Shown here piece after piece: positions 1 through 64,000 of a stretch of DNA of 64,000 nt. A program made the translations under genes and the position numbers. The notes under the pieces were generated by a model. The model saw only the letters and a list, made by a program, of their open reading frames with translations, searched no databases and was not told the origin of the DNA. Origin of the DNA: a virus. Its lineage: Duplodnaviria; Caudoviricetes. The stretch is taken from positions 320,001 to 384,000 of IMG/VR virus record IMGVR_UViG_3300037484_000435; one strand, given 5' to 3'. Positions within the stretch are counted from its first letter, which is position 1, and each line of letters opens with the position of its first letter.

Positions 1-3000
1 CCAGGAACAGTATCCATAGCAGTTCCCCAGACCTTTTTAGTAACATCCGTTGCATAAGGAAAAGCGGACTCATCCCATTTTCTAAAGGTAGGTCGTGCAT
101 AACCTTCAAAATCTTTCATACCAGACCAAGCTGCTGAACCAGCGGCATTTACACCACGCTTAGCCAAATTCGTAACACTATCAGGAATATATTCAGAAAT
201 TTTCCCCACTAAGTCTTTTGTAGCTGACCAACCTTCACCTAAAAGAGCTGTACCCGACTTAACTATTTCTGAAGATCCTATAGTCTTTATAGCTCCCACA
301 AGAGCTTCAACAATAGGAGCAATCATTGGGTAACCAGTATAAGCTGTAGCCCCAGCCATGGTTCCTGCGCCCAAACCACCAAGGCCCAGCATTGTCATCG
401 AAGCAGGTAACGCATATGTTGCTGCAAGAGCTGCTCCGCCACCAATCAGGGCCGCTTTACCTAGCCCACCAGCCATGCGTCTCCATAAAGGCTTCTTTTC
501 ATCAGCAGGAGCATTTAAACGAGGTTCATCGAGGTTTTCCTCTCCTTCTGCGGGCGTATTGCTACGGTAAGTTTTTTCAGATGGAGTAAATAATCCCCCT
601 ATCCCACCAGTTACCGCACCCCATAGCGGGGCCGCTTTTATAACACTGGAACGAGAATCTAGAAAACTTTGTGGTAATAGATTGCTACCTTCAAGCAAAC
701 TTGACGCACCATACCACCCAGCACCAGCAATTGAAGACACAGCAGCACCAGAAAGAGCACCTTTTAACATTTTCCATATAGGTCTTTCTTCATTAGTAGG
801 ATTCAACTGTGGAGTTCTTGACACCCCCGCTGATGTTAATCCAGAAAGGGCCCCAACCGCTGCTCCCGCCCCCGTAGCTAAAGGTATGTGTTGGAGACCT
901 AGTCCATAAGCCATACTTCCCACTATAGGGGCAACAGCTGCCCCTATCAAAGCCGATCTCCCTGCACTTTCTAAAAACCCAGTAGGTTCCTGACGTAAAG
1001 GAGCGTAAGCTTGGGTACCAGGTGTTAATCCTCTATTCATAGCAATGTTTGCTAGTCTATCGGCGGGCTTGTTTTCCTCACGAGGAACATAAGAGAAAGA
1101 CACATTGTCAAATTGTGCTGCTAGCACATCCGCCTGAGCCTTAAGTTCTTTTATCTGCTCATTCTTCACCTTGAACTCATTTCTCATCTGTCCTACCATA
1201 ACTTCAGAGTCTGATCTTACTTTTATGTTTTGAGCGGAATTCTTAAGAGCCTCCTGTAAACCCATAATGAGGCCTTGGTACTCAGCAGCCATAGAAGTCA
1301 TTTCCCCAAGATATTTATTGACTTCTGCAATAGTCTGTCCCTTAGGATTTAATAGGACAGCACCAGCACCAGAAGGTCCCGGATTACCACGGGACCCAGC
1401 ATCAGTATATAGTGTATAAGGTTGTTGTGCAGGGGAATAATTCTGTAGATTTTTTCGCATAAAGGAAAGTTCTTCTTGTGGGGATGTCCCGATGGCCTCT
1501 CTTCCGGCTTTTTCTGCTACTAGCTCTTGTACCTTTGCGAGTTCATCCAAAACTTCTTGATCCTCATCAGTACGGAGACCTCCAGCTAGAGCCTCTTCTA
1601 GGGCATTTGCTGGCTCTTCCTCCCCCCTATCTCCGTATTTTTGCATATAATAATTCTGTATTTTCTTTGTATCTATACCAGGAAACTCTTTTCCAGACAT
1701 GATATCCTGCGCGATAGTAGGAGCGGAATAATCTATTACAGCATGCCCTTTTTCATGTTGCATTACGTTCATAAAAGCACGCATCTCTGCTCTATTTGTA
1801 GGGGAGAATAAACGGATATTCCCATCTTGGTAACGGCCTTCCCCTGCACCAAGCGTATCGTCTATCTCAACGTTAGGACTAAAACCATAAAACTGTTTAG
1901 CCCTTTCAGGATCCCTTTCCTCCATTGGCCTTACTTTGGAAACTAGCCACTGTCCTTTTTTAGTATCTTCGCCCTTCGGCTCGTAATTAAGAATATTGTA
2001 AGTACCATCAACCAAACCTTTAACGCCTTCCAACCTTACTGTGACATACCCTTCTTTTACACTTTCCAAAGTAGCCTTTCCTGTATCATAAGTTGCCATA
2101 TGACCAGCTCCATAAAAACCTTTGGGAATATCATATTCTCCTTTCTGGTAATAATCTATTGCGTGGTGTGCTGTAGGACCAATTGCTAATCTAGGCTTTC
2201 CTTTTTCAGTAGGCATAAACTCTGGTACCGCCCATGACTGAAGCTGACCACCAACCTCAATTCTCATATCATGGTGTGGCCCTGCCCTAAAGGCATCGTG
2301 TTTATGAACTACAAATCGGCCCACATCCCCTTCTTTGGCTTCCCCAGGAAACATAAATCCTGCCTCTTTAGAAATAGGCACTGCCTCTGGGTACTTAGGA
2401 GCTTGTCTCCTTGTATTTAGAACTAGAACTGGATCGTAAGGTAACTCAGGCATTCCTTTACCAAATATGCCTTTGCGTAATTCCTCTTGTGTAGCTACAA
2501 CTGCATCTTTGGCAAATGAAGGTATTGGCTCTACACTGGGAGCCTGGAGTAGGAACTTAGTTCCTTTCTTAAATTCTCCTGCCCGCTCAGGGGGCTGATA
2601 GAATTTATCATCTAAACCTTTAAGGTATTCCTCCATACGCTTCTTAGAGGTTTCTACAACGGGCCAATCCTCTGGATAGAGACCTTCCTGCTTTTGGACA
2701 AGAGATGGCGAAAAATTCTTGTAAGAGTCCTGATCTATCTCTTCTTCAGTTTGATATGCGGGAGAATATGATCGCTTTCCTTCTAACACCCTCGCAAAGC
2801 GTTCTTCTATTCTCTGTTCCGCGGATTCTTGTGTTCTCCAAGGATAACGGTTTTCCTCATTAACCAGATAATCTTTGGTTTTGAGTTTAAGCATTCTTGG
2901 GAAACCTGTTTTTGGATCAATTTCACCCAAGGCTTTAGCAACTACACCCTCCTCTATGCCCTTAAATTGATCTTGTTGAGTATACACCTTTTGTGCTAGG

Positions 3001-6000
3001 TCTTTATCAACCTTACCACGATAAAGTTCATCTACAGTCTTCAACTTCAAGTCATCTGCTAGTTTTTTGAACTCGTCTACAGGGAGAGGTTTATTAGCAA
3101 CCTTGGCATCAAACCAAGCTAACTGGTCTTTCTTTCCTCCCCATTCACCAAACAAATCTACTCGATGTCCTATATCTTTTGAGTATTTCTTAAGTTCAGG
3201 AGCCAGCCCTTCTTCCATCTGTTCAATAAAAGGTTTGTATAGTTTATTAGCAGTATCGGGGTCTAATACTTTATTGCGTGTAGCATAGCCTATCTCGGTA
3301 TTTCCCCAACGTAGAGGAACAGCACTCATTTTGATTTGATGACCATGACTCTTATACTGTGCCGATCCCTCAACGTCTTGTTCTAAGAATTTTGGGTCTT
3401 CAAAACCTGTTTTAATATGGGGGTAATCGGCTGGACTAAACCCACGAACAGCACGCCTGATGTTTTCAGGTGCTTTTTCTCCAAAAGCTTCTCCAGGTGT
3501 AAATGGGGGTCCACCAAAAGGCCCTCCAGGAGATGGCATAGTAGTGGATAATCCACCCCTAACGGACTTCTCTTCTATTGCTTTAAGAAACTCATTTCTA
3601 GATTTCTGGAATCTCATTGTATAAAAGTCTGGTGGTTCTATATCCAGTTCCTTCAGAATATTCTCCATTCTCTTCTTGAATACCATATTAATATAGCGAG
3701 TGTAGCCACGATTCTCACCATATATTCCTTCAGCATAAAGGGCTTCCAGAGGCTTTTCAGATTCGCTAGTTATCTTCTTAGCCTTCTGATCAAAATGAAA
3801 TATACTCTGCCAATCTTGTGATGTTAAATCAAAGGCACTATTAAAAATCTTTTCAACATCATTTCTTACTTTATGTGTGGGTTTAGATAGAATCTCTTCA
3901 AGGTCAACACCCCCACCAGCACTTGGCCTAAAAGGCCACATGGACTGCTCAGCGGAACGTGGTATTGCGGTATTCACACGAGATTCAACTTGGCTTAGCC
4001 GTAGATCTTCCCAGTCCTTTGGTAATCCTGCTCCTATGTGTTCAAGAATCTGCCCCTGGCGTTCCTTTATCACATTATTTATAAAATGTGTAACTCCTCG
4101 GCTTCCTCCGTAAACGCCCTCATTGCGCAAGGAAGAAATGACATCCTGATATGGTGTATCCTCGGAAGGAGACTTCATCCCACGAAGAACTGGGTGTGCT
4201 TTGTACACGCTCTGCCAATCTTCTTGGCTCAGCGTTTCGGTATTTTCCTTTACCGCTTCCTTCCAACTTTCTTTAAATAACGGGGAGAATGATGCAACAA
4301 GGTCCTGAGTTTTACCCCTTCCTACAAGTCCCTCAGATATTTGTGCAGGAAGGTTGACACCAGTTAAACCAAAAAAGCCTGAGCGGGAAGCTCTCCTAAG
4401 TGGGCCAATACCAGAACCATAACCAGCTTCCCCCGCAATATAAGAAGCTGAGGCCTCTTCGACTGCTTGTTTTCTAAACGCCGGAATTTTACGCAAGGCT
4501 ACGGTAACCTCTATATTGCTCGAATCTTCCATAGAACCCAAACCCGCCCCTTCTAAGGCTTTCTTAACCATAGGGCCGTGCTCTCTGCTATATACTAGTT
4601 TTTCAATTAAACTATCTACTTCTTTTGCATGGCTTGACTTGGGATCAGAAACCCTGTCAATCACAGATCTTAAGTAATCAGCTTTAACTCCTTCCCCCAT
4701 ATCTATGTACTTCAGAGCAGTTCCTCTTCTGATAATCTCGTGGGCTCGATCCATAGCCTGTGTTAACTTGTCGTTGGCCGTAGACCTCTCATCTGGGTTA
4801 CGAGCAAGCATACGTTCACGGAGTGCATCTTCAAAGGCAGTTTTTATTCCACTATCAATATAAACTTGGCCAGTTTCTTTGTCATAAGAAAATTTTCGTC
4901 CCGCTTTAGATTGTTCTCCATAAATTCCTTCGGTCTGCTTCGAAAAAGTTTGCACCTGATTAAGTAAACCCTCCACCTGATACACTTCTTTATTCATTAT
5001 TTTCATCATCTGGTCATGTGCCACAACAAACTCTTCATAAGCTTTCATTGCGGGACTTTCAAAGGTGTATTTCTTCTGTTCAGTGGCCCCACCAAAAGTC
5101 CCTATCATTTCTGGAATTTCTATCCCTTTACCCTTTTTATTTCTTAATACATAGTCAAGCACTTCAGCTTGGGATAACGCAGGACCCCCAGGAGTGTATT
5201 CATTTTCTATATCTGATCGTTTAGCATAGGACCCTACGGCCATCGCGGCCCCACCGGAAGTTTTCATCTTATACATAGGTTGCAAACCCCTATATAAAGT
5301 AGAAGTACTTATTCCAGGTTGTATAATTTCCTCACTAATATTCCTATAATCCCCCTTCCTCACTTTCTCGATACCTTCTCCCATAGCAGCAATCCTAAAA
5401 CCTATTTCTTCTTTAGATAATTTCTTACCTGATGCTTTTCGCATCTCGTCTATTACCAGCTGTGTAATATCATCTTTTCCTACTAAAGCTTGGAAATCAC
5501 CTTCGTTAAATTTGAACTTGGTTTTGAACCCTAAAGTTTGGAGTGTTTCATCCTCATAACCTGGCTTCCCTGCAACGAATCTAGCAAGACCAAGAGATCC
5601 TTTTTTAGATAAGGTGGCGTCCCCCGCCAAACCTGTTGCGTAAAGTTCCTTTACATTAGCAACGGACATACGCATCATTTGGTCAAAAACATTTTCAAAC
5701 ATAGCACGGAAAGATGTTTTCTGTATAATATCTTCTATTAATTGCTCCCGATCTTTGCCCTTTGTGGATATACCGTATTCTTTAGATTCGCTCTGTAATT
5801 GTTCTAAAGTGAGAGGACGTAAAAACTTTAGTCTGTATTTACGCATTGATTCTTCTTGTTGTCCAAAAAGAGCTTCCTCACCAGCGCCTTGCATACCACC
5901 TTTATATTCTCCCCAGCCACCGTGACCGGCATCAAGAGCCGATGTTAGCTGATCCAAATTACCAGTGAAAAAAGCTTGTTGAACTTTGGGGCTTAAATCA

Positions 6001-9000
6001 GAACCAGCGGAACCATGCTTACCACCAATAACTCTCTGGATAGTATCCCTCAAGAATTCCCCTAAAAGAAGATTGTAGTTCTCATGCAACTTGGGGGTCA
6101 ACCCCAACCCCTTCGGGTCTGCCCCTCGATACAATAAACCTATACGGTTAAAGGCTTCATATCCTTGTCCCATATCAACTTTATGCACGAAATGTTTAAG
6201 GGAGTCTTCCGCAATTGTTGAGGGGTCTGTTTCATGTATATCTAGAAGATTTTTCTTGGCGGCTTTAGTAATCTCATCAACGTAGTTCATGCTCTTCCAG
6301 CCGGGAGACGACGCCGACAACCTATACTTCAAACTAGCAGGTAATTCCTCTGGAGATAGTTCAGCGCCCTTAACTCCCAACGAGACCGCAGATTCAGGAA
6401 CATTGCTCTTTTGAATATTTTCGTGCATAAACCTACGAGTTGTACCATAATCTTTTAGTTGCATCTCATGGATACGTTTGAGTTCTTCGTTAGCTTTCTG
6501 AGTAGTAGCGGCATGAATAGAAATCATATCACCATCAAAATCTAGCGTCATACTGGCTTCATGGTAAAGCGGTAATAAATCTTTTGAAACTTTATCGATT
6601 TTATCAATATCGTCTTGTAACTTACCGACCTTAGAGGTGAATTTACCTCCGCTAGTTTCAAGTTCATTTTCAATCTCTTTGACTTTCTTTTCCCTTAGTT
6701 CTTCCAAAGCGTCCCGAGTTTTATTCATTGTACTGATAACTGGGTAATCCCCGATAGGTAAACCAGGAACAGCAACAGACCCAGACAAATCTTTCATCAT
6801 ATCATCCACCGTTAATTTTAGAGAACGGTAACTAAATTCATCTGTAGTAGGTTGTCTATTAATAAGAGCATAAACATCATCAACCTTACTTTGTAAATCA
6901 GGGGTCGCCATACCTGCTTTTTGTAACTCCACCAAATCTTTTCTACCAATACGTACTTCCCCTTTACCGATCCATTGTGAGGGGTGTTCTTTTTTGAATT
7001 CTCCCACATTCTTGAGAGATTCAGACATTTGACCTATTAATTCCTCGGAGCCAGGTATTTCTTCTTTGAACTCTTCCAAACGCCCAATACCAGACCTAAT
7101 AGCCTCACTAGGGTCATAAGGCCTATGCTGTGCCGTCAAGTATAAGGCTGGTATCTTCTTCTTCATAATGGTATTTGAAATTAACCCACCTCTACCGTAA
7201 ACTGTGCCGGACAATTCTTCATAGTAAGCCTGCAAGTTTCTCATTATTTCGCCATATTGTAAATCCAGAGCAGTTTTTGATGTGAGACCAACATTTTGAC
7301 CCCTAGCATCAAGTTTTGGTTCATATAATCTGAAATCCTTCACAATCTTACTCAATAACTCTGGGCTAACCAATTCCTTTACAGCATAATTTGGATTACG
7401 CCCCTCAGATATATCTTCGGACACTGTTTTCCCTATCATATTTGTATCTTGGGTATAGATTACTGAACCAGAAAGGAGGTCCCTCAAAAGACGTGCTCTA
7501 AAGTTTAAATTAGACACATTATCTTCGAGCTGGGAGAAGTATTTTGTATAAGCTTCACTTACTGTTATGCCCTTCTTAAAATCTTCTTCCAAGGATTTAG
7601 CGTGCTCTTCTGGCAAGCGAGAATATAAAGTTGGAAACCATGTTTTTTCTGGATTTTGAGGATCAGCGATCAAAGAAGACTTTGCGGAAAATTGTGGCAT
7701 CGGCATGTTCCCAACTAACCCTAGAGCCTGTTCCTCTAATTTTCCTAGAAGTTCTTTTTTAAATGGTATATCACGAACAGGATGAATTCTATTATAGAAA
7801 TCCCCTAACATAGTATCTACAAAAGTTTTTTGTATTTCTTCCACTTGTGGGGTCTTAGCTGGTTTTTGTAAAAGAGAGTGTTTCCTTACAGACTCGATTA
7901 ATTCAGATAGGTAACGGGCATCCGGAGAAGGTAAGATTTCTCCAGTTTCTGAAGTTACATATTGCCTTGCTTTAATTTCTGGAATTTCAATTAATTTTTT
8001 AATTGGCACCACCTGCTTTCCCTCTTTAATTCCAGCCGCTACCTCTTCCTCACGAGCCTTGCTTACTTCTTCGGAAGGTTCTGGCAAACGAAGCACCATA
8101 GATGGCCCATACTTGAAGGCGTCAAAAATGGTTCGAGATAAATCTGCTACTGTAGCTTTTCGTTTTAGTGGCGCTATATACTTGTTGGAGCCTTCATCTA
8201 CCAAGTCTTCTGGAGTAATAACTGTTTTAGACCTATCGCGTTCTAACTCTTGGCTTCGTAATTTAGAGAATGACCTGAAAGCATTTAGGTAAGCCCCAGC
8301 TTCTCTGGCATCAGGAAAGGCCCTCATTGTAAATTCATGCTCTAACGCCCCGCCTTTGGGAAATAATTTTTTGAGACCAAACCAACCATGGGGATCAACA
8401 GTCATTTTAGATTCACCAGACTCTAATTCCTCTTCTCCTTTGGATAACCAAGTTTTTGGCTCTTTCATTATCATGACATGCATAGCCCCAGCTATTGCTT
8501 TCTCTAATTTACCTTCCTTATCCAGAATAAACTCTTCCCCGTATTTTCCTTTAAGCCCTAAAATATCTTTATATAACTCGGCTAACTTACGGGCCTCAAC
8601 CCCAGAAGCTGTATTACCTACTGCCACTTTTGCTAATGGGTCCCTTTTAATTTGGTCAATTAAAGTCTCATCAGGAAGAGCAACAGATCGTAGGTTACCA
8701 ATAATATTATTCGCAATCATTTCTGCTAAATTTCCACCAATCATGCGAGATTTTTTTCCTATTCCAGAAGCAGATACTTGCAAATCTACAGGAACATCTC
8801 TGGTCAAATCTCCACCAACAACTTCCTGATATGCTTTACGTACTTTACCCATATCAGCAGAAATAGTCTTCACCTGATCCGTAGCAGTCTTCGCACCCTT
8901 TAACACACTCGTCGGAGCTAGTCCTAATCCCAGCACTTTCGATACAAATTCACGCCTCTCGTCTACACTCGGGGCATCCTCTCCTGTGAGCTTGCCTGTC

Positions 9001-12000
9001 CCGTATTCGATCGGTGTAATCTTCAAATCCTTTAAATGCTCAGAAGACATCATAATAAGATTTCTTGTACCTTTTATCATTTCTAAGGCTTTCTTTGCTT
9101 CAGCGGGATCCACATCCTTCCTAGCCTTAATCATTTCAGATAAAAGTTCTTCAAATGTTTTTGGGACCTCTCTCAGCATACCAATATCAGAAAACTCTAA
9201 TCTTGGGGCCATGCCTTTCTTAGCCTTTTCCACAAGAGAAGATTCAGCTTCAGGACCCATTCTTCTGGCCACTGTTACAGCGACCCCCTTCATAACCTGT
9301 CCCGTTGATATCTTTCGTGTCTCATGGCCAAGGTAAGCATTGAGAAGCTCTACAATGTTTTCTTCCACTGGGCCTTTGGGTGATTGAGACCACCGTTTTA
9401 CTATATCTTTTACGAATGTCTGGTCCGCAAGCTCTTTGGATTGTATGGGTGCTCCAAAAATATCGTGCCCCACTTCCTCTAGATACTTTATTATACTCCC
9501 CTTTAACGCCTCTGGGGTAGATTTAAGTGATGGCACAACCATCTTCTTAAATTTAAAGGTGGCTAATTCCTGTAACCTCTTACCTATTTGGTATAAATCC
9601 TCGTACCCTGCAGAGACATCCTTTAACACAGTTGTTACATTCAAACCTGTTCCATAAGGCCCCCATTCTCCGCCCTTAATAAAGCCATGAGCTTTACGAG
9701 AACGAATAGCATTAAACTCTGGACCAGCTAGAGAATCCCAAGCAGCCCCAGTAGGACGAGCCGGATTAATAGAATAGCCAAAGGCCTCAGTTTCTCTGGG
9801 ATCGTAAGAAGCGAATGGTTGTAAACGTTTACTACGAAACATAGACTCCATGAAATGATCACCAAAATCTCTCTTGCCCGCTGCCGACGCTTCATTAAGA
9901 CCCACAGTTGCTAACTTCTCAATAGTGGGGCCCAACCTCCGTTGAGAAGCTTCGGTTTGCCGTAGAAATTCTTTCTGGACTAACTCTTCCATATCTAGAT
10001 TTCGTGTAACAATAAAACGTCGTAATGCTTGCAAATCAACAGGTACTCCGTAAGAACTTGGTCCCGCGTCTATACCAGGAATTTTTGGTTGAATAGTAGT
10101 AACTTTGGCCCTACCATACACTTCATGTTTTTGCATCGCCTCATGCTCTTCCGGAACCTTCTCTTTAATTGGGTCAAACACTTTCTTAAACCTTTGTGGC
10201 AGTAGCTCTTGAAAATATGATTCATTTCCTAGACGGCCAGCAGACGAAAGACTATTCCTAAGTTTCTGCAGTTCATTACTGTCAGTCTTAGAGTAAGTTG
10301 CGGCACGGTTTAAAAGGCTATAAAAATCTACAGGTCGATATGTAGAAAACTGCTCCAATGTACGTTGCCATGCTCTATTTTGGTAATCGGACGCCCCAAA
10401 TTTTTTAAGTTCCTGCTCTTTAGTCTTTTGTAATTCTGATTCTAATTTCTCAGTTGGGATACGGGAAACTGCCTCACCGCTCTTTAGAGATTCTTTTCGC
10501 AAATATTCTAAAACAGGATCAGGTAATAATTCATACCTAGCTCCTTTACCTACTAGTGGCACCATCTTAGGCCTAAACTCTTTTTCTAATTTATCAGGAA
10601 GTTTAACTTCTCCACTAATAACGCTTTCTTTTAGAAGTCGCTCCCTAGTAGATTGTATAGCCTCCCGAAGAGCACTCTCGTATTGTTCATTGAACTGTTG
10701 TCTTAATTCGTCGATTGCGGTTAATGACTTGGAAGCTCTAGGTCCTCTAGTGTCCTTTATAAATTTTGAAACAAGATCAAAAGAATTTTTTACACGTTGA
10801 ACTACTTCTTCAGAAGCTCCTTCCTGACCGATACCCACACCATGTTCCTCGTGAGGACGTGAGCGCACCCAGTAATCTTTGGTTAATCTAGATAGATCTC
10901 GAATCTGCCTAGGTATGTCTTTTGGTTCTTTTCGCAGCGTCTTTACTTGTTCCATTAACGGAGCTATATACTTATCTTCCAACACATTAGGGGCAGGACG
11001 GGTTTCCAAGTACTTACCCAAGGTAAGGTATTCTCCTCGCTCTGGATCCCTAATAATTAAAGCCCCTCTTGAGCTCTTATGCACTGACGGTATTTGTATA
11101 GTCTGTCTAGTAAGGCCCTCAATGCTTTTGTTTACTAATTCAATACGTTTAGTAGCTTCTTCTGCCCCTAACTTCGCCTTCAGTTGTTGATCAACCATAC
11201 TTAGTAAGTCTTTCTGGATCTCCCGTAATCTATCAATAGAGTAGGACATAATTGTTTCAGCCTTACGAGAAATTCCTTTGGATTCAATATACTGGTCTAT
11301 AGATTTTTGAATGTCCGGACCAACATCGGTTTTGACGGAAGAAGACAGTCCTTGAGCAGACATCAGGGATTGCAGTTGTTTAGCTAAAGCTTTCACATCA
11401 GTCAAACCATACTGTGCCCCACCAAACTCATTAAATGTAACACGTGGATCCCCCACATAACGACCACCTATCGGGGCACCAATTCCACGCCGTTTGCTCA
11501 TTGACTCAACATCGTGAAATTCTGGTCCAGCGGGCTCAAAAAATTGTGGTTTAGCAAAAGTAAACACCATACTTCTTTGGAATTGCTCAAAAGACCTGCG
11601 TGTAGGAATAGCCTCAACCCCAAGCTCTTTGTCAAGGTCCTCTTTAGCCTTTGTAATAGCATCCCGCATCTCAACAACTTGCTTAGCTAATTTATTACTG
11701 TGTAATTCTTTCTCTACTGCTGAAGTAATTTGAGCCAGATTACCTGTAGTAATCTCCTCAAGCTTTGATTTTAAAGCGTCAACCTGTTTTAGGGCTTCTT
11801 GGTGTGACTCATAGCCAACTTTAGACAACGCTGTATGTATTTCCTGATAAACATCGTCCATCTGGTGTCTAATACGAAGAGCCTCTTTACCCAGCTCTTC
11901 CTTAGGCAGAGCCTGTAATTTCTGTAATTTCAGTTCAAGTTCTCGTGTAAAAATGTTGGGTGCCGCGATTTCTTGCAAAGTTCTTTCAGGACGAACATTG

Positions 12001-12530
12001 ATCTTTTCACCAGAAAAAGTTTCAATTACGTTAGGGGCCTTTAGGCCTTTCACAAAATCCATATAATCTAAGAACATATCCCGCTGCTGGTCAAGGCTAC
12101 GCCGCATTCTATCCGTATGTTGTTGGCTGGAATGAAACTGGCGATCGAATTCAGTTTGCATTTCCTGCCGAGCCTGAGAATACTCTTGTTTCTTTGTGAA
12201 TTCCTTGGAAAAAGGCTTTACTGGGTCAAATTCTTTTTTGGCAGTTTGGGGAGTGATCGGCCCTGCGGCCCGAAGATCCTTATCTCGAAGCATTGCAATC
12301 TGCTCTTCAATAGCATTTAATTCTGTTTGTATGCGGGATCTGTATTCCGATAAAATGGAAGTATCGTGGGATTGGGCGTAAGATGATTTGGCATCCTTAA
12401 TATCTCTAATATTAAGAGTTTTTAAATCTTCACGTAACTTATCTACAAAACCTTTTATATTCTCATTAATAGAGTCAGATAGTTGTGCGTCAATGTTTAT
12501 TTTTATATTAAAAGTATAATCTTCAGCCAC
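1..12530 (-). CDS. Giant tape-measure-position polyprotein (>=4176 aa, 3' end outside window) carrying RNAP, ligase, phosphoesterase, peptidase and RNase H domains
   Basis: GTG start at 12530 (MAEDYTFNIKINIDAQLSDS...), with GAGGT about 12 nt upstream. I translated the frame by hand over most of its length and found no stop down to position 3. It lies directly downstream of the tail tube and chaperone genes. It is absent from the ORF track because no stop lies in the window. Confidence 0.9.
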   Translation of the reverse strand, partial: MAEDYTFNIKINIDAQLSDSINENIKGFVDKLREDLKTLNIRDIKDAKSSYAQSHDTSILSEYRSRIQTELNAIEEQIAMLRDKDLRAAGPITPQTAKKEFDPVKPFSKEFTKKQEYSQARQEMQTEFDRQFHSSQQHTDRMRRSLDQQRDMFLDYMDFVKGLKAPNVIETFSGEKINVRPERTLQEIAAPNIFTRELELKLQKLQALPKEELGKEALRIRHQMDDVYQEIHTALSKVGYESHQEALKQVDALKSKLEEITTGNLAQITSAVEKELHSNKLAKQVVEMRDAITKAKEDLDKELGVEAIPTRRSFEQFQRSMVFTFAKPQFFEPAGPEFHDVESMSKRRGIGAPIGGRYVGDPRVTFNEFGGAQYGLTDVKALAKQLQSLMSAQGLSSSVKTDVGPDIQKSIDQYIESKGISRKAETIMSYSIDRLREIQKDLLSMVDQQLKAKLGAEEATKRIELVNKSIEGLTRQTIQIPSVHKSSRGALIIRDPERGEYLTLGKYLETRPAPNVLEDKYIAPLMEQVKTLRKEPKDIPRQIRDLSRLTKDYWVRSRPHEEHGVGIGQEGASEEVVQRVKNSFDLVSKFIKDTRGPRASKSLTAIDELRQQFNEQYESALREAIQSTRERLLKESVISGEVKLPDKLEKEFRPKMVPLVGKGARYELLPDPVLEYLRKESLKSGEAVSRIPTEKLESELQKTKEQELKKFGASDYQNRAWQRTLEQFSTYRPVDFYSLLNRAATYSKTDSNELQKLRNSLSSAGRLGNESYFQELLPQRFKKVFDPIKEKVPEEHEAMQKHEVYGRAKVTTIQPKIPGIDAGPSSYGVPVDLQALRRFIVTRNLDMEELVQKEFLRQTEASQRRLGPTIEKLATVGLNEASAAGKRDFGDHFMESMFRSKRLQPFASYDPRETEAFGYSINPARPTGAAWDSLAGPEFNAIRSRKAHGFIKGGEWGPYGTGLNVTTVLKDVSAGYEDLYQIGKRLQELATFKFKKMVVPSLKSTPEALKGSIIKYLEEVGHDIFGAPIQSKELADQTFVKDIVKRWSQSPKGPVEENIVELLNAYLGHETRKISTGQVMKGVAVTVARRMGPEAESSLVEKAKKGMAPRLEFSDIGMLREVPKTFEELLSEMIKARKDVDPAEAKKALEMIKGTRNLIMMSSEHLKDLKITPIEYGTGKLTGEDAPSVDERREFVSKVLGLGLAPTSVLKGAKTATDQVKTISADMGKVRKAYQEVVGGDLTRDVPVDLQVSASGIGKKSRMIGGNLAEMIANNIIGNLRSVALPDETLIDQIKRDPLAKVAVGNTASGVEARKLAELYKDILGLKGKYGEEFILDKEGKLEKAIAGAMHVMIMKEPKTWLSKGEEELESGESKMTVDPHGWFGLKKLFPKGGALEHEFTMRAFPDAREAGAYLNAFRSFSKLRSQELERDRSKTVITPEDLVDEGSNKYIAPLKRKATVADLSRTIFDAFKYGPSMVLRLPEPSEEVSKAREEEVAAGIKEGKQVVPIKKLIEIPEIKARQYVTSETGEILPSPDARYLSELIESVRKHSLLQKPAKTPQVEEIQKTFVDTMLGDFYNRIHPVRDIPFKKELLGKLEEQALGLVGNMPMPQFSAKSSLIADPQNPEKTWFPTLYSRLPEEHAKSLEEDFKKGITVSEAYTKYFSQLEDNVSNLNFRARLLRDLLSGSVIYTQDTNMIGKTVSEDISEGRNPNYAVKELVSPELLSKIVKDFRLYEPKLDARGQNVGLTSKTALDLQYGEIMRNLQAYYEELSGTVYGRGGLISNTIMKKKIPALYLTAQHRPYDPSEAIRSGIGRLEEFKEEIPGSEELIGQMSESLKNVGEFKKEHPSQWIGKGEVRIGRKDLVELQKAGMATPDLQSKVDDVYALINRQPTTDEFSYRSLKLTVDDMMKDLSGSVAVPGLPIGDYPVISTMNKTRDALEELREKKVKEIENELETSGGKFTSKVGKLQDDIDKIDKVSKDLLPLYHEASMTLDFDGDMISIHAATTQKANEELKRIHEMQLKDYGTTRRFMHENIQKSNVPESAVSLGVKGAELSPEELPASLKYRLSASSPGWKSMNYVDEITKAAKKNLLDIHETDPSTIAEDSLKHFVHKVDMGQGYEAFNRIGLLYRGADPKGLGLTPKLHENYNLLLGEFLRDTIQRVIGGKHGSAGSDLSPKVQQAFFTGNLDQLTSALDAGHGGWGEYKGGMQGAGEEALFGQQEESMRKYRLKFLRPLTLEQLQSESKEYGISTKGKDREQLIEDIIQKTSFRAMFENVFDQMMRMSVANVKELYATGLAGDATLSKKGSLGLARFVAGKPGYEDETLQTLGFKTKFKFNEGDFQALVGKDDITQLVIDEMRKASGKKLSKEEIGFRIAAMGEGIEKVRKGDYRNISEEIIQPGISTSTLYRGLQPMYKMKTSGGAAMAVGSYAKRSDIENEYTPGGPALSQAEVLDYVLRNKKGKGIEIPEMIGTFGGATEQKKYTFESPAMKAYEEFVVAHDQMMKIMNKEVYQVEGLLNQVQTFSKQTEGIYGEQSKAGRKFSYDKETGQVYIDSGIKTAFEDALRERMLARNPDERSTANDKLTQAMDRAHEIIRRGTALKYIDMGEGVKADYLRSVIDRVSDPKSSHAKEVDSLIEKLVYSREHGPMVKKALEGAGLGSMEDSSNIEVTVALRKIPAFRKQAVEEASASYIAGEAGYGSGIGPLRRASRSGFFGLTGVNLPAQISEGLVGRGKTQDLVASFSPLFKESWKEAVKENTETLSQEDWQSVYKAHPVLRGMKSPSEDTPYQDVISSLRNEGVYGGSRGVTHFINNVIKERQGQILEHIGAGLPKDWEDLRLSQVESRVNTAIPRSAEQSMWPFRPSAGGGVDLEEILSKPTHKVRNDVEKIFNSAFDLTSQDWQSIFHFDQKAKKITSESEKPLEALYAEGIYGENRGYTRYINMVFKKRMENILKELDIEPPDFYTMRFQKSRNEFLKAIEEKSVRGGLSTTMPSPGGPFGGPPFTPGEAFGEKAPENIRRAVRGFSPADYPHIKTGFEDPKFLEQDVEGSAQYKSHGHQIKMSAVPLRWGNTEIGYATRNKVLDPDTANKLYKPFIEQMEEGLAPELKKYSKDIGHRVDLFGEWGGKKDQLAWFDAKVANKPLPVDEFKKLADDLKLKTVDELYRGKVDKDLAQKVYTQQDQFKGIEEGVVAKALGEIDPKTGFPRMLKLKTKDYLVNEENRYPWRTQESAEQRIEERFARVLEGKRSYSPAYQTEEEIDQDSYKNFSPSLVQKQEGLYPEDWPVVETSKKRMEEYLKGLDDKFYQPPERAGEFKKGTKFLLQAPSVEPIPSFAKDAVVATQEELRKGIFGKGMPELPYDPVLVLNTRRQAPKYPEAVPISKEAGFMFPGEAKEGDVGRFVVHKHDAFRAGPHHDMRIEVGGQLQSWAVPEFMPTEKGKPRLAIGPTAHHAIDYYQKGEYDIPKGFYGAGHMATYDTGKATLESVKEGYVTVRLEGVKGLVDGTYNILNYEPKGEDTKKGQWLVSKVRPMEERDPERAKQFYGFSPNVEIDDTLGAGEGRYQDGNIRLFSPTNRAEMRAFMNVMQHEKGHAVIDYSAPTIAQDIMSGKEFPGIDTKKIQNYYMQKYGDRGEEEPANALEEALAGGLRTDEDQEVLDELAKVQELVAEKAGREAIGTSPQEELSFMRKNLQNYSPAQQPYTLYTDAGSRGNPGPSGAGAVLLNPKGQTIAEVNKYLGEMTSMAAEYQGLIMGLQEALKNSAQNIKVRSDSEVMVGQMRNEFKVKNEQIKELKAQADVLAAQFDNVSFSYVPREENKPADRLANIAMNRGLTPGTQAYAPLRQEPTGFLESAGRSALIGAAVAPIVGSMAYGLGLQHIPLATGAGAAVGALSGLTSAGVSRTPQLNPTNEERPIWKMLKGALSGAAVSSIAGAGWYGASSLLEGSNLLPQSFLDSRSSVIKAAPLWGAVTGGIGGLFTPSEKTYRSNTPAEGEENLDEPRLNAPADEKKPLWRRMAGGLGKAALIGGGAALAATYALPASMTMLGLGGLGAGTMAGATAYTGYPMIAPIVEALVGAIKTIGSSEIVKSGTALLGEGWSATKDLVGKISEYIPDSVTNLAKRGVNAAGSAAWSGMKDFEGYARPTFRKWDESAFPYATDVTKKVWGTAMDTVP
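3..1000 (-). other. Gly/Ala-rich hydrophobic segments (putative membrane-inserting tape-measure region)
   Basis: In-frame translation includes SALIGAAVAPIVGSMAYGLG, LATGAGAAVGALSG, MLKGALSGAAVSSIAGAGWYG and AGGLGKAALIGGGAALAATYALPASMTMLGLGGLGAGTMAGA. Confidence 0.65.
1029..1421 (-). other. RNase HI domain (Rv2228c/archaeal-type) within giant ORF
   Basis: YTLYTDAGSRGNPGPSGAG (D at 1401-1403), AAEYQGLIMGL, VRSDSE, VPREENKPADRLAN. All four acidic catalytic residues are present. The usual TNN is TSM here. Confidence 0.88.
1575..1870 (-). other. Zincin-like metallopeptidase domain within giant ORF
   Basis: GEGRYQDGNIRLF...VMQHEKGHAVI (HExxH at 1743-1757), with a downstream EEALA (1584-1598) as the likely third zinc ligand. 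Confidence 0.72.
1935..2411 (-). other. LigD-type DNA/RNA 3'-phosphoesterase (PE) domain within giant ORF
   Basis: RFVVHKHDAFRAGPHHDMRIEVGGQLQSWAVPE...RLAI..TAHHAIDY...IPKGFYGAGHMATYDTG...QWLVSK follows the LigD PE consensus FVVQKH..RRLHYDFRLE.DGVLKSWAVPK..RLAV..EDH.LDY..IP.G.YGAG...WD.G..WLL.K. Confidence 0.88.
2870..3380 (-). other. ATP-dependent ligase adenylation domain, RNA ligase (Rnl2-like), within giant ORF
   Basis: Motif I QYKSHG (K at 3351-3353), Ia YATRNKVL, III LFGEWGG, IIIa WFDAKV, TVDELYRG, IV EEGVVAK, V MLKLKTKDY, in canonical order. No OB-fold is recognisable afterwards. Confidence 0.78.
5241..7319 (-). other. RNA polymerase beta'-like (catalytic DPBB) region within giant ORF
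   Basis: YGRGGLISNTIMKKKI (cf. KGKQGRFRQNLLGKRV), GEVRIG, YALINRQPT (6846-6860; cf. VLLNRAPT) and MTLDFDGDMISIHAATTQKANEEL (DFDGD at 6528-6542; cf. [24 protein letters not shown]). The end boundary is approximate. Confidence 0.9.
5721..5813 (-). other. SAP/Rho-N-like helix-extension-helix motif
   Basis: LTLEQLQSESKEYGISTKGKDREQLIEDIIQ matches the L..ELK...K..GI...G.K.ELI..I pattern. Confidence 0.5.
8283..9659 (-). other. RNA polymerase beta-like (second DPBB) region within giant ORF
   Basis: GLNVTTVLKDVSAGYEDLYQIGKRL (YED 9597-9605; cf. E. coli [26 protein letters not shown]), KISTGQVMKGV (K-x7-K at 9288-9314; cf. KMAGRHGNKGV), VPVDLQVSASGIGKKSRMIGGNLAE (8742-8792; cf. [22 protein letters not shown]). 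Confidence 0.85.
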
Positions 12531-12552
12531 TATTTAAATTAACCTCATGAAC

Positions 12553-13647
12553 TTATTCTTTGGTGAATTTTTTACTCTTTGAAATACCCTTAGACTTTTT
12601 AAAAGTAACGCCGTCTTGTCCTGGGTCATCTTTCAAAGAGATATCGGCAACATTCCCAGCTTTAGGATTTGCCCGATCATACTGCCTATCCAAGTATTCT
12701 GGATGCGACTGCATAATTAATCTGGTGCTCATCTTCTCCGCCGTAGAGCTACCATATTTTTTCTCGGCCCGCCTTTCTGACCTGTCTTTCGATCTTTCCT
12801 TATGCAAGTCTTCCATATACTCGTCTAGTGCTCCATCATCTTGGATGACCCAGTCATCTGGCTGGTCCTCTGGAAGCATTTCATAAATAGATTGATAATA
12901 CCCTGTCCACCATAATAAGTTCTTTTGGTCAGGTGTCAATTCTATAGACGATTTTGGAAATAAATGAAGATTACCTTTCTGTGCGACTAAATAGTCCAAC
13001 CGCCACAAATTACTTCGGGCGATATACCTGATTTCTTCTGTCGTATGTCCAACTAAATATCTTAGAAACTCAGACAGAAGTTTGTTTTTGAGCTCAACTT
13101 TCCTTTCTACCTCCTTGCAATAGGTTAGGTAATTGTCCCATAATAACTCATCCGTTTCGGGGTCAAAACAGCAAGCCCATAACATGTAGTCATATTTGGC
13201 TTGTCGTGCTCTCCGTTCAGCAGTATTTGACATCATTATCTCGCGTTTCTTCTCGGCTTGAAATAATTCTTCCTCTAACTTATTTATACTCTCCTGAATG
13301 TAAGGCTTATAAGTAACATCAATATCTACGTCTGACATTTTTCTTTTATTCATGTCAAGTAATTTATGAATAGTTTCAACTTTTTTATCATCCTTTTCAG
13401 TCCAAATTCCGCGCTCACGCATTAGTTTGTCCATTTCAGATTCATTCATAATGTTGTCTTTTTTGGCACGGAACATAACACGGCGTTCCTCTAAATTCGC
13501 AAGGAGGGTGGTGTGACGGGAAGGATAACGGAAAATAACAAAAATAGGGAAATCCTCAGAGAAAAGAGAAACCTCAACAAGTCTTTGAGAAAAACATATC
13601 TGTTCTATTGTTAGTTGTAACTCGTCAAGAGTCCAATCAATAGACAT
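12553..13647 (-). CDS. Tail assembly chaperone, GT-like (long paralogue)
   Basis: Immediately upstream of the tape-measure ORF. It shares SNTAERRARQAKYDYMLWACCFDPETDELLWDNY with the 15859-16566 protein. Probable ATG at 13647 (MSIDWTLDEL). Confidence 0.6.
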   Translation of the reverse strand: MSIDWTLDELQLTIEQICFSQRLVEVSLFSEDFPIFVIFRYPSRHTTLLANLEERRVMFRAKKDNIMNESEMDKLMRERGIWTEKDDKKVETIHKLLDMNKRKMSDVDIDVTYKPYIQESINKLEEELFQAEKKREIMMSNTAERRARQAKYDYMLWACCFDPETDELLWDNYLTYCKEVERKVELKNKLLSEFLRYLVGHTTEEIRYIARSNLWRLDYLVAQKGNLHLFPKSSIELTPDQKNLLWWTGYYQSIYEMLPEDQPDDWVIQDDGALDEYMEDLHKERSKDRSERRAEKKYGSSTAEKMSTRLIMQSHPEYLDRQYDRANPKAGNVADISLKDDPGQDGVTFKKSKGISKSKKFTKE

Positions 13648-14542
13648 GCAAATCACCATACTTTATAATTCTATAACTACTCAATAGATCCCATTTTCTT
13701 GATAACCCAAACTGAACACTATTTCGACAGTCAATTAAAAATTTCTCGGCACGATTACCCCCTAGAGTATAATAACTATAAGTCCCAAAGTCTTTTACCT
13801 GACTAATCCGAGGAGCACCATAAGTGGAATCACAAAAATTCTTAATCCAAGCCAACAGATATCTGGTTCCACAAAAGCCTGTTACTAACGTGGGTATATT
13901 GTGTTTTTTATTCCAACCAAGGGAGACCCACCCATCACCATCAAGAAGTCCTTTAAGATAGGGCAGTATCAAATCATTATCTAATAACTTAGGGGGACGA
14001 AGTGTATAGGTCTTTTGCGGAGTAATAGAAAAATTGTTATTTAAATCTATATACCACCCCTTAATCCCAGAAATACGTATTTCAGCAAAATAGGAATTTT
14101 TACTAAAACCCCTACTTTTTCGAGAATGTATTTCCCCAGAAAAATGAGTCTCTGCTTTAAAAGATCCCAAAACAGAAGCATCCTTCTCAGCCAAACCTAT
14201 AGTTAATTGGTATCTATTTGCAGATAAGTTACCATCGGCAGCAATAAAGCCTGCCCAGTAAGAGTTGTGTGTATTCGGTTCGGAAAAGTAATCCAAATCA
14301 ACGGTTGTTCTGACTCGTCCTAAAGACAAGGTGTGGGAGGTATCACCTTTTATACCCAACCTCAGAAGTCTATTACTAACCGCACCTTTGCTCTTACCAA
14401 GTTGTTGTGAAATTTCTTTACGATTAACCTTTTCATAAAGAGATAATAGTAGCCTATCTTCTTCGGGAGTCCAATGTTTATACCCCTTAGTATTCTGAGG
14501 ATTGCGTGATTGGAGTTCATCTAAGGACCATTCTACTGCCAT
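13637..14542 (-). CDS. Free-standing LAGLIDADG homing endonuclease with one Myb-like W repeat
   Basis: SYWAGFIAADG and YLKGLLDGDG motifs; WTPEEDRLL repeat; RBS GGAG. Confidence 0.85.
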   Translation of the reverse strand: MAVEWSLDELQSRNPQNTKGYKHWTPEEDRLLLSLYEKVNRKEISQQLGKSKGAVSNRLLRLGIKGDTSHTLSLGRVRTTVDLDYFSEPNTHNSYWAGFIAADGNLSANRYQLTIGLAEKDASVLGSFKAETHFSGEIHSRKSRGFSKNSYFAEIRISGIKGWYIDLNNNFSITPQKTYTLRPPKLLDNDLILPYLKGLLDGDGWVSLGWNKKHNIPTLVTGFCGTRYLLAWIKNFCDSTYGAPRISQVKDFGTYSYYTLGGNRAEKFLIDCRNSVQFGLSRKWDLLSSYRIIKYGDLHVY

Positions 14543-14555
14543 CTATTTCTCCAAT

Positions 14556-14591
14556 AAAAAAGGACCTACTAACAGACGTTAGTAAGTCCTT
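14556..14591 (-). terminator. Intrinsic terminator-like hairpin
   Basis: Minus strand AAGGACTTACTAAC-GTCT-GTTAGTAGGTCCTT followed by a T run. Confidence 0.65.
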
Positions 14592-14605
14592 AAATTTAAA
14601 TATCG

Positions 14606-15748
14606 TTAAGCAGGGATACCTACTTGTCTTTCATATTCTTTTATCTTGCCCCATTTACGAGCAAGACGTGTTGGGGTTGGGACTTTTTGTAACTCTTTGA
14701 GGATACGGTAAGCCCTCTTTCCACCTACTTTATAAGTAAAAGCCCTTGAACCTTTTATAGGATGGACTTTAGCATTTATCCCATACATAGAAGGACAAAT
14801 TTTGTCAAATATTTCCTTCGCCCACTCAAGTAAATTTTGAGTCCCTGTGATGTTAATAATAGGATAAATATGGCCCCACTTATCGGGCTTACTAGGAAGA
14901 ATAATAGAACCGTCTCCATCAATAAGACCCACCATAAAGGCCAAACTATTTTCATAGTTAAGCTTGGTCGGTGGTTCTAATACGAGCGTTTTATTCTGTA
15001 CAATGTTAAAGTTGTTCTTTAGGTCCTGCACCATCTGTTGTGCAGAGGAAAACTCTAGAAAACTCATTGGTGTCTTACCTTTTACACTAGTTGTTAACCT
15101 AGTACGAATGTCACCAGTAAACCTAGACAAACTTGCAAAAGAAGTAAGAACCAGACTATCCTTCAAATGTAGAGAAATACGCACAGTGGCACGTTCTTCA
15201 TCAACAGACCCATCTGCCGCAATAAAGCCCGCCCAGTAAGAATTACAAACATTTGGTTCCTTAAAAAATTCTCTATTGTAATCATAACGTCTACGGTATG
15301 AAGACGGGTCTTTCTTCAAACCCAACCCACGGGCATGGCTTGTAATTGTCCGATAGTCTTTGTCTGGTATCAAATCTCTAAGCTCTGATACGGGTTTTTT
15401 TAAATAATTACTAATTAATATCTGCTCTTCACCCTCAGACCACCGAGTACGTTTTTCTAAACCAAGGGTTAAGATTTTTTTCTTAATCGCTGTTTTGGAA
15501 CGAGCAGAACAGAGACCTAGAGAGACTATCTCGTCCACTGTAAGATATTTATAATTTTCTATTAGGGAAGCAATATCTTCCTGAGACCATTCGGACTTAA
15601 TGTAGCCCCGCAACCCCAGTTGTTCTGCTTTTTTGTGAATTGATGCTTTCTTACGTAACGGTAGAAGTTTTTCCATATCTATTGCTGGTATCCTTGAATA
15701 GTTAATCATCATAATTTCAATTTCTTGTGGTGTCCATTTATTTGCCAT
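14606..15748 (-). CDS. LAGLIDADG homing endonuclease with three Myb-like repeats
   Basis: WTPQEI, WSQEDI and WSEGEE repeats; SYWAGFIAADG and FMVGLIDGDG. Confidence 0.85.
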   Translation of the reverse strand: MANKWTPQEIEIMMINYSRIPAIDMEKLLPLRKKASIHKKAEQLGLRGYIKSEWSQEDIASLIENYKYLTVDEIVSLGLCSARSKTAIKKKILTLGLEKRTRWSEGEEQILISNYLKKPVSELRDLIPDKDYRTITSHARGLGLKKDPSSYRRRYDYNREFFKEPNVCNSYWAGFIAADGSVDEERATVRISLHLKDSLVLTSFASLSRFTGDIRTRLTTSVKGKTPMSFLEFSSAQQMVQDLKNNFNIVQNKTLVLEPPTKLNYENSLAFMVGLIDGDGSIILPSKPDKWGHIYPIINITGTQNLLEWAKEIFDKICPSMYGINAKVHPIKGSRAFTYKVGGKRAYRILKELQKVPTPTRLARKWGKIKEYERQVGIPA

Positions 15749-15858
15749 TATTTCTCCTAGAAAGAATAGTTAAGGGATGCTCATTGAATGAAACACCCCT
15801 TTGCTGTATTAAGACACCTATTTAGAAGTTAGGTTCCCAGAAATAAAAATATGTTTAA

Positions 15859-16566
15859 TTATTTCTTTTTAGAATTTTTTACTTCTTTTTCTTCAACTTT
15901 TGCTTTAGGTTTTGCTTCTTCTATTTCCTTTGTACTTTCGGCTTCTTCTATCTCTTTGCGAGCAAGTGCCTCAGGAGTAGTCTCAAGAAAATTTTCTGCC
16001 AGACCCTGAAGTGCCAACATTACGGAGTAGCGTGAGCGCATTGCCAATGTGGGGTTGGAAGTAGTTTTATATTCGTCATAAGACTCCCAAACCTTGTCAC
16101 CATTTGAGTCTTTGACCATTGCAGAGGTAAGGTATTCTATTCTAGCATCCTCTGCCAATTGTTCTACGCTGTTAGACATAGGGCTAGAAGCTCTTTGGTT
16201 CCACCTAAAGAGTCTGTTTCTCACGTCTTCTACCTTCTCTGCACACACTTTCTTTTCATCAAGAGTCTTAGCACTATTAAGTTCCGCAATACCTTCGTCT
16301 AACTCCTTAATAAGAGCCACACGTTTTTCCTCGTACTTCTTACCAATGATATCCCTTTCTTCCAGAATATCCTGCATCTGAGCCATGGTAGTAACACCAG
16401 CCAAAAGTGCCTCATTGTAAGTCTTGCTATAGAACCAATCTGCCTGACGTACTTCGTCAATGCCAGCATTGTCAATAAAATACTTCTCTCCGTCGTGAAT
16501 AAACGTTCTTTTGTCCTCAAAGATATCCTGAAGAGTTTGTTCATCCTTTTTAGTTTTATCAGCCAT
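15859..16566 (-). CDS. Tail assembly chaperone, G-like (short paralogue)
   Basis: Acidic helical protein downstream of the tail tube gene. SNSVEQLAEDARIEYLTSAMVKDSNGDKVWESY aligns with the 12553 protein. Confidence 0.6.
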   Translation of the reverse strand: MADKTKKDEQTLQDIFEDKRTFIHDGEKYFIDNAGIDEVRQADWFYSKTYNEALLAGVTTMAQMQDILEERDIIGKKYEEKRVALIKELDEGIAELNSAKTLDEKKVCAEKVEDVRNRLFRWNQRASSPMSNSVEQLAEDARIEYLTSAMVKDSNGDKVWESYDEYKTTSNPTLAMRSRYSVMLALQGLAENFLETTPEALARKEIEEAESTKEIEEAKPKAKVEEKEVKNSKKK

Positions 16567-16582
16567 TTCCTATTCCTCCATC

Positions 16583-16858
16583 TTATCGCTTTACCGTGAT
16601 AATATCTTCAGCGGTAGCTTCATATTCAACGATATAAGATTTCTCCAGCTCCTTTTCCAGTTGCCGGATGGCGTCATTAGACGCCCTCAATATTTTAGAA
16701 CGCAGTGGCTTAAAAGCCTCTGGGTTACCTGCTAATGCAATAACTACACTTTCTACCTGATCCAGAATATGCGAATATGCTTTCTTCTGAATCTCTTGCA
16801 TTTTCCTTACAAATTTATCTCTGCTTTTTTTTTGTCGGTCTGATTCTTCTTGGGCCAT
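16583..16858 (-). CDS. Hypothetical protein (tail module)
   Basis: 91-aa ORF with RBS, in operon context. Confidence 0.6.
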   Translation of the reverse strand: MAQEESDRQKKSRDKFVRKMQEIQKKAYSHILDQVESVVIALAGNPEAFKPLRSKILRASNDAIRQLEKELEKSYIVEYEATAEDIITVKR

Positions 16859-16887
16859 TTCCAGATCCTCCTTTACCCATTATTATT

Positions 16888-17820
16888 TTAAATCTCTGTC
16901 TCCTCATCACTTTCTGAATTACCTTTGCCAAATATCTTTTTGAGCCAACGTCGAATTCTAAGAAATCTAAACCACTTTCTCTTTTCCATTTTTTCTTCTA
17001 CAATTACCTCAGCATCAATAGGCTCTATCTCCTTAACAACCACAACCAAAGGTGGCACCTCAGTAGTTTCTCTTTCTTCAAACAAGTACGTGTAGTTACG
17101 CATTTGTTCTTTGTAGAGCTCTGTTGCATGTTGGTATAAACGTAAGTCTAGTTGATTGCGGTCCTCAATTAACTTAATTACTCCTTTTGGTAATTCTTCC
17201 TTAGTTAATCTGTCAGAAACATTAACCATAGGGAGGTTAACTTCCGGCCACCCTAATTTATGTGAACAAATTTTTATAAAACTCGGTAACTCCTCATACA
17301 AACTGAAAAAGGTAAAGGCATCTGATAGACGGGCTTTAGCATAAGCAAACATCAATTTTTTACTACCCGCCCGTAAAAAAGAGGAAAGAACTTGCGTTTG
17401 AAAATCAGACATGCCCATCTCATACACCATATCCTCACTACGCAAAATTTCCTCTAGTGAAAACTGTAGAGCTTTCTGGTGTAATGCATGATCCTCTCGG
17501 CCTCTCAAAAAATAATACTGAGAAATGACACGGTCAATGGGCTCACGAACCACTACATATTGATTTATAGTAATTTTTAAACGGCTATAAAAAGGGTCAC
17601 AAAGCCGGTAATGCCCCAATAAAGCCTTATAATTTCCAATTGTCCCCTGCTCAATAAGAGAAAGCACTTCTCTAGCTGTAGCTTTCTTGTAAGCGTCCCC
17701 ATATATACTCCCGAGTAACTCAGAGATGGAATTCCCCGCGGTTTTCGGCATGTGAAAAAATAATTGTAAATTGTTAGAGTTAAACTGCTTAGACACAAGA
17801 TTAGTAAAATTGGTTGGCAT
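16888..17820 (-). CDS. Sulfotransferase family 2 protein
   Basis: 5'-PSB-like FFHMPKTAGNS and 3'-PB-like VVREPIDRVISQYYF. Start at MPTNF (17820) with an AGGAG RBS. Confidence 0.8.
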   Translation of the reverse strand: MPTNFTNLVSKQFNSNNLQLFFHMPKTAGNSISELLGSIYGDAYKKATAREVLSLIEQGTIGNYKALLGHYRLCDPFYSRLKITINQYVVVREPIDRVISQYYFLRGREDHALHQKALQFSLEEILRSEDMVYEMGMSDFQTQVLSSFLRAGSKKLMFAYAKARLSDAFTFFSLYEELPSFIKICSHKLGWPEVNLPMVNVSDRLTKEELPKGVIKLIEDRNQLDLRLYQHATELYKEQMRNYTYLFEERETTEVPPLVVVVKEIEPIDAEVIVEEKMEKRKWFRFLRIRRWLKKIFGKGNSESDEETEI

Positions 17821-17923
17821 CTGCCCTCTCCTTGTATGATCCCCATCTACCCTTCCTTTAAAAGGTGGGATGATACTGGAGACCAACATAGATCCCCAGT
17901 ATCAGTTAAATTACAACCTTTAA

Positions 17924-19609
17924 TTAGAACTGGTTGGCTGCACTATTACGCTCAAGGCAGGCGACGTCATCTATATGAACATCACCCTTAACAACAAACA
18001 ATTTGTTAGTTGCCCGGAAATTCATTTCCTGAGTTGCTGATCCACCACCGCCTCGACCACCACCAACTGCGTTATTGTAGTTCTCGGCTTGGATTTTCAA
18101 CCCCTGTACGACCACAGTTTTCAAAGCACGCTCTCGTGGAGACGTACCACAATCTGTGACAATATCATAGGTTCCCACACCATCCCAGTCATAATACTCG
18201 TCCCCGTCCATGCTTGAAAGCATTGCTAGACGATTAAGACCGTTCTTTTGACCAGCTTCCTCATCAGTCTGCTGATATACTTTAACAACCATCAAGAGGT
18301 TCTGTTTACTCATAAGGTGATTAAGAGCGATATCAGTTCCACTTCCACCAGCCTCGTAATCTGCAATGTCTAGACCAGCAGCAATTGCCCATCTATCCAA
18401 ATCAGACGCCATAGAGGTTGTGGCTACAGTAATCTCAACAGGAAAATTCATTGGGCGAGCAAAAGGCCTTATATGACCGAGCTCGTTCAACGGGGTCCTA
18501 GTTGGAGTCGCTGTAATTGTTACAGTCTGCATCCTCAGCGTCATGTCCCACGTAGTGGTCAGATCAGGGTCAACAATGTAGGCCTCAATCTGTCCTTGTC
18601 GAACAGCGCCCAAGTCTTCTGGAAATTGGAGCGCAGGATTTTCTGGACCAGCAGTAGTAGTTGCTGGTTCAAAATACTTCGCAAATATACGATCAGCATC
18701 ACTACTACCAACACTTGAAGAAGCATATGCACTCGCGGCATAAATTACAATAAACTTATACCCACCATCAATGCTCGGCCACAAAGTAGCTGCGTTAGTA
18801 GGTAGAGTGATAGTATGACTAGTAGTGTCATAATAAAATTCATTAGCTGCCGCAGCAGTTTCATTCATTTTATAGACCGTGCCCTCACGCTCGCTTGGAG
18901 CTCTTACAGTGACACCAACGTCTCCTGTAGCAGTCCACGCCAAAAAGGCTCTTTTACACGAAGAAAGAACAGGTATGACAGCCGCATCTGCAAGGCCAAG
19001 GTTTAGTACCTGACTGTTAGACGGGGCAGCGATGTCCCACTCTTCTTGGGATACAAACTTTGCGTTGTTGACCAACCACATTTTGTTGTCAGTTTCTGCC
19101 GCATAGTTTTCCGTAGCATTGGCACCAACATTATAAGTTAGTGTAACACTATTAACATAAACCTTATCCATAAACAGAGTCATCTGGATATCATCATCTT
19201 GGGTTCCAAGAGACGCTTCGTTCTGCACAGGTGCCCAAATTTTAACACCGTTGCACAGAGTGAAATCTGCCAAAGATACCCCGTGGTAATATCGAACTCC
19301 AGATCCGGTACAAGCAGCATTAGTTCTGAGGTATGCACCACTTACTGTGGGGTCCCCTTGCATCTGCAGGGGATTCATACCAGCCAGAACAGCCATGGAA
19401 TTAACAGCGCCCCATTCGTTGGTGTCTAAAGCGACCGCAACAGCAGGAACGTCGTCAACCACGTCTACCCTATCGAGGGATCCGAGTTCAAACACGTCTT
19501 CGGCAGTGAACGTAGTATTACTTCCCAAAGTCTGTACTCTATAAAGCAAATGCCCATTTGCACGAACTGATTGGGAGGCATACATAATTCTGGTTCTTTT
19601 TTGTGCCAT
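17924..19609 (-). CDS. Major tail tube protein (probable)
   Basis: 561-aa beta-rich protein upstream of the chaperones and tape measure, with a strong AGGAGG RBS. It has tube-like segments (QTLGSNTTFTAEDVFELG; QTVTITATPTRTPLNELG). Confidence 0.65.
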   Translation of the reverse strand: MAQKRTRIMYASQSVRANGHLLYRVQTLGSNTTFTAEDVFELGSLDRVDVVDDVPAVAVALDTNEWGAVNSMAVLAGMNPLQMQGDPTVSGAYLRTNAACTGSGVRYYHGVSLADFTLCNGVKIWAPVQNEASLGTQDDDIQMTLFMDKVYVNSVTLTYNVGANATENYAAETDNKMWLVNNAKFVSQEEWDIAAPSNSQVLNLGLADAAVIPVLSSCKRAFLAWTATGDVGVTVRAPSEREGTVYKMNETAAAANEFYYDTTSHTITLPTNAATLWPSIDGGYKFIVIYAASAYASSSVGSSDADRIFAKYFEPATTTAGPENPALQFPEDLGAVRQGQIEAYIVDPDLTTTWDMTLRMQTVTITATPTRTPLNELGHIRPFARPMNFPVEITVATTSMASDLDRWAIAAGLDIADYEAGGSGTDIALNHLMSKQNLLMVVKVYQQTDEEAGQKNGLNRLAMLSSMDGDEYYDWDGVGTYDIVTDCGTSPRERALKTVVVQGLKIQAENYNNAVGGGRGGGGSATQEMNFRATNKLFVVKGDVHIDDVACLERNSAANQF

Positions 19610-19771
19610 ATTATTAGGTCCTCCTAAATATAGTGAAAGAAATCCTTAGTAAAAGTTTGGTGCAAAATGACAGTTTCTACTGCTGTGGGGGCGTGAAACA
19701 CACCAAACAGGAAATTTAGGTTTCATCCTATCCCTTCCATATTACATATTTCACTCATGTTATTAGGTCAG

Positions 19772-20593
19772 TTAATTCCTATAGGTTTTTGTATCAAAAG
19801 TTATTTCAGCACGATACCTGTTTATCCGCTCCTGTTCATAAAAACCCCACTGTGGTAGGCCAGAAAGTCTTTTCTTCACGTTCTCAAAAAATATTGAAGT
19901 ATAGACATCATGGAGGGAGGAATCAAATATTTGGTTGTATAGGCCATTTTGAAGTGGTAAACCACTAGGAAGTAGATAGAGAGGACAACGTCGCATATGT
20001 AAGTTATCGTAGACCAAGTCCATCAAATCATCCCTTTCCCCTTTGTTGTTAGCAAATATCTGAACATTCCAATAAGCGTCTCTTATATCCCCACCACCCA
20101 ACTGTAATGGAGATTTTTTACCTGTCTGCATATCAACACATACTATAGGTAAGGCTGGAACATCCTCGTAAGGCCAAGAATCTATTACCGATACATAATT
20201 CCACTCATAATCAACTAAATAACTAGATAGGTCTGAGGAAGAAATTACTTGGCCTGTGATATAATTAACAGAATACCCCGAGGCAACTGTGGAACCATTA
20301 TAAACTCTTATAAGGTTCTGTTGTTCAGAACCAAACAGGCACGTCTCACCAACATAATCAAAATACAGCAAGCCCCGCCCTAATCCAGAGTAATCCGTAA
20401 AAGACCCATCGGGATTGGTAACCCGCCTTTTGAATGGGTGAAACCCTAAACCTTCATCGTAGCCCATGTCCCAAACACCGGTAGAAGCCTGAGTTAAGCT
20501 TTCTCCTGTAGAAATCTCAGAATAACGCGGACCTATCACTGTGTCCTTTATATATAGATAAACACTAATGTCTTCCTTTCTTGATAATTGCAT
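19772..20593 (-). CDS. Tail terminator/completion protein (probable)
   Basis: Position before the tail tube gene; C-terminal VQIFANNKGERDDLMDLVYDNL is typical of tail terminators. Confidence 0.5.
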   Translation of the reverse strand: MQLSRKEDISVYLYIKDTVIGPRYSEISTGESLTQASTGVWDMGYDEGLGFHPFKRRVTNPDGSFTDYSGLGRGLLYFDYVGETCLFGSEQQNLIRVYNGSTVASGYSVNYITGQVISSSDLSSYLVDYEWNYVSVIDSWPYEDVPALPIVCVDMQTGKKSPLQLGGGDIRDAYWNVQIFANNKGERDDLMDLVYDNLHMRRCPLYLLPSGLPLQNGLYNQIFDSSLHDVYTSIFFENVKKRLSGLPQWGFYEQERINRYRAEITFDTKTYRN

Positions 20594-21210
20594 TACAACC
20601 CTCTCTCAGCTTTATAATTAGCAATCGCCTCACCAACGATTCCCTCTATATCTACTCTATCCATAGCATTTTTCCCAAAAGGTATTGGCGACGCACCACT
20701 TGCTGGATGTTTATACCGAGAAAAGGGCCCAACAACATTCCAACCTTCCCGCTCCCAAGCACCTTTACTGATGAGAAAACCACCATAGTATACGGGTGGC
20801 ATTGGCTCACCCTTCTTCTTAAAATAAGTCTCTGGGTTTACAAAAGCATACTGCCCGCCTATTCCACGTATTAAATAGACGGCCCATAATATAGGGCTAG
20901 GATTGTGCTTCAGCTTCATATTGTCTTCTTTGAAACCAAGCGTTTCATCAGTACAGATACCTATCTCGATATTTCCGTCCTCTGTGACCTTTAAACTTTC
21001 ATCCCACGTTTGTTTAATATGAGAAACTACAAAATCCATATGATTTTTAATATTGGTTGGGTCATCCTGAGGAGATCTCTCTGAGAGGCTTTCAAACTCT
21101 TCCATGAAAGACGTAATAATCTGCTTACCGCCCGGACCATCCGACCTCATATAATCTCTGATAGATTCCCGTAATTCGTCACTTATCTTCTCTACTATCT
21201 CTTTACTCAC
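20593..21210 (-). CDS. Hypothetical neck/tail-completion protein
   Basis: 205-aa ORF overlapping its neighbours in the head-tail region; function inferred from position only. Confidence 0.4.
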   Translation of the reverse strand: MSKEIVEKISDELRESIRDYMRSDGPGGKQIITSFMEEFESLSERSPQDDPTNIKNHMDFVVSHIKQTWDESLKVTEDGNIEIGICTDETLGFKEDNMKLKHNPSPILWAVYLIRGIGGQYAFVNPETYFKKKGEPMPPVYYGGFLISKGAWEREGWNVVGPFSRYKHPASGASPIPFGKNAMDRVDIEGIVGEAIANYKAERGL

Positions 21211-21767
21211 CTCGCGGTCTCCTTCCCTTGCTCATAGGTTCTACAAACTATCTCTACAATACCATCAGTCTTTGTGCCCATAACTCTAATAATAGGAACC
21301 GAATTAGGCACAACCTTCACACCATCAACTAAAAAATACTTTGCATTTACGAAATCAGGATAATATCTGGAATCCGTTTTGATAATCAGAGCGTGTTGGC
21401 CTTCTTGGCCCACTGGAGTTATCGGTAAAGACTCGCCGTCCGCGATCTCCCAGTGGTAATTTGCTACTATACTTTTTTCTGTAGGAACACTTAACTTCCC
21501 CTCTCCCCGACAAATAGGACATACCTGTTTAAATGGGGTAGCTGTAACAGACCTTGAATAGGCGGTGCCCTCAAATAAAATTTTCGTGCCACTAAAGTTA
21601 CTAAAGGTCGCGGTAGAAGATCCAGATACAAAATCATGGAAACAATTAGGGCAGTCCTCCTCCAGAAGACTGCCCATACCTATCACGATAGGTCTACTCA
21701 AGTCCTTAACCAACTGTTTTTGGTCTTTAGTAAAATCTTTTAACAGTTGTGTAGGCACCAAAACCAT
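21207..21767 (-). CDS. Hypothetical head-closure-like protein with two CxxC motifs
   Basis: CPNC and CPIC motifs; located in the head-tail joining region. Confidence 0.4.
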   Translation of the reverse strand: MVLVPTQLLKDFTKDQKQLVKDLSRPIVIGMGSLLEEDCPNCFHDFVSGSSTATFSNFSGTKILFEGTAYSRSVTATPFKQVCPICRGEGKLSVPTEKSIVANYHWEIADGESLPITPVGQEGQHALIIKTDSRYYPDFVNAKYFLVDGVKVVPNSVPIIRVMGTKTDGIVEIVCRTYEQGKETAR

Positions 21768-22351
21768 TACGCAACTCCTAGCCTATCTGACAATTCTATC
21801 AGACGTCTCTCCAGAAGATCTCTTACACGCTCTTGCCCAGCAATATTCCTAGCTAACTTTACGGCGTGTTTTATGAGCAATGCATTATTGCAGTTATCGA
21901 TAATCTTCTTTGTCTCCTCACTCATCTTTAGCCAAGCCAATTCTTTGGGTGTCATTTCACCCTCCATAGCTCTCTTGATGTTCTTCTTAGAAGTTTGTGT
22001 AGCACGTGTCTTCTGCTCTTTCCTTTTCAACCTGCTAACGTCGTCTTGACCAGAAACTACCTCGTCTGCTTTTTTCTTGGCCATAGCCCCTCTCTTAGGC
22101 CTAGGGCCCTCCGAAAAATCTAATTGCCAAATACCACGATCCCGAGCGTATTCACTTTCTACTTTCTCTAAGAAATCCTTAAATTGTTCCGGTGACCACT
22201 CAGAATGCTTTGCTTCGACAGCTTTCTTACTGCGCTTTGGTTCACAAAATCCCTCAAACACCTCCTCTAAATCTAGAGACCCTCCAGGTGGAATCTGGTG
22301 TTTCAATAAAATTTTGTAGCCTCCGCTAATGTTCCTTGCTATGTATGGCAT
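21767..22351 (-). CDS. Hypothetical protein
   Basis: 194-aa charged ORF with a GGAGG RBS. Confidence 0.55.
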   Translation of the reverse strand: MPYIARNISGGYKILLKHQIPPGGSLDLEEVFEGFCEPKRSKKAVEAKHSEWSPEQFKDFLEKVESEYARDRGIWQLDFSEGPRPKRGAMAKKKADEVVSGQDDVSRLKRKEQKTRATQTSKKNIKRAMEGEMTPKELAWLKMSEETKKIIDNCNNALLIKHAVKLARNIAGQERVRDLLERRLIELSDRLGVA

Positions 22352-23900
22352 GATAATGTCCTCCTTTGCCTACCTGTGTTTCAGCACACGGAAATGTTAA
22401 ACAAAAATCTGTGTGCCCGGGAACGCTCTTATATGAAATTTCGCCCCCGTATGAAGTTACCAAATTTTTAACAATTGATAACCCTAAACCGTGATTAACC
22501 TTATTTTCCTCAGCTTTTGTGGACACATAGGGAACAAAAATTTGATCTCCTAATTCAGGGGGGACTCCCCTCCCATTATCCACAACATGCACCTCAATAC
22601 TGTGATTGACCTCCATTACAGCGACAGTGATCTTGGGCTTGTCGTGATCTATAGATTCAATAGCATTCGTGCAAAGATTTATAAGTAACTGCATAAAATC
22701 AGACGAATTTATACTAATTTTGCACTCAGACTCTTGTTCACTACTCAACACAAAGTCATCCTCTGATAAACATTTAAACTTATCAGTAATTCGTAATGTT
22801 TTCATCACGGTCCTAATCTCAGATACAACGTTGATTAAATGTGCCTCTTTTCTAGACTCTGCCTTGGTAAACTTTGATAAAGATTCTAAAACTGACATTG
22901 AATAATCTGCTCTACCCTCGGCGTCGGAAAGTAACTCAAAAACGTCTGCGATTTCCAAAGTTTCTGTCCACCCCTCCTCCTCAGTTCTTCCAGTAAAATG
23001 TGTCAACCACTCCTCGATTAATTCTACAGTGTTGATAATAGACTGCATAGGGGTACGTAACTCATGAGCAATACCAGCATTAAGTGCTCTAGCAATTTCT
23101 AGTAAATCTTGGATCTTAGCATTCTCTAATTGCATCACTTTATCTCTTTTCTCTCTAAGCTGTTCCTGTACTCGGGTGAATTCGCTTACATCCCTAGATA
23201 TATGTACCGCCCCAACCGTTTTCCCCTCTTTAGTAATAATTGGGTGCACACTCAATAGAAAGTCCCCTTTGAGGTTGTAGATATGGGCGTGGGCGGTGTG
23301 GGATTGACTATCTTGTAACAAAAGTGTGTGAGGACAAAACTTTGGAGGAGCAGTAGAATTATGTATAAGATGATAACATTTTCTACCAATTAAATTTGTA
23401 GGCTCACCACCCAAAGCCTGTGCCGCAGCTTTATTTATGCGGACTATATTAAAGTTAGTGTCCAAAAGCATTATGTGATCTGGTACTGCGTCAAACGTAC
23501 GCTCCCACTGTTTTTTGGCCTTTTGCATCTTTCGAAATACTTCTTCCAACTGGGCGGTTCTGGATACCACTTTGGCCTCTAAGGTATCTGTTAACTCTTT
23601 GTTGTCTCTTTCGTAAGATATTACCCGTTCTATTAATTTATGTATCTCTACCAAAGACCATAGAAAAAAACTTGAAACAACCAAAGAAAAAATCTCATTA
23701 TAAAATGGCCAAGGGTCGACACCCAACCAATAAAAAGACAGAATGCGACGTATAAGCATTAGGGACAAAGGGATTAATAGAATAAGCCAAGTAGACCTAG
23801 AACACGGAGTCCTAGACAAGGAGACGGTATACCCAACTACAACAAGTTGAATTACAATGGAAACGATGATTACGACTTCCATTAGCATCATCAGCCCCAC
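22326..23900 (-). CDS. Membrane PAS-domain sensor histidine kinase
   Basis: About three N-terminal TM helices, a PAS domain (WERTFDAVPD...GRKCYHLIH...CPH), H-box GIAHELRTPM, N-box QLLINLCTNA, G1 DNGRGVP, G2 HGLGLSIV. Confidence 0.92.
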   Translation of the reverse strand: MGLMMLMEVVIIVSIVIQLVVVGYTVSLSRTPCSRSTWLILLIPLSLMLIRRILSFYWLGVDPWPFYNEIFSLVVSSFFLWSLVEIHKLIERVISYERDNKELTDTLEAKVVSRTAQLEEVFRKMQKAKKQWERTFDAVPDHIMLLDTNFNIVRINKAAAQALGGEPTNLIGRKCYHLIHNSTAPPKFCPHTLLLQDSQSHTAHAHIYNLKGDFLLSVHPIITKEGKTVGAVHISRDVSEFTRVQEQLREKRDKVMQLENAKIQDLLEIARALNAGIAHELRTPMQSIINTVELIEEWLTHFTGRTEEEGWTETLEIADVFELLSDAEGRADYSMSVLESLSKFTKAESRKEAHLINVVSEIRTVMKTLRITDKFKCLSEDDFVLSSEQESECKISINSSDFMQLLINLCTNAIESIDHDKPKITVAVMEVNHSIEVHVVDNGRGVPPELGDQIFVPYVSTKAEENKVNHGLGLSIVKNLVTSYGGEISYKSVPGHTDFCLTFPCAETQVGKGGHYHAIHSKEH

Positions 23901-23902
23901 TT

Positions 23903-24313
23903 TTATTCATCAAACAAAGAGATGTCCCTCTTTATCATGTCATCTAGGATACGAGCCAATTCTCTAATCCTGACGGGCTTTTTAACCAAAATGGTAAATA
24001 AACATTTTTCTCGATCTTCACGAGTAGCTTGGGCTGCCTGTTGATAAAGGTCAACATTATCCTCCAGACCAGTTATAAAAGCGATCGGAATATCACTATT
24101 CATATTATTTCGTATATAACTGTGCACTTCCATACCACTGGGCGAGGGACCGTTGAGGCGAATGTCGAGAATAACTAGGTCAATACTAGTGTTTTGCAAC
24201 ATCCCAATCGCCTCGGGAGCATGGTATACTTGAAAGACATTAAATTTCTTCCCAAAAGTTTTCTTCCATACTTTAGAAACTACTACATCATTTTCAACTA
24301 TCAATAGGTTCAT
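23903..24313 (-). CDS. Single-domain response regulator (receiver)
   Basis: LLIVEND, phospho-acceptor LVILD, AFITG, KKPV. It is adjacent to the kinase. Confidence 0.88.
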   Translation of the reverse strand: MNLLIVENDVVVSKVWKKTFGKKFNVFQVYHAPEAIGMLQNTSIDLVILDIRLNGPSPSGMEVHSYIRNNMNSDIPIAFITGLEDNVDLYQQAAQATREDREKCLFTILVKKPVRIRELARILDDMIKRDISLFDE

Positions 24314-24315
24314 AT

Positions 24316-25134
24316 TTAATGCACCTCCTCACTCAGTATTAGCACCTTCTTAAACAAGTCTTTTTTCCTATCCAAACGTGGGGTATCCAATTTAAGCATA
24401 TCCTTAATAAATAATAGTGAGCGAGTATGGCTGAGGCGGTATTTCCCACAACCATCACTATTGCAGACACTTGAAATGGTTTCAGCAGGATACCACCTAT
24501 CACAACATCCCTTTACAAAATTTAGAAAGTCTACATTCCCCCTGAAGGAAATTCTCCAATTTGGCTTACCGTCATTAGACAGACAACCATCACCATCAAA
24601 ATATCCAGTAATAAAGTATTTTAACAGGACGTCATCAGTGATATTGGGTGCCCGAAGAGTTAGTGATTTTTTAGGAGTAAGTGAATAATAATTATTTAAG
24701 TCCTCAAACCACTGACTAACGCCTGTAATCGCAAGAACCGCATTATCGTATCTTCTTCCATTTAAAGGTGTATTCCCAAACCTGACCGCCCCGCTATACC
24801 CACACGCTATTCGAAATTTCTCTAATTGTTGGTAATCAGTTCGTTGTAACATAAAAGAAACCACGAAACTTCTCTCGTACAAGCAACCGTCCGCAGCAAT
24901 AAAACCAGCCCAATAAGCTCGTTCGGGGTTTAAAACGCTAAAGTAATTATAATCTACGTCATATCTCCTACCTCTTCCCTTGTTAGATTCTCCTAACATA
25001 GATAACCGTGTTGTTACTGCATCTGTTGTTCTGCCGATCAGTTCCCCAATCTCTTTACAAGTGTGTGTTTTATACAATTCAACAATCGAACATTTTTCTT
25101 CTTCTGTCCACCTCATTTTATCGTCCTCCCCCAC
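24316..25134 (-). CDS. LAGLIDADG homing endonuclease with one Myb-like repeat
   Basis: WTEEEK; AYWAGFIAADG and FITGYFDGDG. The start could instead be the ATG at 25116. Confidence 0.85.
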   Translation of the reverse strand: MGEDDKMRWTEEEKCSIVELYKTHTCKEIGELIGRTTDAVTTRLSMLGESNKGRGRRYDVDYNYFSVLNPERAYWAGFIAADGCLYERSFVVSFMLQRTDYQQLEKFRIACGYSGAVRFGNTPLNGRRYDNAVLAITGVSQWFEDLNNYYSLTPKKSLTLRAPNITDDVLLKYFITGYFDGDGCLSNDGKPNWRISFRGNVDFLNFVKGCCDRWYPAETISSVCNSDGCGKYRLSHTRSLLFIKDMLKLDTPRLDRKKDLFKKVLILSEEVH

Positions 25135-25589
25135 TACTTCCTACGCTGTTCTAAAATGTATTTAATGAGTTCAGCTTTGGTTCTTTCTAAATCTTTAATC
25201 GTAGCCACATCTTTCATGGACGACTCTAGTAATGTAAAACGTTTCTCAATCGCTGTAATCAGCTCGTGTTTGGTAACTTGGTCCCGATTTTCGGCCTCTA
25301 CCAATGATACCTTTCGACTATTCTCGTTAATACTGGTCTGCATTTTATCGGACACTAGATACAGTATTGGGATCATTACACTAAGTAAGAGTATTATACC
25401 TCCCACAAACCATTGAAAAAAAGACCATCTTTTCTGATCCCGAAGTTCTAATTCAGATTCAAACTTTTCGAATTTAGACGCCAGATTAATAGCAGTGGAA
25501 TCAGACGTCTGAGCCAATAAAGAGATTAATTCCTCTAAATCGGTTTGTATTTGTTCTAAACTAGGTTGATGTTGTTGTTCTTCTAACAT
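25134..25589 (-). CDS. Single-TM coiled-coil membrane protein (lysis cassette)
   Basis: WSFFQWFVGGIILLLSVMIPILYLV TM flanked by coiled coils; ATG at 25589 with GGAGG. Confidence 0.55.
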   Translation of the reverse strand: MLEEQQHQPSLEQIQTDLEELISLLAQTSDSTAINLASKFEKFESELELRDQKRWSFFQWFVGGIILLLSVMIPILYLVSDKMQTSINENSRKVSLVEAENRDQVTKHELITAIEKRFTLLESSMKDVATIKDLERTKAELIKYILEQRRK

Positions 25590-25606
25590 ACATGGTGAAC
25601 CTCCAG

Positions 25607-25984
25607 TTATTCCCAGAACCTGTACCAAGAATGTTTCTTCTGTGTTTCCCCCTGCTTACCAGAGTTTGTTGCGCCCTTATTATAGATTTCGAGCGTCTTT
25701 TCTACTTCAAGCCCCCAATTGGGCCATTTAGTTAATGCGGTACTGATCTTCTCAATATCCTCAAAGCTCCAGTAAGCTTTTCCATTCTTTAGATCAACCG
25801 TTGGCTCTTTAACCCAGTCAGTATCTGGGTATTTTTTCTTATCAAACTTTCCGTTATCCATTATAACTACTTTTGGCGGGCTAGGGATAGTTACTTGTTC
25901 CCTTACTGGAACATAAACGTATTTCACTGTCCCGCACCCAGATAGCAATAATACAAAAAACATTAGCAATAAAGTTTTTTTCAT
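25607..25984 (-). CDS. Lipoprotein, o-spanin (Rz1-like) candidate
   Basis: Signal peptide II MKKTLLLMFFVLLLSGC with lipobox and a Pro-rich N-terminus; follows the i-spanin candidate. Confidence 0.65.
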   Translation of the reverse strand: MKKTLLLMFFVLLLSGCGTVKYVYVPVREQVTIPSPPKVVIMDNGKFDKKKYPDTDWVKEPTVDLKNGKAYWSFEDIEKISTALTKWPNWGLEVEKTLEIYNKGATNSGKQGETQKKHSWYRFWE

Positions 25985-25992
25985 AACCTCTC

Positions 25993-26340
25993 CTATCTTG
26001 GTGATACCATAAATAAGTTCTCGATGTTAAACTTAGTGCCCGAAACAACAGGTGGTTTCGGCTTTTGTTTGTAATACTCTTTCAATCTCCGAATATTTTC
26101 ATTCAAAAAAGAGTTGGAGCTTTCCAGTTTTATTGTCGCGGCTCTACACTCCTCAAGGCTTTTATTTAATTCAGAGATATTAATTTTCTGCTCAGTAATA
26201 GTGCTGTTCAAATCTCGTATCTCCATCTTTAATATAAAAACTCTTATGCCAAAGTAAGTTAGACCTCCGATAATAGCTAAGAATATCGCGGTATAAATGA
26301 ATTTTGCTATTGGGTCCATTACAAACATATTATTAATCAC
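25993..26340 (-). CDS. i-spanin (Rz-like) candidate
   Basis: N-terminal TM (FIYTAIFLAIIGGLTYFGI) followed by a coiled coil; follows the endolysin. Confidence 0.62.
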   Translation of the reverse strand: MINNMFVMDPIAKFIYTAIFLAIIGGLTYFGIRVFILKMEIRDLNSTITEQKINISELNKSLEECRAATIKLESSNSFLNENIRRLKEYYKQKPKPPVVSGTKFNIENLFMVSPR

Positions 26341-26874
26341 CTACAAAGCCAGAGTTTTTGTGCCTAATATCGCCTTATACCTCGTATCCCCTTTTATAAT
26401 GGTAGTCCTCTTAAAATATCGTGCACTCGAAGAAGCCTCCGCAAAAACCTTAGTTTCCTTTTTTATCTTCTTAGAGTAAGCCTCCTCTTCAACACTTTTC
26501 TTACGCCATGTTCCTACATGACTAGCAATCTTACCACCGTAGTTAAAGAACACTATTTTTGGGAAATCGCCAGCCTCAAACCCCTTTTCTGGGCCCTCAA
26601 TATTATTCTTACCCCAGTTACCATACCCCAACCACATTCTAAAGGCGGTTGTACGTTTACCCGGAAAATCTGGGGTAAAACCAGCATAGGTTTGACCGCT
26701 GCAATCGCCCCCGAGTAATCCCCAAAAACCGCCCCAAACATAAGTAGGAGCCAGTTTCTCCAGAAGTGTAAACCTTTGGTCGATGTTCTTTAATTTAACG
26801 TCGAGGCTAGGTGTGGTGACCACAGCGGTAACCACAAAACCTAAAAGAATTAACGTGGCGAATAGATTAGTCAT
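26341..26874 (-). CDS. NlpC/P60 cell-wall peptidase (endolysin) with N-terminal hydrophobic anchor
   Basis: PTYVWGG...GGDCSG (catalytic Cys) and ASHVG (His). Start MTNLFATLILLGFVVTAVV at 26874. Confidence 0.75.
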   Translation of the reverse strand: MTNLFATLILLGFVVTAVVTTPSLDVKLKNIDQRFTLLEKLAPTYVWGGFWGLLGGDCSGQTYAGFTPDFPGKRTTAFRMWLGYGNWGKNNIEGPEKGFEAGDFPKIVFFNYGGKIASHVGTWRKKSVEEEAYSKKIKKETKVFAEASSSARYFKRTTIIKGDTRYKAILGTKTLAL

Positions 26875-27163
26875 CCCCACCACTATCACTCTCAGTGTAA
26901 GATAGGTATTCCTCCAGTGTGCGTAAAGCTGGCTCCAACATAGATACAGCATCCCGAACAAACCCAATCTGCATAGCTATCACTGGGCGACGAGACATGA
27001 TAGTATCTTCATCTAACCCCACTAATCCAGAATACATCAAGTTATCCAATAACCTATTTAAAACTGCGAGCAACTCCAAACTTGCTAACAATTTGGGGTC
27101 AGGCTTCTCACACTCACATTCCCCAAAATAAGCAACTTCTTTTTTCAAATCTTTTAGTGACAT
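26867..27163 (-). CDS. Hypothetical protein
   Basis: 98-aa ORF with a GGAG RBS, in operon. Confidence 0.55.
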   Translation of the reverse strand: MSLKDLKKEVAYFGECECEKPDPKLLASLELLAVLNRLLDNLMYSGLVGLDEDTIMSRRPVIAMQIGFVRDAVSMLEPALRTLEEYLSYTESDSGGDD

Positions 27164-27176
27164 TTCACTCCTCCTT

Positions 27177-27560
27177 CTAACGTATACCTGCTGAAATAAT
27201 CATGGCCCCAGCCAACGCTAGGAAACCCCAAAATATATAGCAGGCCGCTTTTTCAATCGGAGTGCCTGCCTGTAATTTTTTATATGAAAAATACGGAAAA
27301 AACCACGATACCAAAGTAAGGAAAGCAACTTCTGAAAATACTCCCCATACAGTCACCCACATGGAAATATTAAGAGTCATATCTCGATTACTCACCAACT
27401 CTGGGTTCTGACTAAAATATGTTAGGGCAAAATATGCGAAGACGCACCACACTACTATTGGTATCCCGTTCACTATTCCAAAAAACAATTGTTTGTACCA
27501 AGGCCAATTAGGGTCTATGTCTATTATTGCACGACTACTTTCTTGCTTTTCTTCTTTCAT
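27177..27560 (-). CDS. Three-TM membrane protein, holin candidate
   Basis: Three hydrophobic helices, 127 aa, upstream of the endolysin. Confidence 0.5.
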   Translation of the reverse strand: MKEEKQESSRAIIDIDPNWPWYKQLFFGIVNGIPIVVWCVFAYFALTYFSQNPELVSNRDMTLNISMWVTVWGVFSEVAFLTLVSWFFPYFSYKKLQAGTPIEKAACYIFWGFLALAGAMIISAGIR

Positions 27561-28211
27561 TTACTCCTCCTCACTGCCACAATGAATTATATTATGGCAA
27601 TTAGCACACACCAAATCACACTTTTCTAATTCTTTTTTTAAATGCTCCCAAGTCAGAGTTCTCTTATTAACTAAATAAGAAATCTTAAACTCCTTCTTAC
27701 TGGGGTCTCTATGGTGAAACACCATTGCAGCATAATGAAAAGTCCCACCGCACACCTTGCATTTATTCCCCATATACTCTATAGCTTTAATTGTCCACTC
27801 TCTTCTGCTAATCCTCACCTTCTCCAAACAACTATCACATTCATAAGTTTCTCCAAACCAGGGCTGTAAACACCTAGGACATAGACCCCTATCTTTGAGT
27901 CTTTTCCTCCTTTCTTTGGCTTTCAATCCGCTACATCCCTTACACCAAGAAATAGAGTTTTTATGTTTACTATAATACTCATTTAGTGGTTTATCTTCCC
28001 CACACACCGAGCAAACTTTATGACCCAACTCATTAATTTGTTTACGCCTAAACACAGCTGATAAATGATAACCTTCACTCTTCGTACGTTTTTCACAGCC
28101 AGATTCTAAAATGACTCTTTCTATATAAGACCTACTTCTTCCAGTCATCTTTGCCAAGGTCACAATACCAGCACCCCTTTTATAATTACAAACAATTTCT
28201 ATCTTTTCCAC
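27561..28211 (-). CDS. HNH endonuclease
   Basis: VFHHRDPSKKEF...LEKCDLVCANCHNIIH plus N-terminal CxxC motifs. Confidence 0.8.
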   Translation of the reverse strand: MEKIEIVCNYKRGAGIVTLAKMTGRSRSYIERVILESGCEKRTKSEGYHLSAVFRRKQINELGHKVCSVCGEDKPLNEYYSKHKNSISWCKGCSGLKAKERRKRLKDRGLCPRCLQPWFGETYECDSCLEKVRISRREWTIKAIEYMGNKCKVCGGTFHYAAMVFHHRDPSKKEFKISYLVNKRTLTWEHLKKELEKCDLVCANCHNIIHCGSEEE

Positions 28212-28320
28212 CGTTACACAATCCTCCTGTCCTTTAAGATAAACCTACAGATTTGTGGTCTACTAAGAGTTAGGAGGATGGTTATTTGAAATATTAGGGG
28301 AAGTTAAAAGGGAGGAGGTG

Positions 28321-28345
28321 GAACCCCTAAGCGGGTTAGGGGTTC
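28321..28345. terminator. Perfect 10-bp hairpin downstream of LAGLIDADG gene
   Basis: GAACCCCTAA-GCGGG-TTAGGGGTTC; no immediate U-tract. Confidence 0.4.
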
Positions 28346-28358
28346 GTAGGAGAAAGGA

Positions 28359-29525
28359 TTAAGAAAGGGGATTGGATTGGAGGTAAGAGATAACTGGGTC
28401 CCATTTACGTTTTAGGTAAGGGGTTTTAACGGAAAGAAGTTTTTCTATAATACGGAGGGCACGTTTACCGTGCACTTTATAGTAGAATATCTTAGTATTA
28501 TACGGACCACAAACATTAGCAGATTTATAGTTAGATTCATTCGGTGGGGCCCACTTCTCAAACCAAAGTTTAACCCACTCCATCATTTCGTGGGTCCCGC
28601 AAACTCCGATTAAGCATTTCTTGGAAGATTTAAAAACTACGGACCCGTCGCCGTCAACAAAACCTCTAATATAACTTTTAATTTGTTCTTCATCAACAAT
28701 CTTTGGGGGTATTAATGTCAAAGACTTCCTTGGGACAATAGAAAAATATTTTTCTAAATCCAAGAACCACTGCCTTACACCCCAAATGAACATCGCTACC
28801 TTGTCGTACCCATCCCCATCTGTAAAATAACGAACGGTTCCCGAATACCCCACATCCTCCACCAGCTGTTCTAAGTGATAGCCATCTCGGGCTTGTAGGC
28901 CGACAGAAAATAAATGCTTCCCTTCGGTTAAGCAACCATCAGCAGCAATAAAGCCTGCCCAGTAGGAGTTCAAAATACTCGGAGTAGAAAAGAAATCCAT
29001 ATCTACAGCATACGTTCGTTGTTCTCGCTTATCATCTTCTGGAACCAAAAGTCTCCAACGGTGGTGAATCGCTTTCCTGCTTCTGTGCGGCAATAGCCTT
29101 TTAATCTCGTTAACATCCTCTTGATAATTATTAATAAGTAATAAATCTTCGTCCCCCGCCCACAGTTTCCTATCAAATTTGTGTTTAGCTATTATTCCCT
29201 TTTTCTTCATCCTATCCAACTTTGAGGCAACAGACGGAAAATTACGACCGACTATCTTCGCAATTTCTTGGATAGTAGTTTTTCCTATATTGTTTAATAA
29301 GAGTTGCTCGTCGTCTTCGCTCCATTTTTCCGTGGTAATTTGATTCTTGTGAATAGTTTCTAATCCTAATTTACGCCTTCTATGTTGTACAGACTGGTTA
29401 GTTCTGCCAAGCAAAAGGCCACAAATTTCATCATATGATAATTTTCCATAGTTACTCCTGATAATATCATCTTCCCATTCTTCCCACACCTTATTGTCTT
29501 TAGCACAGCCTTGTAATTTTGTCAC
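28359..29525 (-). CDS. LAGLIDADG homing endonuclease with three Myb-like repeats
   Basis: WEEWED, WSEDDE and WAGDED repeats; SYWAGFIAADG and YIRGFVDGDG. Confidence 0.85.
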   Translation of the reverse strand: MTKLQGCAKDNKVWEEWEDDIIRSNYGKLSYDEICGLLLGRTNQSVQHRRRKLGLETIHKNQITTEKWSEDDEQLLLNNIGKTTIQEIAKIVGRNFPSVASKLDRMKKKGIIAKHKFDRKLWAGDEDLLLINNYQEDVNEIKRLLPHRSRKAIHHRWRLLVPEDDKREQRTYAVDMDFFSTPSILNSYWAGFIAADGCLTEGKHLFSVGLQARDGYHLEQLVEDVGYSGTVRYFTDGDGYDKVAMFIWGVRQWFLDLEKYFSIVPRKSLTLIPPKIVDEEQIKSYIRGFVDGDGSVVFKSSKKCLIGVCGTHEMMEWVKLWFEKWAPPNESNYKSANVCGPYNTKIFYYKVHGKRALRIIEKLLSVKTPYLKRKWDPVISYLQSNPLS

Positions 29526-29621
29526 AGATAGACCCCCTAAGTCTAGTTTTTTCCATCACCTAATTAGACACCGAACTGTATAAAAAGTTTCAAATAATAA
29601 TACGTGTTGTGTATTTTAGAC

Positions 29622-29653
29622 AAAAAAAAAACGGGAGTATTACTACTCCCGTT
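29622..29653 (-). terminator. Intrinsic terminator after capsid operon
   Basis: Minus strand AACGGGAGTA-GTAA-TACTCCCGTT followed by a long T run. Confidence 0.85.
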
Positions 29654-29685
29654 AACTTTAACAAATACAAATAACTTACTGTTAT

Positions 29686-29910
29686 TTATACAGTATCGGC
29701 ATCCCATTTAATGTGCCACGACCACGACTGGCCGTTTCCGGCATATAAAGGCACATCCGTTATGGTTGTGGTTCTCCAAATGGGTTCGATGTTGAACATA
29801 CACCAGTAGCCATAATAGCCACGGGATCCGTCCCATATCTTATTTTTCCATCCGGGCACTTTTACCGCACGGGTTTTTCCACTTCTATCTAGGTATATCA
29901 AAGCTGACAT
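29686..29910 (-). CDS. Hypothetical protein
   Basis: 74-aa ORF with a GAGG RBS after the capsid gene. Confidence 0.55.
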   Translation of the reverse strand: MSALIYLDRSGKTRAVKVPGWKNKIWDGSRGYYGYWCMFNIEPIWRTTTITDVPLYAGNGQSWSWHIKWDADTV

Positions 29911-29937
29911 TATATGTGTTCCTCCTTTTATACCTTA

Positions 29938-31023
29938 TTAGGGTGTGTACCTATCAATGATTCCCAAGGCTATGAATCGGGCATCGAGGCATGCGAAGCC
30001 TAACTTGGCCCACCCATAAAAGCCTTGTCTCTGACGTCTGTGTAGGTTAGGATCATCGAAGGCCTGATACTCTTGGCGGATCATCATAAGTAATGAAACG
30101 TCAGTCTGATCAAACCCGTAGATCTGTGTCTCGCCAGCAGTTACTAGGCTTCCATTTTCATCCAACACGTTACCATGGGTCAACGCATAGTCGTTGAATT
30201 TGTTGTCACTAGCATTACCAACGAACGGACCAAACTCAGAAGTTCTGTCATTGATATTAAACTTACCCCTGACACCCAAGCAGTTAACGACTCGGAAATT
30301 GATTCCCCAAATACTACCTAAACCAGCAGCAGTGAAGATCTCCCTACGAGTAATTGGATCCACATCGGTATCAGTATACTCTCTGATGTCTGCCATATCT
30401 TCAGGCGAGATCCAGAGAAGGCTAAGATTTCGTCTAGTTCTTTCCATACCAACGATCATACGGTTGATTAGTTCTTTGGAGAAATAACCAGCGGCTGCGT
30501 CACCAGCAGGGAGTTCATAAATTGGAGCAGGCCTTGGGGGAAGAATACCAGCACCTGTGAACGCTGTAGTAGCGGCAGGAATAATGGTTCTCCAACCAGC
30601 CTCTTCCTCATACTCTGCAATAGCCTTGGCTACAGCTTTCTGAGCTTGCTGAGGAATATCCAAACGGCCCTCTTCGGCGTACTTCAGCGGCCAATCTTTC
30701 GCAGCTTGAATCTGGAAAATTGGAATGCTTACTTCGTCCGCCCCGAGTTCCATCTGGTCTTGGGCAACATAACCCAGACTTGGAAGTGTCCAAATGGGGC
30801 TATCAAAATCATCTGCTATCGGAAAAGTTGGCTGTTGTCCTGGAGCCAACCTAATTACCTGAAAAAGGTCCCGCATATACGACTGCTCTTCGACGGCCTT
30901 AAGAATAGGGCCATTTAAAGAGGCAGCGAATGCCCTGTAAGCTCTGTAGCCTTCAGGGGTGTGCATGGCGGCGGTGGCCTTAAACAGTTCGACAGCTTTT
31001 TGCTCTCTTTCTTTTTCAGTCAT
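29938..31023 (-). CDS. Major capsid protein (HK97-fold, probable)
   Basis: About 361 aa, following the scaffold and decoration genes, with a GGAGG RBS and a strong terminator nearby. It has HK97-like segments (RDLFQVIRLAPGQQPTFP; EVSIPIFQIQAAKDW..KYAEEGRLDI; RRQRQGFYGWAKLGF). Confidence 0.8.
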   Translation of the reverse strand: MTEKEREQKAVELFKATAAMHTPEGYRAYRAFAASLNGPILKAVEEQSYMRDLFQVIRLAPGQQPTFPIADDFDSPIWTLPSLGYVAQDQMELGADEVSIPIFQIQAAKDWPLKYAEEGRLDIPQQAQKAVAKAIAEYEEEAGWRTIIPAATTAFTGAGILPPRPAPIYELPAGDAAAGYFSKELINRMIVGMERTRRNLSLLWISPEDMADIREYTDTDVDPITRREIFTAAGLGSIWGINFRVVNCLGVRGKFNINDRTSEFGPFVGNASDNKFNDYALTHGNVLDENGSLVTAGETQIYGFDQTDVSLLMMIRQEYQAFDDPNLHRRQRQGFYGWAKLGFACLDARFIALGIIDRYTP

Positions 31024-31042
31024 TGTAGTGCCTACCTCCACC

Positions 31043-31570
31043 TTAAATTAATAACAGAATATGCAGTTGTCTTCCCGCGGCTGCTTGCGTGGTAGTACGA
31101 GTATTCATTGCGATAGCAACAGGAACTCCTGAGGCGGTGGTGCCATCAGCACACATGCCCCATCCTGTACTCTTTACTAGTGTTCCACTTGCAGACGCAT
31201 AAAGCACGTCACCTGCATTAATCTGTACATCAGTATCATAAACCGTAGTGGACCATAATCCACCGTGAGCCACTGCCACAGGTCCACCAGGGAACTCGCG
31301 GGTCGTGCCTTTATCACGGGGATGTACTCCACCCCAGGAAATATATCTACGATCATATTCGGAAATAATCTCCTGCATCAGAAGCCCAAATGGACGTTGG
31401 GTACACGCAGTCATACCTTTGACAACTGTCGTTTCTCCATCGCACCCAGCCACCGTAACTACAACACCGGCTGGTAGTATAACTGGACTCCCGGTTACAA
31501 AAGGCGTAGTTTGTGTTCTATCATGCTTGCAAAAAGAATTTTCAAGCACGGGTTGTCTGGCTGTTAACAT
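31043..31570 (-). CDS. Head decoration/cement protein (probable)
   Basis: PFGLLMQ...GPVAVAHGGLWSTTVYD...AGDVLY...GTL pattern; lies between scaffold and capsid. Confidence 0.6.
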   Translation of the reverse strand: MLTARQPVLENSFCKHDRTQTTPFVTGSPVILPAGVVVTVAGCDGETTVVKGMTACTQRPFGLLMQEIISEYDRRYISWGGVHPRDKGTTREFPGGPVAVAHGGLWSTTVYDTDVQINAGDVLYASASGTLVKSTGWGMCADGTTASGVPVAIAMNTRTTTQAAAGRQLHILLLI

Positions 31571-32403
31571 TATTTACTCTCCTCCTTCACTGGCCACATA
31601 ACACTAGCGTACTCCTGAATCAAAGCTTGATCGTCCTCTGGGCTACTAATAGTAGTCTTCAGGTTCAAAGCAGCTAGGTCCTTCTTCAGTTGTATAAGCT
31701 TTGCTGCGGTCATCTTAGCAGATTCTGAATCAGCAACGCTACCATCTACTACTGCGGCTTCATCAGGTTCAACTGGTGTAGCAGGAGTGTCTGTTGCAAC
31801 AACAGGCTCAACTTTTACTACCTCTGGAACAGCTGCGATAGTTGGTGTATCTACCACAGGTGCAACAGGAACGTCAGCCACGACAGGTTCAGGGACTGGA
31901 ACGTCCTTTAACCAGTCTGCCTTAAGAGATTCGAGTTCGGATTTATACTCAGTGTATTCCTCGTCATCCATACCCTTAATTCTAGACTTAAGTCGGTCTG
32001 CTGATTTACCACTCGATAGAAGACCAGCCTCTTCAAGCTCCTTTACCCTTCGTTGCATAGCCGCTTCTTTTTCCATATCATTAATTTTCTGCTCTAGCTC
32101 GGTGCTCTTTTCAGTAGCCTTCACCAAATCAGTTTTGGCCGAGTCAATCTCTGCCTTCAACGATATGATCTCTGATTCCAATGCTTCCTTCTCCGCAGTC
32201 AATGACTCGATCTGCGTAGTGAGTTCTGCATTTTTCTCATTTGCGGCGACTTCTGCGTCACGAAGCTCAGCCAAGGTGGTCTCATATTCAGCGAATACTT
32301 CCTCCATCTTGACCTTCTGAGTTGTTTCGTCCTCAGCCAGAACAGAAGCTACTGTGCTTTTGACTGTAGCTTTGATCTTTTGTCGCTCGTCTTTTTTACT
32401 CAT
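31570..32403 (-). CDS. Capsid scaffolding protein (probable)
   Basis: Long acidic coiled coil plus a Pro/Val/Ala-rich linker upstream of the capsid gene; ATG at 32403 with GGAGG. Confidence 0.65.
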   Translation of the reverse strand: MSKKDERQKIKATVKSTVASVLAEDETTQKVKMEEVFAEYETTLAELRDAEVAANEKNAELTTQIESLTAEKEALESEIISLKAEIDSAKTDLVKATEKSTELEQKINDMEKEAAMQRRVKELEEAGLLSSGKSADRLKSRIKGMDDEEYTEYKSELESLKADWLKDVPVPEPVVADVPVAPVVDTPTIAAVPEVVKVEPVVATDTPATPVEPDEAAVVDGSVADSESAKMTAAKLIQLKKDLAALNLKTTISSPEDDQALIQEYASVMWPVKEESK

Positions 32404-32597
32404 TAAAAATACCCTCCGTGTACTGTCTCCGCCATATAGCAAAAACTTCCTGCGTTAGCAGGCTAAACCGTAGTACCTACGGCGAAAACTTTAATTAGAG
32501 TTAATTACCTTAATTCTTTGCCCCCACAAAACCTTTCCCTAATCCTATCTTTTGATTAAGATTATGTTCTACCCTTTAATATCTGGTTAGTTAAAAC

Positions 32598-35129
32598 TTA
32601 TACATAATCAACCCCTAAACAGGTACCATATATTTGTATATTTTTAAAATTAGAGGTAGTTATTTTAAGTCGCATAATGTTGGAATTTCTAGGTACCAGT
32701 CCAGATTTTCTCCCTACAATATAACTGTAATTATCTACTGTAGAAAGTATCTGAAGGTTAGTTATTTGTTCGTAATTGGCCCCGTCATCCGAGCTAACCC
32801 AAACCTTAACATCCGTGCCTAAAGATACAGTGTCAACGAATTTACACTTAACAATTAATTCAATACTGGTGGGATTTATAGTAAAAGTAACCCACGGTTC
32901 TGAGATTAGGGTCATTTCGGAATCAGAGGTCATATAATTGGCTGTAAATCTAGTTACTGATGGAATGTGGTCTACAATTTTAAAACCCACAGCAACATCT
33001 ATTGATTTAGTGACGGTAGGAATAAATCCACCAGTAGCTTCCCACGCAGAACGACCAAGTAAACTAGGCCTGACTTGGCGTTGGGAAATCTCCAACTGGT
33101 CTATATATACGTATGTGGCACTGTACCCGCTATTTATAAACATGCGGTAAACACTATACCCGCTCACCGTAGTTAAAGGGAACCATGGTGTAAAGATACC
33201 CGCCGCCATCTGTGGATAATCGGAGCCAGCATAAGTAGAATCCAAATCGTCCCATGTTCCTCCTTGCGACCTATAGCCCTGTAACTTAAATCTCTTCGGT
33301 GCATATGTTGTATTACTGGTTCTCCATCTCCAAGCATAGGGTATAAATGGTGATTTAGTATCTATCTGTACCCATTGGTTCGCAGAGCTACCAGAATTAT
33401 ACCAAGGATTAGTCCCCCCAAATGCGTACCAAGCATCATAGGAAGTATTGTAAATAGACGATGCTGAAGCACTAAAAGGTGCCGGATTTGTATTTGAGTA
33501 CATAGTAGGAACAACACTAAATTCTTGTCGGGATAAGTCGGAGTCAAGCCAGTTCCAAGCGTTGCTAGTTACCACAAAAGCATCTTTCAGTGCTCCCTCT
33601 GAGGTATTGTCAGGACTATTTACCCATACCTGATTAGCATCTAGGTATTGCCAATTACCATTGTTATTCTGGGCGATACTACTCCACCCAGAAACGGTCG
33701 TATAAATTTTCCATGTGCTCCTTTGGTCAAAGCTAAACGCGTAATCCAGTTTAGTCAGACCTTTACACCCTTGATCTATTCTTATAGAATCTAAATGTGT
33801 CCAACTCTTAGTTAAAAAATGTGAAGCATTAGTAGTATGAGTAACCATAATATCCTTATCATAGTTTATCTCTCTAAATGTGTATTTAATAAAAGTACCA
33901 CGTAAACCAGCCACACTATCTCTACCACCAAACACATACAATTGATTATTAAAAGTGTCCCACGCGGTAGCCGAGTTTAAGAAAAATTGGTAAGGTGTAG
34001 TAGTATTGTAAAAACTATTTGTGTCAAAATTGTAAACCAAAATATCTGATGTGAACTCACCAGTAGATGATTGCCCACCAATTATAATAAGACATCGGTC
34101 TATAGGGTCATTAGTCAAGGTATGCCCCCACATAGTAACATTACTAGTGTGCCTCTGCACCCAAGTGTTTGACTCGATCGCATAAAGCCAAAAATCACCA
34201 TATAAAGTCGTTCCAGCAGTACCACCATAAATTAGCATGCTTCTAGTATGAGAATCATAGGCAGCCCAATGGTCGTTTCTTGCAACTGGGTTCCCAGTGT
34301 CTGCCAGATTAGCCCAATAGTTATTAACAAAAGAGAGCTGAAACGTCTCCTTATAGTTAGTAGCATTATACAGCCCGCCCCAAACCAACATTTGATTACC
34401 CACAGGGTCGTATATGGCTGAGTGTGAATGTCTAACCCCAGGGCCATTTCCACTAGGAGTGAGCAATTGCCACGTTCCACCTACTATGGAATAAGACCAG
34501 GTGTCATTTACTAAACCTGACGCAGTTTGCCCGCCAAATAAAACCAAACTTCTACTTTGATTATTATAAATTAAAGTGTGATTATCTCTGCCCACAGGAG
34601 AGGCCCCCATAGGGGTAATGTTGGTCCAAACACTGCTCTCAATATCGTATTTCCATAAATCTGATTTCCTAGCCCCGTCATTACCTCCGAACAAGAACAA
34701 AGCTCTATCCTCTAAAGAGTAAGCCATCATAGAATTTTCGCGGGCGGATGGGTGTATCGAGGTAGATATTTCTGTAACGGTATTAGATATTTCATTACTA
34801 TATAAAGGGACAAGGATATTATTAGAGACAGTAACACCAGAAGAAGTGAAGAAGTTATCTAAGGTGGGTTGCAAGCTAGAAGATATACCAGACGCTGTGT
34901 ATAGTCGTTCACAATACCCAGCAGAGCTATAATGGATGATAGAGCTACTATCAATGCCAGATGCTGTAATATAGTTATCACAGCAAACATCGTCTAAAAG
35001 CACCCTACCCTTACCAAGAGACCATGCTTGTAAAGCAACATTAAAAAGAATACCAGAAGCTACAGGGCTGTCATCACCACGGGTTCCCGCCGTCCCAGAT
35101 CCTAGCTGATTACTATTAATTATTGACAT
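32598..35129 (-). CDS. Kelch-repeat virion protein with discoidin/F5-8-like domain
   Basis: Six GG...W Kelch blades, then SASSIYNTSYDAWYAF...QWVQID...PKRFKLQG. Its termini are shared with the 35133 protein. Confidence 0.72.
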   Translation of the reverse strand: MSIINSNQLGSGTAGTRGDDSPVASGILFNVALQAWSLGKGRVLLDDVCCDNYITASGIDSSSIIHYSSAGYCERLYTASGISSSLQPTLDNFFTSSGVTVSNNILVPLYSNEISNTVTEISTSIHPSARENSMMAYSLEDRALFLFGGNDGARKSDLWKYDIESSVWTNITPMGASPVGRDNHTLIYNNQSRSLVLFGGQTASGLVNDTWSYSIVGGTWQLLTPSGNGPGVRHSHSAIYDPVGNQMLVWGGLYNATNYKETFQLSFVNNYWANLADTGNPVARNDHWAAYDSHTRSMLIYGGTAGTTLYGDFWLYAIESNTWVQRHTSNVTMWGHTLTNDPIDRCLIIIGGQSSTGEFTSDILVYNFDTNSFYNTTTPYQFFLNSATAWDTFNNQLYVFGGRDSVAGLRGTFIKYTFREINYDKDIMVTHTTNASHFLTKSWTHLDSIRIDQGCKGLTKLDYAFSFDQRSTWKIYTTVSGWSSIAQNNNGNWQYLDANQVWVNSPDNTSEGALKDAFVVTSNAWNWLDSDLSRQEFSVVPTMYSNTNPAPFSASASSIYNTSYDAWYAFGGTNPWYNSGSSANQWVQIDTKSPFIPYAWRWRTSNTTYAPKRFKLQGYRSQGGTWDDLDSTYAGSDYPQMAAGIFTPWFPLTTVSGYSVYRMFINSGYSATYVYIDQLEISQRQVRPSLLGRSAWEATGGFIPTVTKSIDVAVGFKIVDHIPSVTRFTANYMTSDSEMTLISEPWVTFTINPTSIELIVKCKFVDTVSLGTDVKVWVSSDDGANYEQITNLQILSTVDNYSYIVGRKSGLVPRNSNIMRLKITTSNFKNIQIYGTCLGVDYV

Positions 35130-35132
35130 AAA

Positions 35133-38100
35133 TTAATACCTAACGGCTACGCCCAAAGCATGAATTTCTACTCTTTTCGAGTTGTGAGTAGTTATTTTAC
35201 ACTTAATCCGGTTATCACTCCTTACGGTTAACGAGGTATCAATACCTTTTATAAAGGTGTGATCCTCCTCATTACGCAAGAGAGTCAACCCAGTAATTTG
35301 CGTGTAATTAGCACCGTTATCAGTACTGATCCAAACCTTTATGTCGCTATCCATCGTTAATGGGGAGTAAGCAACAATGTCCAACAGCACAAGGGCGGAA
35401 GTTGGATCATTAGCTGAGGCTTCCCACATCTCAGTAATCAAAATGATGTCACTTGTAGGTGCCGTATAATCTATGGAGTAAGAAATCATTTCTGGAACGT
35501 AATTATAAACACAGTCAAATCCGATAGCAAAATCTAGGGTTTTTGTACCTGTAGAAAACCCCCCAGTACCTGTGTATCCAGAAGTAGTAACATCAGACAA
35601 TACACTACTAGTCATTCTGTTGCCACTGGCTGTCATAGCCCACTGCAACGCTGAAATCTCATTATTGGTAGTTGCACTCTGCCATGTACTATTACTATTG
35701 AGAAACTCCCAATTACCTGAATTAGTCCTTACTATTGGTAACCAAGAGGTCCCACTAGCAACAACAAAAGACTGTCTGTTATCAAAACTAAGAGCATGGT
35801 ATATGTTAGAACTTCCTCTAACATCCACTGAAGGAGTTATATTCAGGATACTATCCCAAGCCTTCGTATTTAACTGGTTTCCGCTGGTAGTAGTAACGAC
35901 TATTCCAGATGGAGCCATCAGGTCCCATAGATTATACACAGTTATATCCTGGCTATGGTTTGGCAAGGCCACTGTATTACCACCATAAATATATAGATCA
36001 CCCGTTAAATCATTCCATGCATACATAAGATCGGACTTAGCCTGCGGAGTATACAAATCCGCGGATACCGTGTACATCGTGTTGGCAACTATATCGTAGC
36101 GGTAGAAGTCATTATACCGAGTAGCACTATACCCACCAAACAATAACAAAGAATGGGTCTTATAGTCATATCCGAGGGCCACCCCACACCTTACCGCTGG
36201 GCTCGCCCCTGTGTATTGCATTTGAATCCAAGTGTTAGACTCAATAACATATTTGTATAGAGTATTATAATAAGTTGTGGAGCCGTCAAAACCACCAAAA
36301 AGCCATATACACCTATTTATTGGATCATACGCCATAGATGCAGACCGTCTAGCCGAGGGTAGTGTTCCAATAGCAGCTATCTTTACCCAACTATTAGACT
36401 TAACATCATAATACCAAAACTCACTATATGTCGCTGCACCAGTACCGCCAAAAATGTACCACCTGTCATTGTCAGTATCATACGCTGACCCATACTGATA
36501 CCTATAAACGGGTAATGCCCCAGTAGGATATACAGTATACCAATTATTAGTAGCAAAATCATACTTCATAAGATCATTGGTATTAACACCCTCGCCCGAG
36601 AATAAAAAGACAGCATCTACCACAGGAGAATAAACCATAGATAGCCCCCGCCGTCGAGTAACACCTACGGGGGAACTAGATGTGTTAACACGGGATATAT
36701 TATTAGTAGCACAATCAATCTGCCAAAAATCATTATATGGGTGGTTACTATTATTTTGACCATAGCCGAGGAACACTTTATTTCTAGGTTTAACAAATAC
36801 CATAGCTCCATCATAGCGCATATCAGGATACCTATCAAGTAGAACATTAGTGGAAGGACTATAGGACCATAGGGAATTTCTATACTGGCTCCCCTGCCCA
36901 CCAAACACATAAAAAACATTGTTGTCGGTGTCAGTAGTATAGCCAAAAAAGTAGGTGGTATAGCCGGGCGTAGCGTATGCGGTATCGGGGGTAATTGCAG
37001 TCCAAGAGGTTTTAAAATTATAATTCCATACTTCAAGGGCCTTAGCGGCGCCCTGCCTGTAACCAGCAATGCAATAGAGATAGTCATTAACACTATCATA
37101 AAAACAACTGTGATCTCTCATTGTGTACGAAGATGAAGTAAGTTGTACCCACCTGTTGGGATTACTAGTATAATCCAACTTCCAAGTTTCCGCCACTTCG
37201 GACCCAGTATTTCCCCCCTGTATTATCATTGCTCCGCTGGCTGTTTGATAGATCGCCACATGCTCATCTCTTGCTGTAGGGCCGCTAGATAGAGACATCT
37301 GTCTCCAAGCATTAGTTCCGATAGTATATTCCCAAAGCTCAGAAACTCTTGAACCAGTGTTACCACCGAATATCAACATGGTACCACTATTGGTCATGTA
37401 AGTAGCGGTATGATACCGTCTAGCTGTTGGTCCCCCAGCATAAGTCTGCTGGGTCCACGTCCCAGACACCAGACTATATTTCCACATTTCATTAGTTACA
37501 GCGGCGATGTACCCACCCCACACTATTAGGTGCCTATTTACGGGGTCTAAAATCATAGAGTGCCCGTATCTTGCGGTAGGGGAACTACCAACTACATTAG
37601 CTCTGGTCCATTGACCGGATACAGTAGAATATTTCCATAATTCGTTAATAGCGTTAACAGACTGTTGTCCGTAACCACCAAACATCCAGACATTTTTCTC
37701 TACAGTATCATAGGACATAGCAGTATTATACCGCATATTAGGGCCATCATTCTGTATACGTGACCACCCACTGGTGGTTGAGGTCAGATAAGCTCCAGGA
37801 ACTACTTTGTTATCAGTAACTATAATGTCATAAATGCCCTTTATTGGGTAGGTCTGTTTATATAAGTCTAGTTTAACCTCGGCAAATCTATAGCCCGAGC
37901 CAGTAATAGCCATTATAGTTCTGGTATCGCCATAAAAATCAACAAGTAAACCTAGTTGAATATCTGTATTATCATTGCCCGCGCCCAAAGTTATCCTTTG
38001 GTTTACGGTAGTAGAGTTACCAAAAGTTTCCGCACTATAAGCACTAGTAATTACTATTTCATCTACCGAAGAAGTGGCGTCCACTGTGAAAGAATTGTTG

Positions 38101-38570
38101 TAATTCGTAGACCCCCTAACTTCTATAAAATTTCCTGTAGAGTAGGGTTGGCCTACACAAGGCAATCCCACCTTCCCACCACCCTTATTCACAGCGGCCC
38201 CGCCAGAAGTCAACGTGTAGGTCATACCTTCAAAATGTCCGTATTGTTCATTATCTTGTGCCCAACGATAAATACTTCCTTTTTTATCTGTGCGATGGAT
38301 ATCAGTAGGCTCAGTAAAGGTCAATACCGTATTATCGGACGTATTGGCAATAACGGTTTCGTAGTAACCTAAAGTATTATACCTAGCAACAGACTCAGAG
38401 TCTATTCCTTTAGAGCTAGAGAAATTATTCGTATATAAGTCGTAACCTTTAACAATAGGCTCCCCGCCCTGCCACGCTAGCATGATCATGGAATTTAGGT
38501 CTCTATCGTTAGATATACCTGTTTCCCCTTTATCTCCTGCTTGTGCTGTTACAAATTTAATTATTGCCAT
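35133..38570 (-). CDS. Double Kelch-propeller virion protein
   Basis: About 12 Kelch blades (FGG...ELW.Y...W). N- and C-terminal domains are homologous to the 32598 protein. Confidence 0.75.
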   Translation of the reverse strand: MAIIKFVTAQAGDKGETGISNDRDLNSMIMLAWQGGEPIVKGYDLYTNNFSSSKGIDSESVARYNTLGYYETVIANTSDNTVLTFTEPTDIHRTDKKGSIYRWAQDNEQYGHFEGMTYTLTSGGAAVNKGGGKVGLPCVGQPYSTGNFIEVRGSTNYNNSFTVDATSSVDEIVITSAYSAETFGNSTTVNQRITLGAGNDNTDIQLGLLVDFYGDTRTIMAITGSGYRFAEVKLDLYKQTYPIKGIYDIIVTDNKVVPGAYLTSTTSGWSRIQNDGPNMRYNTAMSYDTVEKNVWMFGGYGQQSVNAINELWKYSTVSGQWTRANVVGSSPTARYGHSMILDPVNRHLIVWGGYIAAVTNEMWKYSLVSGTWTQQTYAGGPTARRYHTATYMTNSGTMLIFGGNTGSRVSELWEYTIGTNAWRQMSLSSGPTARDEHVAIYQTASGAMIIQGGNTGSEVAETWKLDYTSNPNRWVQLTSSSYTMRDHSCFYDSVNDYLYCIAGYRQGAAKALEVWNYNFKTSWTAITPDTAYATPGYTTYFFGYTTDTDNNVFYVFGGQGSQYRNSLWSYSPSTNVLLDRYPDMRYDGAMVFVKPRNKVFLGYGQNNSNHPYNDFWQIDCATNNISRVNTSSSPVGVTRRRGLSMVYSPVVDAVFLFSGEGVNTNDLMKYDFATNNWYTVYPTGALPVYRYQYGSAYDTDNDRWYIFGGTGAATYSEFWYYDVKSNSWVKIAAIGTLPSARRSASMAYDPINRCIWLFGGFDGSTTYYNTLYKYVIESNTWIQMQYTGASPAVRCGVALGYDYKTHSLLLFGGYSATRYNDFYRYDIVANTMYTVSADLYTPQAKSDLMYAWNDLTGDLYIYGGNTVALPNHSQDITVYNLWDLMAPSGIVVTTTSGNQLNTKAWDSILNITPSVDVRGSSNIYHALSFDNRQSFVVASGTSWLPIVRTNSGNWEFLNSNSTWQSATTNNEISALQWAMTASGNRMTSSVLSDVTTSGYTGTGGFSTGTKTLDFAIGFDCVYNYVPEMISYSIDYTAPTSDIILITEMWEASANDPTSALVLLDIVAYSPLTMDSDIKVWISTDNGANYTQITGLTLLRNEEDHTFIKGIDTSLTVRSDNRIKCKITTHNSKRVEIHALGVAVRY

Positions 38571-38579
38571 ATTAACCTC

Positions 38580-40433
38580 TTACGTAAACTGTAAAACAGT
38601 AATTATCCCATGTTCTACTTCAATATATAGGGTCCCGTTAGTTCCTACAACTGTAGCGTTACCTGTGGTCCCTGTAACAGTAGTGTTTAGCCACCCTAGC
38701 TCTGGTTGCCACCAAATACCTGATGTTGTTATAGCACGCCCCAGTGGTTTAGTATAAATCCCTGAAGGGGTATTTTGTGAAAAGCTACCATCTACATCAT
38801 CCAGATAGATAGGTTTTCCTGCTACCCAACTCCACCCATCATAAGTTACTGCACCCCACAGTGTGATTTCACCTACAGCATCAGAATCTATTCCTCCTAC
38901 TTCAGTGACCAGCCCGCACGCATCTGCTTTTGCTTCGACGTCGGAGTTAGCTAGTTTATATTTTCCTAAGTCTGTGTAGTCTTGATAAACTACTTTGAAC
39001 CTTGAAAGAGTAGCCCCGCCCGTGCCCTGCGTAGTATAGTTGTCACGCATGGGGCCTGCTACACCTTGTAAACCTATCAGTCCTGATCCTGTCGGGCCTA
39101 GTGGACCTGGTACAGGAACATTAACAACTGTAGTAGCTCCCGCTATAGTGCCTACTTGCCAACCCAACTCAGGCTGAAACCAAACGGTAGCTGATTCTAG
39201 AGCCTGTCCCAGCGGTTTAACATAATACCCTGAAGTTGTTGGGGCTGTTTGCGTTATGGCACCTTTAGTAGTATCAACATAAATAGTTAATCCCTCGGAC
39301 CAATTCCAGCCCACATTAGTTACCTGCCCCTCAAGTGTAATCTCACCTAGGGCATCCATCGTAATACTTGTGGCAGTAACTATACCAATTGCATCTGCTT
39401 CATAGGGTGTACCGCTTTGGGTTGTTTTATAGTATTTTCCATCCGTTGGGTTTTCATATACAATATCATATTTAACAAGTAGTTCCCCTGCTGTTCCACT
39501 AATAGTTGCAGAAGTGGCTGCAGAGGATGGGCCACTTGGTATTGAAGAAATTTGTTCATCTACATAATCAATAATATCTCCGCTTGTAGTAGTCAGCATC
39601 GCCAAGGTAACCTCTCCGCCCGGCCCCCCGCTAATCTGTGCTACTATATCTCCGCTAACTGTCGTCATCTCACTATTACTAATAAAATTATCATTAACCC
39701 ACGACTCGGATGCTCCAGTAACCTCTCCAAACTGTGCAACTATGTCACCAGAAGTTGTTGTCAATTGCTCTAGAGTAACCCCGCCCGCATCCATTTGAGA
39801 TACCAAATCACCACTAATCGTTGTCATTTCATTAGTATCAATGAAAGTGGTATTGGCCCAAGACTGGGTTGCGTAACCTACCAAAGAAGGAATCTGTGAA
39901 ACTATATCTCCGCTGGTCGTAGTCAGTTGTTCTAGAGAAATACCCGCCTCGGCAATCTGAGAAACAATGTCCCCGCTTACCGTAGTAAGAAATGGTAATG
40001 TAATGTAGCTCTGATTATTAACCCAAACCTGCGTCGCGTAACCAGATAGGGACGGAATCTGTGAAACTATATCCCCCGATGTTGTTGTTAATAGAAGTAA
40101 AGATACCCCACCACCTATTTGTGAAACAATATCTCCACTGGTAGTTGTTAACTCCGAATTATCTATAAAATTTGTATTGGTCCAAATCTGTGTAGCATAC
40201 CCAGAAAGAGAAGGAATCTGATCCACTATATCACCACTTGTGGTTGTCAAAACCGCCAGAGTAATTCCACCAACACCGATCTGAGAAACAATATCACCAC
40301 TAACAGTTGTCAATACCGAATCAGATATTAAACCCAATCCACTAATATACCAAGTATTACCATCTAGGGTGGTGATTACTCCGTTGGTACCAGAAAGATT
40401 CTGGGGAACATGTGGATAGGTAATTATCTGCAT
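38580..40433 (-). CDS. Repeat-rich fibre/decoration protein
   Basis: Ten TT[TVI]SGD repeats with YATQ.W spacers, then two copies of a cement-like domain (ADA.G.V...GEITL.G.V...W.W..G..IY.D...KPLG.A...W.QPE). Confidence 0.65.
   Translation of the reverse strand: MQIITYPHVPQNLSGTNGVITTLDGNTWYISGLGLISDSVLTTVSGDIVSQIGVGGITLAVLTTTSGDIVDQIPSLSGYATQIWTNTNFIDNSELTTTSGDIVSQIGGGVSLLLLTTTSGDIVSQIPSLSGYATQVWVNNQSYITLPFLTTVSGDIVSQIAEAGISLEQLTTTSGDIVSQIPSLVGYATQSWANTTFIDTNEMTTISGDLVSQMDAGGVTLEQLTTTSGDIVAQFGEVTGASESWVNDNFISNSEMTTVSGDIVAQISGGPGGEVTLAMLTTTSGDIIDYVDEQISSIPSGPSSAATSATISGTAGELLVKYDIVYENPTDGKYYKTTQSGTPYEADAIGIVTATSITMDALGEITLEGQVTNVGWNWSEGLTIYVDTTKGAITQTAPTTSGYYVKPLGQALESATVWFQPELGWQVGTIAGATTVVNVPVPGPLGPTGSGLIGLQGVAGPMRDNYTTQGTGGATLSRFKVVYQDYTDLGKYKLANSDVEAKADACGLVTEVGGIDSDAVGEITLWGAVTYDGWSWVAGKPIYLDDVDGSFSQNTPSGIYTKPLGRAITTSGIWWQPELGWLNTTVTGTTGNATVVGTNGTLYIEVEHGIITVLQFT
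39561..40313 (-). repeat. Ten in-frame [LM]TT[TVI]SGD[IL]-type repeats with alternating short and long spacers
   Basis: aa 41-291 of the 617-aa ORF; spacers alternate between 8-12 aa and 20-22 aa. Confidence 0.9.
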
Positions 40434-40436
40434 ATG

Positions 40437-40760
40437 CTATCTGCCCTGCCCCAACTCCATGGTGATATCATAATCCGAGCTCACCCACCCGATAAGAGTT
40501 CCCGAGACAGATACAAATCTTGACTGTAGGGCTGCACCATTTCTTAAAGTCAAGTAAGCATTCGTTCCAGACTCAGTAGCAAAGAACCAAGTCTGAACTT
40601 CACGTGATTGTAATATGATATTCTTTGTATCACAATTAGTCGATATCTCCGTCCAGCCCCCACTCACTACAGTAAAAATCTGTATGTAGGGAATGGAAGA
40701 TATACCATCTACTATTGGTGTGTTTTCTATGTCTTTTGGTAATACATTTATTATGCTCAT
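40437..40760 (-). CDS. Hypothetical virion protein
   Basis: 107-aa beta-rich ORF in operon. Confidence 0.5.
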   Translation of the reverse strand: MSIINVLPKDIENTPIVDGISSIPYIQIFTVVSGGWTEISTNCDTKNIILQSREVQTWFFATESGTNAYLTLRNGAALQSRFVSVSGTLIGWVSSDYDITMELGQGR

Positions 40761-41350
40761 TCATCAAATTCCTGTTCTTCAAAAATTGGAGAGGGCATTA
40801 ACAACATAGGACTTATCCTAGCGGGGTGCCACTCTGACAGGGGAAATAGGTTAGAATATTCGGGGATTTTGTTGAGGGAGGAGGCTGAGACTTCGCTACA
40901 CATAAAAGCATTAGGATTATCTAGGAGGGGAGGATTCTTCTTGTCTATCTCTCTACGCAAAATTTTGATAACAAACCATTGGTATAAGAAATTAATAAAT
41001 AAGCCCCAATCATAAGGCCTGCCCACCAGACTAAAAGCATGGTCCGTCATAGTTTTGGTATAATCTGGATTAAGGTGAATAGGTTTTCTAAAAAAGACGT
41101 GAATATGGGGATTGTTAAAATACTTCTCAGGATCGGACATTATCACGCCTTCAGCTTCTGCTTCTATTATAGTGTGCCCGTCTACGGTGTAGAATGAGTG
41201 GGAAACGTTTATAGTAGAAAGTTCTTCTCTAGTAAAGATACAAATTCCCTGTGAAATCAGGTTGTTATCACGAAAACTGAAACCCACCATTCCAGCACCA
41301 TAATTTCCTACTCCGTCTCTGCCTATAAACTTTGGCTTTTCTACTCTCAT
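40757..41350 (-). CDS. Permuted papain-like NlpC/P60 (YiiX/YebB-type) protein
   Basis: His first (VSHSF), IEAEAEGV, AFSLVGRPYDW, then Cys (NAFMCSE). Confidence 0.72.
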   Translation of the reverse strand: MRVEKPKFIGRDGVGNYGAGMVGFSFRDNNLISQGICIFTREELSTINVSHSFYTVDGHTIIEAEAEGVIMSDPEKYFNNPHIHVFFRKPIHLNPDYTKTMTDHAFSLVGRPYDWGLFINFLYQWFVIKILRREIDKKNPPLLDNPNAFMCSEVSASSLNKIPEYSNLFPLSEWHPARISPMLLMPSPIFEEQEFDE

Positions 41351-41352
41351 GG

Positions 41353-42060
41353 TTAAACCTTGTGGGCATCTATAGTTTTGTTTGCTATATAATCATATAG
41401 GTAAAACCCGTCTTTTTTAGCAATCAACAGTGTGCTATGTTGCATCGAATCCCCAATATTAAAATAAATCAGGTTATTAAGTTTTTTGATATAGGGAAAA
41501 AGGTGGGTATGCCCTGTAATTACATAGTCGAATTTTCCGTCAAATACATCTGCTATCTTTTGCTCATAATCCGCTATCACTTTATCGTATGGGTCATCCT
41601 TAATTCTTTCAGACAGACTCACTAGAGATTTTCTAGTATCTATTTTGGCCCACGCGTCAAATTTATTTATAAACCAAGCCATATAGTGAGAGAATCTTGT
41701 TTTTAGATAAGGATTATCATCCAAAACATTACCATGTAGACAAACCGCTATTTTATCACCAACTGGGAACCTAAGGGACTTATGAATAAATGGAAGTGTG
41801 TCTCTCAAAAAAAATAAAGAAGCATCATGATTACCAACCAAAATATGTAAATTGTCATGACCAAACCTAGAGACGACATAATCAATTAGAGGTTTTCCTA
41901 ATTCGAGACAGTTGTCTAGACCTGACACCCAGAAATCAAATGTATCACCAACAAGAACAAGTTTATCTATGTTCTCAGTTTTCTCTAAATAGGCTAAGAA
42001 ATCAAGGTATTTACTTTTCCCATCTCCGATGTGCAAATCTGATACGAGTAACGTGGCCAT
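41353..42060 (-). CDS. Calcineurin-like metallophosphoesterase (LpxH-like)
   Basis: SDLH, GDTFD, GNHD, LHG, GHTH motifs. Confidence 0.82.
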   Translation of the reverse strand: MATLLVSDLHIGDGKSKYLDFLAYLEKTENIDKLVLVGDTFDFWVSGLDNCLELGKPLIDYVVSRFGHDNLHILVGNHDASLFFLRDTLPFIHKSLRFPVGDKIAVCLHGNVLDDNPYLKTRFSHYMAWFINKFDAWAKIDTRKSLVSLSERIKDDPYDKVIADYEQKIADVFDGKFDYVITGHTHLFPYIKKLNNLIYFNIGDSMQHSTLLIAKKDGFYLYDYIANKTIDAHKV

Positions 42061-42061
42061 T

Positions 42062-43102
42062 TTAGGATAACCTCTCAAAAACTTTATTCCATTTTCTCAT
42101 CAAAAATGGAACCTTACATTGTGACAAATCCTTAAGTGCTAGATCAGCCCTTGCCCCACCAAACTGGTAAGTATACGCGTCGTACCCATTACAGTGTCTC
42201 CTAAAATAAGGAGATGCTGGTTTATAATTAGTTGGTGGTGGATACCACAAATCAAATTTTCTTTTTATTGGAGATAAAATCTCTTGATTTCCGAGTAATA
42301 TCAAATCCAAGGATTTAGTTGTCTTGCCATTTTTATTTAACTTGGACCTATGGATAATAGAACCATCCCCGTCAATGAATCCGACGATAAAACATTTGAG
42401 TAAATAATCACTGGGAATATTTGGTAAAGGCATAAACAAGCTCTTACCTCGTGTAACATTAAAATTCTTATCTAGGTCAGATATCCACTGAGATACTCCC
42501 ATTATTTCAAGACAGCAGTACCTCTTTCCTTTAGCTTCCCCACCGTTATCTCCACACCTAATATTTCCTGTATAATCCACATCAGACTTGAACGCCTCTA
42601 GATGAACTAAGTCCTGCTCCTGCAGATTTATCTTAACTCTATTCCTAGCAGCCCAAATAAAACCATCGGCGGCAAGAAATCCAGCCCAATAACAAGAATT
42701 AGGTGTATATGTAGAAAAGTAATTTTGGTTAACAGAATATATCCTCCTGTGTGTTACACCTAGTTTCCCCGCAACAGTACGTAACGAATTGCAAGTATGA
42801 TTAGGAAATAATTTCTGTAACTCTTCCTTGCTAGTCCTATCATATACCTCTACCAGTAATTGTTTCTCCGATTCAGTATAAATGTTTCTATCATGGGTAT
42901 TAAAACTTAGTTTATTGTGGTGTGCCATATCCTTAATAGAATTCCACGGTCTATATGACAACAATTCCTTTAGCTCAGAAAAACGTCCTTGAGGATATAA
43001 CTCCCCAATCAATTTCTTCTCTTCTTCCGTAAACCTATTATTAACTCTTTTTTTCTCCACGCTGATGCCTCCCATTAAGTCATCTGAGTCTGTCGATCCC
43101 AA
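42062..43102 (-). CDS. LAGLIDADG homing endonuclease with two Myb-like repeats
   Basis: FTEEEK and YTESEK repeats; CYWAGFLAADG and FIVGFIDGDG. The start is uncertain. Confidence 0.83.
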   Translation of the reverse strand: MGSTDSDDLMGGISVEKKRVNNRFTEEEKKLIGELYPQGRFSELKELLSYRPWNSIKDMAHHNKLSFNTHDRNIYTESEKQLLVEVYDRTSKEELQKLFPNHTCNSLRTVAGKLGVTHRRIYSVNQNYFSTYTPNSCYWAGFLAADGFIWAARNRVKINLQEQDLVHLEAFKSDVDYTGNIRCGDNGGEAKGKRYCCLEIMGVSQWISDLDKNFNVTRGKSLFMPLPNIPSDYLLKCFIVGFIDGDGSIIHRSKLNKNGKTTKSLDLILLGNQEILSPIKRKFDLWYPPPTNYKPASPYFRRHCNGYDAYTYQFGGARADLALKDLSQCKVPFLMRKWNKVFERLS

Positions 43103-43106
43103 AACT

Positions 43107-43199
43107 CTATTTTGTCTCCTTATCTAACACTTCTATAATCGTGAGGATAATCCTCCCAATCGCTAGCCCCAGCTCTATTCCAAATAATAGTTGTTGCAT
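43107..43199 (-). CDS. Small hydrophobic peptide (30 aa)
   Basis: MQQLLFGIELGLAIGRIILTIIEVLDKETK, preceded by GGAGG; below the ORF-track cutoff. Confidence 0.5.
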   Translation of the reverse strand: MQQLLFGIELGLAIGRIILTIIEVLDKETK

Positions 43200-43275
43200 A
43201 TTAACCTCCTACAATCAACTGGTAACCATTTCCTAACAATTACCTGTTTTTTTATATGAGGTTACGGCCCACTCC

Positions 43276-43755
43276 TTAAAATGTGTAAGTATAAACATCA
43301 ACGCTGTTTCCGTCACTTAATTCTGATACTAAGGGAAATATTTTCCAAGCACCAGTGCTCATAACTTCCCAACTTAAACAGATTGATAAGTATTTTCCAC
43401 TCTTTTGCACTGGAACCTTAACATTGGATATCTTGGGTGGTAAATACCCAATAACCACACCATCATTATCACAAAGAAGAGGTGTAACTAAACAAGCACC
43501 ATTATTCTGCGTATGAGTCACATAACAAACCAAATGAGAGTTGTCCCCCACTACCACAGAGCCAGATACCGAAGTAACGTCCATAGAGTCGTTGGTAGAA
43601 ACAGATAAACGAGAGAGACCACCTGCAATTTTTCCTGTGGTAATGCCTACGACCTGTATCTGTCTAGTGTGGCCCCCAACAATTTCAGATCCCTCGAAAG
43701 TAGCCACCCATGTATCTGGATTCCTTGTGCTAATGCCAGTTGCTTGTTCAGCCAT
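43276..43755 (-). CDS. Hypothetical virion protein
   Basis: ATG at 43755 (MAEQATG) overlaps the stop of the upstream LAGLIDADG gene. Confidence 0.55.
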   Translation of the reverse strand: MAEQATGISTRNPDTWVATFEGSEIVGGHTRQIQVVGITTGKIAGGLSRLSVSTNDSMDVTSVSGSVVVGDNSHLVCYVTHTQNNGACLVTPLLCDNDGVVIGYLPPKISNVKVPVQKSGKYLSICLSWEVMSTGAWKIFPLVSELSDGNSVDVYTYTF

Positions 43756-44620
43756 TTCTAAATTTTCGCTCCAAAATCGGAAAGATTTTTTCGGGATTCC
43801 ATTTTCTGTCAAGTTTAGGAATATGAGGAATATTATATAGTATTTGTATAATCTTCTGTGCCTTCCGTCCAGTTAAAGTATAAATACTTGCTTTACTTTT
43901 TCCTGCTTGACCAACTTTGTTATCAATCCCCACATTGCCGATTTGGTTAAAGATGTCTCTGATCCAGATCAGCATATTATAGGTTCCTACTATAGAAAGA
44001 AAAGGACTCTGTGTTTTTCCATAAAGCCCTAGAGATCCGTCCCCGTCTATATACCCAATGATAAAGGGAAGAGAGTTTGATAAACTCAATTCAGGAGGCT
44101 CCAAGATGTTTGTCTTTCGAGGAATAACATTAAAACTATTTTTAAGATCACCTAACAACCTAGGCACGCCTGAAATACAGAGAGTAGCAGATTCATCTGT
44201 CTTACAATAACGAATAACACCAGAATAACTTAATTTCTCCTTTATCATTAGTAAATGGCCCTCGTCACGACGATTAAGGTGGATGGACACTGCTTTTTTC
44301 TTTTCATAGATATACCCATCGGCAGCAATAAAGCCAGCTATGTAAGAATTTAAAGTGTTAGGTTTACTAAAAAATTCTGAGTTTACCTTGTACTTAGGAT
44401 GACTCTTACTGCTCCTATTTAGATTAACGTTGTTTTTTTTACTTAATCCTAAAAATAAGGCACGATCTCTAATTGACCAAGCTGATCTTCTAGGAAGAAA
44501 GTAAATCATATCCTTGTACATAAGTCCATTTTCAAACTCTCGAATAATAGTTTGGTCCTCCTCGTCTGTCCAATAATTCGGCAATTTCTTCGTGGGCACT
44601 CCTAGATGTTTTTCTGACAT
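43748..44620 (-). CDS. LAGLIDADG homing endonuclease with one Myb-like repeat
   Basis: WTDEED; SYIAGFIAADG and FIIGYIDGDG. Confidence 0.85.
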   Translation of the reverse strand: MSEKHLGVPTKKLPNYWTDEEDQTIIREFENGLMYKDMIYFLPRRSAWSIRDRALFLGLSKKNNVNLNRSSKSHPKYKVNSEFFSKPNTLNSYIAGFIAADGYIYEKKKAVSIHLNRRDEGHLLMIKEKLSYSGVIRYCKTDESATLCISGVPRLLGDLKNSFNVIPRKTNILEPPELSLSNSLPFIIGYIDGDGSLGLYGKTQSPFLSIVGTYNMLIWIRDIFNQIGNVGIDNKVGQAGKSKASIYTLTGRKAQKIIQILYNIPHIPKLDRKWNPEKIFPILERKFRNG

Positions 44621-44635
44621 ATCTTATCTCTATGG

Positions 44636-44965
44636 TTACCTCCAACCTAGAGCGAACACCCCAAAAGTTGCAGAACCAGACGCAGTTACGTAAATATCTG
44701 TAACAGCAAAGCTCTCCACAATACGCCCGGTATTAGCGGCTATATTAATCAAGTCATTTGTGTTGCTATTAAGTTTTATACCTATAGCAGTACCCCCGTT
44801 TGTTATGGTCAACTTTACTGGAGCTGTCACTGTGTCGAAGAATGTGGTATAGGTCTTCAGGCTATAGTCTGTCCCCCCAGAAACGGTAATATCTTGGTAA
44901 GCGTAACCAGTATAAGGTTTTGGATCACTTGACTTTCTTCCGCTGTAATTGAAATCATCAGACAT
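44636..44965 (-). CDS. Hypothetical virion protein
   Basis: 109-aa beta-rich ORF with a GGAGG RBS. Confidence 0.55.
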   Translation of the reverse strand: MSDDFNYSGRKSSDPKPYTGYAYQDITVSGGTDYSLKTYTTFFDTVTAPVKLTITNGGTAIGIKLNSNTNDLINIAANTGRIVESFAVTDIYVTASGSATFGVFALGWR

Positions 44966-44978
44966 AGTTTAGTCCTCC

Positions 44979-46385
44979 TTATTTTTCGCTCTTAGAAGAA
45001 GGTTTTTTCCGAGCCAGATCACGCTCTAAATGGAAGGCTTCTAGGGCATATTCCAAAGATTCGATCTTTCTAGTTAACCACTCCAAATGTTTTCTTTTAG
45101 CAGTTTCGTCATCCAGTTCACCGGGGTCTTCCATACTCTCATTCACAACAATTTCTTCTTCATCGGTTATGCTGTTACGAGAATCAAATTTCCAAACACC
45201 GTGGTCATCTTGGAACCAACGCCTACAACTTTTATCCTTTCTATCGCCCGCCGCCTCACAGGTAGCGTTCGCAAATAGACAAGAAATTTCTTCTTGGTAA
45301 CGGTACTGCAAGCACTGGGCCGAATGAGAAGTGATATCGTTTGGTGTCTTCGGAGGACTACTTGGGGCAGGAACCATAGTAGGAGGGGCGTCACGTATAG
45401 TGTCGATCTGCTCGGCAACTTCCACATTTGTATTCTCCACTACTGGGGTTATCGCTGCCTCTTCTACTTGAGGTTCTGTAATTGTAACTTCGGGTTGAGC
45501 TGTTTCCTCCGGTTTAATTTCTTCTGTTACTTGATGGACCATAACTGTCCCTCCATGTTCACGAATTGATTTCATATATGAGTCTACTTTACGTAAATCA
45601 AGAGTTGGTATTAAAGTTTGGGAAGATGCCGCCATTTTTAGATCCTCACAATCGCAGCTTGTACTTTGAATTGTACAGCTAGGACAAGCAGGCTGAATCA
45701 CAAGACCTACACCTCCCCAAGTAATATTATGTAAATACTTATAAATCTTCATTTGTTTTTGAGTTGCATCAGCAAAGATCACATTAAGTGTGTGGGCTCG
45801 ATTAAACTCTTCTTCGGACTTAAATTCACCCATCAATTGCTCTATAAACTCCCCCAACCCAAAAGCCTCGGCCTCGTCTAAACTTAGCATTGTGCCATTT
45901 TCTAGCAAAATTGAAAAACTTTCTAGATAACACTCCATACTTAGAGCGTAGGCTTTTCTTTCAATAGGGCTCTGTAGTGCAGGAAATCTATCAATATAAA
46001 CTAACCCTCCAATTACTACATCAATCGCCTGCTTAGCAAGATCTGCTTGGGAAGATTGGGCATACTGTGCAACATCAATCATACTATTATCAGATCTATT
46101 GACGTAAACTCCAGAATAAATATGACCTACAACTTTATCTATTTCATGCTCAATATCAACAGCTTTATAGAGTAAAGATGGGTAAGCTTTAATAAGCTCG
46201 TCATTGGCAAAGAAAGCTCTATTAAGATTAGGCCCGCTTTCACACATTTTACCAGCAAAAACAACTAGATCCTCTGTAACTACATCAGGAAACGCAATAT
46301 GCTTGTACAGATCAGGAATAGCCTTTCTGTTGATAGAAAAGTCAATGGGATATCCTGCTGTGGCCTTCAATTTATACTTATACAT
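44979..46385 (-). CDS. Prohead (maturation) protease-like protein with C-terminal extension
   Basis: GPNLNRAFF...KAVDIEHEIDKVVGHI and ALSMECY motifs; follows the portal gene. Confidence 0.68.
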   Translation of the reverse strand: MYKYKLKATAGYPIDFSINRKAIPDLYKHIAFPDVVTEDLVVFAGKMCESGPNLNRAFFANDELIKAYPSLLYKAVDIEHEIDKVVGHIYSGVYVNRSDNSMIDVAQYAQSSQADLAKQAIDVVIGGLVYIDRFPALQSPIERKAYALSMECYLESFSILLENGTMLSLDEAEAFGLGEFIEQLMGEFKSEEEFNRAHTLNVIFADATQKQMKIYKYLHNITWGGVGLVIQPACPSCTIQSTSCDCEDLKMAASSQTLIPTLDLRKVDSYMKSIREHGGTVMVHQVTEEIKPEETAQPEVTITEPQVEEAAITPVVENTNVEVAEQIDTIRDAPPTMVPAPSSPPKTPNDITSHSAQCLQYRYQEEISCLFANATCEAAGDRKDKSCRRWFQDDHGVWKFDSRNSITDEEEIVVNESMEDPGELDDETAKRKHLEWLTRKIESLEYALEAFHLERDLARKKPSSKSEK

Positions 46386-47307
46386 CAGTCACAAACCTCC
46401 TAAAAATTTCGTATTTCCTAGTAAGCCTTAGGCACTCAGAGTTATATAAATATCTAAGAATCCTTACCGCTCGATCTCCATTTACAGTATATGTAAATAT
46501 ATTGCCAAGCTTAACTAAATTAGCAATGTAATGATTATTTGGAGGCATGTGAGTATCCATAAAAACTTTGATAAAGGACATTGTCTGCTCTGTCCCTGCC
46601 CAACTTGCCCTCAACAGCTTTTTTGAGCCGCCCTTTTGAATACTAATACACCCATCCCCATCAAGAAGTCCTAGAATAAAAGCACGTTGGCATTCAACGT
46701 TTAAGTGGGTAGGTGGCTTCAAAGTAAGTGACTTAACGGGAGTAATCAAAAAATTTTGTTTTAAATCACTCACCCAGAACCCTCCACAAAAATCAAGTCT
46801 AAGCATATGGCTCCCAGTTTTATGGATTGGGCCCGTGAATTTCGTGAGCCCAACAATCTTCTCAAGATAATCTCGGTCTCGCTCATGAATATGGATGTTA
46901 ACAACCTTATTTTTTTGAATACACCCATCGCTGGCTATAAAACCAGCAACTTGACTATTTAGGGCGGTTGGGATGGCAAAAAATTTATAGTCATAGGAAT
47001 AAGTAATCCTCCCATCTGGTCTAGTCCCTACCAAGCCTAAGTATTTTATTTTATGATTTACATCAGTAGGTGTCCTTCCTGTAAGTTTATTAGATATTTG
47101 CTTATCTGTCATTACTAAGTAATTCTCAAGAAGAAAGGATTCTTCATCTGATGTCCATCTCTGATTCTTCAGAACCTTTAACTTACTTAAGCGTACATAG
47201 ACACTTGGTACTCCTCGACCTAGTATATTAGCTATTTCCTTCACAGTGTACAGTGTTCTATTATTTTTTAGAAATTCAATCTCTTGATTGGTCCAAGGCC
47301 CACTCAT
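46378..47307 (-). CDS. LAGLIDADG homing endonuclease with two Myb-like repeats
   Basis: WTNQEI and WTSDEE repeats; SQVAGFIASDG and FILGLLDGDG. Confidence 0.85.
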   Translation of the reverse strand: MSGPWTNQEIEFLKNNRTLYTVKEIANILGRGVPSVYVRLSKLKVLKNQRWTSDEESFLLENYLVMTDKQISNKLTGRTPTDVNHKIKYLGLVGTRPDGRITYSYDYKFFAIPTALNSQVAGFIASDGCIQKNKVVNIHIHERDRDYLEKIVGLTKFTGPIHKTGSHMLRLDFCGGFWVSDLKQNFLITPVKSLTLKPPTHLNVECQRAFILGLLDGDGCISIQKGGSKKLLRASWAGTEQTMSFIKVFMDTHMPPNNHYIANLVKLGNIFTYTVNGDRAVRILRYLYNSECLRLTRKYEIFRRFVTDV

Positions 47308-47312
47308 AGAAT

Positions 47313-49337
47313 CTACTCCTCCTCATAAGAACCTTCTTCTTGTTCTAGAAGGCTAGATAATAAAACTTCCTCGTTCTCTTTTTCCCGCTTCAATACGGAC
47401 AAAACCTGTTGCATCTTAGCAATGTCGGATAACGATAAATCACCAAATGTATTAGCCAAAGACGCAGCTTGTCTAATCTCCTCTTTGACCGTTTTGGTCT
47501 CCTTCTTGATAACGTGTTTTGTCTTACCTTCGGGGGTTGCAGGTGCCGGTGTTTTTGGTGAGGGCTGGCCCTTAGGACGCCCCTCACTAGGAGTACCAGA
47601 TGGGGTTTTCTGAGTAGGTTGCACATCCCCACCACCTCCAGCAGATTTCTGGTAAGGTGAACCAATGATACCAATATCCCCGTCAACAACAGACTGCTTT
47701 TCCTTTTTCATCATTTTCTTTTCGTATCCTGGGTCAAAACCAAGTAACTTGAGAACGGTCTCGTAAGAAGCTATGCGTCGGTCTACGATCCCCATTAGGA
47801 GGGTCTTTATTGCAAGCTCATCTTTAAGAACGAACGTATCCCAACGAACCGTCGGGTATCGTTTGAACCCGTAAGACTCAGCAATCAGGCTATATTCTCT
47901 ATAAAGCCAACGAGTTACTTGCCGACGTGCATAGTTTATCAAAGCAGTTAGTGATTTAACTGATAAACTTAGAGCCTCTTTGCTGGTAGACCCAATCATA
48001 ACTCCATCCAGTAAGGCACGTGGAACCCGCATAGAACCAGAGATATCAACTTCAGCCTGCTCAAATTTCTTAGCCCCAAAAATCTGGTCTATATTTTCTA
48101 TCGGCAAACGTTTAACCGACAGGGTATGATTCCAGAATACACCAAAGGACTTCTGTGCCGTATTAAATAAATCAGCTACTGCTTGTATCTCTTCTTCATC
48201 TGTAACAGGAAAATCTTTATCACCAATAGTAACAACAAGAATTTCAGATGTGATACCATCTATGGTACTGTAATCCGCTTCCCTAAGTGCTTCCTTATAT
48301 TCAACAGCTTCCAAGGCTCTCACCATAGGATTGATGGCGTATTTTTCATAAGGCATCCTTCTGTTATCTATGGCCCCCACACAATCTGGATCCAGCTCTA
48401 CATCTTCTCCACTCTTAATAGCGGACTTAATTTCTGGAGGAAGATTATCTAGGACATTTTTTTCTGCAGGGGTCAGGGCACCCTTAACTTCTTCACGCTT
48501 AACTAATTGTTCTAACTCAGGAGATATCCTTAACACTACCCTAGTCTGATTAAATACTGGAGGACCAACCAATTCTATCTCAGTCGGATTCAACACTGTG
48601 TAAGCAATAGGTATAAAACCTTTAGACCACCTTTTCTTTCGTTCCGCATATTCAAACTTTTCCTCATCCGCTTGTTTATCCAGAACTTCTCCCATTTCCC
48701 ATAAACGTTTGTTAATTTCATACTCCTCATCAGATTCCCCCTGAGCCTTTTTGGGAGCCATAGGTTCTGGGGGAGTATCCACTGGTGATAAACGGTTTGT
48801 TTGTGGTTCATACTTTCCTAATACCTTATAGGTACGCACAAAACCTGAACGGAAAAACTCATGGAATATCCATTCCAAAACTTCCTCCATATCTACATCT
48901 TGACACCAGTTATCATAGAACTCCTTAACCTTCATGTCTTCACAATCATTCTCAAAGCCTGAGATAGATAAGTCACATAAGACATCTACATAAGAACCAA
49001 ACACATCTTTAGACCTATAATAGGACCTGATACGCTCATAGATTTTATGCGGGGGTTCATTAACAACGTCTGGTTTAGTCAGGTCCAAATCAGAACGAAG
49101 TAAATAATCTCGATACATAACGGAGGCTCGTGCCTTATGTTTAGTATGATATTCTTCTGGAACACCCGCCACTGTGCCTTGGTTTTTTAAAGATGCTAAT
49201 TTAACAGGTTTAAATATGTAATGTTTCTTGCCTTCCCCTGCATCTACAACGGTGGCCAATTCAGCACCGGGATAGTCCTTTATATAATCAGCAACTTCTT
49301 TTTTAGCCGCATTCAGCGGATTTTTCTTTCTAGCCAT
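47313..49337 (-). CDS. Portal protein (probable)
   Basis: 674 aa directly after TerL. It has helical portal-like segments (FHEFFRSGFVRTY; PYEKYAINPMVRALE) and a low-complexity C-terminus. Confidence 0.72.
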   Translation of the reverse strand: MARKKNPLNAAKKEVADYIKDYPGAELATVVDAGEGKKHYIFKPVKLASLKNQGTVAGVPEEYHTKHKARASVMYRDYLLRSDLDLTKPDVVNEPPHKIYERIRSYYRSKDVFGSYVDVLCDLSISGFENDCEDMKVKEFYDNWCQDVDMEEVLEWIFHEFFRSGFVRTYKVLGKYEPQTNRLSPVDTPPEPMAPKKAQGESDEEYEINKRLWEMGEVLDKQADEEKFEYAERKKRWSKGFIPIAYTVLNPTEIELVGPPVFNQTRVVLRISPELEQLVKREEVKGALTPAEKNVLDNLPPEIKSAIKSGEDVELDPDCVGAIDNRRMPYEKYAINPMVRALEAVEYKEALREADYSTIDGITSEILVVTIGDKDFPVTDEEEIQAVADLFNTAQKSFGVFWNHTLSVKRLPIENIDQIFGAKKFEQAEVDISGSMRVPRALLDGVMIGSTSKEALSLSVKSLTALINYARRQVTRWLYREYSLIAESYGFKRYPTVRWDTFVLKDELAIKTLLMGIVDRRIASYETVLKLLGFDPGYEKKMMKKEKQSVVDGDIGIIGSPYQKSAGGGGDVQPTQKTPSGTPSEGRPKGQPSPKTPAPATPEGKTKHVIKKETKTVKEEIRQAASLANTFGDLSLSDIAKMQQVLSVLKREKENEEVLLSSLLEQEEGSYEEE

Positions 49338-49357
49338 TTTCTATCATCTCCTTTTAA

Positions 49358-51130
49358 TTACCACATCCCGTAAGAACCGCCACGCGGTGTTATAATACCC
49401 ATAAGAGGCATCCTTTTAACAGGCCCTAATAACTTCTTTGTCATCGTATAAGTCACAAAACATAACATCAACCAAGCGGAATAAAGGTCCTTATGTCTAA
49501 CAAACCCACCACCAGTTTTAGGTAAATCATAGTGGGTCCTACCAGTTCTTGTCTCGCTCGGCTCTATACTTATGATTTGATTCATCATCTGGACAATAGT
49601 CTGGTAATCTGTGTGCTTTGCATTCAAAGCCTTATCTGAGGAATCTCCCTCCATAGATATAGTAGGAAAGGCAATTTCTCTTTTTTGTAACATCCCATAC
49701 GCGTATTGGTGAGCATCATCCAACCACGTAGGGCTAAAATCAATTTTCTGCAAAATATGTCGTCCTTTCTGCCCTCGGTAAGATTCATCATCCATATCAA
49801 ATATAGGAGCATAATTGGTACCATCTTTAGAAGTCAAACCTTTTGCTAAATAATCTATTATCTGAAGACCGCCACCGCCTGCGTCTGCCACAATGTGGAT
49901 GGGGTTAAATAAACGAGCCAACTCAAACAATCTCTCAACCATATCGGGGGTAAATGCGTCTTTCCCAAAATACTGCTCGGCCCTCACCACCTTCATTCCA
50001 GCATGGAGGTCATACTCAGCGATAACAATAGCCATAGCATCATTAACTCTGGCTGTGTCAAACGCCATAATATAAGTTTTTCCGGGTAATCCACTAGAAA
50101 GTATCTTTAAGGAATTATCTTTACACTTATCAACGTCGGAAGCTTTAAAGAACCCACCAGAATCTGATATCCACGCGGCTTCATATTCCATACGAAACTG
50201 TAGTGAGGACATATCTCGTTTAGCATCTTCAATACCTGCCTTTACTAACCACCCCTCTTCCAGAGACCAGTAAGGAATCTGAAATGTCGCGTAATCCATA
50301 GGATTATCCGTATAGGTTTCATCCAAACCGTCAGAATCTGGCCTCCGTATTCCATGCATACGATCCGAGTATTTACAATATAAACCATAAACCCAGTTGA
50401 AGGAGAAATACCCAGAAAGAAACATATGAATCTGGTTAGCCCCCGAACCCTTGTCCAAAAAAGACAAAAGTTGAGCCTTCTTCTCATCAGAGAAGTTTGA
50501 CGCTAAGATTCTTTTTTTCTCTTTAATAATTCTGACTTGTTTTGTAGGTTCCAAGGCACTAGCACCAAAAGGCCTCAAAACAGTCTGGAAGGTGTCCTCT
50601 GGAATAATGTTCGCCTCATCTAGTATAAGGGTATGCATACGGTTTCCACGAATCCTAGCCCCATCTGCTAATGGTAAGCCTATAATAACAGAGGGATTAT
50701 GCCCAGAAACAGCTTTGAAAACGAGGCGGCAGGAATCATTTGAAATGATGGGGGCACGTTCAGTACAAGCCTGAAGTAATGGGGAACGACTCCAAATCTG
50801 TGTAATTTCTTCAAATATCTGTTTAGACTGTCGAAAAGAAGCCGACATACAACCAACACGTCTACCTGGGTAAAGTAATGCCGTCAAAGTAGCCAAAGTA
50901 GCTGCCCCAAAAGTCTTACCAAAACCACGACATGCAACATTAATACTATTACGTGCACGCCAAATCCTATTTATAACTACTCGTTGTATAGGGGACAGTG
51001 AGAACCAATCGGTCTCTGTCTCTGAAATTGGGTTATAAAGCAAGTCTCTCGCGGCCAACGCGGGGTAACGTCTCCAAGCATCGACCAAATCTTTGCTTGC
51101 TGAAAATATATCTTGGTTTGGTGACCGCAT
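49358..51130 (-). CDS. terL: Terminase large subunit
   Basis: ACRGFGKTF (Walker A), LILDEAN (Walker B), FRMEYEAAW, nuclease MAFDTARVND. Confidence 0.88.
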   Translation of the reverse strand: MRSPNQDIFSASKDLVDAWRRYPALAARDLLYNPISETETDWFSLSPIQRVVINRIWRARNSINVACRGFGKTFGAATLATLTALLYPGRRVGCMSASFRQSKQIFEEITQIWSRSPLLQACTERAPIISNDSCRLVFKAVSGHNPSVIIGLPLADGARIRGNRMHTLILDEANIIPEDTFQTVLRPFGASALEPTKQVRIIKEKKRILASNFSDEKKAQLLSFLDKGSGANQIHMFLSGYFSFNWVYGLYCKYSDRMHGIRRPDSDGLDETYTDNPMDYATFQIPYWSLEEGWLVKAGIEDAKRDMSSLQFRMEYEAAWISDSGGFFKASDVDKCKDNSLKILSSGLPGKTYIMAFDTARVNDAMAIVIAEYDLHAGMKVVRAEQYFGKDAFTPDMVERLFELARLFNPIHIVADAGGGGLQIIDYLAKGLTSKDGTNYAPIFDMDDESYRGQKGRHILQKIDFSPTWLDDAHQYAYGMLQKREIAFPTISMEGDSSDKALNAKHTDYQTIVQMMNQIISIEPSETRTGRTHYDLPKTGGGFVRHKDLYSAWLMLCFVTYTMTKKLLGPVKRMPLMGIITPRGGSYGMW

Positions 51131-51131
51131 A

Positions 51132-51779
51132 TTATCTTATCATCCCATCTACAGTAGTTTGGTACTTATCTGGTCCAGCCTCTTCTGCCTCTTCCTTCTC
51201 CATAATAGCCAACTTTTCTGCAATAGATGCGGTTTCCCCAACCTCATACGCCTCTAATAAATCCAATATAGTAATATTTCCACCAGCCTTGGGGTCTATA
51301 CGCACATTCCTGTTGGTAGCCAAACTATCACTTAAACTTTGGTTCCTTTTCTTAAGTTTATCTATCGTTGCCATCACGTCAACAATAGCAGTCGGATTTG
51401 CCTTTGCCTTAGTTTGAGCATCCGCCAAGAGCCTATCTTCCATAATAATATTCTTACATAACTCCGCAACATTCTGTATGTCAGCGAAAGTAATCTTATC
51501 ATCATTAGAAAGCTCTTTTAGGTGTAGTTTAAGCAATTGTAAAAATCGCTTAGTTTCATCATTACTAAAAACTTTCTTGGTTGGTATAATTACTTCCAAC
51601 ATCTCTGGCGGAATCTCTATCTCGATCTCGGTAGTAATAGCCTTTATCATTTTAGCTTGTTCAGCTGACTGCTTACCTTGACTATATTGACGTAAATTCG
51701 CCCTAGATTTTGGGTTATAATTTTTCGTGTTTGTTTTAGCCTTAGGGGGCCGTCCCCTAGGTCTACCAGTTGTGGCCAT
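51132..51779 (-). CDS. Terminase small subunit candidate
   Basis: Immediately upstream of TerL; basic N-terminus (GRPRGRPPK) followed by helical region. Assignment is by position. Confidence 0.45.
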   Translation of the reverse strand: MATTGRPRGRPPKAKTNTKNYNPKSRANLRQYSQGKQSAEQAKMIKAITTEIEIEIPPEMLEVIIPTKKVFSNDETKRFLQLLKLHLKELSNDDKITFADIQNVAELCKNIIMEDRLLADAQTKAKANPTAIVDVMATIDKLKKRNQSLSDSLATNRNVRIDPKAGGNITILDLLEAYEVGETASIAEKLAIMEKEEAEEAGPDKYQTTVDGMIR

Positions 51780-51780
51780 T

Positions 51781-51969
51781 TTATTCCTCAACCTCGTCAT
51801 AGGGGGCCCAACCTGCTCCTGCTGACTCCTGAAGTTTATCAAAAACTATTTGTAGCTCTGGGTAGTCTTCTTTCCAGTAATGAACTGCCGCAAATAGCTT
51901 GTCTAATTCTACCTCATTCAAAGTAAGCTCCAACTTAAAAGTTTCTGGTACATCTGTAAATTTTCTCAT
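51781..51969 (-). CDS. Hypothetical protein
   Basis: ATG at 51969 overlaps the upstream TAA. Confidence 0.5.
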   Translation of the reverse strand: MRKFTDVPETFKLELTLNEVELDKLFAAVHYWKEDYPELQIVFDKLQESAGAGWAPYDEVEE

Positions 51970-52481
51970 TAATAAATATCCCTCCAATCGTCCATATGAA
52001 AACCTTCCTCTTCTATCGGTGAACCCTTATAAAAACCCTCTTTCATGTCACTCTCGGAACATATATCGTTTGAAGTATTAAATTCATCGTAATTGTCCCT
52101 AATCCATCTACAAATCTCTATCCTACTATACCCACACTTATCCAACCATTCAGCTGTGGTCATCGGAACATCCTTTTCTTTCTTTACTCCACTGTATTGA
52201 TTTAACAAATCAGCTGCGATAGAGTTTTTAGGTTGCTTCTTTGACTCAGATATCTTTTTCCTCACCCCTAAGGGCTTGGGTATCCCTCGGAGGGATTTAG
52301 ATATTTTTTCTTTAGTCTCGTCATCCTTTATCCTGTCCCGCATTTTATCAGCAATCTTATCTTTTGTTTCTTGAGAATGTTGATAACCCGGTTTTCTCCC
52401 ACGCTTTTTCTTATCCACGTTAGCGTAACGTAACTTGCCATCCATAATATCAAAGACGGATTGAATATATGACTCACTCAT
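51969..52481 (-). CDS. NUMOD3-repeat DNA-binding protein
   Basis: GYQHSQETKDKIADKM / DETKEKISKSLRG / VRKKISESKK repeats. Confidence 0.65.
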   Translation of the reverse strand: MSESYIQSVFDIMDGKLRYANVDKKKRGRKPGYQHSQETKDKIADKMRDRIKDDETKEKISKSLRGIPKPLGVRKKISESKKQPKNSIAADLLNQYSGVKKEKDVPMTTAEWLDKCGYSRIEICRWIRDNYDEFNTSNDICSESDMKEGFYKGSPIEEEGFHMDDWRDIY

Positions 52482-52768
52482 TATTCGTCTCCTTCTATCT
52501 TACACAAGTTACCACATTTACTACAGATAACTATATAGGTAATCTTTGATACTGCCATCTCGTGTCCACAAGATTCACACGCGATACCATAACTTCTGGG
52601 AAGGCGGGGCAACTTCCTATTATTACCTATCTGTACTGGCAATTCTGGACCATAAACATCCGCCCATTTCCGGTGTTTGTGGATCATATCACGCCTTTTT
52701 TTGGTCATCTTGGTCCTATCTTCATCGAACATTTCACCCAGACTGGATGATTTTACTATATTTGCCAT
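52481..52768 (-). CDS. Small zinc-ribbon protein
   Basis: CESC...CSKC. Confidence 0.55.
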   Translation of the reverse strand: MANIVKSSSLGEMFDEDRTKMTKKRRDMIHKHRKWADVYGPELPVQIGNNRKLPRLPRSYGIACESCGHEMAVSKITYIVICSKCGNLCKIEGDE

Positions 52769-52772
52769 ATTT

Positions 52773-53048
52773 TTATCCCTTCGCTCTCATTGAATTTTGT
52801 AATGCCTTTAATTCACTAGTTAACTGGTTGACCTGGCTAGCCACGTCTCCCAGAAATTCCTTCTCCCTCCTGGCCTTACTATGCCACTCTTCTGTTGGAT
52901 AAATTTCTATTATAACAGCACTACACCCCTCAGGGCGTTGGTGAGGAGGAACATCCTCCAATTTCTCTTTTAGGGCCCACACAATGGAACCTTCATCATC
53001 AAACCACGCATAACCAGACAGTTCTAATTTGTTTTCTATTTTAGGCAT
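52773..53048 (-). CDS. Hypothetical protein
   Basis: 91-aa ORF in operon. Confidence 0.55.
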   Translation of the reverse strand: MPKIENKLELSGYAWFDDEGSIVWALKEKLEDVPPHQRPEGCSAVIIEIYPTEEWHSKARREKEFLGDVASQVNQLTSELKALQNSMRAKG

Positions 53049-53049
53049 G

Positions 53050-53724
53050 TTACTCTCCTCCTACCACCTTTAATTTTGGATATTGTCCAACTTTACCTGG
53101 AATTAAGTTTAATTCACCTGAGGCTAGGTCTTCGTCGAACCTCCCAACATGCAACCGGGCGTGACAGATCTTACAGAGATAGATACATTTCTCCAATTCT
53201 GGAACAACAATAGAATCCCAATCTTTGGCTGACAACAATGAAATTTGACTCTCTTTAGTAGAAGGATCAAGATGATGACACTCATAAATTTCATAATCTG
53301 TTGATTCTAATTTACAAATGTAACACTGATCACCAAAGTAGTCACCTACCCTAGCACTAAATTTTTGATGTATTTCCTTTAAACGCCGATTATTTTTTAG
53401 ACGACAAAGGTTGCACATTTTATGATTTTCTTCTGCTGGAGATCCACACCGTGTACATCTCCCTTCCTGAATGTATTTTCTGGTCAACTCACCGCTGGAT
53501 TTATTGTGTCTGGTTGAACAATATTCACATCTTGTTTTACCTTCAATTCTATTGTTTGTACCACACTCATTACATATTTGATTATTCTTCCAGACAATTC
53601 TACGGGCTCTCATGCTTTTAGCATTACACTCCTTACACCAACTATGAAGCCCGTCTTTACATTGTTTGGATTTACAAAACTCACCTACATCTTTGGTTAT
53701 CCCACACTTAGGGCATAACTTCAT
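53050..53724 (-). CDS. HNH endonuclease
   Basis: ECHHLDPSTKE...LEKCIYLCKICHARLH plus multiple CxxC motifs; same architecture as 27561-28211. Confidence 0.8.
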   Translation of the reverse strand: MKLCPKCGITKDVGEFCKSKQCKDGLHSWCKECNAKSMRARRIVWKNNQICNECGTNNRIEGKTRCEYCSTRHNKSSGELTRKYIQEGRCTRCGSPAEENHKMCNLCRLKNNRRLKEIHQKFSARVGDYFGDQCYICKLESTDYEIYECHHLDPSTKESQISLLSAKDWDSIVVPELEKCIYLCKICHARLHVGRFDEDLASGELNLIPGKVGQYPKLKVVGGE

Positions 53725-53728
53725 TATC

Positions 53729-54766
53729 TTACTCCTCTAGCTCCATTTGAGCGTAAATCAAACAACCATTCGCGACACTTCGAAGCGGATCTGGATTGGT
53801 TGCTCTACGAATATCACCTATCTCAAATGGAAAATTCTTTGACATAAGTGCAAAGGACATCTTTTCTAGATAGCCCTCTGGTAAACAAGTTCCACCCGCT
53901 ACTACGATAGGAATCTTCGACTCAAATCTGGGCATTTGTGTTAAATCTGTAAATTTCTTTTCCAAAGCATCTACCACATAATTTATAAGTGCATCATAAT
54001 AAATAGAAATTGCTTTCTGTAGTTTATCCTGCGGATTTAACAAATTTATACCAGATTCTTTTTCTGCCTGCACAATTGTTTCTGAAATTTTTTGTTGTTT
54101 AGCAACTGATTTATCTATGTAATCCCCACCACTAGCAATACTAAAAGAGATAAGGTTCTCTCCCATGTGGGTCAAAGAAAGATTGTGCATCCCGGCACCC
54201 GCTGATATTACGATTCCCGTGAGGTCATCATCCAAGAGTTCCGAATAGGCCAGTGCCATGGACTCCAACAACGGCATAGGTTTATAACCTAAACCCGTTA
54301 AAATCTCTGCCATACGGTTCTTGTGGTAGATTATATCGAAGTCTTCATCTACAGGATCCGCAGGGAATGTATACACACAAAGTTCTCCTGCTTTAGAGGC
54401 CCTGCCAACAACTGACTCTATCAACTTAGAAAGCATGCCGAATGTGTTTGCTTCACTATCGCTAAGTACGCCCTTTTTAAGGGGACGCTCCACAGGCTGC
54501 AACCTAATGTTCGCTAGGGAAATTGCGTGTTCTCCTACTATGTAAAATCGGCCCTCTTCTTTTAAAGTAAACGCTCCCTTCTGTTTAAGCATCTGCTCTA
54601 TCATTTTGGTGTTTGCTTTACCCTGTGGAATCATAACGAAGAAGGCATCCCGCTCCGATCTAAACTCCACCTGTCCGTCCTCTTTCATCCGAGCAACTTG
54701 CAAGAATGATGTTCCGACGTCTAGACCCACTCCCAACTTATAATTATTCTCCATAATCTCCTCCAA
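53729..54766 (-). CDS. Actin-fold ATPase (MreB/MamK/FtsA superfamily)
   Basis: Phosphate-1 GLDVGTS, VERPLKKG, connect-1 PLLES.ALAY, phosphate-2 VISAGAG, GGDYID, adenosine VVAGG, connect-2 VANG. Confidence 0.8.
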   Translation of the reverse strand: MEEIMENNYKLGVGLDVGTSFLQVARMKEDGQVEFRSERDAFFVMIPQGKANTKMIEQMLKQKGAFTLKEEGRFYIVGEHAISLANIRLQPVERPLKKGVLSDSEANTFGMLSKLIESVVGRASKAGELCVYTFPADPVDEDFDIIYHKNRMAEILTGLGYKPMPLLESMALAYSELLDDDLTGIVISAGAGMHNLSLTHMGENLISFSIASGGDYIDKSVAKQQKISETIVQAEKESGINLLNPQDKLQKAISIYYDALINYVVDALEKKFTDLTQMPRFESKIPIVVAGGTCLPEGYLEKMSFALMSKNFPFEIGDIRRATNPDPLRSVANGCLIYAQMELEE

Positions 54767-54770
54767 AGTT

Positions 54771-55250
54771 TTAACCTCTCTTCCTTAATTTCTTTAGTTT
54801 TTCAACTTGACTAGTAATATTCTGTCCTTGTGTTACGGTTCCTACAGCGTCTCCAACTGCCTCTATTCCACTTGTATCGATCACATTCACATCAATATCC
54901 TCTAATTTTATAAAGTCTTTCTTTTTAGGTTCAATTTCTTTGCCATTTGGCTCCACAGGAACCTCTCTAATTACCTCCCTTATTACCTCTGGCTGTGCAT
55001 TCATCTTGTCTATCACTTTTTGCTGTTCCAGTATAATCTGGGATAGCTGGTCAATCTTCTTACTTTGATCCAGTGATATCTCTGTCTGTTTAGAAAGTAT
55101 TTCTAATATTTCTTTACTAGGATCGTTTATTATTTCCGCTGGAATCATCTGGGGCTCGGGTAGACCAAGCTTCTTCGCCCGTAAGCGTTCTTCTCTGCGT
55201 ACCTTACGTTTTTCTTCATTATCATTTTCCCAATACATAAATAACACCAT
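54771..55250 (-). CDS. Coiled-coil hypothetical protein
   Basis: Heptad-rich centre; directly upstream of the actin-like gene. Confidence 0.55.
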   Translation of the reverse strand: MVLFMYWENDNEEKRKVRREERLRAKKLGLPEPQMIPAEIINDPSKEILEILSKQTEISLDQSKKIDQLSQIILEQQKVIDKMNAQPEVIREVIREVPVEPNGKEIEPKKKDFIKLEDIDVNVIDTSGIEAVGDAVGTVTQGQNITSQVEKLKKLRKRG

Positions 55251-55254
55251 ACCA

Positions 55255-55599
55255 TTATATTTCTATTCCAAACTTAATCTGTAACACCGCGTCTATAATA
55301 CTAGTTATGACCAAACCTATATAGGATGAGAAGGAACCTAACAGGCCTCCATAAAAAAGGTCCCAAAAAGGGTCTATCTTAAACACATCAAAACCAGTCC
55401 AAGTAATGAATACTCCCGACCAAAAACCTACACATATAACACACATTACCAGTTGGCACAACTTTTTAAGAAACAGGGACTCCTTATTTTTCTCATAAAG
55501 ATTTACAATAAATTCCCGTGCCTCCTGAAAAACTTTCTGCTCAACAATGATGCTAGACATCCAAAATGATATAATCATAAATAAAAAAATACTAAGCAT
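55255..55599 (-). CDS. Small membrane protein with CxxCxxFW motif (DUF1360-like)
   Basis: Three hydrophobic segments; LVMCVICVGFW. Confidence 0.5.
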   Translation of the reverse strand: MLSIFLFMIISFWMSSIIVEQKVFQEAREFIVNLYEKNKESLFLKKLCQLVMCVICVGFWSGVFITWTGFDVFKIDPFWDLFYGGLLGSFSSYIGLVITSIIDAVLQIKFGIEI

Positions 55600-56312
55600 T
55601 ATGTTAAAACCTCTATCCCATTATTCTGTATATAAACAGTATCTTCCGCATGAGCACTAAGTTCATCCGAAGTTATCGTCCACCTGTGGTCAAAAAATAA
55701 TCTACGAATCGGGTAACCATATACTATAGGTTCTATAGTAATAAATTGTCCCTCATTAATAGATTCTTCAGACCTATTATTATAGTTGGGAATCATAGGT
55801 GATTCATGCATCTGGTCCCCTATCCCGTGCCCGTGAAAATAATTACAGGCCCTAAATTTGGGGTCTTGTTCCAAAACAGCTTGAATTAAACCCCCTAAAT
55901 CACCTACACCCATTCCTGCATAGATTTTATTAGATACTGTTGGGACCACACTCATAACTAAGCTGGCTAATTTATGTTTAAGTTCTTCCGCCGAAGGCAT
56001 CGCAATAGTTCGAGCCTTATCAACAAAAACACCTTTATAGCATATCGACATATCTACAGATATTATATGGTCATCCTGAACAACCCTATCTGGGTAACCT
56101 TGTACCACCTCATAATCTATACTGACACTCATATTAAAGGGGAAACCTGCTAACAATAACCCCGATATGGCTCCTCGATCTGCTAAGAACCTACCCACCT
56201 CGATGTTAAGGGCACCTAAATCCTTACCTGCACGGAGGTCACAAAAAATAAGGCCAAAGGCGTCGTTGAGAACGCCCCCAGCCTCTTTCATAATCTCGTA
56301 TTTAGTTTTCAT
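55599..56312 (-). CDS. map: Methionine aminopeptidase-like (M24A)
   Basis: Metal ligands are present: VD...VD, GHGIG..MHE, TIEP, AHAED. The His79-equivalent is Gln. Confidence 0.75.
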   Translation of the reverse strand: MKTKYEIMKEAGGVLNDAFGLIFCDLRAGKDLGALNIEVGRFLADRGAISGLLLAGFPFNMSVSIDYEVVQGYPDRVVQDDHIISVDMSICYKGVFVDKARTIAMPSAEELKHKLASLVMSVVPTVSNKIYAGMGVGDLGGLIQAVLEQDPKFRACNYFHGHGIGDQMHESPMIPNYNNRSEESINEGQFITIEPIVYGYPIRRLFFDHRWTITSDELSAHAEDTVYIQNNGIEVLT

Positions 56313-56472
56313 CTTCCGAATTACGTGAAATAAAATTCGCGTAATCTATCGGTCTAATTCTAGGCGGTTTACGCTCTAAAGCCTCAGACCTAGCTCTACA
56401 TCTCCTACATTGGCAAGTTTCTCCATGACGTTCTTTTTTGTCACGTGATCCGTTCAATCTACCTTTGCCCAT
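56302..56472 (-). CDS. Small basic Cys-containing protein (56 aa)
   Basis: MGKGRLNGSRDKKERHGETCQCRRCRAR...; fills the gap between neighbours; below the ORF-track cutoff. Confidence 0.55.
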   Translation of the reverse strand: MGKGRLNGSRDKKERHGETCQCRRCRARSEALERKPPRIRPIDYANFISRNSEDEN

Positions 56473-56474
56473 AC

Positions 56475-56741
56475 TTAAATCTGCCCCTCCAACCTATTTC
56501 TTTCTCGTAATTCCTTAACCAAATAACGGTTAGGCCACAATTCAAGCCATTTTCGGTTAGACCCACTACGTGCGTCAGCCTGAGTCAAACTCTCTGGCCG
56601 AAACCTTCGTGCCTCTAATTTTCTAGCATTAGAATCCCCCCGAACCTCATAAGGATTATCAGGATCGAAGACATTAACTTCGGGAAGTTCCCACTCTCGG
56701 GCCATTTTAACATACCTCCTAAAATGGTGATAACTATTCAT
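56475..56741 (-). CDS. Hypothetical protein
   Basis: ORF in operon; the start may be the second Met. Confidence 0.5.
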   Translation of the reverse strand: MNSYHHFRRYVKMAREWELPEVNVFDPDNPYEVRGDSNARKLEARRFRPESLTQADARSGSNRKWLELWPNRYLVKELRERNRLEGQI

Positions 56742-57183
56742 TATGAGGCAATATGTTAGTTAATGCTTCTCGTTGCACGCAACTTTCGCACCACTCCACT
56801 CCATAATGAGTGTCCACTATCGTCGAACAAGGCCGACAAATTGTCCTACCACAGCACTCACACATTGTGCCATCGGTCTGATTATAAATTCCACTACAAA
56901 CTGGACAATAATCAGCAAGAGTTATGGTGCCCGAAGTTGCTAAAGTAATACAACCTGAGTAAGAAGTTAGAACCTTAGAATAGCCAAGGGTGGACAACCA
57001 CTGCTCACCGTGAGAACTTAACAACCAGTGTTTCACATACGTTATTGCTTGCTCCGACACATCCTCACTAGTAAAAGAAGTCAACCCATTGTACTTAGCA
57101 AAATTCCTTGTAATCTCTAATTGTTCAACAACATACTCTAGAGCATTGTGGTAGTATAAACGGTCAGTCGCATCTATAATCAT
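56734..57183 (-). CDS. Hypothetical protein with C-terminal zinc finger
   Basis: CPVC...CECC...CRPC...CESC. Confidence 0.55.
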   Translation of the reverse strand: MIIDATDRLYYHNALEYVVEQLEITRNFAKYNGLTSFTSEDVSEQAITYVKHWLLSSHGEQWLSTLGYSKVLTSYSGCITLATSGTITLADYCPVCSGIYNQTDGTMCECCGRTICRPCSTIVDTHYGVEWCESCVQREALTNILPHNE

Positions 57184-58076
57184 TTATTTAATCCTGCCAT
57201 TACGTTTAATTCTCCTTTTATACACTTTATTAATCGATTCAAATCCAACATTATTTGGGGAAATTTTAAAGAAAATGATTCCGCCAACCTAGATGTAAAT
57301 ACTATGACTCTATCTAGCCCATAATGTTCCATACGTTTTCCACATGCGATTTGTCTACGTTGAAACCAAGTAGGGTTTTTAGTTAAACACATCGTATCTC
57401 GGACCCTAAGTAATGTAAACACCAAGCCCCAGAGTACTGCCGAACTCAATCTTGGGTTCTCATTTAACTTGTCTAAAAACTCAGCGTACTCCCCATCTAT
57501 GAAATGGTTTACAATAACAGTCTCTTCCGACACGGAAAGCCTCCCACATATCAGGGCAAAATCCTGATAAGATAGGGACTGTACATAAGCTTGGTCTAAA
57601 AAAGACAACATTTTTGCCGTGTTAGTTATGGCCACCATATCATAACCACATGACACACATATAAACTTTGTGTAAACTGTTGGTAAATTAACACTTAACT
57701 GGGTCAAATATTGCTGACAAAACGCTTCTATTTGATTTGGAAAAAAGTCACTACAAATAATTTCACAAAATCCTAGAGATTTATATTTCTGTGTAATCTT
57801 TTTTGATGAAATCTTAATTACAAAATTAAGACCCTCTTTGGGTTCAACCTTATTACCAAATATGTAAGCAATAAGTTTGGGGCCAAATATTGTATAATTA
57901 CCATAAACTTTTAAATCAGATGATTTGGTCACATTTACAGCTTCTGTGACGCCCCAACCTTGTATCAATTTATCAATTACCAGCCCGCGGACAAAAGTAT
58001 TCTCTCCACTGAGGAAAACCTTGTTAATATTAGGTAACTCTTTTTGTAGGAACTCGGACGCATACATTACATACAA
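57180..58076 (-). CDS. DNA polymerase III delta-like clamp-loader subunit
   Basis: VFLSGENTFVR degenerate P-loop start, GYDMVAITNTAKML helix, adjacent to dnaX. Confidence 0.5.
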   Translation of the reverse strand: MYVMYASEFLQKELPNINKVFLSGENTFVRGLVIDKLIQGWGVTEAVNVTKSSDLKVYGNYTIFGPKLIAYIFGNKVEPKEGLNFVIKISSKKITQKYKSLGFCEIICSDFFPNQIEAFCQQYLTQLSVNLPTVYTKFICVSCGYDMVAITNTAKMLSFLDQAYVQSLSYQDFALICGRLSVSEETVIVNHFIDGEYAEFLDKLNENPRLSSAVLWGLVFTLLRVRDTMCLTKNPTWFQRRQIACGKRMEHYGLDRVIVFTSRLAESFSLKFPQIMLDLNRLIKCIKGELNVMAGLNK

Positions 58077-59161
58077 ATCTCCAAAGCAATCAATTGAAGC
58101 ATAAATTTTTTGTTATTACTAGAATTAAACTGGTCCGTGCGTCGGGCTAAGACGTCAGAAATATATAGAATACGTGGAATACCTATAGATTTGAAACACG
58201 CTATATACTGGTCTATGTAAAGAGGTTGGCCACCCGAGGAGACCAAAAGCAGATTAGACACAGCATCAACTATACCATCATTAAACAAAGTGTCAGGATC
58301 GACCCCCGACTCTAATATCTCCTGTAAAACCGCCCATAAACCTTTAGAATCCTTATTAGCCACACAATCCAAAATAGCAAAGGCCTTAGCTGAGTCCATC
58401 GAGCCGATAGAGAATAAGGCTGACTCTTGATTCCACCCCTTTTCCTTGCAATAAGGTATCACCTTTTCCAATAAGGTTAGGGCGTCCCTCATAGAATTCT
58501 TAGAAGCAAACGCAACTACCGCTGCCGCTTCCTTTATATCTTTGACCTTAATACCCTTCTCTTTAATTTGTTTTTTTATTATCTCAATAATATAGTCGGC
58601 TATAACTCCAGTCGGAATGCTCTTTAAATCCAAGGACACCAATCTAGATTTTATAGTGTCAGGGATTTTTGCTTTGTTCGTTGTACAAAAAATCCAAACT
58701 AAATGGGAAGGGGGCTCCTCTAAGACCTTCAGAAGGGCGTCCCACGAGGATTGTGACTTACCGAGACCTTGGGCCTCATCAACAATAAAAACCTTGTAGT
58801 TGCCCGCTATAGGCGTTAGCATCGCATGGTCCATTAACTTACGAATATCCTCGATGTTTCCATTTGTGGACCCACTCACCTCCATAATGTCTGGGTGATG
58901 CCCCGCAAGAGACATCTTACAACTCTCACACTCATTACAAGGTTCATAACCGTTCTGCCTATTCTGACAGTCCAACGTGCGGGCGAAAATACGGGCTAAG
59001 GTAGTTTTACCTAAACCTCTAACCCCAGATAGAAGTATACCCGCAGGTACACGATTAGCAGTAAGCATGCTCTTAAGAACTAAAGTTACTTGATCGTTGT
59101 ATATAACGTCTTCGAATTTAATCGGCCTTAATTGTGTTGCTAGATTGAGATACCGTTCCAT
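58067..59161 (-). CDS. dnaX: DNA polymerase III gamma/tau subunit (clamp loader)
   Basis: QLRPIKFEDV, GVRGLGKTTLARI, C..PCNECESC, KVFIVDEAQ, LKVLEEPP, TIKSR. Confidence 0.92.
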   Translation of the reverse strand: MERYLNLATQLRPIKFEDVIYNDQVTLVLKSMLTANRVPAGILLSGVRGLGKTTLARIFARTLDCQNRQNGYEPCNECESCKMSLAGHHPDIMEVSGSTNGNIEDIRKLMDHAMLTPIAGNYKVFIVDEAQGLGKSQSSWDALLKVLEEPPSHLVWIFCTTNKAKIPDTIKSRLVSLDLKSIPTGVIADYIIEIIKKQIKEKGIKVKDIKEAAAVVAFASKNSMRDALTLLEKVIPYCKEKGWNQESALFSIGSMDSAKAFAILDCVANKDSKGLWAVLQEILESGVDPDTLFNDGIVDAVSNLLLVSSGGQPLYIDQYIACFKSIGIPRILYISDVLARRTDQFNSSNNKKFMLQLIALEICM

Positions 59162-59531
59162 TTACATTCCAGTCCGTAAAGATATAGGTTGGCTTACCTT
59201 GCTTCATCGCAAGGTCGATTGTGTGTTTGGTTCCTTTAGATTGACCATCCCAAAAAGCTGCTATCATATCAGAGTAATCTACTATCTCTATATTCCTTTT
59301 ATATCCAGCAGACCTATCGTAAACACCGTTTACTCTCCATTTAGCAGGAAATACTTTCCAGTCGTGACCCTCTTCTTTAGCATAATCTATTGCTAGAGAA
59401 TCTGCACCCTGAGCCCCGCCAGAAACAATGGTACACTTCCACACCCAATAGGAACGGAGTAAATCATCTAATAGCCTTTTCATATAGGGATAGTCATTAA
59501 ACGTTCGCGATCCCACCACTCCTAATTTCAT
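59118..59531 (-). CDS. SLOG/YspA-like Rossmann-fold protein
   Basis: LGVVGSRTF, IVSGGAQGADSLA, AGYKRNIEIV, FWDGQSKGTKHTI. TAATG coupling at 59531. Confidence 0.78.
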   Translation of the reverse strand: MKLGVVGSRTFNDYPYMKRLLDDLLRSYWVWKCTIVSGGAQGADSLAIDYAKEEGHDWKVFPAKWRVNGVYDRSAGYKRNIEIVDYSDMIAAFWDGQSKGTKHTIDLAMKQGKPTYIFTDWNVNGTVSQSSNTIKAD

Positions 59532-60544
59532 TATGTTGGTCCCCAACCGCGTTTCTTAAGATATTCAACTGCCTTTTCCATATCACCTTTAGACTTCATC
59601 AAGGCTTCCCTACAATATATTTTGGGCTCACCAGTCCTATCCCTCAGGTCCTTTATCTTTGCTGTAGTAGCATAATCGTATATATCAATATCTTTGAGTT
59701 CTGGTAATTTTAATTCAGAAAAATATTTGTCATGGGCTTCACAACCGGCCTTAGATAACTGGTCTCGAAGTTTTTCGAAACCCTCTCTTGTCTTTTCTAA
59801 GGATTCTTTCATACCAACAACAAGTTCCTCAGTAGATGGCGGATTATTTACAAGATCGGCTAAAGAGAGATCCCCTGTATCCTTAGGTTTATCCCCATAA
59901 GGTCTGCTATCCCCTATATTCTCAAATTCACTGTTGAAATTTCGATAAAGAGCTTTATGGTCTTTGGCCACGTGGAACTTTTTGACATAGCCCTCTGGTA
60001 TGTCTTCACGTAACTCTACGTCTGCCCAACCATTGGGCAAAGGGTAAGCGTAATAGGGATAAGATTTGTTAGACCCACGAACGTAGGCCACGTTGATAGG
60101 AAGTCCCATCTGGTAAGCTAGACGACATCTGTGTTGCCCATCATTGATGATAAGTTTTATGTTTCCCCTACAATCAACGTACTCTTCAATTACAGGAGGG
60201 AGAATATCTATAGTCTTAATCTCAGCCACTTTACTGATATAAGGTTTGCCACCTGCTTCTATTGCAGTCTCAGTTGTATTAGAATAGTCAACTTTCAAGT
60301 AGCCATTCAATTGTAGAATATCCCACCCGAACTCGTTCATAATGTCCCACCGCAATTGTTCAATCTTCTTCAACTCACTAATAAGACAGTAACGCTGGGT
60401 TGGTGCCAAAACGGCGGGGTCAAAAGTTTCAATACTAATAAATGAATTTAGATAGGGCTGGGTGTTCCCGCCCCGTAGTTTGATATGTTTGAGTTTTTCA
60501 CACAACTCACCAGCAGATTTTGCTGAAATGTCAGAGAAGTCCAT
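59531..60544 (-). CDS. ParB/Srx-like domain fused to a C-terminal EF-Ts N-terminal (UBA-like) domain
   Basis: LPPVIEE...LIINDGQHR; C-terminal TTAKIKDLRDRTGEPKIYCREALMKSKGDMEKAVEYLKKRG. Confidence 0.6.
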   Translation of the reverse strand: MDFSDISAKSAGELCEKLKHIKLRGGNTQPYLNSFISIETFDPAVLAPTQRYCLISELKKIEQLRWDIMNEFGWDILQLNGYLKVDYSNTTETAIEAGGKPYISKVAEIKTIDILPPVIEEYVDCRGNIKLIINDGQHRCRLAYQMGLPINVAYVRGSNKSYPYYAYPLPNGWADVELREDIPEGYVKKFHVAKDHKALYRNFNSEFENIGDSRPYGDKPKDTGDLSLADLVNNPPSTEELVVGMKESLEKTREGFEKLRDQLSKAGCEAHDKYFSELKLPELKDIDIYDYATTAKIKDLRDRTGEPKIYCREALMKSKGDMEKAVEYLKKRGWGPT

Positions 60545-60648
60545 TCCTTTTTTCCTTCCTTTCCTTGTTTAGTAAAGATACTAGTGGGAAACTCCCCTAA
60601 GGGGTACCACCACTAGTAATAAATTTGAGAGATTAGCTTTTATTATCT

Positions 60649-60831
60649 TTACTTACCCAGTAGTATAAAACCACCAGATACCATAGCAAGAATAGCCAAA
60701 CCCATATAGACTAACTGTGTTGCGTAAACTGAGAGATGTAGTTGCCCGCTAACCAAAAACAAGGCACCACCAACAATCAACAAAATCGCAAGCAGTATTA
60801 GTCCAATATTTTTAATGATATCAATGTTCAT
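60649..60831 (-). CDS. Small two-TM membrane protein
   Basis: Two hydrophobic helices; RBS. Confidence 0.6.
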   Translation of the reverse strand: MNIDIIKNIGLILLAILLIVGGALFLVSGQLHLSVYATQLVYMGLAILAMVSGGFILLGK

Positions 60832-60844
60832 CCTTTGTTACCTC

Positions 60845-60901
60845 TTATATTAGCCGTAAAATAAGAATTACGACCAATACTATCACAAGTATTTCTAACA
60901 T
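60845..60901 (-). CDS. Very small hydrophobic peptide (18 aa)
   Basis: MLEILVIVLVVILILRLI; fills the gap between two membrane ORFs. Confidence 0.4.
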   Translation of the reverse strand: MLEILVIVLVVILILRLI

Positions 60902-60911
60902 ATTTGCACCA

Positions 60912-61070
60912 CTATCTACCTATCAGGATTAAAATTCCTGCAACAAGTGCAACTATTCCCATCACAACATGCAGCACAGGATGCCCAACAGCAAAAACTG
61001 TACAAATACCTGGTATTACTATTAGCCAAATTGCTAATAACAAAAGTCCCCAATTTCCTTGAATAGCCAT
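60912..61070 (-). CDS. Small two-TM membrane protein
   Basis: ATG at 61070 with AGGAG; two hydrophobic helices. Confidence 0.6.
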   Translation of the reverse strand: MAIQGNWGLLLLAIWLIVIPGICTVFAVGHPVLHVVMGIVALVAGILILIGR

Positions 61071-61177
61071 TATCTTTCTCCTAAAGTCTATCAAGACACA
61101 CCAAGAGATCCCTAAACATTTCTGTTCCTATTATAGGAAAAAGGCTAGATCATTATTACGATTTTTTCTTGTTGGAA

Positions 61178-61993
61178 CTACCTATACTGCGACCTTGGTC
61201 TCCTCGGTTGTCGAGAAAAAAGTCCTAATTCTTTTCTTGTTGCATTTAAATAACTACACGACACACCTAATCTTCTGGCCACCAAATCCCAAGTTCCTTC
61301 CTCGTTATATAAATTAACAATCTCATCAGACGATACTCTTTGTGAAAGTCTTTCGGGCCTAGGAGGTATAGATATAATGGTTTTATATAAATTGTATTTT
61401 CTTGGCAAATAAAAATTACAATTCCCATATAGGAGATGTAATATTCTTTGAACAATAGGGTTTCCAGAAAACTCAATAATGTAATTCTCCCCATTTCGTC
61501 TGGGTGATTTTCTAACATCTCTGTCTGAGCCAACAAACTTGGCGAAGCCTCTCACCAAAGGTTTAGTATTTCTAAAATTAACACACCAGTGGTTACTACG
61601 AGTGCTATGACGATAAAAAATAGAGCCATCTCCGTCAAACAACCCTCTGTAGTAATGCACTTTTTGTTCCTTAGGAACCAGATTACAAGGTTCGAGATTA
61701 TAAGTTTTATTATGAACTAAGCCCAACTCTCTCAATCTAGTAGACATCATGGGAGATCTGAAAGCTAAGGAACAAGTGTGTGCTTTACCTCTAATCCTAT
61801 CACTAATTTTATGGTTGGATTTAATTGTCTCTTTAAAAAGTTCAAGCCATTCGATATCTTTTATAGATATTTCCATACCAATGGAGTTCTTTTGAGATAC
61901 AAAACCATCAGACGAAAGAACACCAAGCCAATAGGCTGGGCCCTCATAATTCAAATTATTAAAGTAATCATGGGTAAGAGTGTATTCTTTCAT
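61178..61993 (-). CDS. LAGLIDADG homing endonuclease with C-terminal HTH
   Basis: AYWLGVLSSDG and YYRGLFDGDG; C-terminal WDLVARRLGVS. ATG at 61993 with a GGAG RBS. Confidence 0.83.
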   Translation of the reverse strand: MKEYTLTHDYFNNLNYEGPAYWLGVLSSDGFVSQKNSIGMEISIKDIEWLELFKETIKSNHKISDRIRGKAHTCSLAFRSPMMSTRLRELGLVHNKTYNLEPCNLVPKEQKVHYYRGLFDGDGSIFYRHSTRSNHWCVNFRNTKPLVRGFAKFVGSDRDVRKSPRRNGENYIIEFSGNPIVQRILHLLYGNCNFYLPRKYNLYKTIISIPPRPERLSQRVSSDEIVNLYNEEGTWDLVARRLGVSCSYLNATRKELGLFSRQPRRPRSQYR

Positions 61994-62028
61994 ATAAAAA
62001 TAAATTCTCCAACAATTTAATGTACTTG

Positions 62029-62616
62029 TGGAGCTGGGCGGTACTGCCCCGCCGTGTAGTCTGGCTTTCAATTATGAGTCTCTAGGTATCGTAGCCCGTT
62101 TATACTCAAAGCAGAGTTTTCTAACTCTTCGGGACCCAGCGGTTAGTGACTGATAGCGAATTGGTTTCCCGCACGGTGGCGGTTGGCCTTCTCATCCCTA
62201 TCCCAGTTTCAGTTGCTGGAATACCTACGACCGTAGGATTTAAATTGGGGGCGTATTGGGGGTGTTTTAATTAAACTAACCCTGCTAGTGCTAGGTTCGG
62301 ATTGGCTACCAACATCTCCCTTTTTCTACGCCGCCTCCACCAGTTGGTGTTTAACCTCTCCAACAAGAGGGCACGCGTAACCAAAGTTACGTGCTCCACC
62401 CAGCTATTCTGTTGCAAAGTCAACTGGGGAACTCCACAAGTTCTATTAAACGCTCGCGAAAGTCAAGCTGTCGCGTTTGTCTTGCTCCAAGTAGGATAGA
62501 ACTGTATCGAAAATTGAATTTTCGGCATTTATTGTTTCGCATCATTTTACTGGATGATACACCAGGATACCAACTTATAACCTACTTTCACCACCTATCG
62601 ATCCTAGTTCAGCCCC
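62029..62616 (-). ncRNA. ssrA: tmRNA (one-piece, unusually long, about 588 nt)
   Basis: Acceptor stem GGGGCTG/CAGCTCC with G3-U70 and discriminator A. T-arm GGCGG-GGCAGTA-CCGCC. P2 pairing GGTATC/GATACC. pk1 CTGG/CCAG plus GTATCAT/ATGATGC. Resume context ATAAAT-GCC. CCA is not encoded. Confidence 0.92.
62446..62526 (-). other. tmRNA tag reading frame (A)AENSIFDTVLSYLEQDKRDSLTFASV*
   Basis: 26 codons from GCC (62526), ended by tandem TAA TAG. Confidence 0.85.
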
Positions 62617-62656
62617 ATGGTGGTAGGAGGACTCTATTGAATCCCCCTTTCTTTCA

Positions 62657-63091
62657 CTATCTTAAGAATCTTTTATCTTGTCCCATCAAATACTTATCTA
62701 ATAGGACTAGAAGGTTCTCTAAAATATGGCATAATTCTTTAGCACCCTGCTCCCTTTTCTGATTACGTACAACGTAATTGGCACCATTATCGTAGTATTC
62801 AAAAATATCCTCGTAACCATTACCAGAAGCAATAACTACTACAGGGAGTAAAGACGCCATACGGTTTGACTTTATATTAGCCAAAACCGTGTTAATAAGT
62901 TTGGGAGGCGATTTCCCAACTAAGATAATGCAAGCATCATAAGATTTATCCTGTAATTTGGATGTTATATTTACGGTTTGCATCTCTAAGTTAGACTCCA
63001 ATACACCAGCTTTAGTCAATTGAACTATCCAAGCGTTCGCTTCCGCGGAGTCCTCACTAAAAATTAAAAATTTCCTGTCAAAATGTTCCAT
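62657..63091 (-). CDS. Degenerate (pseudo-)receiver domain protein
   Basis: FLIFSED...DACIILV...IKSN....LPVVVI...EDIFEYYDNGANYVVR resembles Rcp1-type receivers but lacks the phospho-Asp and the conserved Lys. Confidence 0.6.
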   Translation of the reverse strand: MEHFDRKFLIFSEDSAEANAWIVQLTKAGVLESNLEMQTVNITSKLQDKSYDACIILVGKSPPKLINTVLANIKSNRMASLLPVVVIASGNGYEDIFEYYDNGANYVVRNQKREQGAKELCHILENLLVLLDKYLMGQDKRFLR

Positions 63092-63103
63092 AGTTCTCCT
63101 AAA

Positions 63104-63481
63104 TTACACGTGACCGGGAAGTTCTTCTCCGGGGGCAACATGGGCCATCTCTAACGTAATTATATTAGGACGTTTTCCTTTAACAAAGTTTGAGATGTTC
63201 AAGATAGGAATAGGCATCAATGGAAAAAATTTACCATTCTGCTCCTTCACCATTTCCTCCATAGCTCTCGCACCCTTTTTATTGGAAACTACTTCCATTA
63301 CGTAGTCATCATTAACAATGATTTCCCATATATTGGCCCGCTTATCTCTGACAAAGTCAGATAGTGCTTCTAAAGGAATATCCTCTAAAACCAATTCCTC
63401 AACCTCAGCCTCATTCATCAAATCTAGGATTTTCTGAGCATGTTCCTTAGTTGTCTTTATTTCTGCTTTAAAATATTCCAT
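63104..63481 (-). CDS. Hypothetical protein
   Basis: Probable ATG at 63481 just after the HU stop. Confidence 0.55.
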   Translation of the reverse strand: MEYFKAEIKTTKEHAQKILDLMNEAEVEELVLEDIPLEALSDFVRDKRANIWEIIVNDDYVMEVVSNKKGARAMEEMVKEQNGKFFPLMPIPILNISNFVKGKRPNIITLEMAHVAPGEELPGHV

Positions 63482-63482
63482 C

Positions 63483-63764
63483 TTATTTAACCGCGTCCTT
63501 AAGCAATCCCGAAGGTATGAACTTAGGGTACTTAGTAGCCTCCTTATTGATTTTCTTTTGGGTTCTTGGCTCAACGTATACCCTCGCTTTCTTCTCCACA
63601 ACATCAAAAGCACCAAAACCCCTTACGCTAATCCTCTGGCCAGCCTTTAGGGCCTGCATGATGTCATCAAATACGTTACGTATAATTGCTTCAGCATTCT
63701 TTTTTGTTACCTTTTCATCCTTAAACTGTGCGACACAGCTTTCCACTAGATACTGAAAATTCAT
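63483..63764 (-). CDS. HU/IHF-family DNA-binding protein
   Basis: GQRISVRGFGAFDVVEKKARVYVEPRTQKKI...PKFIPSGLLKDAVK; ATG at 63764 with GAGGAG. Confidence 0.9.
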   Translation of the reverse strand: MNFQYLVESCVAQFKDEKVTKKNAEAIIRNVFDDIMQALKAGQRISVRGFGAFDVVEKKARVYVEPRTQKKINKEATKYPKFIPSGLLKDAVK

Positions 63765-63816
63765 TCTTTCATCTCCTCTTACTTTCCTGTGTCTATATAA
63801 TATATAGTACACAAAC

Positions 63817-64000
63817 TTATGTCTTTAAAAAATCAGACCATTCGGGTATCCGGTATTTAATATTTACTACAGTTTGTAAATATTCAAACACCTCCATCCG
63901 TTTGGGCAATCCTCTCAATAGCCCCATCCCAGCTTCTGAAGGTGTCCTGTCTCCCTTCTTCGAATTACAGTCAACACAAGCTGTAACTAGGTTGTCCCAA
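63817..64000 (-). CDS. HNH endonuclease (McrA-like), C-terminal part, 5' end outside window
   Basis: [27 protein letters not shown]...; TAA at 63817-63819. Confidence 0.8.

Follow-up and report, generated by a model that had tools for sequence, protein, structure and literature searches.

Homing endonucleases in or near essential genes are housed in introns, inteins or intergenic space, and occasionally they split a gene. The closest known cases to the locus reported here are the endonuclease 'gene hybrids' of fungal mitochondria and the MobA/gene 60 element of phage T4. In the mitochondrial mORF gene hybrids, described for atp6 of Allomyces macrogynus and for atp6, atp9, cox2 and nad3 of Glomus (PMC3630166), with related duplications in Tremella (PMC7315562), the 3' (C-terminal) end of the host gene is replaced and its stranded copy lies downstream, the working and stranded copies being 64–81% identical. 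The T4 MobA element is a coding-region insert carrying a diverged replacement, HomR, at 67–81% DNA identity (bioRxiv 10.1101/2022.08.31.505936; PMC2988022). The free-standing seg and mob endonucleases of T-even phages ('intronless homing') overlap neighbouring genes at their stop and start codons, which points to coupling or re-initiation (PMC2988022). An intron-borne endonuclease may also gain host translation signals via in-frame host coding sequence, according to a 2011 study as summarized in PMC10448965.

The locus lies in a window of 64,000 nucleotides from the 545-kb genome of a tailed phage (Caudoviricetes), and its genes are all on the minus strand. In it, an endonuclease gene (HEG1) immediately precedes a conserved gene, called the target gene below, with the following features:

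12553–13647, minus strand: target gene, 364 aa.
13615–13647, minus strand: copy 2 of the first 11 target codons (MSIDWTLDELQ), at the head of the working gene.
13637–13647, minus strand: overlap of HEG1 and the target gene, 11 nt, ATGTCTATTGA, read off the sequence.
13637–14542, minus strand: HEG1, 301 aa, an intact LAGLIDADG endonuclease with both motifs and a single Myb-like domain.
13637–14491, minus strand: the endonuclease proper, codon 18 (ACT) being aligned to Met1 of the ortholog P0082.
13658–14272, minus strand: double LAGLIDADG core, HEG1 residues 91–295, with motifs WAGFIAADG and LKGLLDGDG.
14360–14473, minus strand: Myb-like three-helix domain, HEG1 residues 24–61, matched by Pfam.
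14492–14509, minus strand: codons 12–17 (SRNPQN), a linker or junction of uncertain origin that joins the captured leader to the endonuclease proper.
14510–14542, minus strand: copy 1 of the first 11 target codons (MAVEWSLDELQ), now the HEG1 leader.
14543–14552, minus strand: HEG1 Shine–Dalgarno (SD) sequence and spacer, GGAGAAATAG, an initiation region of the target-gene type, read off the sequence.
14553–14591, minus strand: intrinsic terminator found by a terminator scan (14-bp stem, 4-nt loop, T-run), adjoining the HEG1 ribosome-binding site.
14606–15748, minus strand: HEG2, a second endonuclease gene of 380 aa with three Myb-like repeats, between a 235-aa gene and the terminator.

As in the mORF hybrids, an endonuclease gene lies within a protein-coding gene without intron or intein, its frame is in phase with that gene, as theirs can be, and the displaced end is present twice at low DNA identity. 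With its reading frame inside a coding gene and a copy of the displaced end on either side, HEG1 has the layout of a gene hybrid. However, it is the 5' end that is duplicated here, the upstream copy donates promoter-side signals, a start codon and a leader, and the host is a phage instead of an organelle; lacking the C-terminal duplication, HEG1 is a mirror-image variant of the mORF hybrid and not a strict member. Its 11-nt overlap with the target recalls the MobA element, in which the downstream reading frame overlaps that of the endonuclease out of frame by 8–32 nt, but MobA is an HNH enzyme, the topoisomerase is divided by it into two polypeptides and a 50-nt translational bypass is needed, whereas HEG1 is of the LAGLIDADG type, the target stays a single full-length reading frame with no bypass, and the upstream fragment (11–17 codons) is fused to the endonuclease. 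HEG1 resembles seg and mob genes in lying between conserved phage genes with a stop/start overlap. Those are GIY-YIG or HNH genes in intergenic or target-splitting positions and carry no fused copy of a neighbour's N-terminus, whereas HEG1 has one; HEG2 is of the ordinary kind. Like the in-frame intron endonucleases, as that summary presents them, HEG1 uses the host gene's translation signals; they need a self-splicing intron, whereas here there is none and duplication of the 5' end restores the host gene.

By its motifs and predicted fold, HEG1 belongs to the monomeric LAGLIDADG homing endonucleases of the double-motif kind, and it carries a single Myb-like DNA-binding domain at the N-terminus. 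Both motifs are kept (WAGFIAADG at residues 95–103, LKGLLDGDG at residues 196–204), each with its catalytic Asp, and across 40 homologs D103, D201, G202 and G204 are invariant and D203 nearly so. The AlphaFold model has pLDDT >90 over core residues 91–295 and is confident over the Myb domain too, while residues 1–20 are unstructured and codons 12–17 fall within a low-confidence region; the alpha-beta-beta-alpha-beta-beta-alpha fold occurs twice (AlphaFold, Foldseek). The top Foldseek matches, with probability 1.00, were I-Tsp061I (2dch), I-AniI, I-OnuI and I-SmaMI. A phmmer search of the PDB also matched 2dch (E = 1.4e-5), and HEG1 matches PHROG 4645 'endonuclease' (E = 1e-23). The genome carries about 31 HEG1 paralogs.

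The target gene matched no Pfam or PHROG family but has 79 homologs, which hardly vary at W5 and Q11. Flanked by the 235-aa gene and a giant tape-measure gene, it occupies the position of a tail chaperone, and this synteny is found in 7/7 related loci. The first-pass annotation had called for comparison with an endonuclease-free allele, and seven distant HEG-free loci (45–62% identity) provide it: each has a single copy of the N-terminus behind a hairpin, SD sequence and ATG, the order being the 235-aa gene, about 70 nt containing the hairpin and SD, and then the target gene. The T-run before the target is clear in L002, L004 and L006; L001, L003 and L007 have the hairpin and SD but no clear T-run. 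Megablast and tblastn searches of a phage collection gave no matches.

In the window the target's first 11 codons are present twice, as the first-pass annotation had noted. Copy 1 reads ATG GCA GTA GAA TGG TCC TTA GAT GAA CTC CAA and copy 2 ATG TCT ATT GAT TGG ACT CTT GAC GAG TTA CAA; seven of the 11 residues are identical and the other four conservative, with 20/33 nt shared, a DNA similarity at noise level. The match between the leader and the target's N-terminus is the best among 530 adjacent same-strand gene pairs of the 545-kb genome (BLOSUM score 47, against 28 for the 99.9th percentile of random pairs), although this raw resemblance is inflated because many members of the endonuclease family naturally begin MxxxW[ST]xxE. 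An N-terminal profile was built from 42 other target-family members, with the window's own sequence left out. Copy 1 scored 27.3 bits and copy 2 30.0 bits, within the family range of 19.9–32.4, and the next-best site in the genome after the HEG1 leader reached 13.7 bits (12,028 W-anchored 9-mers, six frames). In 169 homologous endonucleases the best of the other W-anchored 9-mers (977/979, with 151 Myb-type W[ST]xxE starts among them) scored 16.1. None of the 31 genome paralogs aligned to HEG1 residues 1–16, and the 31 other paralogs showed neither N-terminal likeness to their downstream neighbours nor flanking DNA repeats above noise. Sequence comparison thus confirms the HEG1 leader as a genuine homologous copy of the target's N-terminus, far beyond chance.

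The term 'recoded', used of the leader in the first-pass annotation, describes the two copies accurately but finds no support as a sign of selection: at 17/30 nt against 19.8±1.6 expected for independent spelling (P=0.08), their divergence is within saturation and hence not evidence of selected immunity. The proposed insertion about 11 codons into the gene agrees with a leader of 11 target codons, but the junction may lie anywhere from codon 11 to codon 17; no convincing target-family similarity was found in codons 12–17 at the protein or DNA level. HEG2 was considered as a second case of a captured leader, and this was ruled out: HEG2, 34% identical to HEG1 and an ordinary free-standing endonuclease of the same family, begins MANKWTPQEIE and scores −1.6 bits, and its orthologs, which share contigs with target homologs, open with their own Myb repeat (MAxKW...). 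HEG1 and HEG2 share only the GGAGAAATA-ATGGCA initiation region, and GGAGAAATA.?ATGGC has two sites only in the 545-kb genome, the starts of these two genes.

The translation signals ahead of HEG1 are those expected of the target gene. The hairpin/T-run/SD layout ending in CCTTTTTTATTGGAGAAATAG ATG is the one found ahead of the target in HEG-free loci, so that the presumably native front now heading HEG1 consists of the intrinsic terminator (RNA fold of 14553–14591, −23.4 kcal/mol, z = −4.8), T-run, GGAG, ATG and first 11 codons. A stop codon lies directly upstream of codon 1, and HEG1 has no further ATG, GTG or TTG until codon 62; at codon 18, where the ortholog P0082 has ATG, it has ACT. With its own start codon lost and no alternative left, full-length HEG1 can be translated only from the captured start, which bears out the claim that the endonuclease took over the ribosome-binding site and start of the target. 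The reported overlap of stop and start also holds, over 11 nt: the HEG1 stop, TGA (13639–13637), falls within target codons 3–4, the target start codon being 8 nt upstream of it, and a weak SD-like GGTGA lies before the target start at 13653–13657, within the last HEG1 codons. No significant RNA structure was found at the HEG1/target junction (z = −0.8).

Orthologs bear on the age of the fusion. P0131 (301 aa, no indels relative to HEG1) begins MAIEWSLDEIQ and ends ...NVY, and it shares one 647,399-bp contig with the target homolog P0002; P0135 is also from that relative. HEG1 is 75% and the target 80% identical between this relative and the window, and within P0131 the leader is 82% conserved (9/11) against 50% for residues 12–23. 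P0082, on a 3.5-kb contig and 64% identical to HEG1, starts MKGFKHW at HEG1 residue 18 and has no leader. HEG1 orthologs share the C-terminal end ...[HN]VY. Searches of viral and genome contigs gave no HEG1 ortholog and only a distant relative with 27% identity, and among 5.8 billion protein clusters there were two fused copies only. Because the arrangement is common to the 647-kb relative, where P0131 is probably adjacent to P0002, these sequences indicate that it is old and not a recent event.

We consider it probable that HEG1 lies inside the target's 5' end and is read from the captured start, and that the diverged second copy restores the target. On this reading HEG1 sits within the 5' end of the target, a conserved gene of the tail module whose presumably native front drives the endonuclease frame, and the duplicate set of 11 codons that starts before the HEG1 stop keeps the target whole. 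The first-pass annotation had likewise proposed invasion with neither intron nor intein, and the target indeed stays whole through this second copy. Ribosomes finishing HEG1 may re-initiate on the target by translational coupling, possibly aided by the weak GGTGA. The absence of detectable DNA similarity between the copies would prevent recombinational loss of the insert and, if the recognition site lies in the duplicated stretch, their divergence would protect the restored gene from cleavage. Like other free-standing phage endonucleases, the element may spread, or may once have spread, by cutting uninterrupted alleles in co-infection and being copied in by repair.

The same layout might have arisen with the opposite polarity, HEG1 having arrived already fused to a foreign leader and initiation region and landed at the resident start codon; the upstream copy would then stem from the target homolog of an earlier host phage, the downstream copy would be native and nothing would have been 'supplied'. 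We regard this as unlikely, although several observations speak for it. The downstream MSIDW is close to the MSIEW with which P0002 and P0006, the two nearest relatives of the target, begin; the upstream copy looks more like the MAIEW and MAVSW of other clades, and the family consensus MAI[DE]WSLEELQ is nearer the HEG1 leader than the window's own target start. The two copies differ as much as the alleles of distant lineages, and over the 11 codons compared each finds its nearer match in a different distant relative and not in the other copy: in the W-anchored core, copies 1 and 2 share 16/27 nt, copy 1 and L003 22/27, and copy 2 and L002 23/27. Free-standing phage endonucleases, moreover, usually lie in intergenic DNA (PMC2988022). 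Against it, 11 codons are too few for reliable phylogenetic assignment, no separate native ribosome-binding region is left before the target, and copy 2 has its first 11 nt embedded in the final four codons of HEG1; since the orthologs end alike, the start of copy 2 seems to travel with the endonuclease.

It is also conceivable, but in our judgement improbable, that the locus is a frozen accident in which imprecise repair left a duplicated 5' end on both sides of an endonuclease that has ceased to home, the frame persisting as downstream translation depends on it or as the Myb-like protein was co-opted as a regulator. Apparent vertical inheritance (75% identity for HEG1 orthologs against 80% for the target), the scarcity of fused copies noted above and P0081, called from HEG1 residue 62 only, which hints at decay in one lineage, agree with such a domesticated remnant. 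They are countered by a 301-aa frame intact and free of indels in two genomes, the kept catalytic motifs, the confident core model and the paralogs, whose number suggests an active family. That MAVEWSLDELQ is by chance the degenerate stump of a Myb-like repeat (W[ST]xxE), with no relation to the downstream gene, is very improbable. Paralogs do often begin MxxxW[ST]xxE, as with HEG2, and one contains KWSLDEINLL, but other Myb repeat starts reach at most about 16 bits against 27.3 for the leader, which disposes of this caveat of the first-pass annotation. The leader owes its score to A2, [IV]3, L7, L10 and Q11, which are features of the target family and not of Myb, P0082 lacks the leader, and the leader stands behind a terminator and ribosome-binding site of the target type. 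Myb/SANT-like repeats run to about 45–50 aa, form three helices, carry the pattern W[ST]xxE..L...Y and close with an LG motif, whereas the leader stretch is 19 aa, has no LxxxY helix and is modelled with pLDDT 44–46. An origin of residues 1–23 from such a repeat was rejected: Pfam Myb matches cover only residues 23–61, and residues 5–23 lack the hydrophobic helix positions.

Returning to the captured start, a more speculative and rather doubtful idea is that the leader has been kept for the work it does for the element and not as a leftover. The consensus-like copy 1 and the upstream DNA could be a left homology arm for homing, or an uncleavable half-site bound by HEG1 to limit its own expression, in the manner of I-TevI. 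The HEG1 frame would at present also be the sole ribosome route to the target. If this were true, loss of the parasite would silence a gene for virion assembly and the phage could not afford it, an 'addictive' integration. As such cassettes give rise to chimeric gene ends and fused leaders, they may mislead gene callers and phylogenies. The locus exemplifies, cleanly and on firm statistical ground, a fourth way for a homing endonuclease to live within a gene, in a phage: the enzyme lies inside the first codons, borrows the ribosome-binding site, start and leader, and leaves the gene a respelled duplicate start. Natural controls are present in the seven uninterrupted alleles, the ortholog with its own start and the conserved fused ortholog, so that cleavage specificity, immunity through divergence and translational coupling would be directly testable.

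In the window, which spans positions 320001-384000 of a 545,322-bp phage record, the endonuclease gene HEG1 and its downstream neighbour lie in a run of genes transcribed from the minus strand, in the following order:

17924-19609, minus: major capsid protein
16888-17889, minus: sulfotransferase-like gene
16583-16858, minus: 91-aa gene
15859-16566, minus: 235-aa gene
14606-15748, minus: HEG2, a second endonuclease gene of the HEG1 family (380 aa)
13637-14542, minus: HEG1, Myb-LAGLIDADG homing endonuclease gene (301 aa)
12553-13647, minus: the target, a 364-aa gene
3-12530, minus: giant open frame

The HEG1 product begins MAVEWSLDELQ and that of the target MSIDWTLDELQ, with identity at 7 of 11 residues and 20 of 33 nt. 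No part of the target is missing, and it begins before HEG1 ends: its ATG (13647-13645) lies 8 nt upstream of the HEG1 TGA (13639-13637), which falls within target codons 3-4. The sequences, codons and overlap reported in the first-pass annotation, which had proposed that the endonuclease inserted about 11 codons into the target and supplied a recoded 5' end, were exactly confirmed on rereading, and the HEG1 leader is a homologous copy of the start region of the target. Neither Pfam nor PHROG contained a family for the target. The 235-aa gene, which with the target flanks both endonucleases, is weakly similar to it (26% identity over ~110 residues, E = 3e-5 in a single comparison).

A chance match or the stump of a Myb repeat could also produce such a leader, and of these the stump is the principal rival, since the genome encodes ~31 HEG1 paralogs, many of which start MxxxW[ST]xxE. 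The target family (79 homologs), however, has a conserved N-terminus, MAI[DE]WSLEELQ, with W5 and Q11 nearly invariant, and the HEG1 leader resembles this consensus more closely than the start of the window's own target does. We scored a nine-position N-terminal profile, built from 42 other family members with the window excluded, against all 12,028 W-anchored 9-mers in six frames of the whole genome. The target scored 30.0 bits and the leader 27.3 bits (family range 19.9-32.4), whereas the runner-up reached 13.7 bits and Myb repeat starts at most 12. Among 169 homologous endonucleases (979 W-anchored 9-mers, including 151 W[ST]xxE), only HEG1 and its ortholog P0131 reached the family range, the best other site scoring 16.1 bits. 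Both alternatives were rejected on the consensus and the two scans, and the Myb-repeat caveat attached to the original proposal was not borne out. Across the genome, 530 pairs of neighbouring genes share a strand, and HEG1 and the target are the most similar of these at their N-termini (score 47; random-pair 99.9th percentile, 28).

Alleles lacking the insertion were found in seven related loci (L001-L007; target 45-62% identical), in all of which both endonucleases are absent. At every one of these loci a ~70-nt spacer separates the 235-aa gene from the target that follows it; the spacer carries a hairpin, a ribosome-binding site and the ATG, with a T-run in L002, L004 and L006, and in L002 it ends ...CCTTTTTTATTTGGGGTATGTT ATG. 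In the window this layout precedes HEG1, not the target: a terminator at 14591-14560 (14-bp stem, z = -4.8) is followed by TTTTTTATT, GGAGAAATAG and ATG; over its W-anchored core, the leader DNA agrees with that of L003 at 22 of 27 nt. The leader's profile score and the position of this front support the architecture originally proposed. Between the 235-aa gene and HEG2 there is another hairpin, weaker and lacking a proper T-run (15772-15801, minus); it begins AAGG and ends CCTT, as do the pre-HEG1 terminator and the hairpins of several relatives (for example, L002, L004 and L006). The motif GGAGAAATA(G)ATGGCA runs into the first codons of both HEG2 and HEG1 (15743-15757 and 14537-14552, minus). 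These are the only two instances of the pattern GGAGAAATA.?ATGGC in the whole 545-kb genome, which may be coincidental or may mean that the initiation region of the target was duplicated a second time.

Full-length HEG1 depends on the captured start for its translation. Codon 1 is immediately preceded by a stop codon, no in-frame ATG, GTG or TTG occurs between codons 1 and 62, and a start at codon 62 would drop the Myb-like domain. The native N-terminus was probably near residue 18, residues 1-17 being an added leader, because the called start of the ortholog P0082 (285 aa, 64% identical), MKGFKHWT, aligns with HEG1 residues 18-25 (TKGYKHWT), although that start may be a gene-calling choice; HEG1 codon 18 is ACT where P0082 has Met. 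None of the 31 genome paralogs aligned to residues 1-16. Structure modelling from 40 homologs gave a pLDDT of 44-46 for residues 1-20, a Myb-like domain of three helices for residues 26-61 and a confident double LAGLIDADG core for residues 91-295. The best structural matches of the core were I-Tsp061I, I-AniI and I-OnuI (sequence match 2dch), and the two catalytic motifs are preserved, as WAGFIAADG and LKGLLDGDG.

The fusion recurs in P0131 (301 aa), which belongs to the 90%-identity cluster of another ortholog, P0081, and lies on a 647,399-bp contig that also carries homologs of the target (P0002, 80% identical) and of HEG2 (P0135, 81% identical). P0131 starts MAIEWSLDEIQLHNLQNTGGHRHW, ends ...GGMNVY and aligns to HEG1 without indels.

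Identity between HEG1 and P0131 by region
Residues 1-11, leader: 82%
Residues 12-23, linker: 50%
Residues 24-61, Myb-like domain: 82%
Residues 62-90, second linker: 100%
Residues 91-301, LAGLIDADG core: 72%

On these values the leader has evolved no faster than the folded domains and, since P0131 keeps it, the fused arrangement appears older than the split of the two megaphage lineages. If the NVY-stop codons of P0131 are AAT GTC TAT TGA, they also spell ATG TCT ATT GA, which would yield the MSIE start of P0002 and fit an identical overlap in this relative. The second linker (14273-14359), between Myb-like domain and core, is identical at 29 of 29 positions in P0131 and 22 of 29 in P0082, above the overall identity of these proteins to HEG1 (just 64-75%); the model is partly of low confidence there (66-76).

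The two copies share 16 of 27 W-anchored nt, whereas each shares 22-23 of 27 with distant relatives, and comparing the two HEG1 flanks in 24-nt windows gave, at best, a match at noise level (15 versus a null mean of 14.5). Without the ATG they are identical at 17 of 30 nt, where independent codon choice for both peptides predicts 19.8+-1.6 (P=0.08); at synonymous sites their divergence is complete. Such divergence would block recombination between the copies and could remove a putative recognition site, but it does not exceed what prolonged separate evolution, or descent from two alleles, would produce. In the downstream copy, the first 11 nt sit inside the HEG1 reading frame and therefore move with the endonuclease; the MSI[DE]W start of this copy is also the form found in the target's two closest relatives.

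The sequences show the fusion of the endonuclease frame to a homologous copy of the target start and the existence of endonuclease-free alleles. Family knowledge suggests that the enzyme would cut uninterrupted alleles in or near the start region during co-infection and that the endonuclease would then be copied in by repair. Ribosomes ending HEG1 would re-initiate at the target ATG; overlapping stop/start arrangements of 11-24 nt have been discussed for T4 seg and mob genes (PMC2988022), and no RNA structure was found at the HEG1/target junction.

In fungal mitochondria, mORFs enter atp6, atp9, cox2 and nad3 at their 3' ends, bringing a foreign, diverged C-terminus and leaving the native one stranded, with the endonuclease frame sometimes in phase with the host gene (PMC3630166; related duplications in PMC7315562). 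HEG1 mirrors them at the 5' end. Among phage elements, T4 MobA brings along HomR, a diverged substitute for the target stretch, and the ORF downstream of the endonuclease ORF shares 8-32 nt with it; unlike HEG1, this element divides its gene and relies on translational bypass (bioRxiv 10.1101/2022.08.31.505936). For intron-encoded endonucleases, PMC10448965 describes in-frame capture of host translation signals as 'core creep'. The arrangements named in a phage review and a survey are confined to intron, intein, intergenic and gene-splitting ones (PMC2988022, PMC10448857), and a limited literature search turned up no published case of a phage endonuclease joined to a second copy of its target's 5' end.

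The window holds eight of the ~31 Myb-LAGLIDADG paralogs in the genome, an unusually heavy load from one family:

13637-14542 (HEG1)
14606-15748 (HEG2)
24316-25134
28359-29525
42062-43102
43748-44620
46378-47307
61178-62071

Comparison of downstream-neighbour N-termini and flanking DNA found no captured leader in the other paralogs. Outside the window (genome positions 195950-197073, minus), at a site two genes upstream of an endonuclease paralog, a 106-aa hydrophobic ORF and the 268-aa gene that follows it share an identical 18-nt stretch, ATGAATTTAGATTGTTTT (MNLDCF), located at their starts or close to them; this looks like a further case in which the 5' end of a gene was duplicated, here around a ~320-nt insert. 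Situated after the 235-aa gene and before the terminator, HEG2 is an ordinary free-standing family member; its coding N-terminus is a native Myb repeat, and its orthologs likewise start with their own. Several HEG2-like genes occur with target homologs on contigs of 3.3-3.9 kb, where they probably adjoin them, and the region upstream of the target would therefore be a recurrent endonuclease site.

Follow-up and report, generated by a model that had tools for sequence, protein, structure and literature searches.

Analysis of the window, i.e., the whole stretch of 64,000 nucleotides considered in this work, which comes from a 545-kb uncultured phage (a megaphage), revealed that the open reading frame located at positions 59531..60544 of the minus strand encodes a real and modular protein of 337 residues. 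This protein joins a ParB-CE enzyme to an EF-Ts N-terminal domain through a helical linker; the three parts were confirmed at the coordinates given below, and their combination looks new, the ParB-CE and EF-Ts N-domains being each already known. An identical protein is recorded on a contig of 545,322 bp, and the AF2 model of the 337 residues has a mean pLDDT of 90.4. The reading that we favor, with a probability of about 0.5, is that this protein is a pyrimidine deoxynucleotide enzyme that serves replication, putatively as a dUTP/dCTP hydrolase, and that it is probably docked on the host EF-Tu by means of the captured domain. An initial annotation of this DNA had described a DGQHR motif, a charged linker, an EF-Ts-like end and a TAATG junction with the next gene; all four elements are present where it had placed them, and its three domain assignments (a ParB/Srx-like enzyme, an EF-Ts N-domain and a SLOG protein) were correct.

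The ParB-CE domain

The catalytic domain comprises residues 1-215 (59900..60544, minus strand) and contains a complete match to the Pfam family PF24392 (ParB-CE), that extends from residue 13 to 177 (60014-60508, minus strand) and covers profile positions 1-147 of 147 with 119.3 bits and an E-value of 1.7e-34, the gathering score of this family being 23 bits. The same ParB-CE result was obtained when the phage genome was searched in six frames with this profile. The DGQHR motif, previously noticed in the N-terminal part of the protein, was verified in the translation and corresponds to residues 135-139 (60128..60142, minus strand), which lie inside the full PF24392 domain. An alignment of 24 homologues revealed that the motif of the family is DGxHR, with Q, A, M, L or I at position 137, and that Y31, Q50, Y52, E120, D135, G136, H138 and R139 are invariant and also present in the phage protein; further invariant residues are P163-Y164-Y165, K188, K189, R201, F207 and R214. 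Another feature of this domain is a beta-hairpin insert (residues 82-114; 60203..60301, minus strand), formed in the AF2 model by strands 82-97 and 100-114; it is found only in the huge-phage clade, its length is variable, and the bacterial homologues in the alignment do not have it.

The predicted model gives the ParB-CE core the ParB/Srx fold. Foldseek searches with this model detected sulfiredoxin (3cyi, 1xw3 and 1xw4) with probabilities of 0.98-1.0, ParB (6sdk) with 0.96, and Noc (7nfu) with 0.87-0.93, and the VIA structure search retrieved SerK (5x0b, Z 6.3), Srx (Z 6.1), PadC (Z 5.8) and SbnI (Z 5.5), all of them with modest Z values. ParB proteins are CTPases, and Srx, SerK and SbnI are ATP/ADP phosphotransferases. 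SerK (5X0B), SbnI (5UJD, 6NR6) and sulfiredoxin (3CYI) share with ParB-CE the fold and a nucleotide-site loop of the Gly-x-His/Arg-Arg type (probability 0.85-1.0); in contrast, their identity to ParB-CE is 8-13%, and no family-level sequence match exists between them. A sulfiredoxin identity was considered and rejected, because the DGQHR loop lacks the catalytic Cys of the GCHR loop of Srx, and this position is never Cys in the homologues.

The fold, together with the presence of ParB and Noc among the structural matches, would also be expected if the phage used this protein for partition or DNA clamping, as an ordinary ParB does. Nevertheless, no PF02195 (ParB_N), HTH or ParB C-terminal dimerisation domain was detected at E <=0.1, the motif is DGxHR (here DGQHR) and not GERRxRA, and nothing but the linker and the EF-Ts N-domain follows residue 215; likewise, no evidence of ParA or parS was seen, and the bacterial context of the family is metabolic. 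A partition role was rejected on these grounds and is extremely improbable, and annotators should not call these ParB-CE genes partition ParB. Literature searches on the names of the ParB-CE family and on PF24392 yielded no relevant paper and no measured activity, substrate or binding, and those on DUF4346/PterinBD together with TS gave nothing relevant. The papers on Menshen and on ParA immunity concern other ParB families.

The linker and the EF-Ts N-domain

Residues 216-292 (59669..59899, minus strand) form a linker that is charged, in agreement with the initial annotation, and that in the AF2 model consists of disordered stretches, with pLDDT values <50 at residues 220-226 and 282-287, and a long helix (residues 238-275; 59720-59833, minus strand). 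This helix carries a conserved motif, LSKAGCEAHDKYF, which is common to the relatives P0002, P0003, P0041, P0060 and P0061 and is present in part in P0006, P0007 and P0013; no Pfam family matched it.

The linker is followed by a stretch of 41 residues (293-333; 59546..59668, minus strand) in which the initial annotation had recognized the pattern of the EF-Ts N-domain. By sequence and by structure this tail is the EF-Ts N-terminal domain (TS-N, UBA-like; PF25025 / PF00627), i.e., a three-helix bundle. The profile match expected for such a domain was found with TIGR00116 (tsf), at profile positions 5-45, with an E-value of 1.5e-6 (1.9e-7 in a six-frame search of the genome), and phmmer against the PDB aligned the tail with residues 4-44 of 1efu_B (E 1.3e-3). 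The model of the tail superimposes on E. coli EF-Ts (4pc3_C, 4pc6_C and 1efu_B) with an rmsd of 0.7-0.8 A over 41-42 residues and 40-41% identity, and the top three of 48,161 representative PDB chains are EF-Ts, with Z values of 7.6, 7.2 and 7.0. When 1.84 billion representative proteins were searched with phmmer, the matches, with E-values from 2e-9 to 1e-3, were headed by three phage relatives, and the nine top matches checked after these all carry PF00889, the core domain of EF-Ts, the nearest non-phage relatives of the tail being EF-Ts proteins. The Pfam family EF-Ts_N (PF25025) taken alone scores 19.2 bits on the tail, under its gathering score of 33.2.

Compared with the N-domain of E. 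coli EF-Ts (residues 1-54; 1EFU chain B), the phage tail keeps the hydrophobic core and the LR.RTG and C(K/R).AL motifs; in contrast, it is located at the C-terminus of an unrelated enzyme, it is accompanied neither by PF00889 nor by the TDFV/Asp-Phe wedge, with which EF-Ts opens the nucleotide site of EF-Tu, and its AGMMD loop has been replaced. A functional EF-Ts was rejected since PF00889 gave no match and the TIGR00116 score, confined to positions 5-45, is 27.6 for a cut-off of 104; the protein ends only four residues past the domain (333 of 337). Without the EF-Ts core domain, nucleotide-exchange activity is impossible. Two other leads were discarded: the tail matches of 600-1200 aa are polyproteins of S1 and tandem EF-Ts and not new fusions, and the weak matches that link the tail to the lid domain of DnaX (tail HMM, E 0.048) and to 8val_E, a clamp-loader chain (Z 5.4), reflect the general likeness of three-helix folds. 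No second EF-Ts N-domain was found in the phage genome, and the INPHARED matches of the tail were all tsf genes of bacteria, present in 'phage' records that are mislabelled or contaminated.

Modularity of the protein in related huge phages

The phage records of INPHARED contain no relative of either the protein or the 9-kb region. A single-protein scan of IMG/VR gave none either, and an alignment-based scan was required to find the IMG/VR relatives; a scan of metagenomes yielded only six short phage loci, none with the tail. Comparison of the relatives revealed that the EF-Ts tail is optional among phage ParB-CE proteins and that most phage copies do not have it. It is present in P0002, P0003, P0013, P0025 and P0041, and split forms are represented by P0004 + P0060 and by P0061; in the first of these, the contig that carries a ParB-CE without a tail also carries the tail as a gene of its own. 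P0041 and P0007 are encoded on contigs of 647 kb and 658 kb, respectively. The core of P0041 is 40% identical to the core of the protein encoded at 59531-60544, yet the tails of P0041 and P0002 are nearly identical. As judged from these sequences, which were also placed in a quick family tree where the non-homologous row of P0060 is to be disregarded, the tail has been shuffled between divergent ParB-CE cores. The joining of the tail to divergent cores, as well as its occurrence as a separate gene beside a tail-less ParB-CE, argues for a functional tie between the two. Since all the bacterial and most of the phage ParB-CE proteins are devoid of the tail, EF-Tu cannot be needed for the core reaction.

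Possible docking on EF-Tu

It is plausible, in line with the targeting to EF-Tu suggested in the initial annotation, that the tail docks the enzyme on domain 1 of the host EF-Tu, a very abundant protein; the helical linker and the EF-Ts N-domain have been added in some lineages, and the captured domain would act as the anchor. A search of the phage genome detected neither EF-Tu nor any other translational GTPase, thus any EF-Tu partner would be that of the host. The polar contacts with EF-Tu reported for the EF-Ts N-domain are Arg13 and Lys24 (M. tuberculosis numbering; PMC9529903); in the tail encoded at 59531-60544 both equivalents are Arg, and six of the seven phage tails keep Arg at the first position and Arg or Lys at the second. 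On the other hand, the TGAGMMD loop of EF-Ts, each position of which shows 70-80% conservation in the EF-Ts matches, is TGEPKIY in this tail and differs in nearly every phage copy. This loop packs on helix D of EF-Tu, and its change was counted against docking, as was the fact that no convincing reason can be offered for a dNTP enzyme to sit on EF-Tu.

The UBA-like bundle of the tail could bind another partner, and a possible, if rather doubtful, alternative is that the tail is a UBA-like module taken from EF-Ts that has lost the binding to EF-Tu and now works in dimerisation or as an adaptor, e.g., towards a partner in the replisome or in nucleotide metabolism. In line with this, the EF-Tu-facing loop is unconserved in the phage copies (EPKIY, EGKMH, ESLYY, VDYEQ, MGMRE and MGKFD), P0013 lacks the Cys and the equivalent of Lys23, and the generic UBA, CUE and NAC domains come near in structure score (Z 5.2-6.8). 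Moreover, the gene belongs to a replication operon and is not located among translation genes, and the helix LSKAGCEAH.KYF that precedes the domain is kept in P0006 and P0007, which do not have the EF-Ts part. However, the tail is 36-46% identical to real EF-Ts N-domains versus 6-29% to other UBA domains, the reported polar contacts with EF-Tu are kept, and no result points to an alternative partner.

It is also conceivable, although very unlikely, that EF-Tu is the substrate, i.e., that ParB-CE modifies it in the manner of sulfiredoxin or of the Doc kinase, either retuning host translation or shielding EF-Tu from the defence systems by which it is cleaved or exploited. Sulfiredoxin, a protein-directed ATP phosphotransferase, is among the closest structural matches of the core, and a flexible linker of ~75 residues would allow the enzyme to reach the surface of a docked EF-Tu. 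In addition, EF-Tu is already a target or scaffold of other systems: Lit and type IV Thoeris cleave it, Avs7 takes it as a scaffold, and the Qbeta replicase recruits it together with EF-Ts (PMC12803255). Nevertheless, the same core with all its invariant residues exists tail-less in most of the phages and in bacteria, within operons devoted to small-molecule nucleotides, and the Cys required for Srx-type catalysis is not there (GQHR for GCHR).

With regard to the favored reading, in which EF-Tu would serve only to hold the enzyme, the use of the EF-Tu/EF-Ts interface as a structural handle by a phage has a precedent in the Qbeta replicase (PMC12803255), a phage RNA polymerase whose subunits include the host EF-Tu and EF-Ts, and the EF-Ts-EF-Tu fusion chains of this replicase (3agp and 4r71) are among the tail matches. 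However, Qbeta recruits the host EF-Tu and EF-Ts themselves, whereas the dsDNA megaphage encodes one copy of a single EF-Ts domain fused to its own enzyme.

The SLOG neighbour and the clamp-loader operon

The ParB-CE gene is the first gene of a clamp-loader operon, and a SLOG gene is the second. The stop codon of the former and the start codon of the latter overlap in the sequence TAATG (59529..59533, minus strand; ACATAATGAAATTAGG); the coupling proposed in the initial annotation was borne out by direct reading of this junction and by the match of the downstream product to PF10686. This product, a YAcAr/DprA-like SLOG protein of 137 aa from its ATG (59118..59531, minus strand), scores 41.9 bits with PF10686 (YAcAr; cut-off 28.2) and 36.5 with the DprA family PF02481 (cut-off 29.6), and matches phrog_289 with an E-value of 1.8e-28. 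In Foldseek searches its model (AF2 pLDDT 80) retrieved DprA (4ljl, 5mll and 3uqz), ShosA (8zva), YpsA (2nx2) and the SLOG domain of ThsA (7uxs), all with a probability of 1.0; the loops GSR, SGGA.GAD and DG.S.GT are invariant in four homologues.

Next in the operon is the gene for a DnaX-like clamp-loader ATPase (58067..59161, minus strand; PF13177 E 1.8e-37, phrog_5846 E 1.2e-59), followed at 55599..58076 (minus strand) by co-directional ORFs with overlaps of 4-10 nt that encode proteins of 298 aa, 149 aa (Cys-rich) and 88 aa, a 56-aa ORF product, and a methionine aminopeptidase (Peptidase_M24 E 2.2e-24). The order of this part is kept in loci L001-L004. The 298-aa protein had no family match and, from its position, might be a delta-type clamp-loader subunit. 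Promoter and terminator scans gave results at chance level.

In the related phages, all seven loci that reach far enough (L001-L004, L092, L093/L094 and L097) have dnaX as the next gene after ParB-CE or after SLOG. The SLOG gene follows ParB-CE in three of the eight sequence-distinct loci (L001, L093/L094 and L097) and is missing in another three (L002/L003, L004 and L092); the contigs of the other two (L095 and L096) end before its position. A fixed ParB-CE/SLOG pair, as implied in the initial annotation, was not borne out, given that SLOG is missing in three of the six related loci that span the position. The translationally coupled SLOG protein is an optional, DprA/YAcAr-like partner that would bind nucleotides or ssDNA.

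ParB-CE and pyrimidine nucleotide metabolism

In bacteria, ParB-CE is found as a stand-alone protein; e.g., the 202-aa P0054 from Desulfofundulus thermosubterraneus. These proteins are end-to-end the same domain as the phage core, with 37-43% identity and shared invariant residues; unlike the phage protein, they have no beta-hairpin insert, linker or EF-Ts tail, and their genes adjoin those of a dCMP deaminase, a HAD hydrolase and a TS-like protein, whereas the phage gene adjoins the clamp loader. Of 154 bacterial loci, 118 have a dCMP deaminase gene within 2.5 kb of ParB-CE (on the same strand in 115), 52 have a HAD hydrolase gene at such a distance and 37 a gene for a TS-like protein with a PterinBD-DUF4346 region; at least one of these three is near ParB-CE in 132. 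Other neighbours shared across genera are SHMT, ATP synthase and EF-G-like genes. A similar grouping is seen in other phages, since L007 has HAD, ParB-CE, dCMP deaminase and TS-like genes together, and L005 and L006 have ParB-CE, a cupin and the TS-like gene. A presumed ParB-CE/TS-like fusion in Desulfovirgula (L068, an ORF of 734 aa) was discarded, as frame arithmetic revealed an out-of-frame overlap.

The phyletic distribution is complementary to that of the canonical enzymes. In a sample of 151 genomes from one phylum, ThyX is present in 94 genomes and in none of the 11 ParB-CE carriers (Fisher p 1e-5), and a canonical dUTPase (>80 bits) is present in 120 genomes and in none of the 11 carriers (Fisher p 5e-9); these p values carry no phylogenetic correction, and the anticorrelation comes from few lineages. 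The same pattern was observed in four more carriers, i.e., Desulfonema magnum, Desulfofundulus australicus, Desulfacinum infernum and Desulfovirgula thermocuniculi. In the carrier genomes examined, no ThyX, canonical ThyA or canonical dUTPase was found, and Dcd was also absent; PF00303 gave only matches of 20-45 bits, and those above the cut-off fall in open frames of ~490-750 aa that, where checked, are the TS-like/pterin-binding genes. Tmk is present in the five carriers tested.

From the operon context and this phyletic complementarity we infer the dUTP/dCTP hydrolase role. The core, as a catalytic member of the ParB/sulfiredoxin group that uses nucleoside phosphates, would act on pyrimidine deoxynucleotides and would supply or clean up DNA precursors; most likely it would hydrolyze dUTP, dCTP or both to yield the monophosphates, so that ParB-CE may replace dUTPase/dCTPase without being homologous to it. 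This role would equal that of T4 gp56 (dCTPase/dUTPase) and of the cellular Dut, which provide thymidylate synthesis with monophosphates made from dUTP/dCTP and keep dUTP out of DNA; these proteins are not homologous to ParB-CE, and the analogy stems from gene context and phyletic complementarity. It should be noted that dUTPase cleaves the alpha-beta bond, whereas the gamma or beta phosphate is the site of action in the known ParB/Srx enzymes; the ParB-CE fold is about equally compatible with a kinase or another phosphotransferase. A broader proposal, which we consider unlikely, is that ParB-CE represents a new class of pyrimidine dNTP hydrolases within an undescribed thymidylate pathway, the megaphage version being tethered to EF-Tu; such a pathway would be formed by ParB-CE, dCMP deaminase, HAD hydrolase and the pterin-domain TS-like protein, and would operate in sulfate reducers and some phages.

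The megaphage genome carries ThyX and a dCMP-deaminase-like ORF; searches of this genome found neither a dUTPase, whether trimeric or dimeric, nor MazG or ThyA, and no TS-like, HAD or cassette-type deaminase gene. Given that in this phage clade ParB-CE is outside the dCMP-deaminase/TS-like cassette, its job may have changed.

In the initial annotation a nucleotide-processing pair with an anti-defence function had been suggested. The nucleotide-processing part is supported by the context; in contrast, the anti-defence part is not, as the context points to DNA-precursor metabolism at a replication module. An anti-defence pair would destroy or sequester nucleotide-derived immune signals or NAD-derived messengers, and some observations agree with it: the UniRef family name is 'catalytic effector', a ParB-CE-like fold is present in 625-aa proteins with patatin and iHKD (TM 0.68), and in 65 bacterial loci the deaminase and ParB-CE genes come after a gene with weak similarity to patatin. 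Furthermore, the SLOG protein resembles the SLOG domain of ThsA and ShosA, and a survey of jumbo phages predicts that YAcAr SLOG domains use NAD+ (PMC7824862). However, PADLOC gives no match to ParB-CE, the bacterial loci are stable housekeeping neighbourhoods and not defence islands, the SLOG gene is dispensed with in half of the related phage loci that span its position, and ParB-CE keeps its place as the first gene of the clamp-loader operon; therefore, we assign little probability to this explanation.

Implications

The tail of this protein represents a rare case of host-domain capture, in which a dsDNA phage has copied only the EF-Ts domain that grips EF-Tu, fused here to an enzyme and, in relatives, encoded beside it. 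If the tail binds EF-Tu, it would be another route by which EF-Tu is exploited in phage biology, in addition to those of the Qbeta replicase, Lit, type IV Thoeris and Avs7. For the ParB-CE family, the operon partners and the lack of dUTPase, canonical ThyA and ThyX in the carriers provide a hypothesis on its function that is testable at low cost, i.e., a missing step from dUTP/dCTP to the monophosphates in a non-canonical thymidylate route, which would be relevant to the nucleotide metabolism of sulfate-reducing bacteria and to the DNA-precursor pathways of phages. If true, tethering to EF-Tu would physically link the supply of DNA precursors with the translation machinery.

Domain architecture of the phage protein

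The source virus record, of 545,322 bp and complete by CheckV, belongs to a megaphage with a G+C content of about 40% in which nearly every gene lies on the minus strand. The ORF at 59531–60544 (−) encodes 337 residues, and an identical protein is on record from the same 545,322-bp contig. The initial annotation had read it as a ParB/Srx-like enzyme domain with an EF-Ts N-terminal domain at its C-terminus, coupled by TAATG to a SLOG gene; given the profile, structural and TAATG evidence described here, this observation is confirmed in every detail. The ParB-CE family (PF24392) is matched completely at residues 13–177, scoring 119 bits where the cut-off is 23 (Pfam, E = 1.7e-34). Pfam matches to EF-Ts_N and UBA at residues 293–331 are both sub-threshold; residues 293–333 align to positions 5–45 of the full EF-Ts model of NCBIfam (E = 1.5e-6), and phmmer against PDB sequences matched residues 4–44 of E. 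coli EF-Ts (1efu_B, E = 1.3e-3).

An AlphaFold2 model, obtained with 60 homologues as input (mean pLDDT 90.4), shows a mixed alpha/beta domain (residues 1–215), a long helix (238–275) between two low-confidence stretches (220–226 and 282–287), and a three-helix bundle (294–332). Foldseek related the N-terminal domain to sulfiredoxin, ParB, Noc, SerK and SbnI, and superposed the bundle on E. coli EF-Ts at 0.7–0.8 Å over 41–42 residues with 40–41% identity. In an exhaustive scan of 48,161 PDB representatives, the top three matches of the bundle were EF-Ts structures (Z of 7.6, 7.2 and 7.0), with generic UBA domains behind. When the last 123 residues were searched with phmmer against 1.84 billion representatives, three phage relatives ranked first, and all nine of the top matches checked after them carry the EF-Ts core PF00889 (E-values in this list run from 2e-9 to 1e-3).

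Both domain families are already known, as Pfam PF24392 and as the TS-N/UBA-like domain; no description of their fusion, or of its split or shuffled variants, was found in the literature. The protein is not a partition ParB, given that it has neither a ParB_N signature nor an HTH or dimerisation domain; it is not a sulfiredoxin either, since the catalytic Cys is absent, nor an EF-Ts, whose core domain is absent. What is said below on the function of core and tail is inferred throughout. The linker (59669–59899 (−)) includes, at residues 224–233, a short motif, (S/T)LA(D/E)LV, present as DLSLADLV here and as PTLAELV in P0060, a free-standing homologue of the tail; as pure speculation, it faintly recalls bacterial sliding-clamp-binding peptides, and clamp-loader genes adjoin.

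Distribution of the EF-Ts N-domain tail

Most of the 59 homologues are proteins of 200–225 aa that consist of ParB-CE only. The EF-Ts tail is found in five others (P0002, P0003, P0013, P0025 and P0041), and two more, P0006 and P0007, have the helical linker but lack the EF-Ts part. A 35.8-kb contig has one gene for ParB-CE (P0004, 81% identical) and another for the tail (P0060, 255 aa), and P0061 (144 aa) is a second free-standing tail. Tailed forms occur at at least three places on a quick maximum-likelihood tree; moreover, the core of P0041 is 40% identical to that of the window protein, and its tail is nearly identical to the tail of P0002. By this scatter and the mismatch between core and tail in P0041, the tail is a mobile module coupled repeatedly to ParB-CE. 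Such repeated coupling suggests a functional tie, though the core enzyme needs no tail.

In the tail modules of P0002, P0003, P0041, P0060 and P0061, the LSKAGCEAH.KYF helix is preceded by a conserved Cys-rich motif, G.IGQCCMGKPGQEMI; this motif, lost from the window protein, may be a metal site or a redox motif. In P0063 (184 aa), two EF-Ts N-like domains stand in tandem before an unrelated C-terminal region, and the EF-Ts core is missing; this protein is another non-canonical use of the EF-Ts N-domain.

Proposed role of the tail

Because the tail copies the N-domain of EF-Ts and lacks the core of that protein, a role in nucleotide exchange can be excluded. Compared with a consensus of 115 EF-Ts N-domain segments (from 91 of the phmmer matches), it retains the LR.RTG, C(K/R).AL and GD motifs as well as the hydrophobic core, and the AGMMD loop is changed to EPKIY; nearly all phage copies have a different sequence at this loop. 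In the EF-Tu/EF-Ts structure of Mycobacterium tuberculosis, Arg13 of the N-domain contacts P114 and E155 of EF-Tu, and Lys24 contacts D144 and D145 (PMC9529903). The equivalent residues are Arg and Arg in the window tail, and Arg and Lys/Arg in six of seven phage tails. No EF-Tu is encoded in the phage genome, which has a single copy of the EF-Ts N-domain. Considering the conserved contact residues, the lack of a phage EF-Tu and the single domain copy, docking of the window protein on host EF-Tu is rated the likeliest role for the tail, though only at roughly even odds. Alternatively, the protein could modify or shield EF-Tu, a reading that is weaker than docking and stays live because EF-Tu is a known hub of phage-host conflict, being a scaffold of Avs7, targeted by Lit and by type IV Thoeris, and one of the subunits of Qbeta replicase (PMC12803255).

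The clamp-loader operon in huge phages

The stop codon of the ParB-CE gene and the ATG of the gene that follows (59118–59531 (−)) overlap as TAATG. The product of the latter is a SLOG protein, with matches to YAcAr (PF10686) and DprA (PF02481) both over the Pfam cut-off, and Foldseek matches to DprA, ShosA, YpsA and the ThsA SLOG domain with a probability of 1.0 each. Downstream, joined by overlapping stops and starts, lie genes for a clamp-loader ATPase of the DnaX type and for proteins of 298 aa and 149 aa, the latter Cys-rich; two small ORFs come next, and the last gene of the operon encodes a methionine aminopeptidase (55599–56312 (−); Peptidase_M24, E = 2.2e-24) that is syntenic in the related huge-phage loci L001–L004.

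The related contigs represent eight sequence-distinct loci (L001, L002/L003, L004, L092, L093/L094, L095, L096 and L097). The gene order in L001–L004 is HU, 144-aa, ParB-CE, [SLOG], DnaX, 298-aa, 149-aa, 88-aa and MetAP, and in every related locus that extends far enough either dnaX, or SLOG and then dnaX, lies directly 3' of ParB-CE. SLOG follows ParB-CE in L001, L093/L094 and L097 and is absent from L002/L003, L004 and L092, a tally of six loci, as the L095 and L096 contigs end before this position.

Directly upstream of ParB-CE, two tandem 60-aa ORFs (60649–60831 and 60912–61094, both (−)) have similar sequences (…LLAI.LIV.G…GILILIGR/K); on visual inspection, both are predicted double-pass membrane peptides. 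A 297-aa ORF (61178–62071 (−)) shows weak LAGLIDADG matches (PF14528, E = 6e-4), and L004 has a 32%-identical homologue in the equivalent position; the ORF probably encodes a homing endonuclease that inserted upstream of the replication operon. ARAGORN, and Rfam at its gathering thresholds, gave no match anywhere in 55000–64000. At the window's left edge lies a giant ORF (3–12530 (−)), open-ended and at least 4176 aa long.

Gene context of ParB-CE in bacteria and distant phages

Since no paper found in the literature search mentions PF24392, gene context was used to approach its function. The 154 bacterial loci (L009–L088 and L098–L171) come mostly from sulfate reducers and their relatives in several phyla, with carriers among Desulfomonilaceae, Desulfacinum, Desulfonema, Desulfofundulus, Desulfovirgula, Magnetominusculus and Armatimonadota. 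Counting genes up to 2.5 kb from ParB-CE, 118 of the 154 loci have a ComEB-like dCMP deaminase, which shares the strand of ParB-CE in 115 and frequently overlaps; 52 have a HAD hydrolase, and 37 a divergent thymidylate-synthase plus PterinBD-DUF4346 protein of about 490 aa. At least one of these partners occurs in 132. In Peptococcaceae the cassette is flanked by glyA (SHMT) and the ATP-synthase operon. This cassette recurs in more distant phage contigs: L007 has HAD, ParB-CE, dCMP deaminase and TS-like genes, and L005 and L006 have ParB-CE, cupin and TS-like genes. A gene for a protein of about 360 aa, 'cluster 3' (e.g., L012:4252–5328), precedes dCMP deaminase and ParB-CE in 65 bacterial loci; its product weakly resembles patatin (E = 3e-5, below cut-off). 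In the ESM Atlas, a ParB-CE-like fold is seen within 625-aa patatin plus iHKD proteins of Bacteroidota.

Thymidylate metabolism of the carriers and proposed role of ParB-CE

Whole-genome searches of five carriers, one of them represented by the complete chromosome of Desulfonema magnum, found no ThyX and no canonical ThyA, the sole ThyA matches being of 22–33 bits; those above the cut-off sit in open frames of about 490–750 aa, and in the loci of D. magnum and Desulfovirgula these frames are the TS-like/pterin-binding genes. Tmk is present in all five. In a sample of 151 genomes from one phylum, 11 carry ParB-CE. ThyX occurs in 94 of the 151 and in none of these carriers (Fisher p = 1e-5, uncorrected for phylogeny), and canonical trimeric dUTPase, with a threshold of >80 bits, in 120 and again in none (p = 5e-9, likewise uncorrected). 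Canonical dUTPase is missing from all 15 carriers examined overall (G001–G005, G010, G043, G051, G079, G080, G086, G110, G117, G142 and G147), and neither ThyX nor canonical ThyA was seen in the bacteria with ParB-CE. Thus, the carriers seem to rely on a non-canonical dUMP/dTMP module, and they lack the enzyme that usually converts dUTP or dCTP to the monophosphate. Most ParB-CE bacteria carry the TS-like/PterinBD-DUF4346 protein, of about 490–590 aa, often in an operon with dCMP deaminase, HAD and ParB-CE, a set that looks like an undescribed thymidylate pathway. The literature search found no paper on DUF4346 together with TS, and no description of a link between ParB-CE and a thymidylate module lacking Dut and ThyX.

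CTPase activity is established for ParB proteins, as is ATP/ADP phosphotransferase activity for Srx, SerK and SbnI; a ParB-superfamily protein is for this reason a natural candidate for the conversion of dUTP or dCTP to the monophosphate, and ParB-CE would perform this missing step. The main alternative is that ParB-CE is a nucleotide kinase instead. The megaphage itself has ThyX and a small dCMP-deaminase-like ORF, and its genome contains neither a trimeric or dimeric dUTPase nor MazG, nor any TS-like, HAD or cassette-type deaminase gene. In the huge-phage clade the ParB-CE gene is out of the cassette and now heads the replication operon, a position that fits an enzyme serving the dNTP pool.

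Follow-up and report, generated by a model that had tools for sequence, protein, structure and literature searches.

A predicted one-piece tmRNA of 588 nt with a 26-codon tag in a 545-kb sediment megaphage, and its long homologues in related phages

Phage tmRNAs are known and, to our knowledge, have barely been studied. Phage-encoded ssrA genes have been recorded in large genomes rich in translation genes, including those of the Bxz1-group mycobacteriophages, Bacillus phage G and the huge phages (PMC4131195, PMC7162821), and tmRNAs and SmpB have already been reported from huge phages in a survey that used ARAGORN (PMC7162821). The modal tmRNA tag comprises 10 residues (PMC11915505). Long tags lacking a terminal LAA are already known from Mycoplasma, and that of Mycoplasma pneumoniae, with 27 residues rich in hydrophobic and aromatic amino acids, is degraded by Lon (PMC8403727). 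In a jakobid mitochondrion, a tRNA-like domain of the alphaproteobacterial lineage is found in a gene re-permuted to the standard order, which is the sole such case in the tmRNA database paper (PMC11915505).

In this study, we analyzed a locus from an IMG/VR virus record of 545,322 bp (41.9% GC, 40 tRNA genes) derived from a sediment metagenome. The window, that is, the whole stretch of DNA analyzed, is 64,000 nucleotides of this record. A preliminary description had placed a phage tmRNA with a complete tRNA-like domain and a first pseudoknot (PK1) at 62029-62616. These coordinates are correct: the minus strand, read from 62616 to 62029, gives all the listed parts, which are present and paired, and homologues align with the 588 nt over their full length. 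Judged by its sequence, 62029-62616 (-) is a complete one-piece tmRNA gene. CCA is not encoded in it, and CAAG comes after the discriminator A. The plus-strand ORFs across the RNA (62391-62762 and 62302-62499) gave no Pfam match. The phage tmRNA is real, well beyond a chance resemblance, and intact, and is probably functional. The best overall explanation, which we regard as quite likely, is a functional standard-order tmRNA of a 545-kb sediment megaphage from a lineage in which this RNA has grown to 503-673 nt.

ARAGORN and the Rfam model RF00023, which had been suggested as a check of the locus, do not call the 588-nt copy. ARAGORN made no tmRNA call over the 64-kb window, Rfam at its gathering score made none for 62029-62616, and a search of the region at permissive E-values returned partial, sub-threshold matches on the minus strand to RF00023 (9.8 bits) and RF04321 (13.9 bits). 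RF00023 is a model of 374 positions with a gathering cut-off of 47 bits, which 9.8 bits over part of the length do not reach. Lowering the ARAGORN thresholds to 30-60% produced just overlapping nonsense "permuted" calls, and ARAGORN recognized none of the sequences permuted in silico either. No match was found when the region was compared by blastn with 50,697 GenBank phage records.

Relatives were identified through the terminase (window 49358-51130; 47-61% identity) or through the protein encoded upstream of the tmRNA (62657-63091), homologues of which are 71-88% identical, or 76-88% in the phages with full-length tmRNA homologues, and lie on contigs of up to 658 kb. The phage G002 (259.7 kb, terminase 61% identical) carries a 521-nt tmRNA that is called by ARAGORN, scores 61.9 bits with RF00023 and aligns end to end with the 588-nt tmRNA at 75% identity, and G003 carries a 503-nt tmRNA scoring 89 bits. 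The more distant G005 has a tmRNA of normal size (346 nt, 116.8 bits) with a short tag ending in AA, and G004, G006, G007 and G008, most of which are fragments, gave no tmRNA match. An ORF-poor gap of 590-790 nt follows the upstream gene in every contig with a gene table (six look-ups), and three contigs with DNA (L401, L402 and L403) carry tmRNAs of 561, 516 and 673 nt, respectively. The 561-nt tmRNA scores 49.4 bits, with the ends assigned to it here, and thereby passes the cut-off. In total, five long homologues of 503-673 nt were found in related megaphage contigs, three of which pass the RF00023 cut-off. Among the six long members, ARAGORN misses four (the 588-nt copy and its three closest relatives) and the Rfam cut-off misses three. 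Because RF00023 gives 49.4, 61.9 and 89 bits to homologues that share the locus or come from related phages, its failure on the 588-nt copy is attributed to the alphaproteobacterial-type T-loop and the insertions of that copy, not to missing homology.

RNAalifold on the six long members predicted 119 pairs, 33 of which show compensatory double changes. Stems defined by hand for PK1 and two post-tag pseudoknots form every pair in each of three phages that differ in sequence. Other searches yielded no further members: neither the upstream protein nor the clamp loader led to a relative in IMG/VR, the 107 metagenome matches of the 18-mer GCCACCGTGCGGGAAACC were unrelated save the known relative's own contig, and a pseudoknot-pattern search, with 10 viral and at least 120 genome matches, gave no tmRNA beyond the known members.

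The tRNA-like domain is built from both ends of the gene. The 5' strand of the acceptor stem, GGGGCUG (62610-62616, -), forms seven of seven pairs with 62030-62036 in the 3' strand CAGCUCC, which together with the discriminator A (A73, at 62029) occupies 62029-62036 (-), and the G3:U70 pair is present and kept in all six family members. The D-arm analogue AACUAGGAUCGA (62598-62609, -) is of the alphaproteobacterial type and matches the consensus of RF01849. Directly before the acceptor 3' strand lies the T-arm GGCGG-GGCAGUA-CCGCC (62037-62053, -), with a 5-bp stem that covaries across members and a 7-nt loop of the alpha type. When the D-arm analogue is held unpaired, the ends fold into a canonical tRNA-like domain and a long P2. 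The loop GGCAGUA had been described as non-canonical; it departs from the general consensus, yet it is what alphaproteobacterial tmRNAs normally carry. Of 116 T-loops from viral contigs with the 5' 19-mer of the 588-nt tmRNA, nearly all of them alpha-type permuted tmRNAs, 86 read GGCAGUA and 19 GGCGGUA. GGCAGUA also occurs in six alphaproteobacterial genomes, including a Sulfitobacter and a Pseudovibrio, and the consensus of the Rfam family alpha_tmRNA (RF01849) reads CCGGG-GGCgGUA-CCCGG with the 5' end GGGGgCGAAAuAGGAUCGAC. The 5' 19-mer of the tmRNA is identical in at least 119 alpha-type permuted tmRNAs on viral contigs, nearly all with ANDN...LAA tags, and the T-arm plus acceptor shares 28 identical nt with one phage-borne permuted tmRNA. 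Side by side with these findings, the at least 119 viral contigs with alpha-type permuted tmRNAs (loci L007-L125) include some with long tags (25 residues in L123 and 20 in L031), and the permuted tmRNA of L039 sits on a 357-kb contig.

The alpha-type tRNA-like domain is found in all four closest members (the 588-nt phage, L401, L402 and L403), and the T-loop of G002 and G003 is the general UUCGACU. On this evidence the close subfamily is one that couples a predicted alpha-type tRNA-like domain with the standard, non-permuted gene order. SmpB (PF01668) was not found in the window, in agreement with the preliminary description, and its absence extends to the whole 545,322-bp record; nor was it found in four relatives. 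From the lack of SmpB in the phage together with the alpha-type domain, we infer a domain matched to the SmpB and processing enzymes of the host, which is probably an alphaproteobacterium. The exact 5' 19-mer occurred in 2 of 401 sampled Alphaproteobacteria genomes and does not narrow the host. If the domain tracks the SmpB and processing machinery of the host, as its presence in a one-piece gene suggests, it could serve host prediction.

Next to the tRNA-like domain, the 5' strand of helix P2 (62566-62597, -) folds with its 3' strand (62056-62090, -) into a long P2, the pairs of which covary. PK1 (62541-62565, -), an H-type pseudoknot with stems CUGG/CCAG and AUCAU/AUGAU, lies upstream of the tag, and both of its stems are fully paired in the three phages. 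Downstream of the tag, a pseudoknot with the loop GCAACAGAA and the stems GAGUU/GACUU and CCCAG/CUGGG (62399-62434, -) has compensatory variants in G002 and G003. It is followed by a variable hairpin (62371-62394, -) and by a second pseudoknot (62343-62370, -) with the stems CCUCU/AGAGG and GUUGG/CCAAC and the connector UUAAACA, the second stem of which covaries to GGUUA/UGACC and GCUUG/CAAGC in relatives. Then come an expansion hairpin, GGCGUA...UACGCC (62250-62332, -), with a 71-nt loop in place of the GNRA-type tetraloop of relatives, and a 3' multi-hairpin domain (62113-62237, -) that includes the invariant 19-nt block CGCCACCGUGCGGGAAACC (62163-62181). The RNA had been called oversized, with the surplus after the tag. 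Both statements hold: the length is real, family members measuring 503-673 nt against the 374-position Rfam model, and the pseudoknots, hairpins and 71-nt expansion lie in the post-tag region. The excess is made up of the 26-codon tag, at least two covarying post-tag pseudoknots and the variable hairpin (62343-62434), the multi-hairpin 3' domain and the 71-nt expansion.

The expansion hot spot is the hairpin directly after the conserved CUGGUGGAGG. This hairpin has a four-base loop in G002 and G003 (GAAA) and in L402 (AAAU), and a near-identical freshwater-sediment DNA contig of a close relative has a 23-nt hairpin with a GAAA tetraloop there. Inserts of about 45 nt, different from that of the 588-nt phage, occupy the site in L401 and L403, and the 588-nt phage carries the 71-nt extension, which prolongs the stem in a closed three-way fold. 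The largest member, of 673 nt (L403:1105-1777), has pseudoknot modules that are apparently duplicated and the resume codon GGC rather than GCC. A mobile repeat was considered for the 71-nt insert and rejected, as it is single-copy in the genome. An intron was likewise rejected: the region gave no match to a group I or group II intron or to tmRNA_intron at E-values up to 10, the T-arm is contiguous and holds no group I intron in its loop, and short forms are present in DNA runs. Together, the DNA copies of the short form and the lack of any intron match identify the insert as a genomic expansion.

This evidence also bears on the idea of a mature RNA of smaller size or made of two pieces, with the expansions, chiefly the 62250-62332 hairpin, excised or nicked after transcription. 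The type of tRNA-like domain, otherwise found only in two-piece tmRNAs, and the position of the expansion in a terminal hairpin loop tolerant of any content speak for such processing; the standard gene order, the single continuous P2 helix, the lack of intron matches even at E = 10 and the closed fold of the insert speak against it, and the short forms present as DNA in X2, X3 and L402 indicate that the length differences are genomic indels and not products of splicing. We therefore consider post-transcriptional processing of this kind rather improbable and read the gene as encoding a continuous RNA. Nor was there support for the suggested separate function of the added RNA domains, as the expansions vary among close relatives (516, 561, 588 and 673 nt) and the 71-nt insert is absent from the DNA of near-identical relatives. 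As far as comparison of sequences can tell, the extra RNA is an evolutionary expansion of the pseudoknot scaffold and not a separate functional module. The spread of 516-673 nt among close relatives offers a natural experiment on how far this scaffold can be expanded.

After PK1, the resume context AUAAAU is followed by the codon GCC, and GCC plus 25 further codons encode the tag AENSIFDTVLSYLEQDKRDSLTFASV (62449-62526, -), in a register that agrees with the Rfam alignment of a homologue, before the tandem stops TAA TAG (62443-62448, -). A 26-codon tag not ending in Ala-Ala had been described, and the translated frame gives exactly that peptide. In each of the four close members the tag has 26 codons and is followed by TAA (AENSIFDTVLSYLEQDKRDSLTFASV, AEDSIFDTILAYVEQDKRDNLGYATV, AEDSIFDTILAYKEQDERDNLGFASV and GEDSIFDTVLSYLEQDARDGLGYATV), and all four keep the same frame and the C-terminus (F/Y)A(S/T)V. 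Pairwise among these members, pN in the tag is 0.08-0.19 and pS is 0.28-0.52, and the tag of a relative from an RNA library gains one codon (+3 nt net) through three single-base insertions that fall within five bases. The low pN relative to pS and the net +3-nt indel indicate purifying selection on the tag peptide, which argues that the tag is translated and that its sequence matters. The more distant tags are AEDNSFDMLSAFCEADRKVSVAYAG in G002 and AEKSMTEIILESVDHFNGSLAATA in G003, the range in the family being 24-26 residues, and the ClpX-type LAA end is absent in six of six members. Beyond the close family the tag changes fast: G000 (the 588-nt phage) against G003 gave z = 0.7 and G002 against G003 gave z = -1.6, neither significant, and G000 against G002 showed no clear third-position excess.

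On the 5' side, 9 nt separate the mature end from a conserved leader hairpin (62626-62647, -), which follows the stop of the upstream gene and which all four close relatives share, their stems staying paired through compensatory changes. The hairpin may be a processing or termination element. Because it takes up the space that a promoter would need, the RNA is probably released from a longer transcript. The upstream string CCUCCUACCACC, which resembles CCUCC..ACCA, was considered as a relic of a permuted acceptor and rejected, being the 3' half of this hairpin. Just downstream of the tmRNA, and not part of the RNA, a LAGLIDADG-type homing endonuclease gene (61178-61993, -) was identified by a weak Pfam match; relatives lack it there, which makes it a recent insertion. 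At least five LAGLIDADG-type genes were noted in the window (61178-61993, 13637-14542, 14606-15748, 28359-29525 and 46378-47307 (-)).

The inserted neighbour, together with the failure of standard finders on the 588-nt copy, might suggest a decaying, non-functional relic with a mere resemblance to tmRNA. All stems are intact, however, the frame is open, kept in relatives and marked by pN below pS, and a sister copy of the same design passes the Rfam cut-off. The 3' domain is about 96% identical with that of a relative whose region 62498-62749, covering the 5' part of the tmRNA and the neighbour gene, is about 86% identical. Decay is therefore hardly credible, and a functional gene is the reading retained here.

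Other observations on the surroundings were also recorded. The tmRNA had been thought to fit with an RNA-repair module as protection of translation; its position gives no support for this, since the only RtcB gene (genome 473977-475053) lies about 90 kb beyond the window. Among the 40 phage tRNAs, one with the anticodon CUA, which reads TAG (G000:47126-47202), is a hint that TAG may be suppressed or recoded over part of the genome. A ParB-CE protein encoded at 59531-60544 (-) has a weak match to the EF-Ts N-terminal domain at its C-terminus, and the ParB-CE genes of relatives at this place vary in length. Two neighbouring, very large Kelch-repeat proteins of 843 and 1145 residues are encoded at 32598-38570 (-).

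Parts of the tmRNA recur in sequencing data from 17 sediment, wetland and soil studies, and contigs from four runs were compared with the locus. Those from two metatranscriptome studies match solely within 62084-62592, inside the tmRNA and not in its flanks, and a 176-kb DNA contig of a relative spans the tmRNA and both flanks. These RNA-library sequences, Logan contigs from relatives, give no information on ends, strand or level and could be DNA carry-over, and the stretches that they leave uncovered carry no meaning. They are a weak hint that relatives may be expressed as stable RNA.

How the RNA might work can be proposed in outline. A precursor would be transcribed from upstream, trimmed at its 5' end by RNase P and completed by addition of CCA at its 3' end, after which host AlaRS, recognizing G3:U70 and A73, would attach alanine. 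The tmRNA would then be brought by SmpB and EF-Tu of the host into ribosomes stalled on broken mRNAs, where translation would resume at GCC, alanine and the 26-residue tail would be added and synthesis would stop at TAA. The alpha-type tRNA-like domain most likely fits the SmpB and processing enzymes of an alphaproteobacterial host.

The fate of the tagged proteins was considered in the light of the proteolytic genes of the phage. A ClpP gene (294 bits; G000:404707-405246, +) adjoins a hybrid histidine kinase/receiver gene, and a second ClpP-like gene (89 bits; G000:440388-440867, -) may encode a prohead protease. A Clp-type unfoldase of 677 residues (G000:127990-130023, -; locus L398:1057-3090) comprises an AAA_2 and ClpB_D2-small module with a GYVG pore loop and an IGI loop at the site of ClpP-docking tripeptides; its N-terminal 350 residues have no Pfam match, and two relatives that carry tmRNAs, G002 and G005, conserve it at 51% and 39% identity, respectively. 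The Lon_C domain was not found in the phage. From a tail that is under peptide-level selection and lacks the ClpX-type LAA end, we infer that it would act as a degron for another AAA+ protease route, for which a Lon-like route, as for the Mycoplasma tag, and the phage ClpP with the Clp-type unfoldase are candidates, and we hypothesize a link between the tail and the phage Clp protease. Alternatively, the tail may not be a degradation signal, the RNA serving solely to free ribosomes, or the tail sending rescued fragments elsewhere, for instance into sequestration or out of reach of the host ClpXP route. The LAA-type end is missing throughout the family, the tail is conserved as a peptide, which would be unneeded in a mere donor of a stop codon, and its hydrophobic spacing, read from the sequence, resembles that of an amphipathic helix. 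All characterized tmRNA tags, however, are degrons, including the long Mycoplasma tag recognized by Lon (PMC8403727), the tail has small or hydrophobic residues at its end as in degrons, and the phage invests in ClpP and an unfoldase. A tail without a degradative role is accordingly unlikely, and the degron reading is preferred. Its most specific form would be a tagging and disposal route private to the phage, in which the amphipathic 26-residue tail is unread by host ClpX, bound by the 350-residue N-terminal domain of the unfoldase and fed to the phage ClpP; this is a tentative proposal and a doubtful one. If it is true, the fate of proteins from stalled ribosomes would be decided by the phage and not by the host.

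What appears to be new is how large the RNAs of this family are (503-673 nt), that a one-piece gene carries an alpha-type tRNA-like domain, and that a 26-residue tail is conserved. New, too, are the failure of standard finders to see the 588-nt copy and two of the three relatives closest to it, and the presence of a Clp system in the same phage. Since surveys depend on ARAGORN and Rfam, which miss members of this family, the diversity of phage tmRNAs is probably under-counted. With ClpP and an unusual unfoldase in the same genome, a selected 26-residue tail that lacks a ClpX signal makes it directly testable whether a virus redirects protein quality control in bacteria.

Compared with known systems, the phage RNAs share with RF00023 and E. 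coli SsrA the gene order, an acceptor with G3:U70, the T-arm, P2, PK1, an A/U-rich leader before the resume codon, a tag with tandem stops and further pseudoknots, and differ in the length of 503-673 nt, the tag of 24-26 residues without an Ala-Ala end and, in the close subfamily, the alpha-type T-loop. With the two-piece tmRNAs of RF01849 and RF04321 they share the 5' end GGGGCUGAACUAGGAUCGA, the T-loop GGCAGUA and the acceptor CAGCUCCA, and with the RF01849 consensus the pseudoknot loop GCAACAGAA. Unlike the alphaproteobacterial two-piece tmRNA, the phage gene is not permuted (the coding part precedes the acceptor part) and is much longer, and the alphaproteobacterial tags (ANDN...LAA) are unrelated to the phage body and tag. 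Assignment to the permuted class was rejected, with the acceptor part encoded last and RF04321 scoring 13.9 bits. The Mycoplasma tmRNA likewise carries a long tag that is rich in hydrophobic and aromatic amino acids and lacks LAA, the ClpX signal, at its end, but there is no sequence relationship and a Lon_C domain was not found in the phage. The 588-nt phage differs from the huge phages reported with SmpB in that none was found in it, and it shows no DNA similarity to the 50,697 GenBank phage records. In the jakobid mitochondrial tmRNA the tag frame has been lost, whereas the phage RNA keeps a full tag and many pseudoknots. The family might descend from an alphaproteobacterial two-piece tmRNA that was re-permuted to one piece and then expanded, an origin that would be compatible with a disposal route private to the phage.
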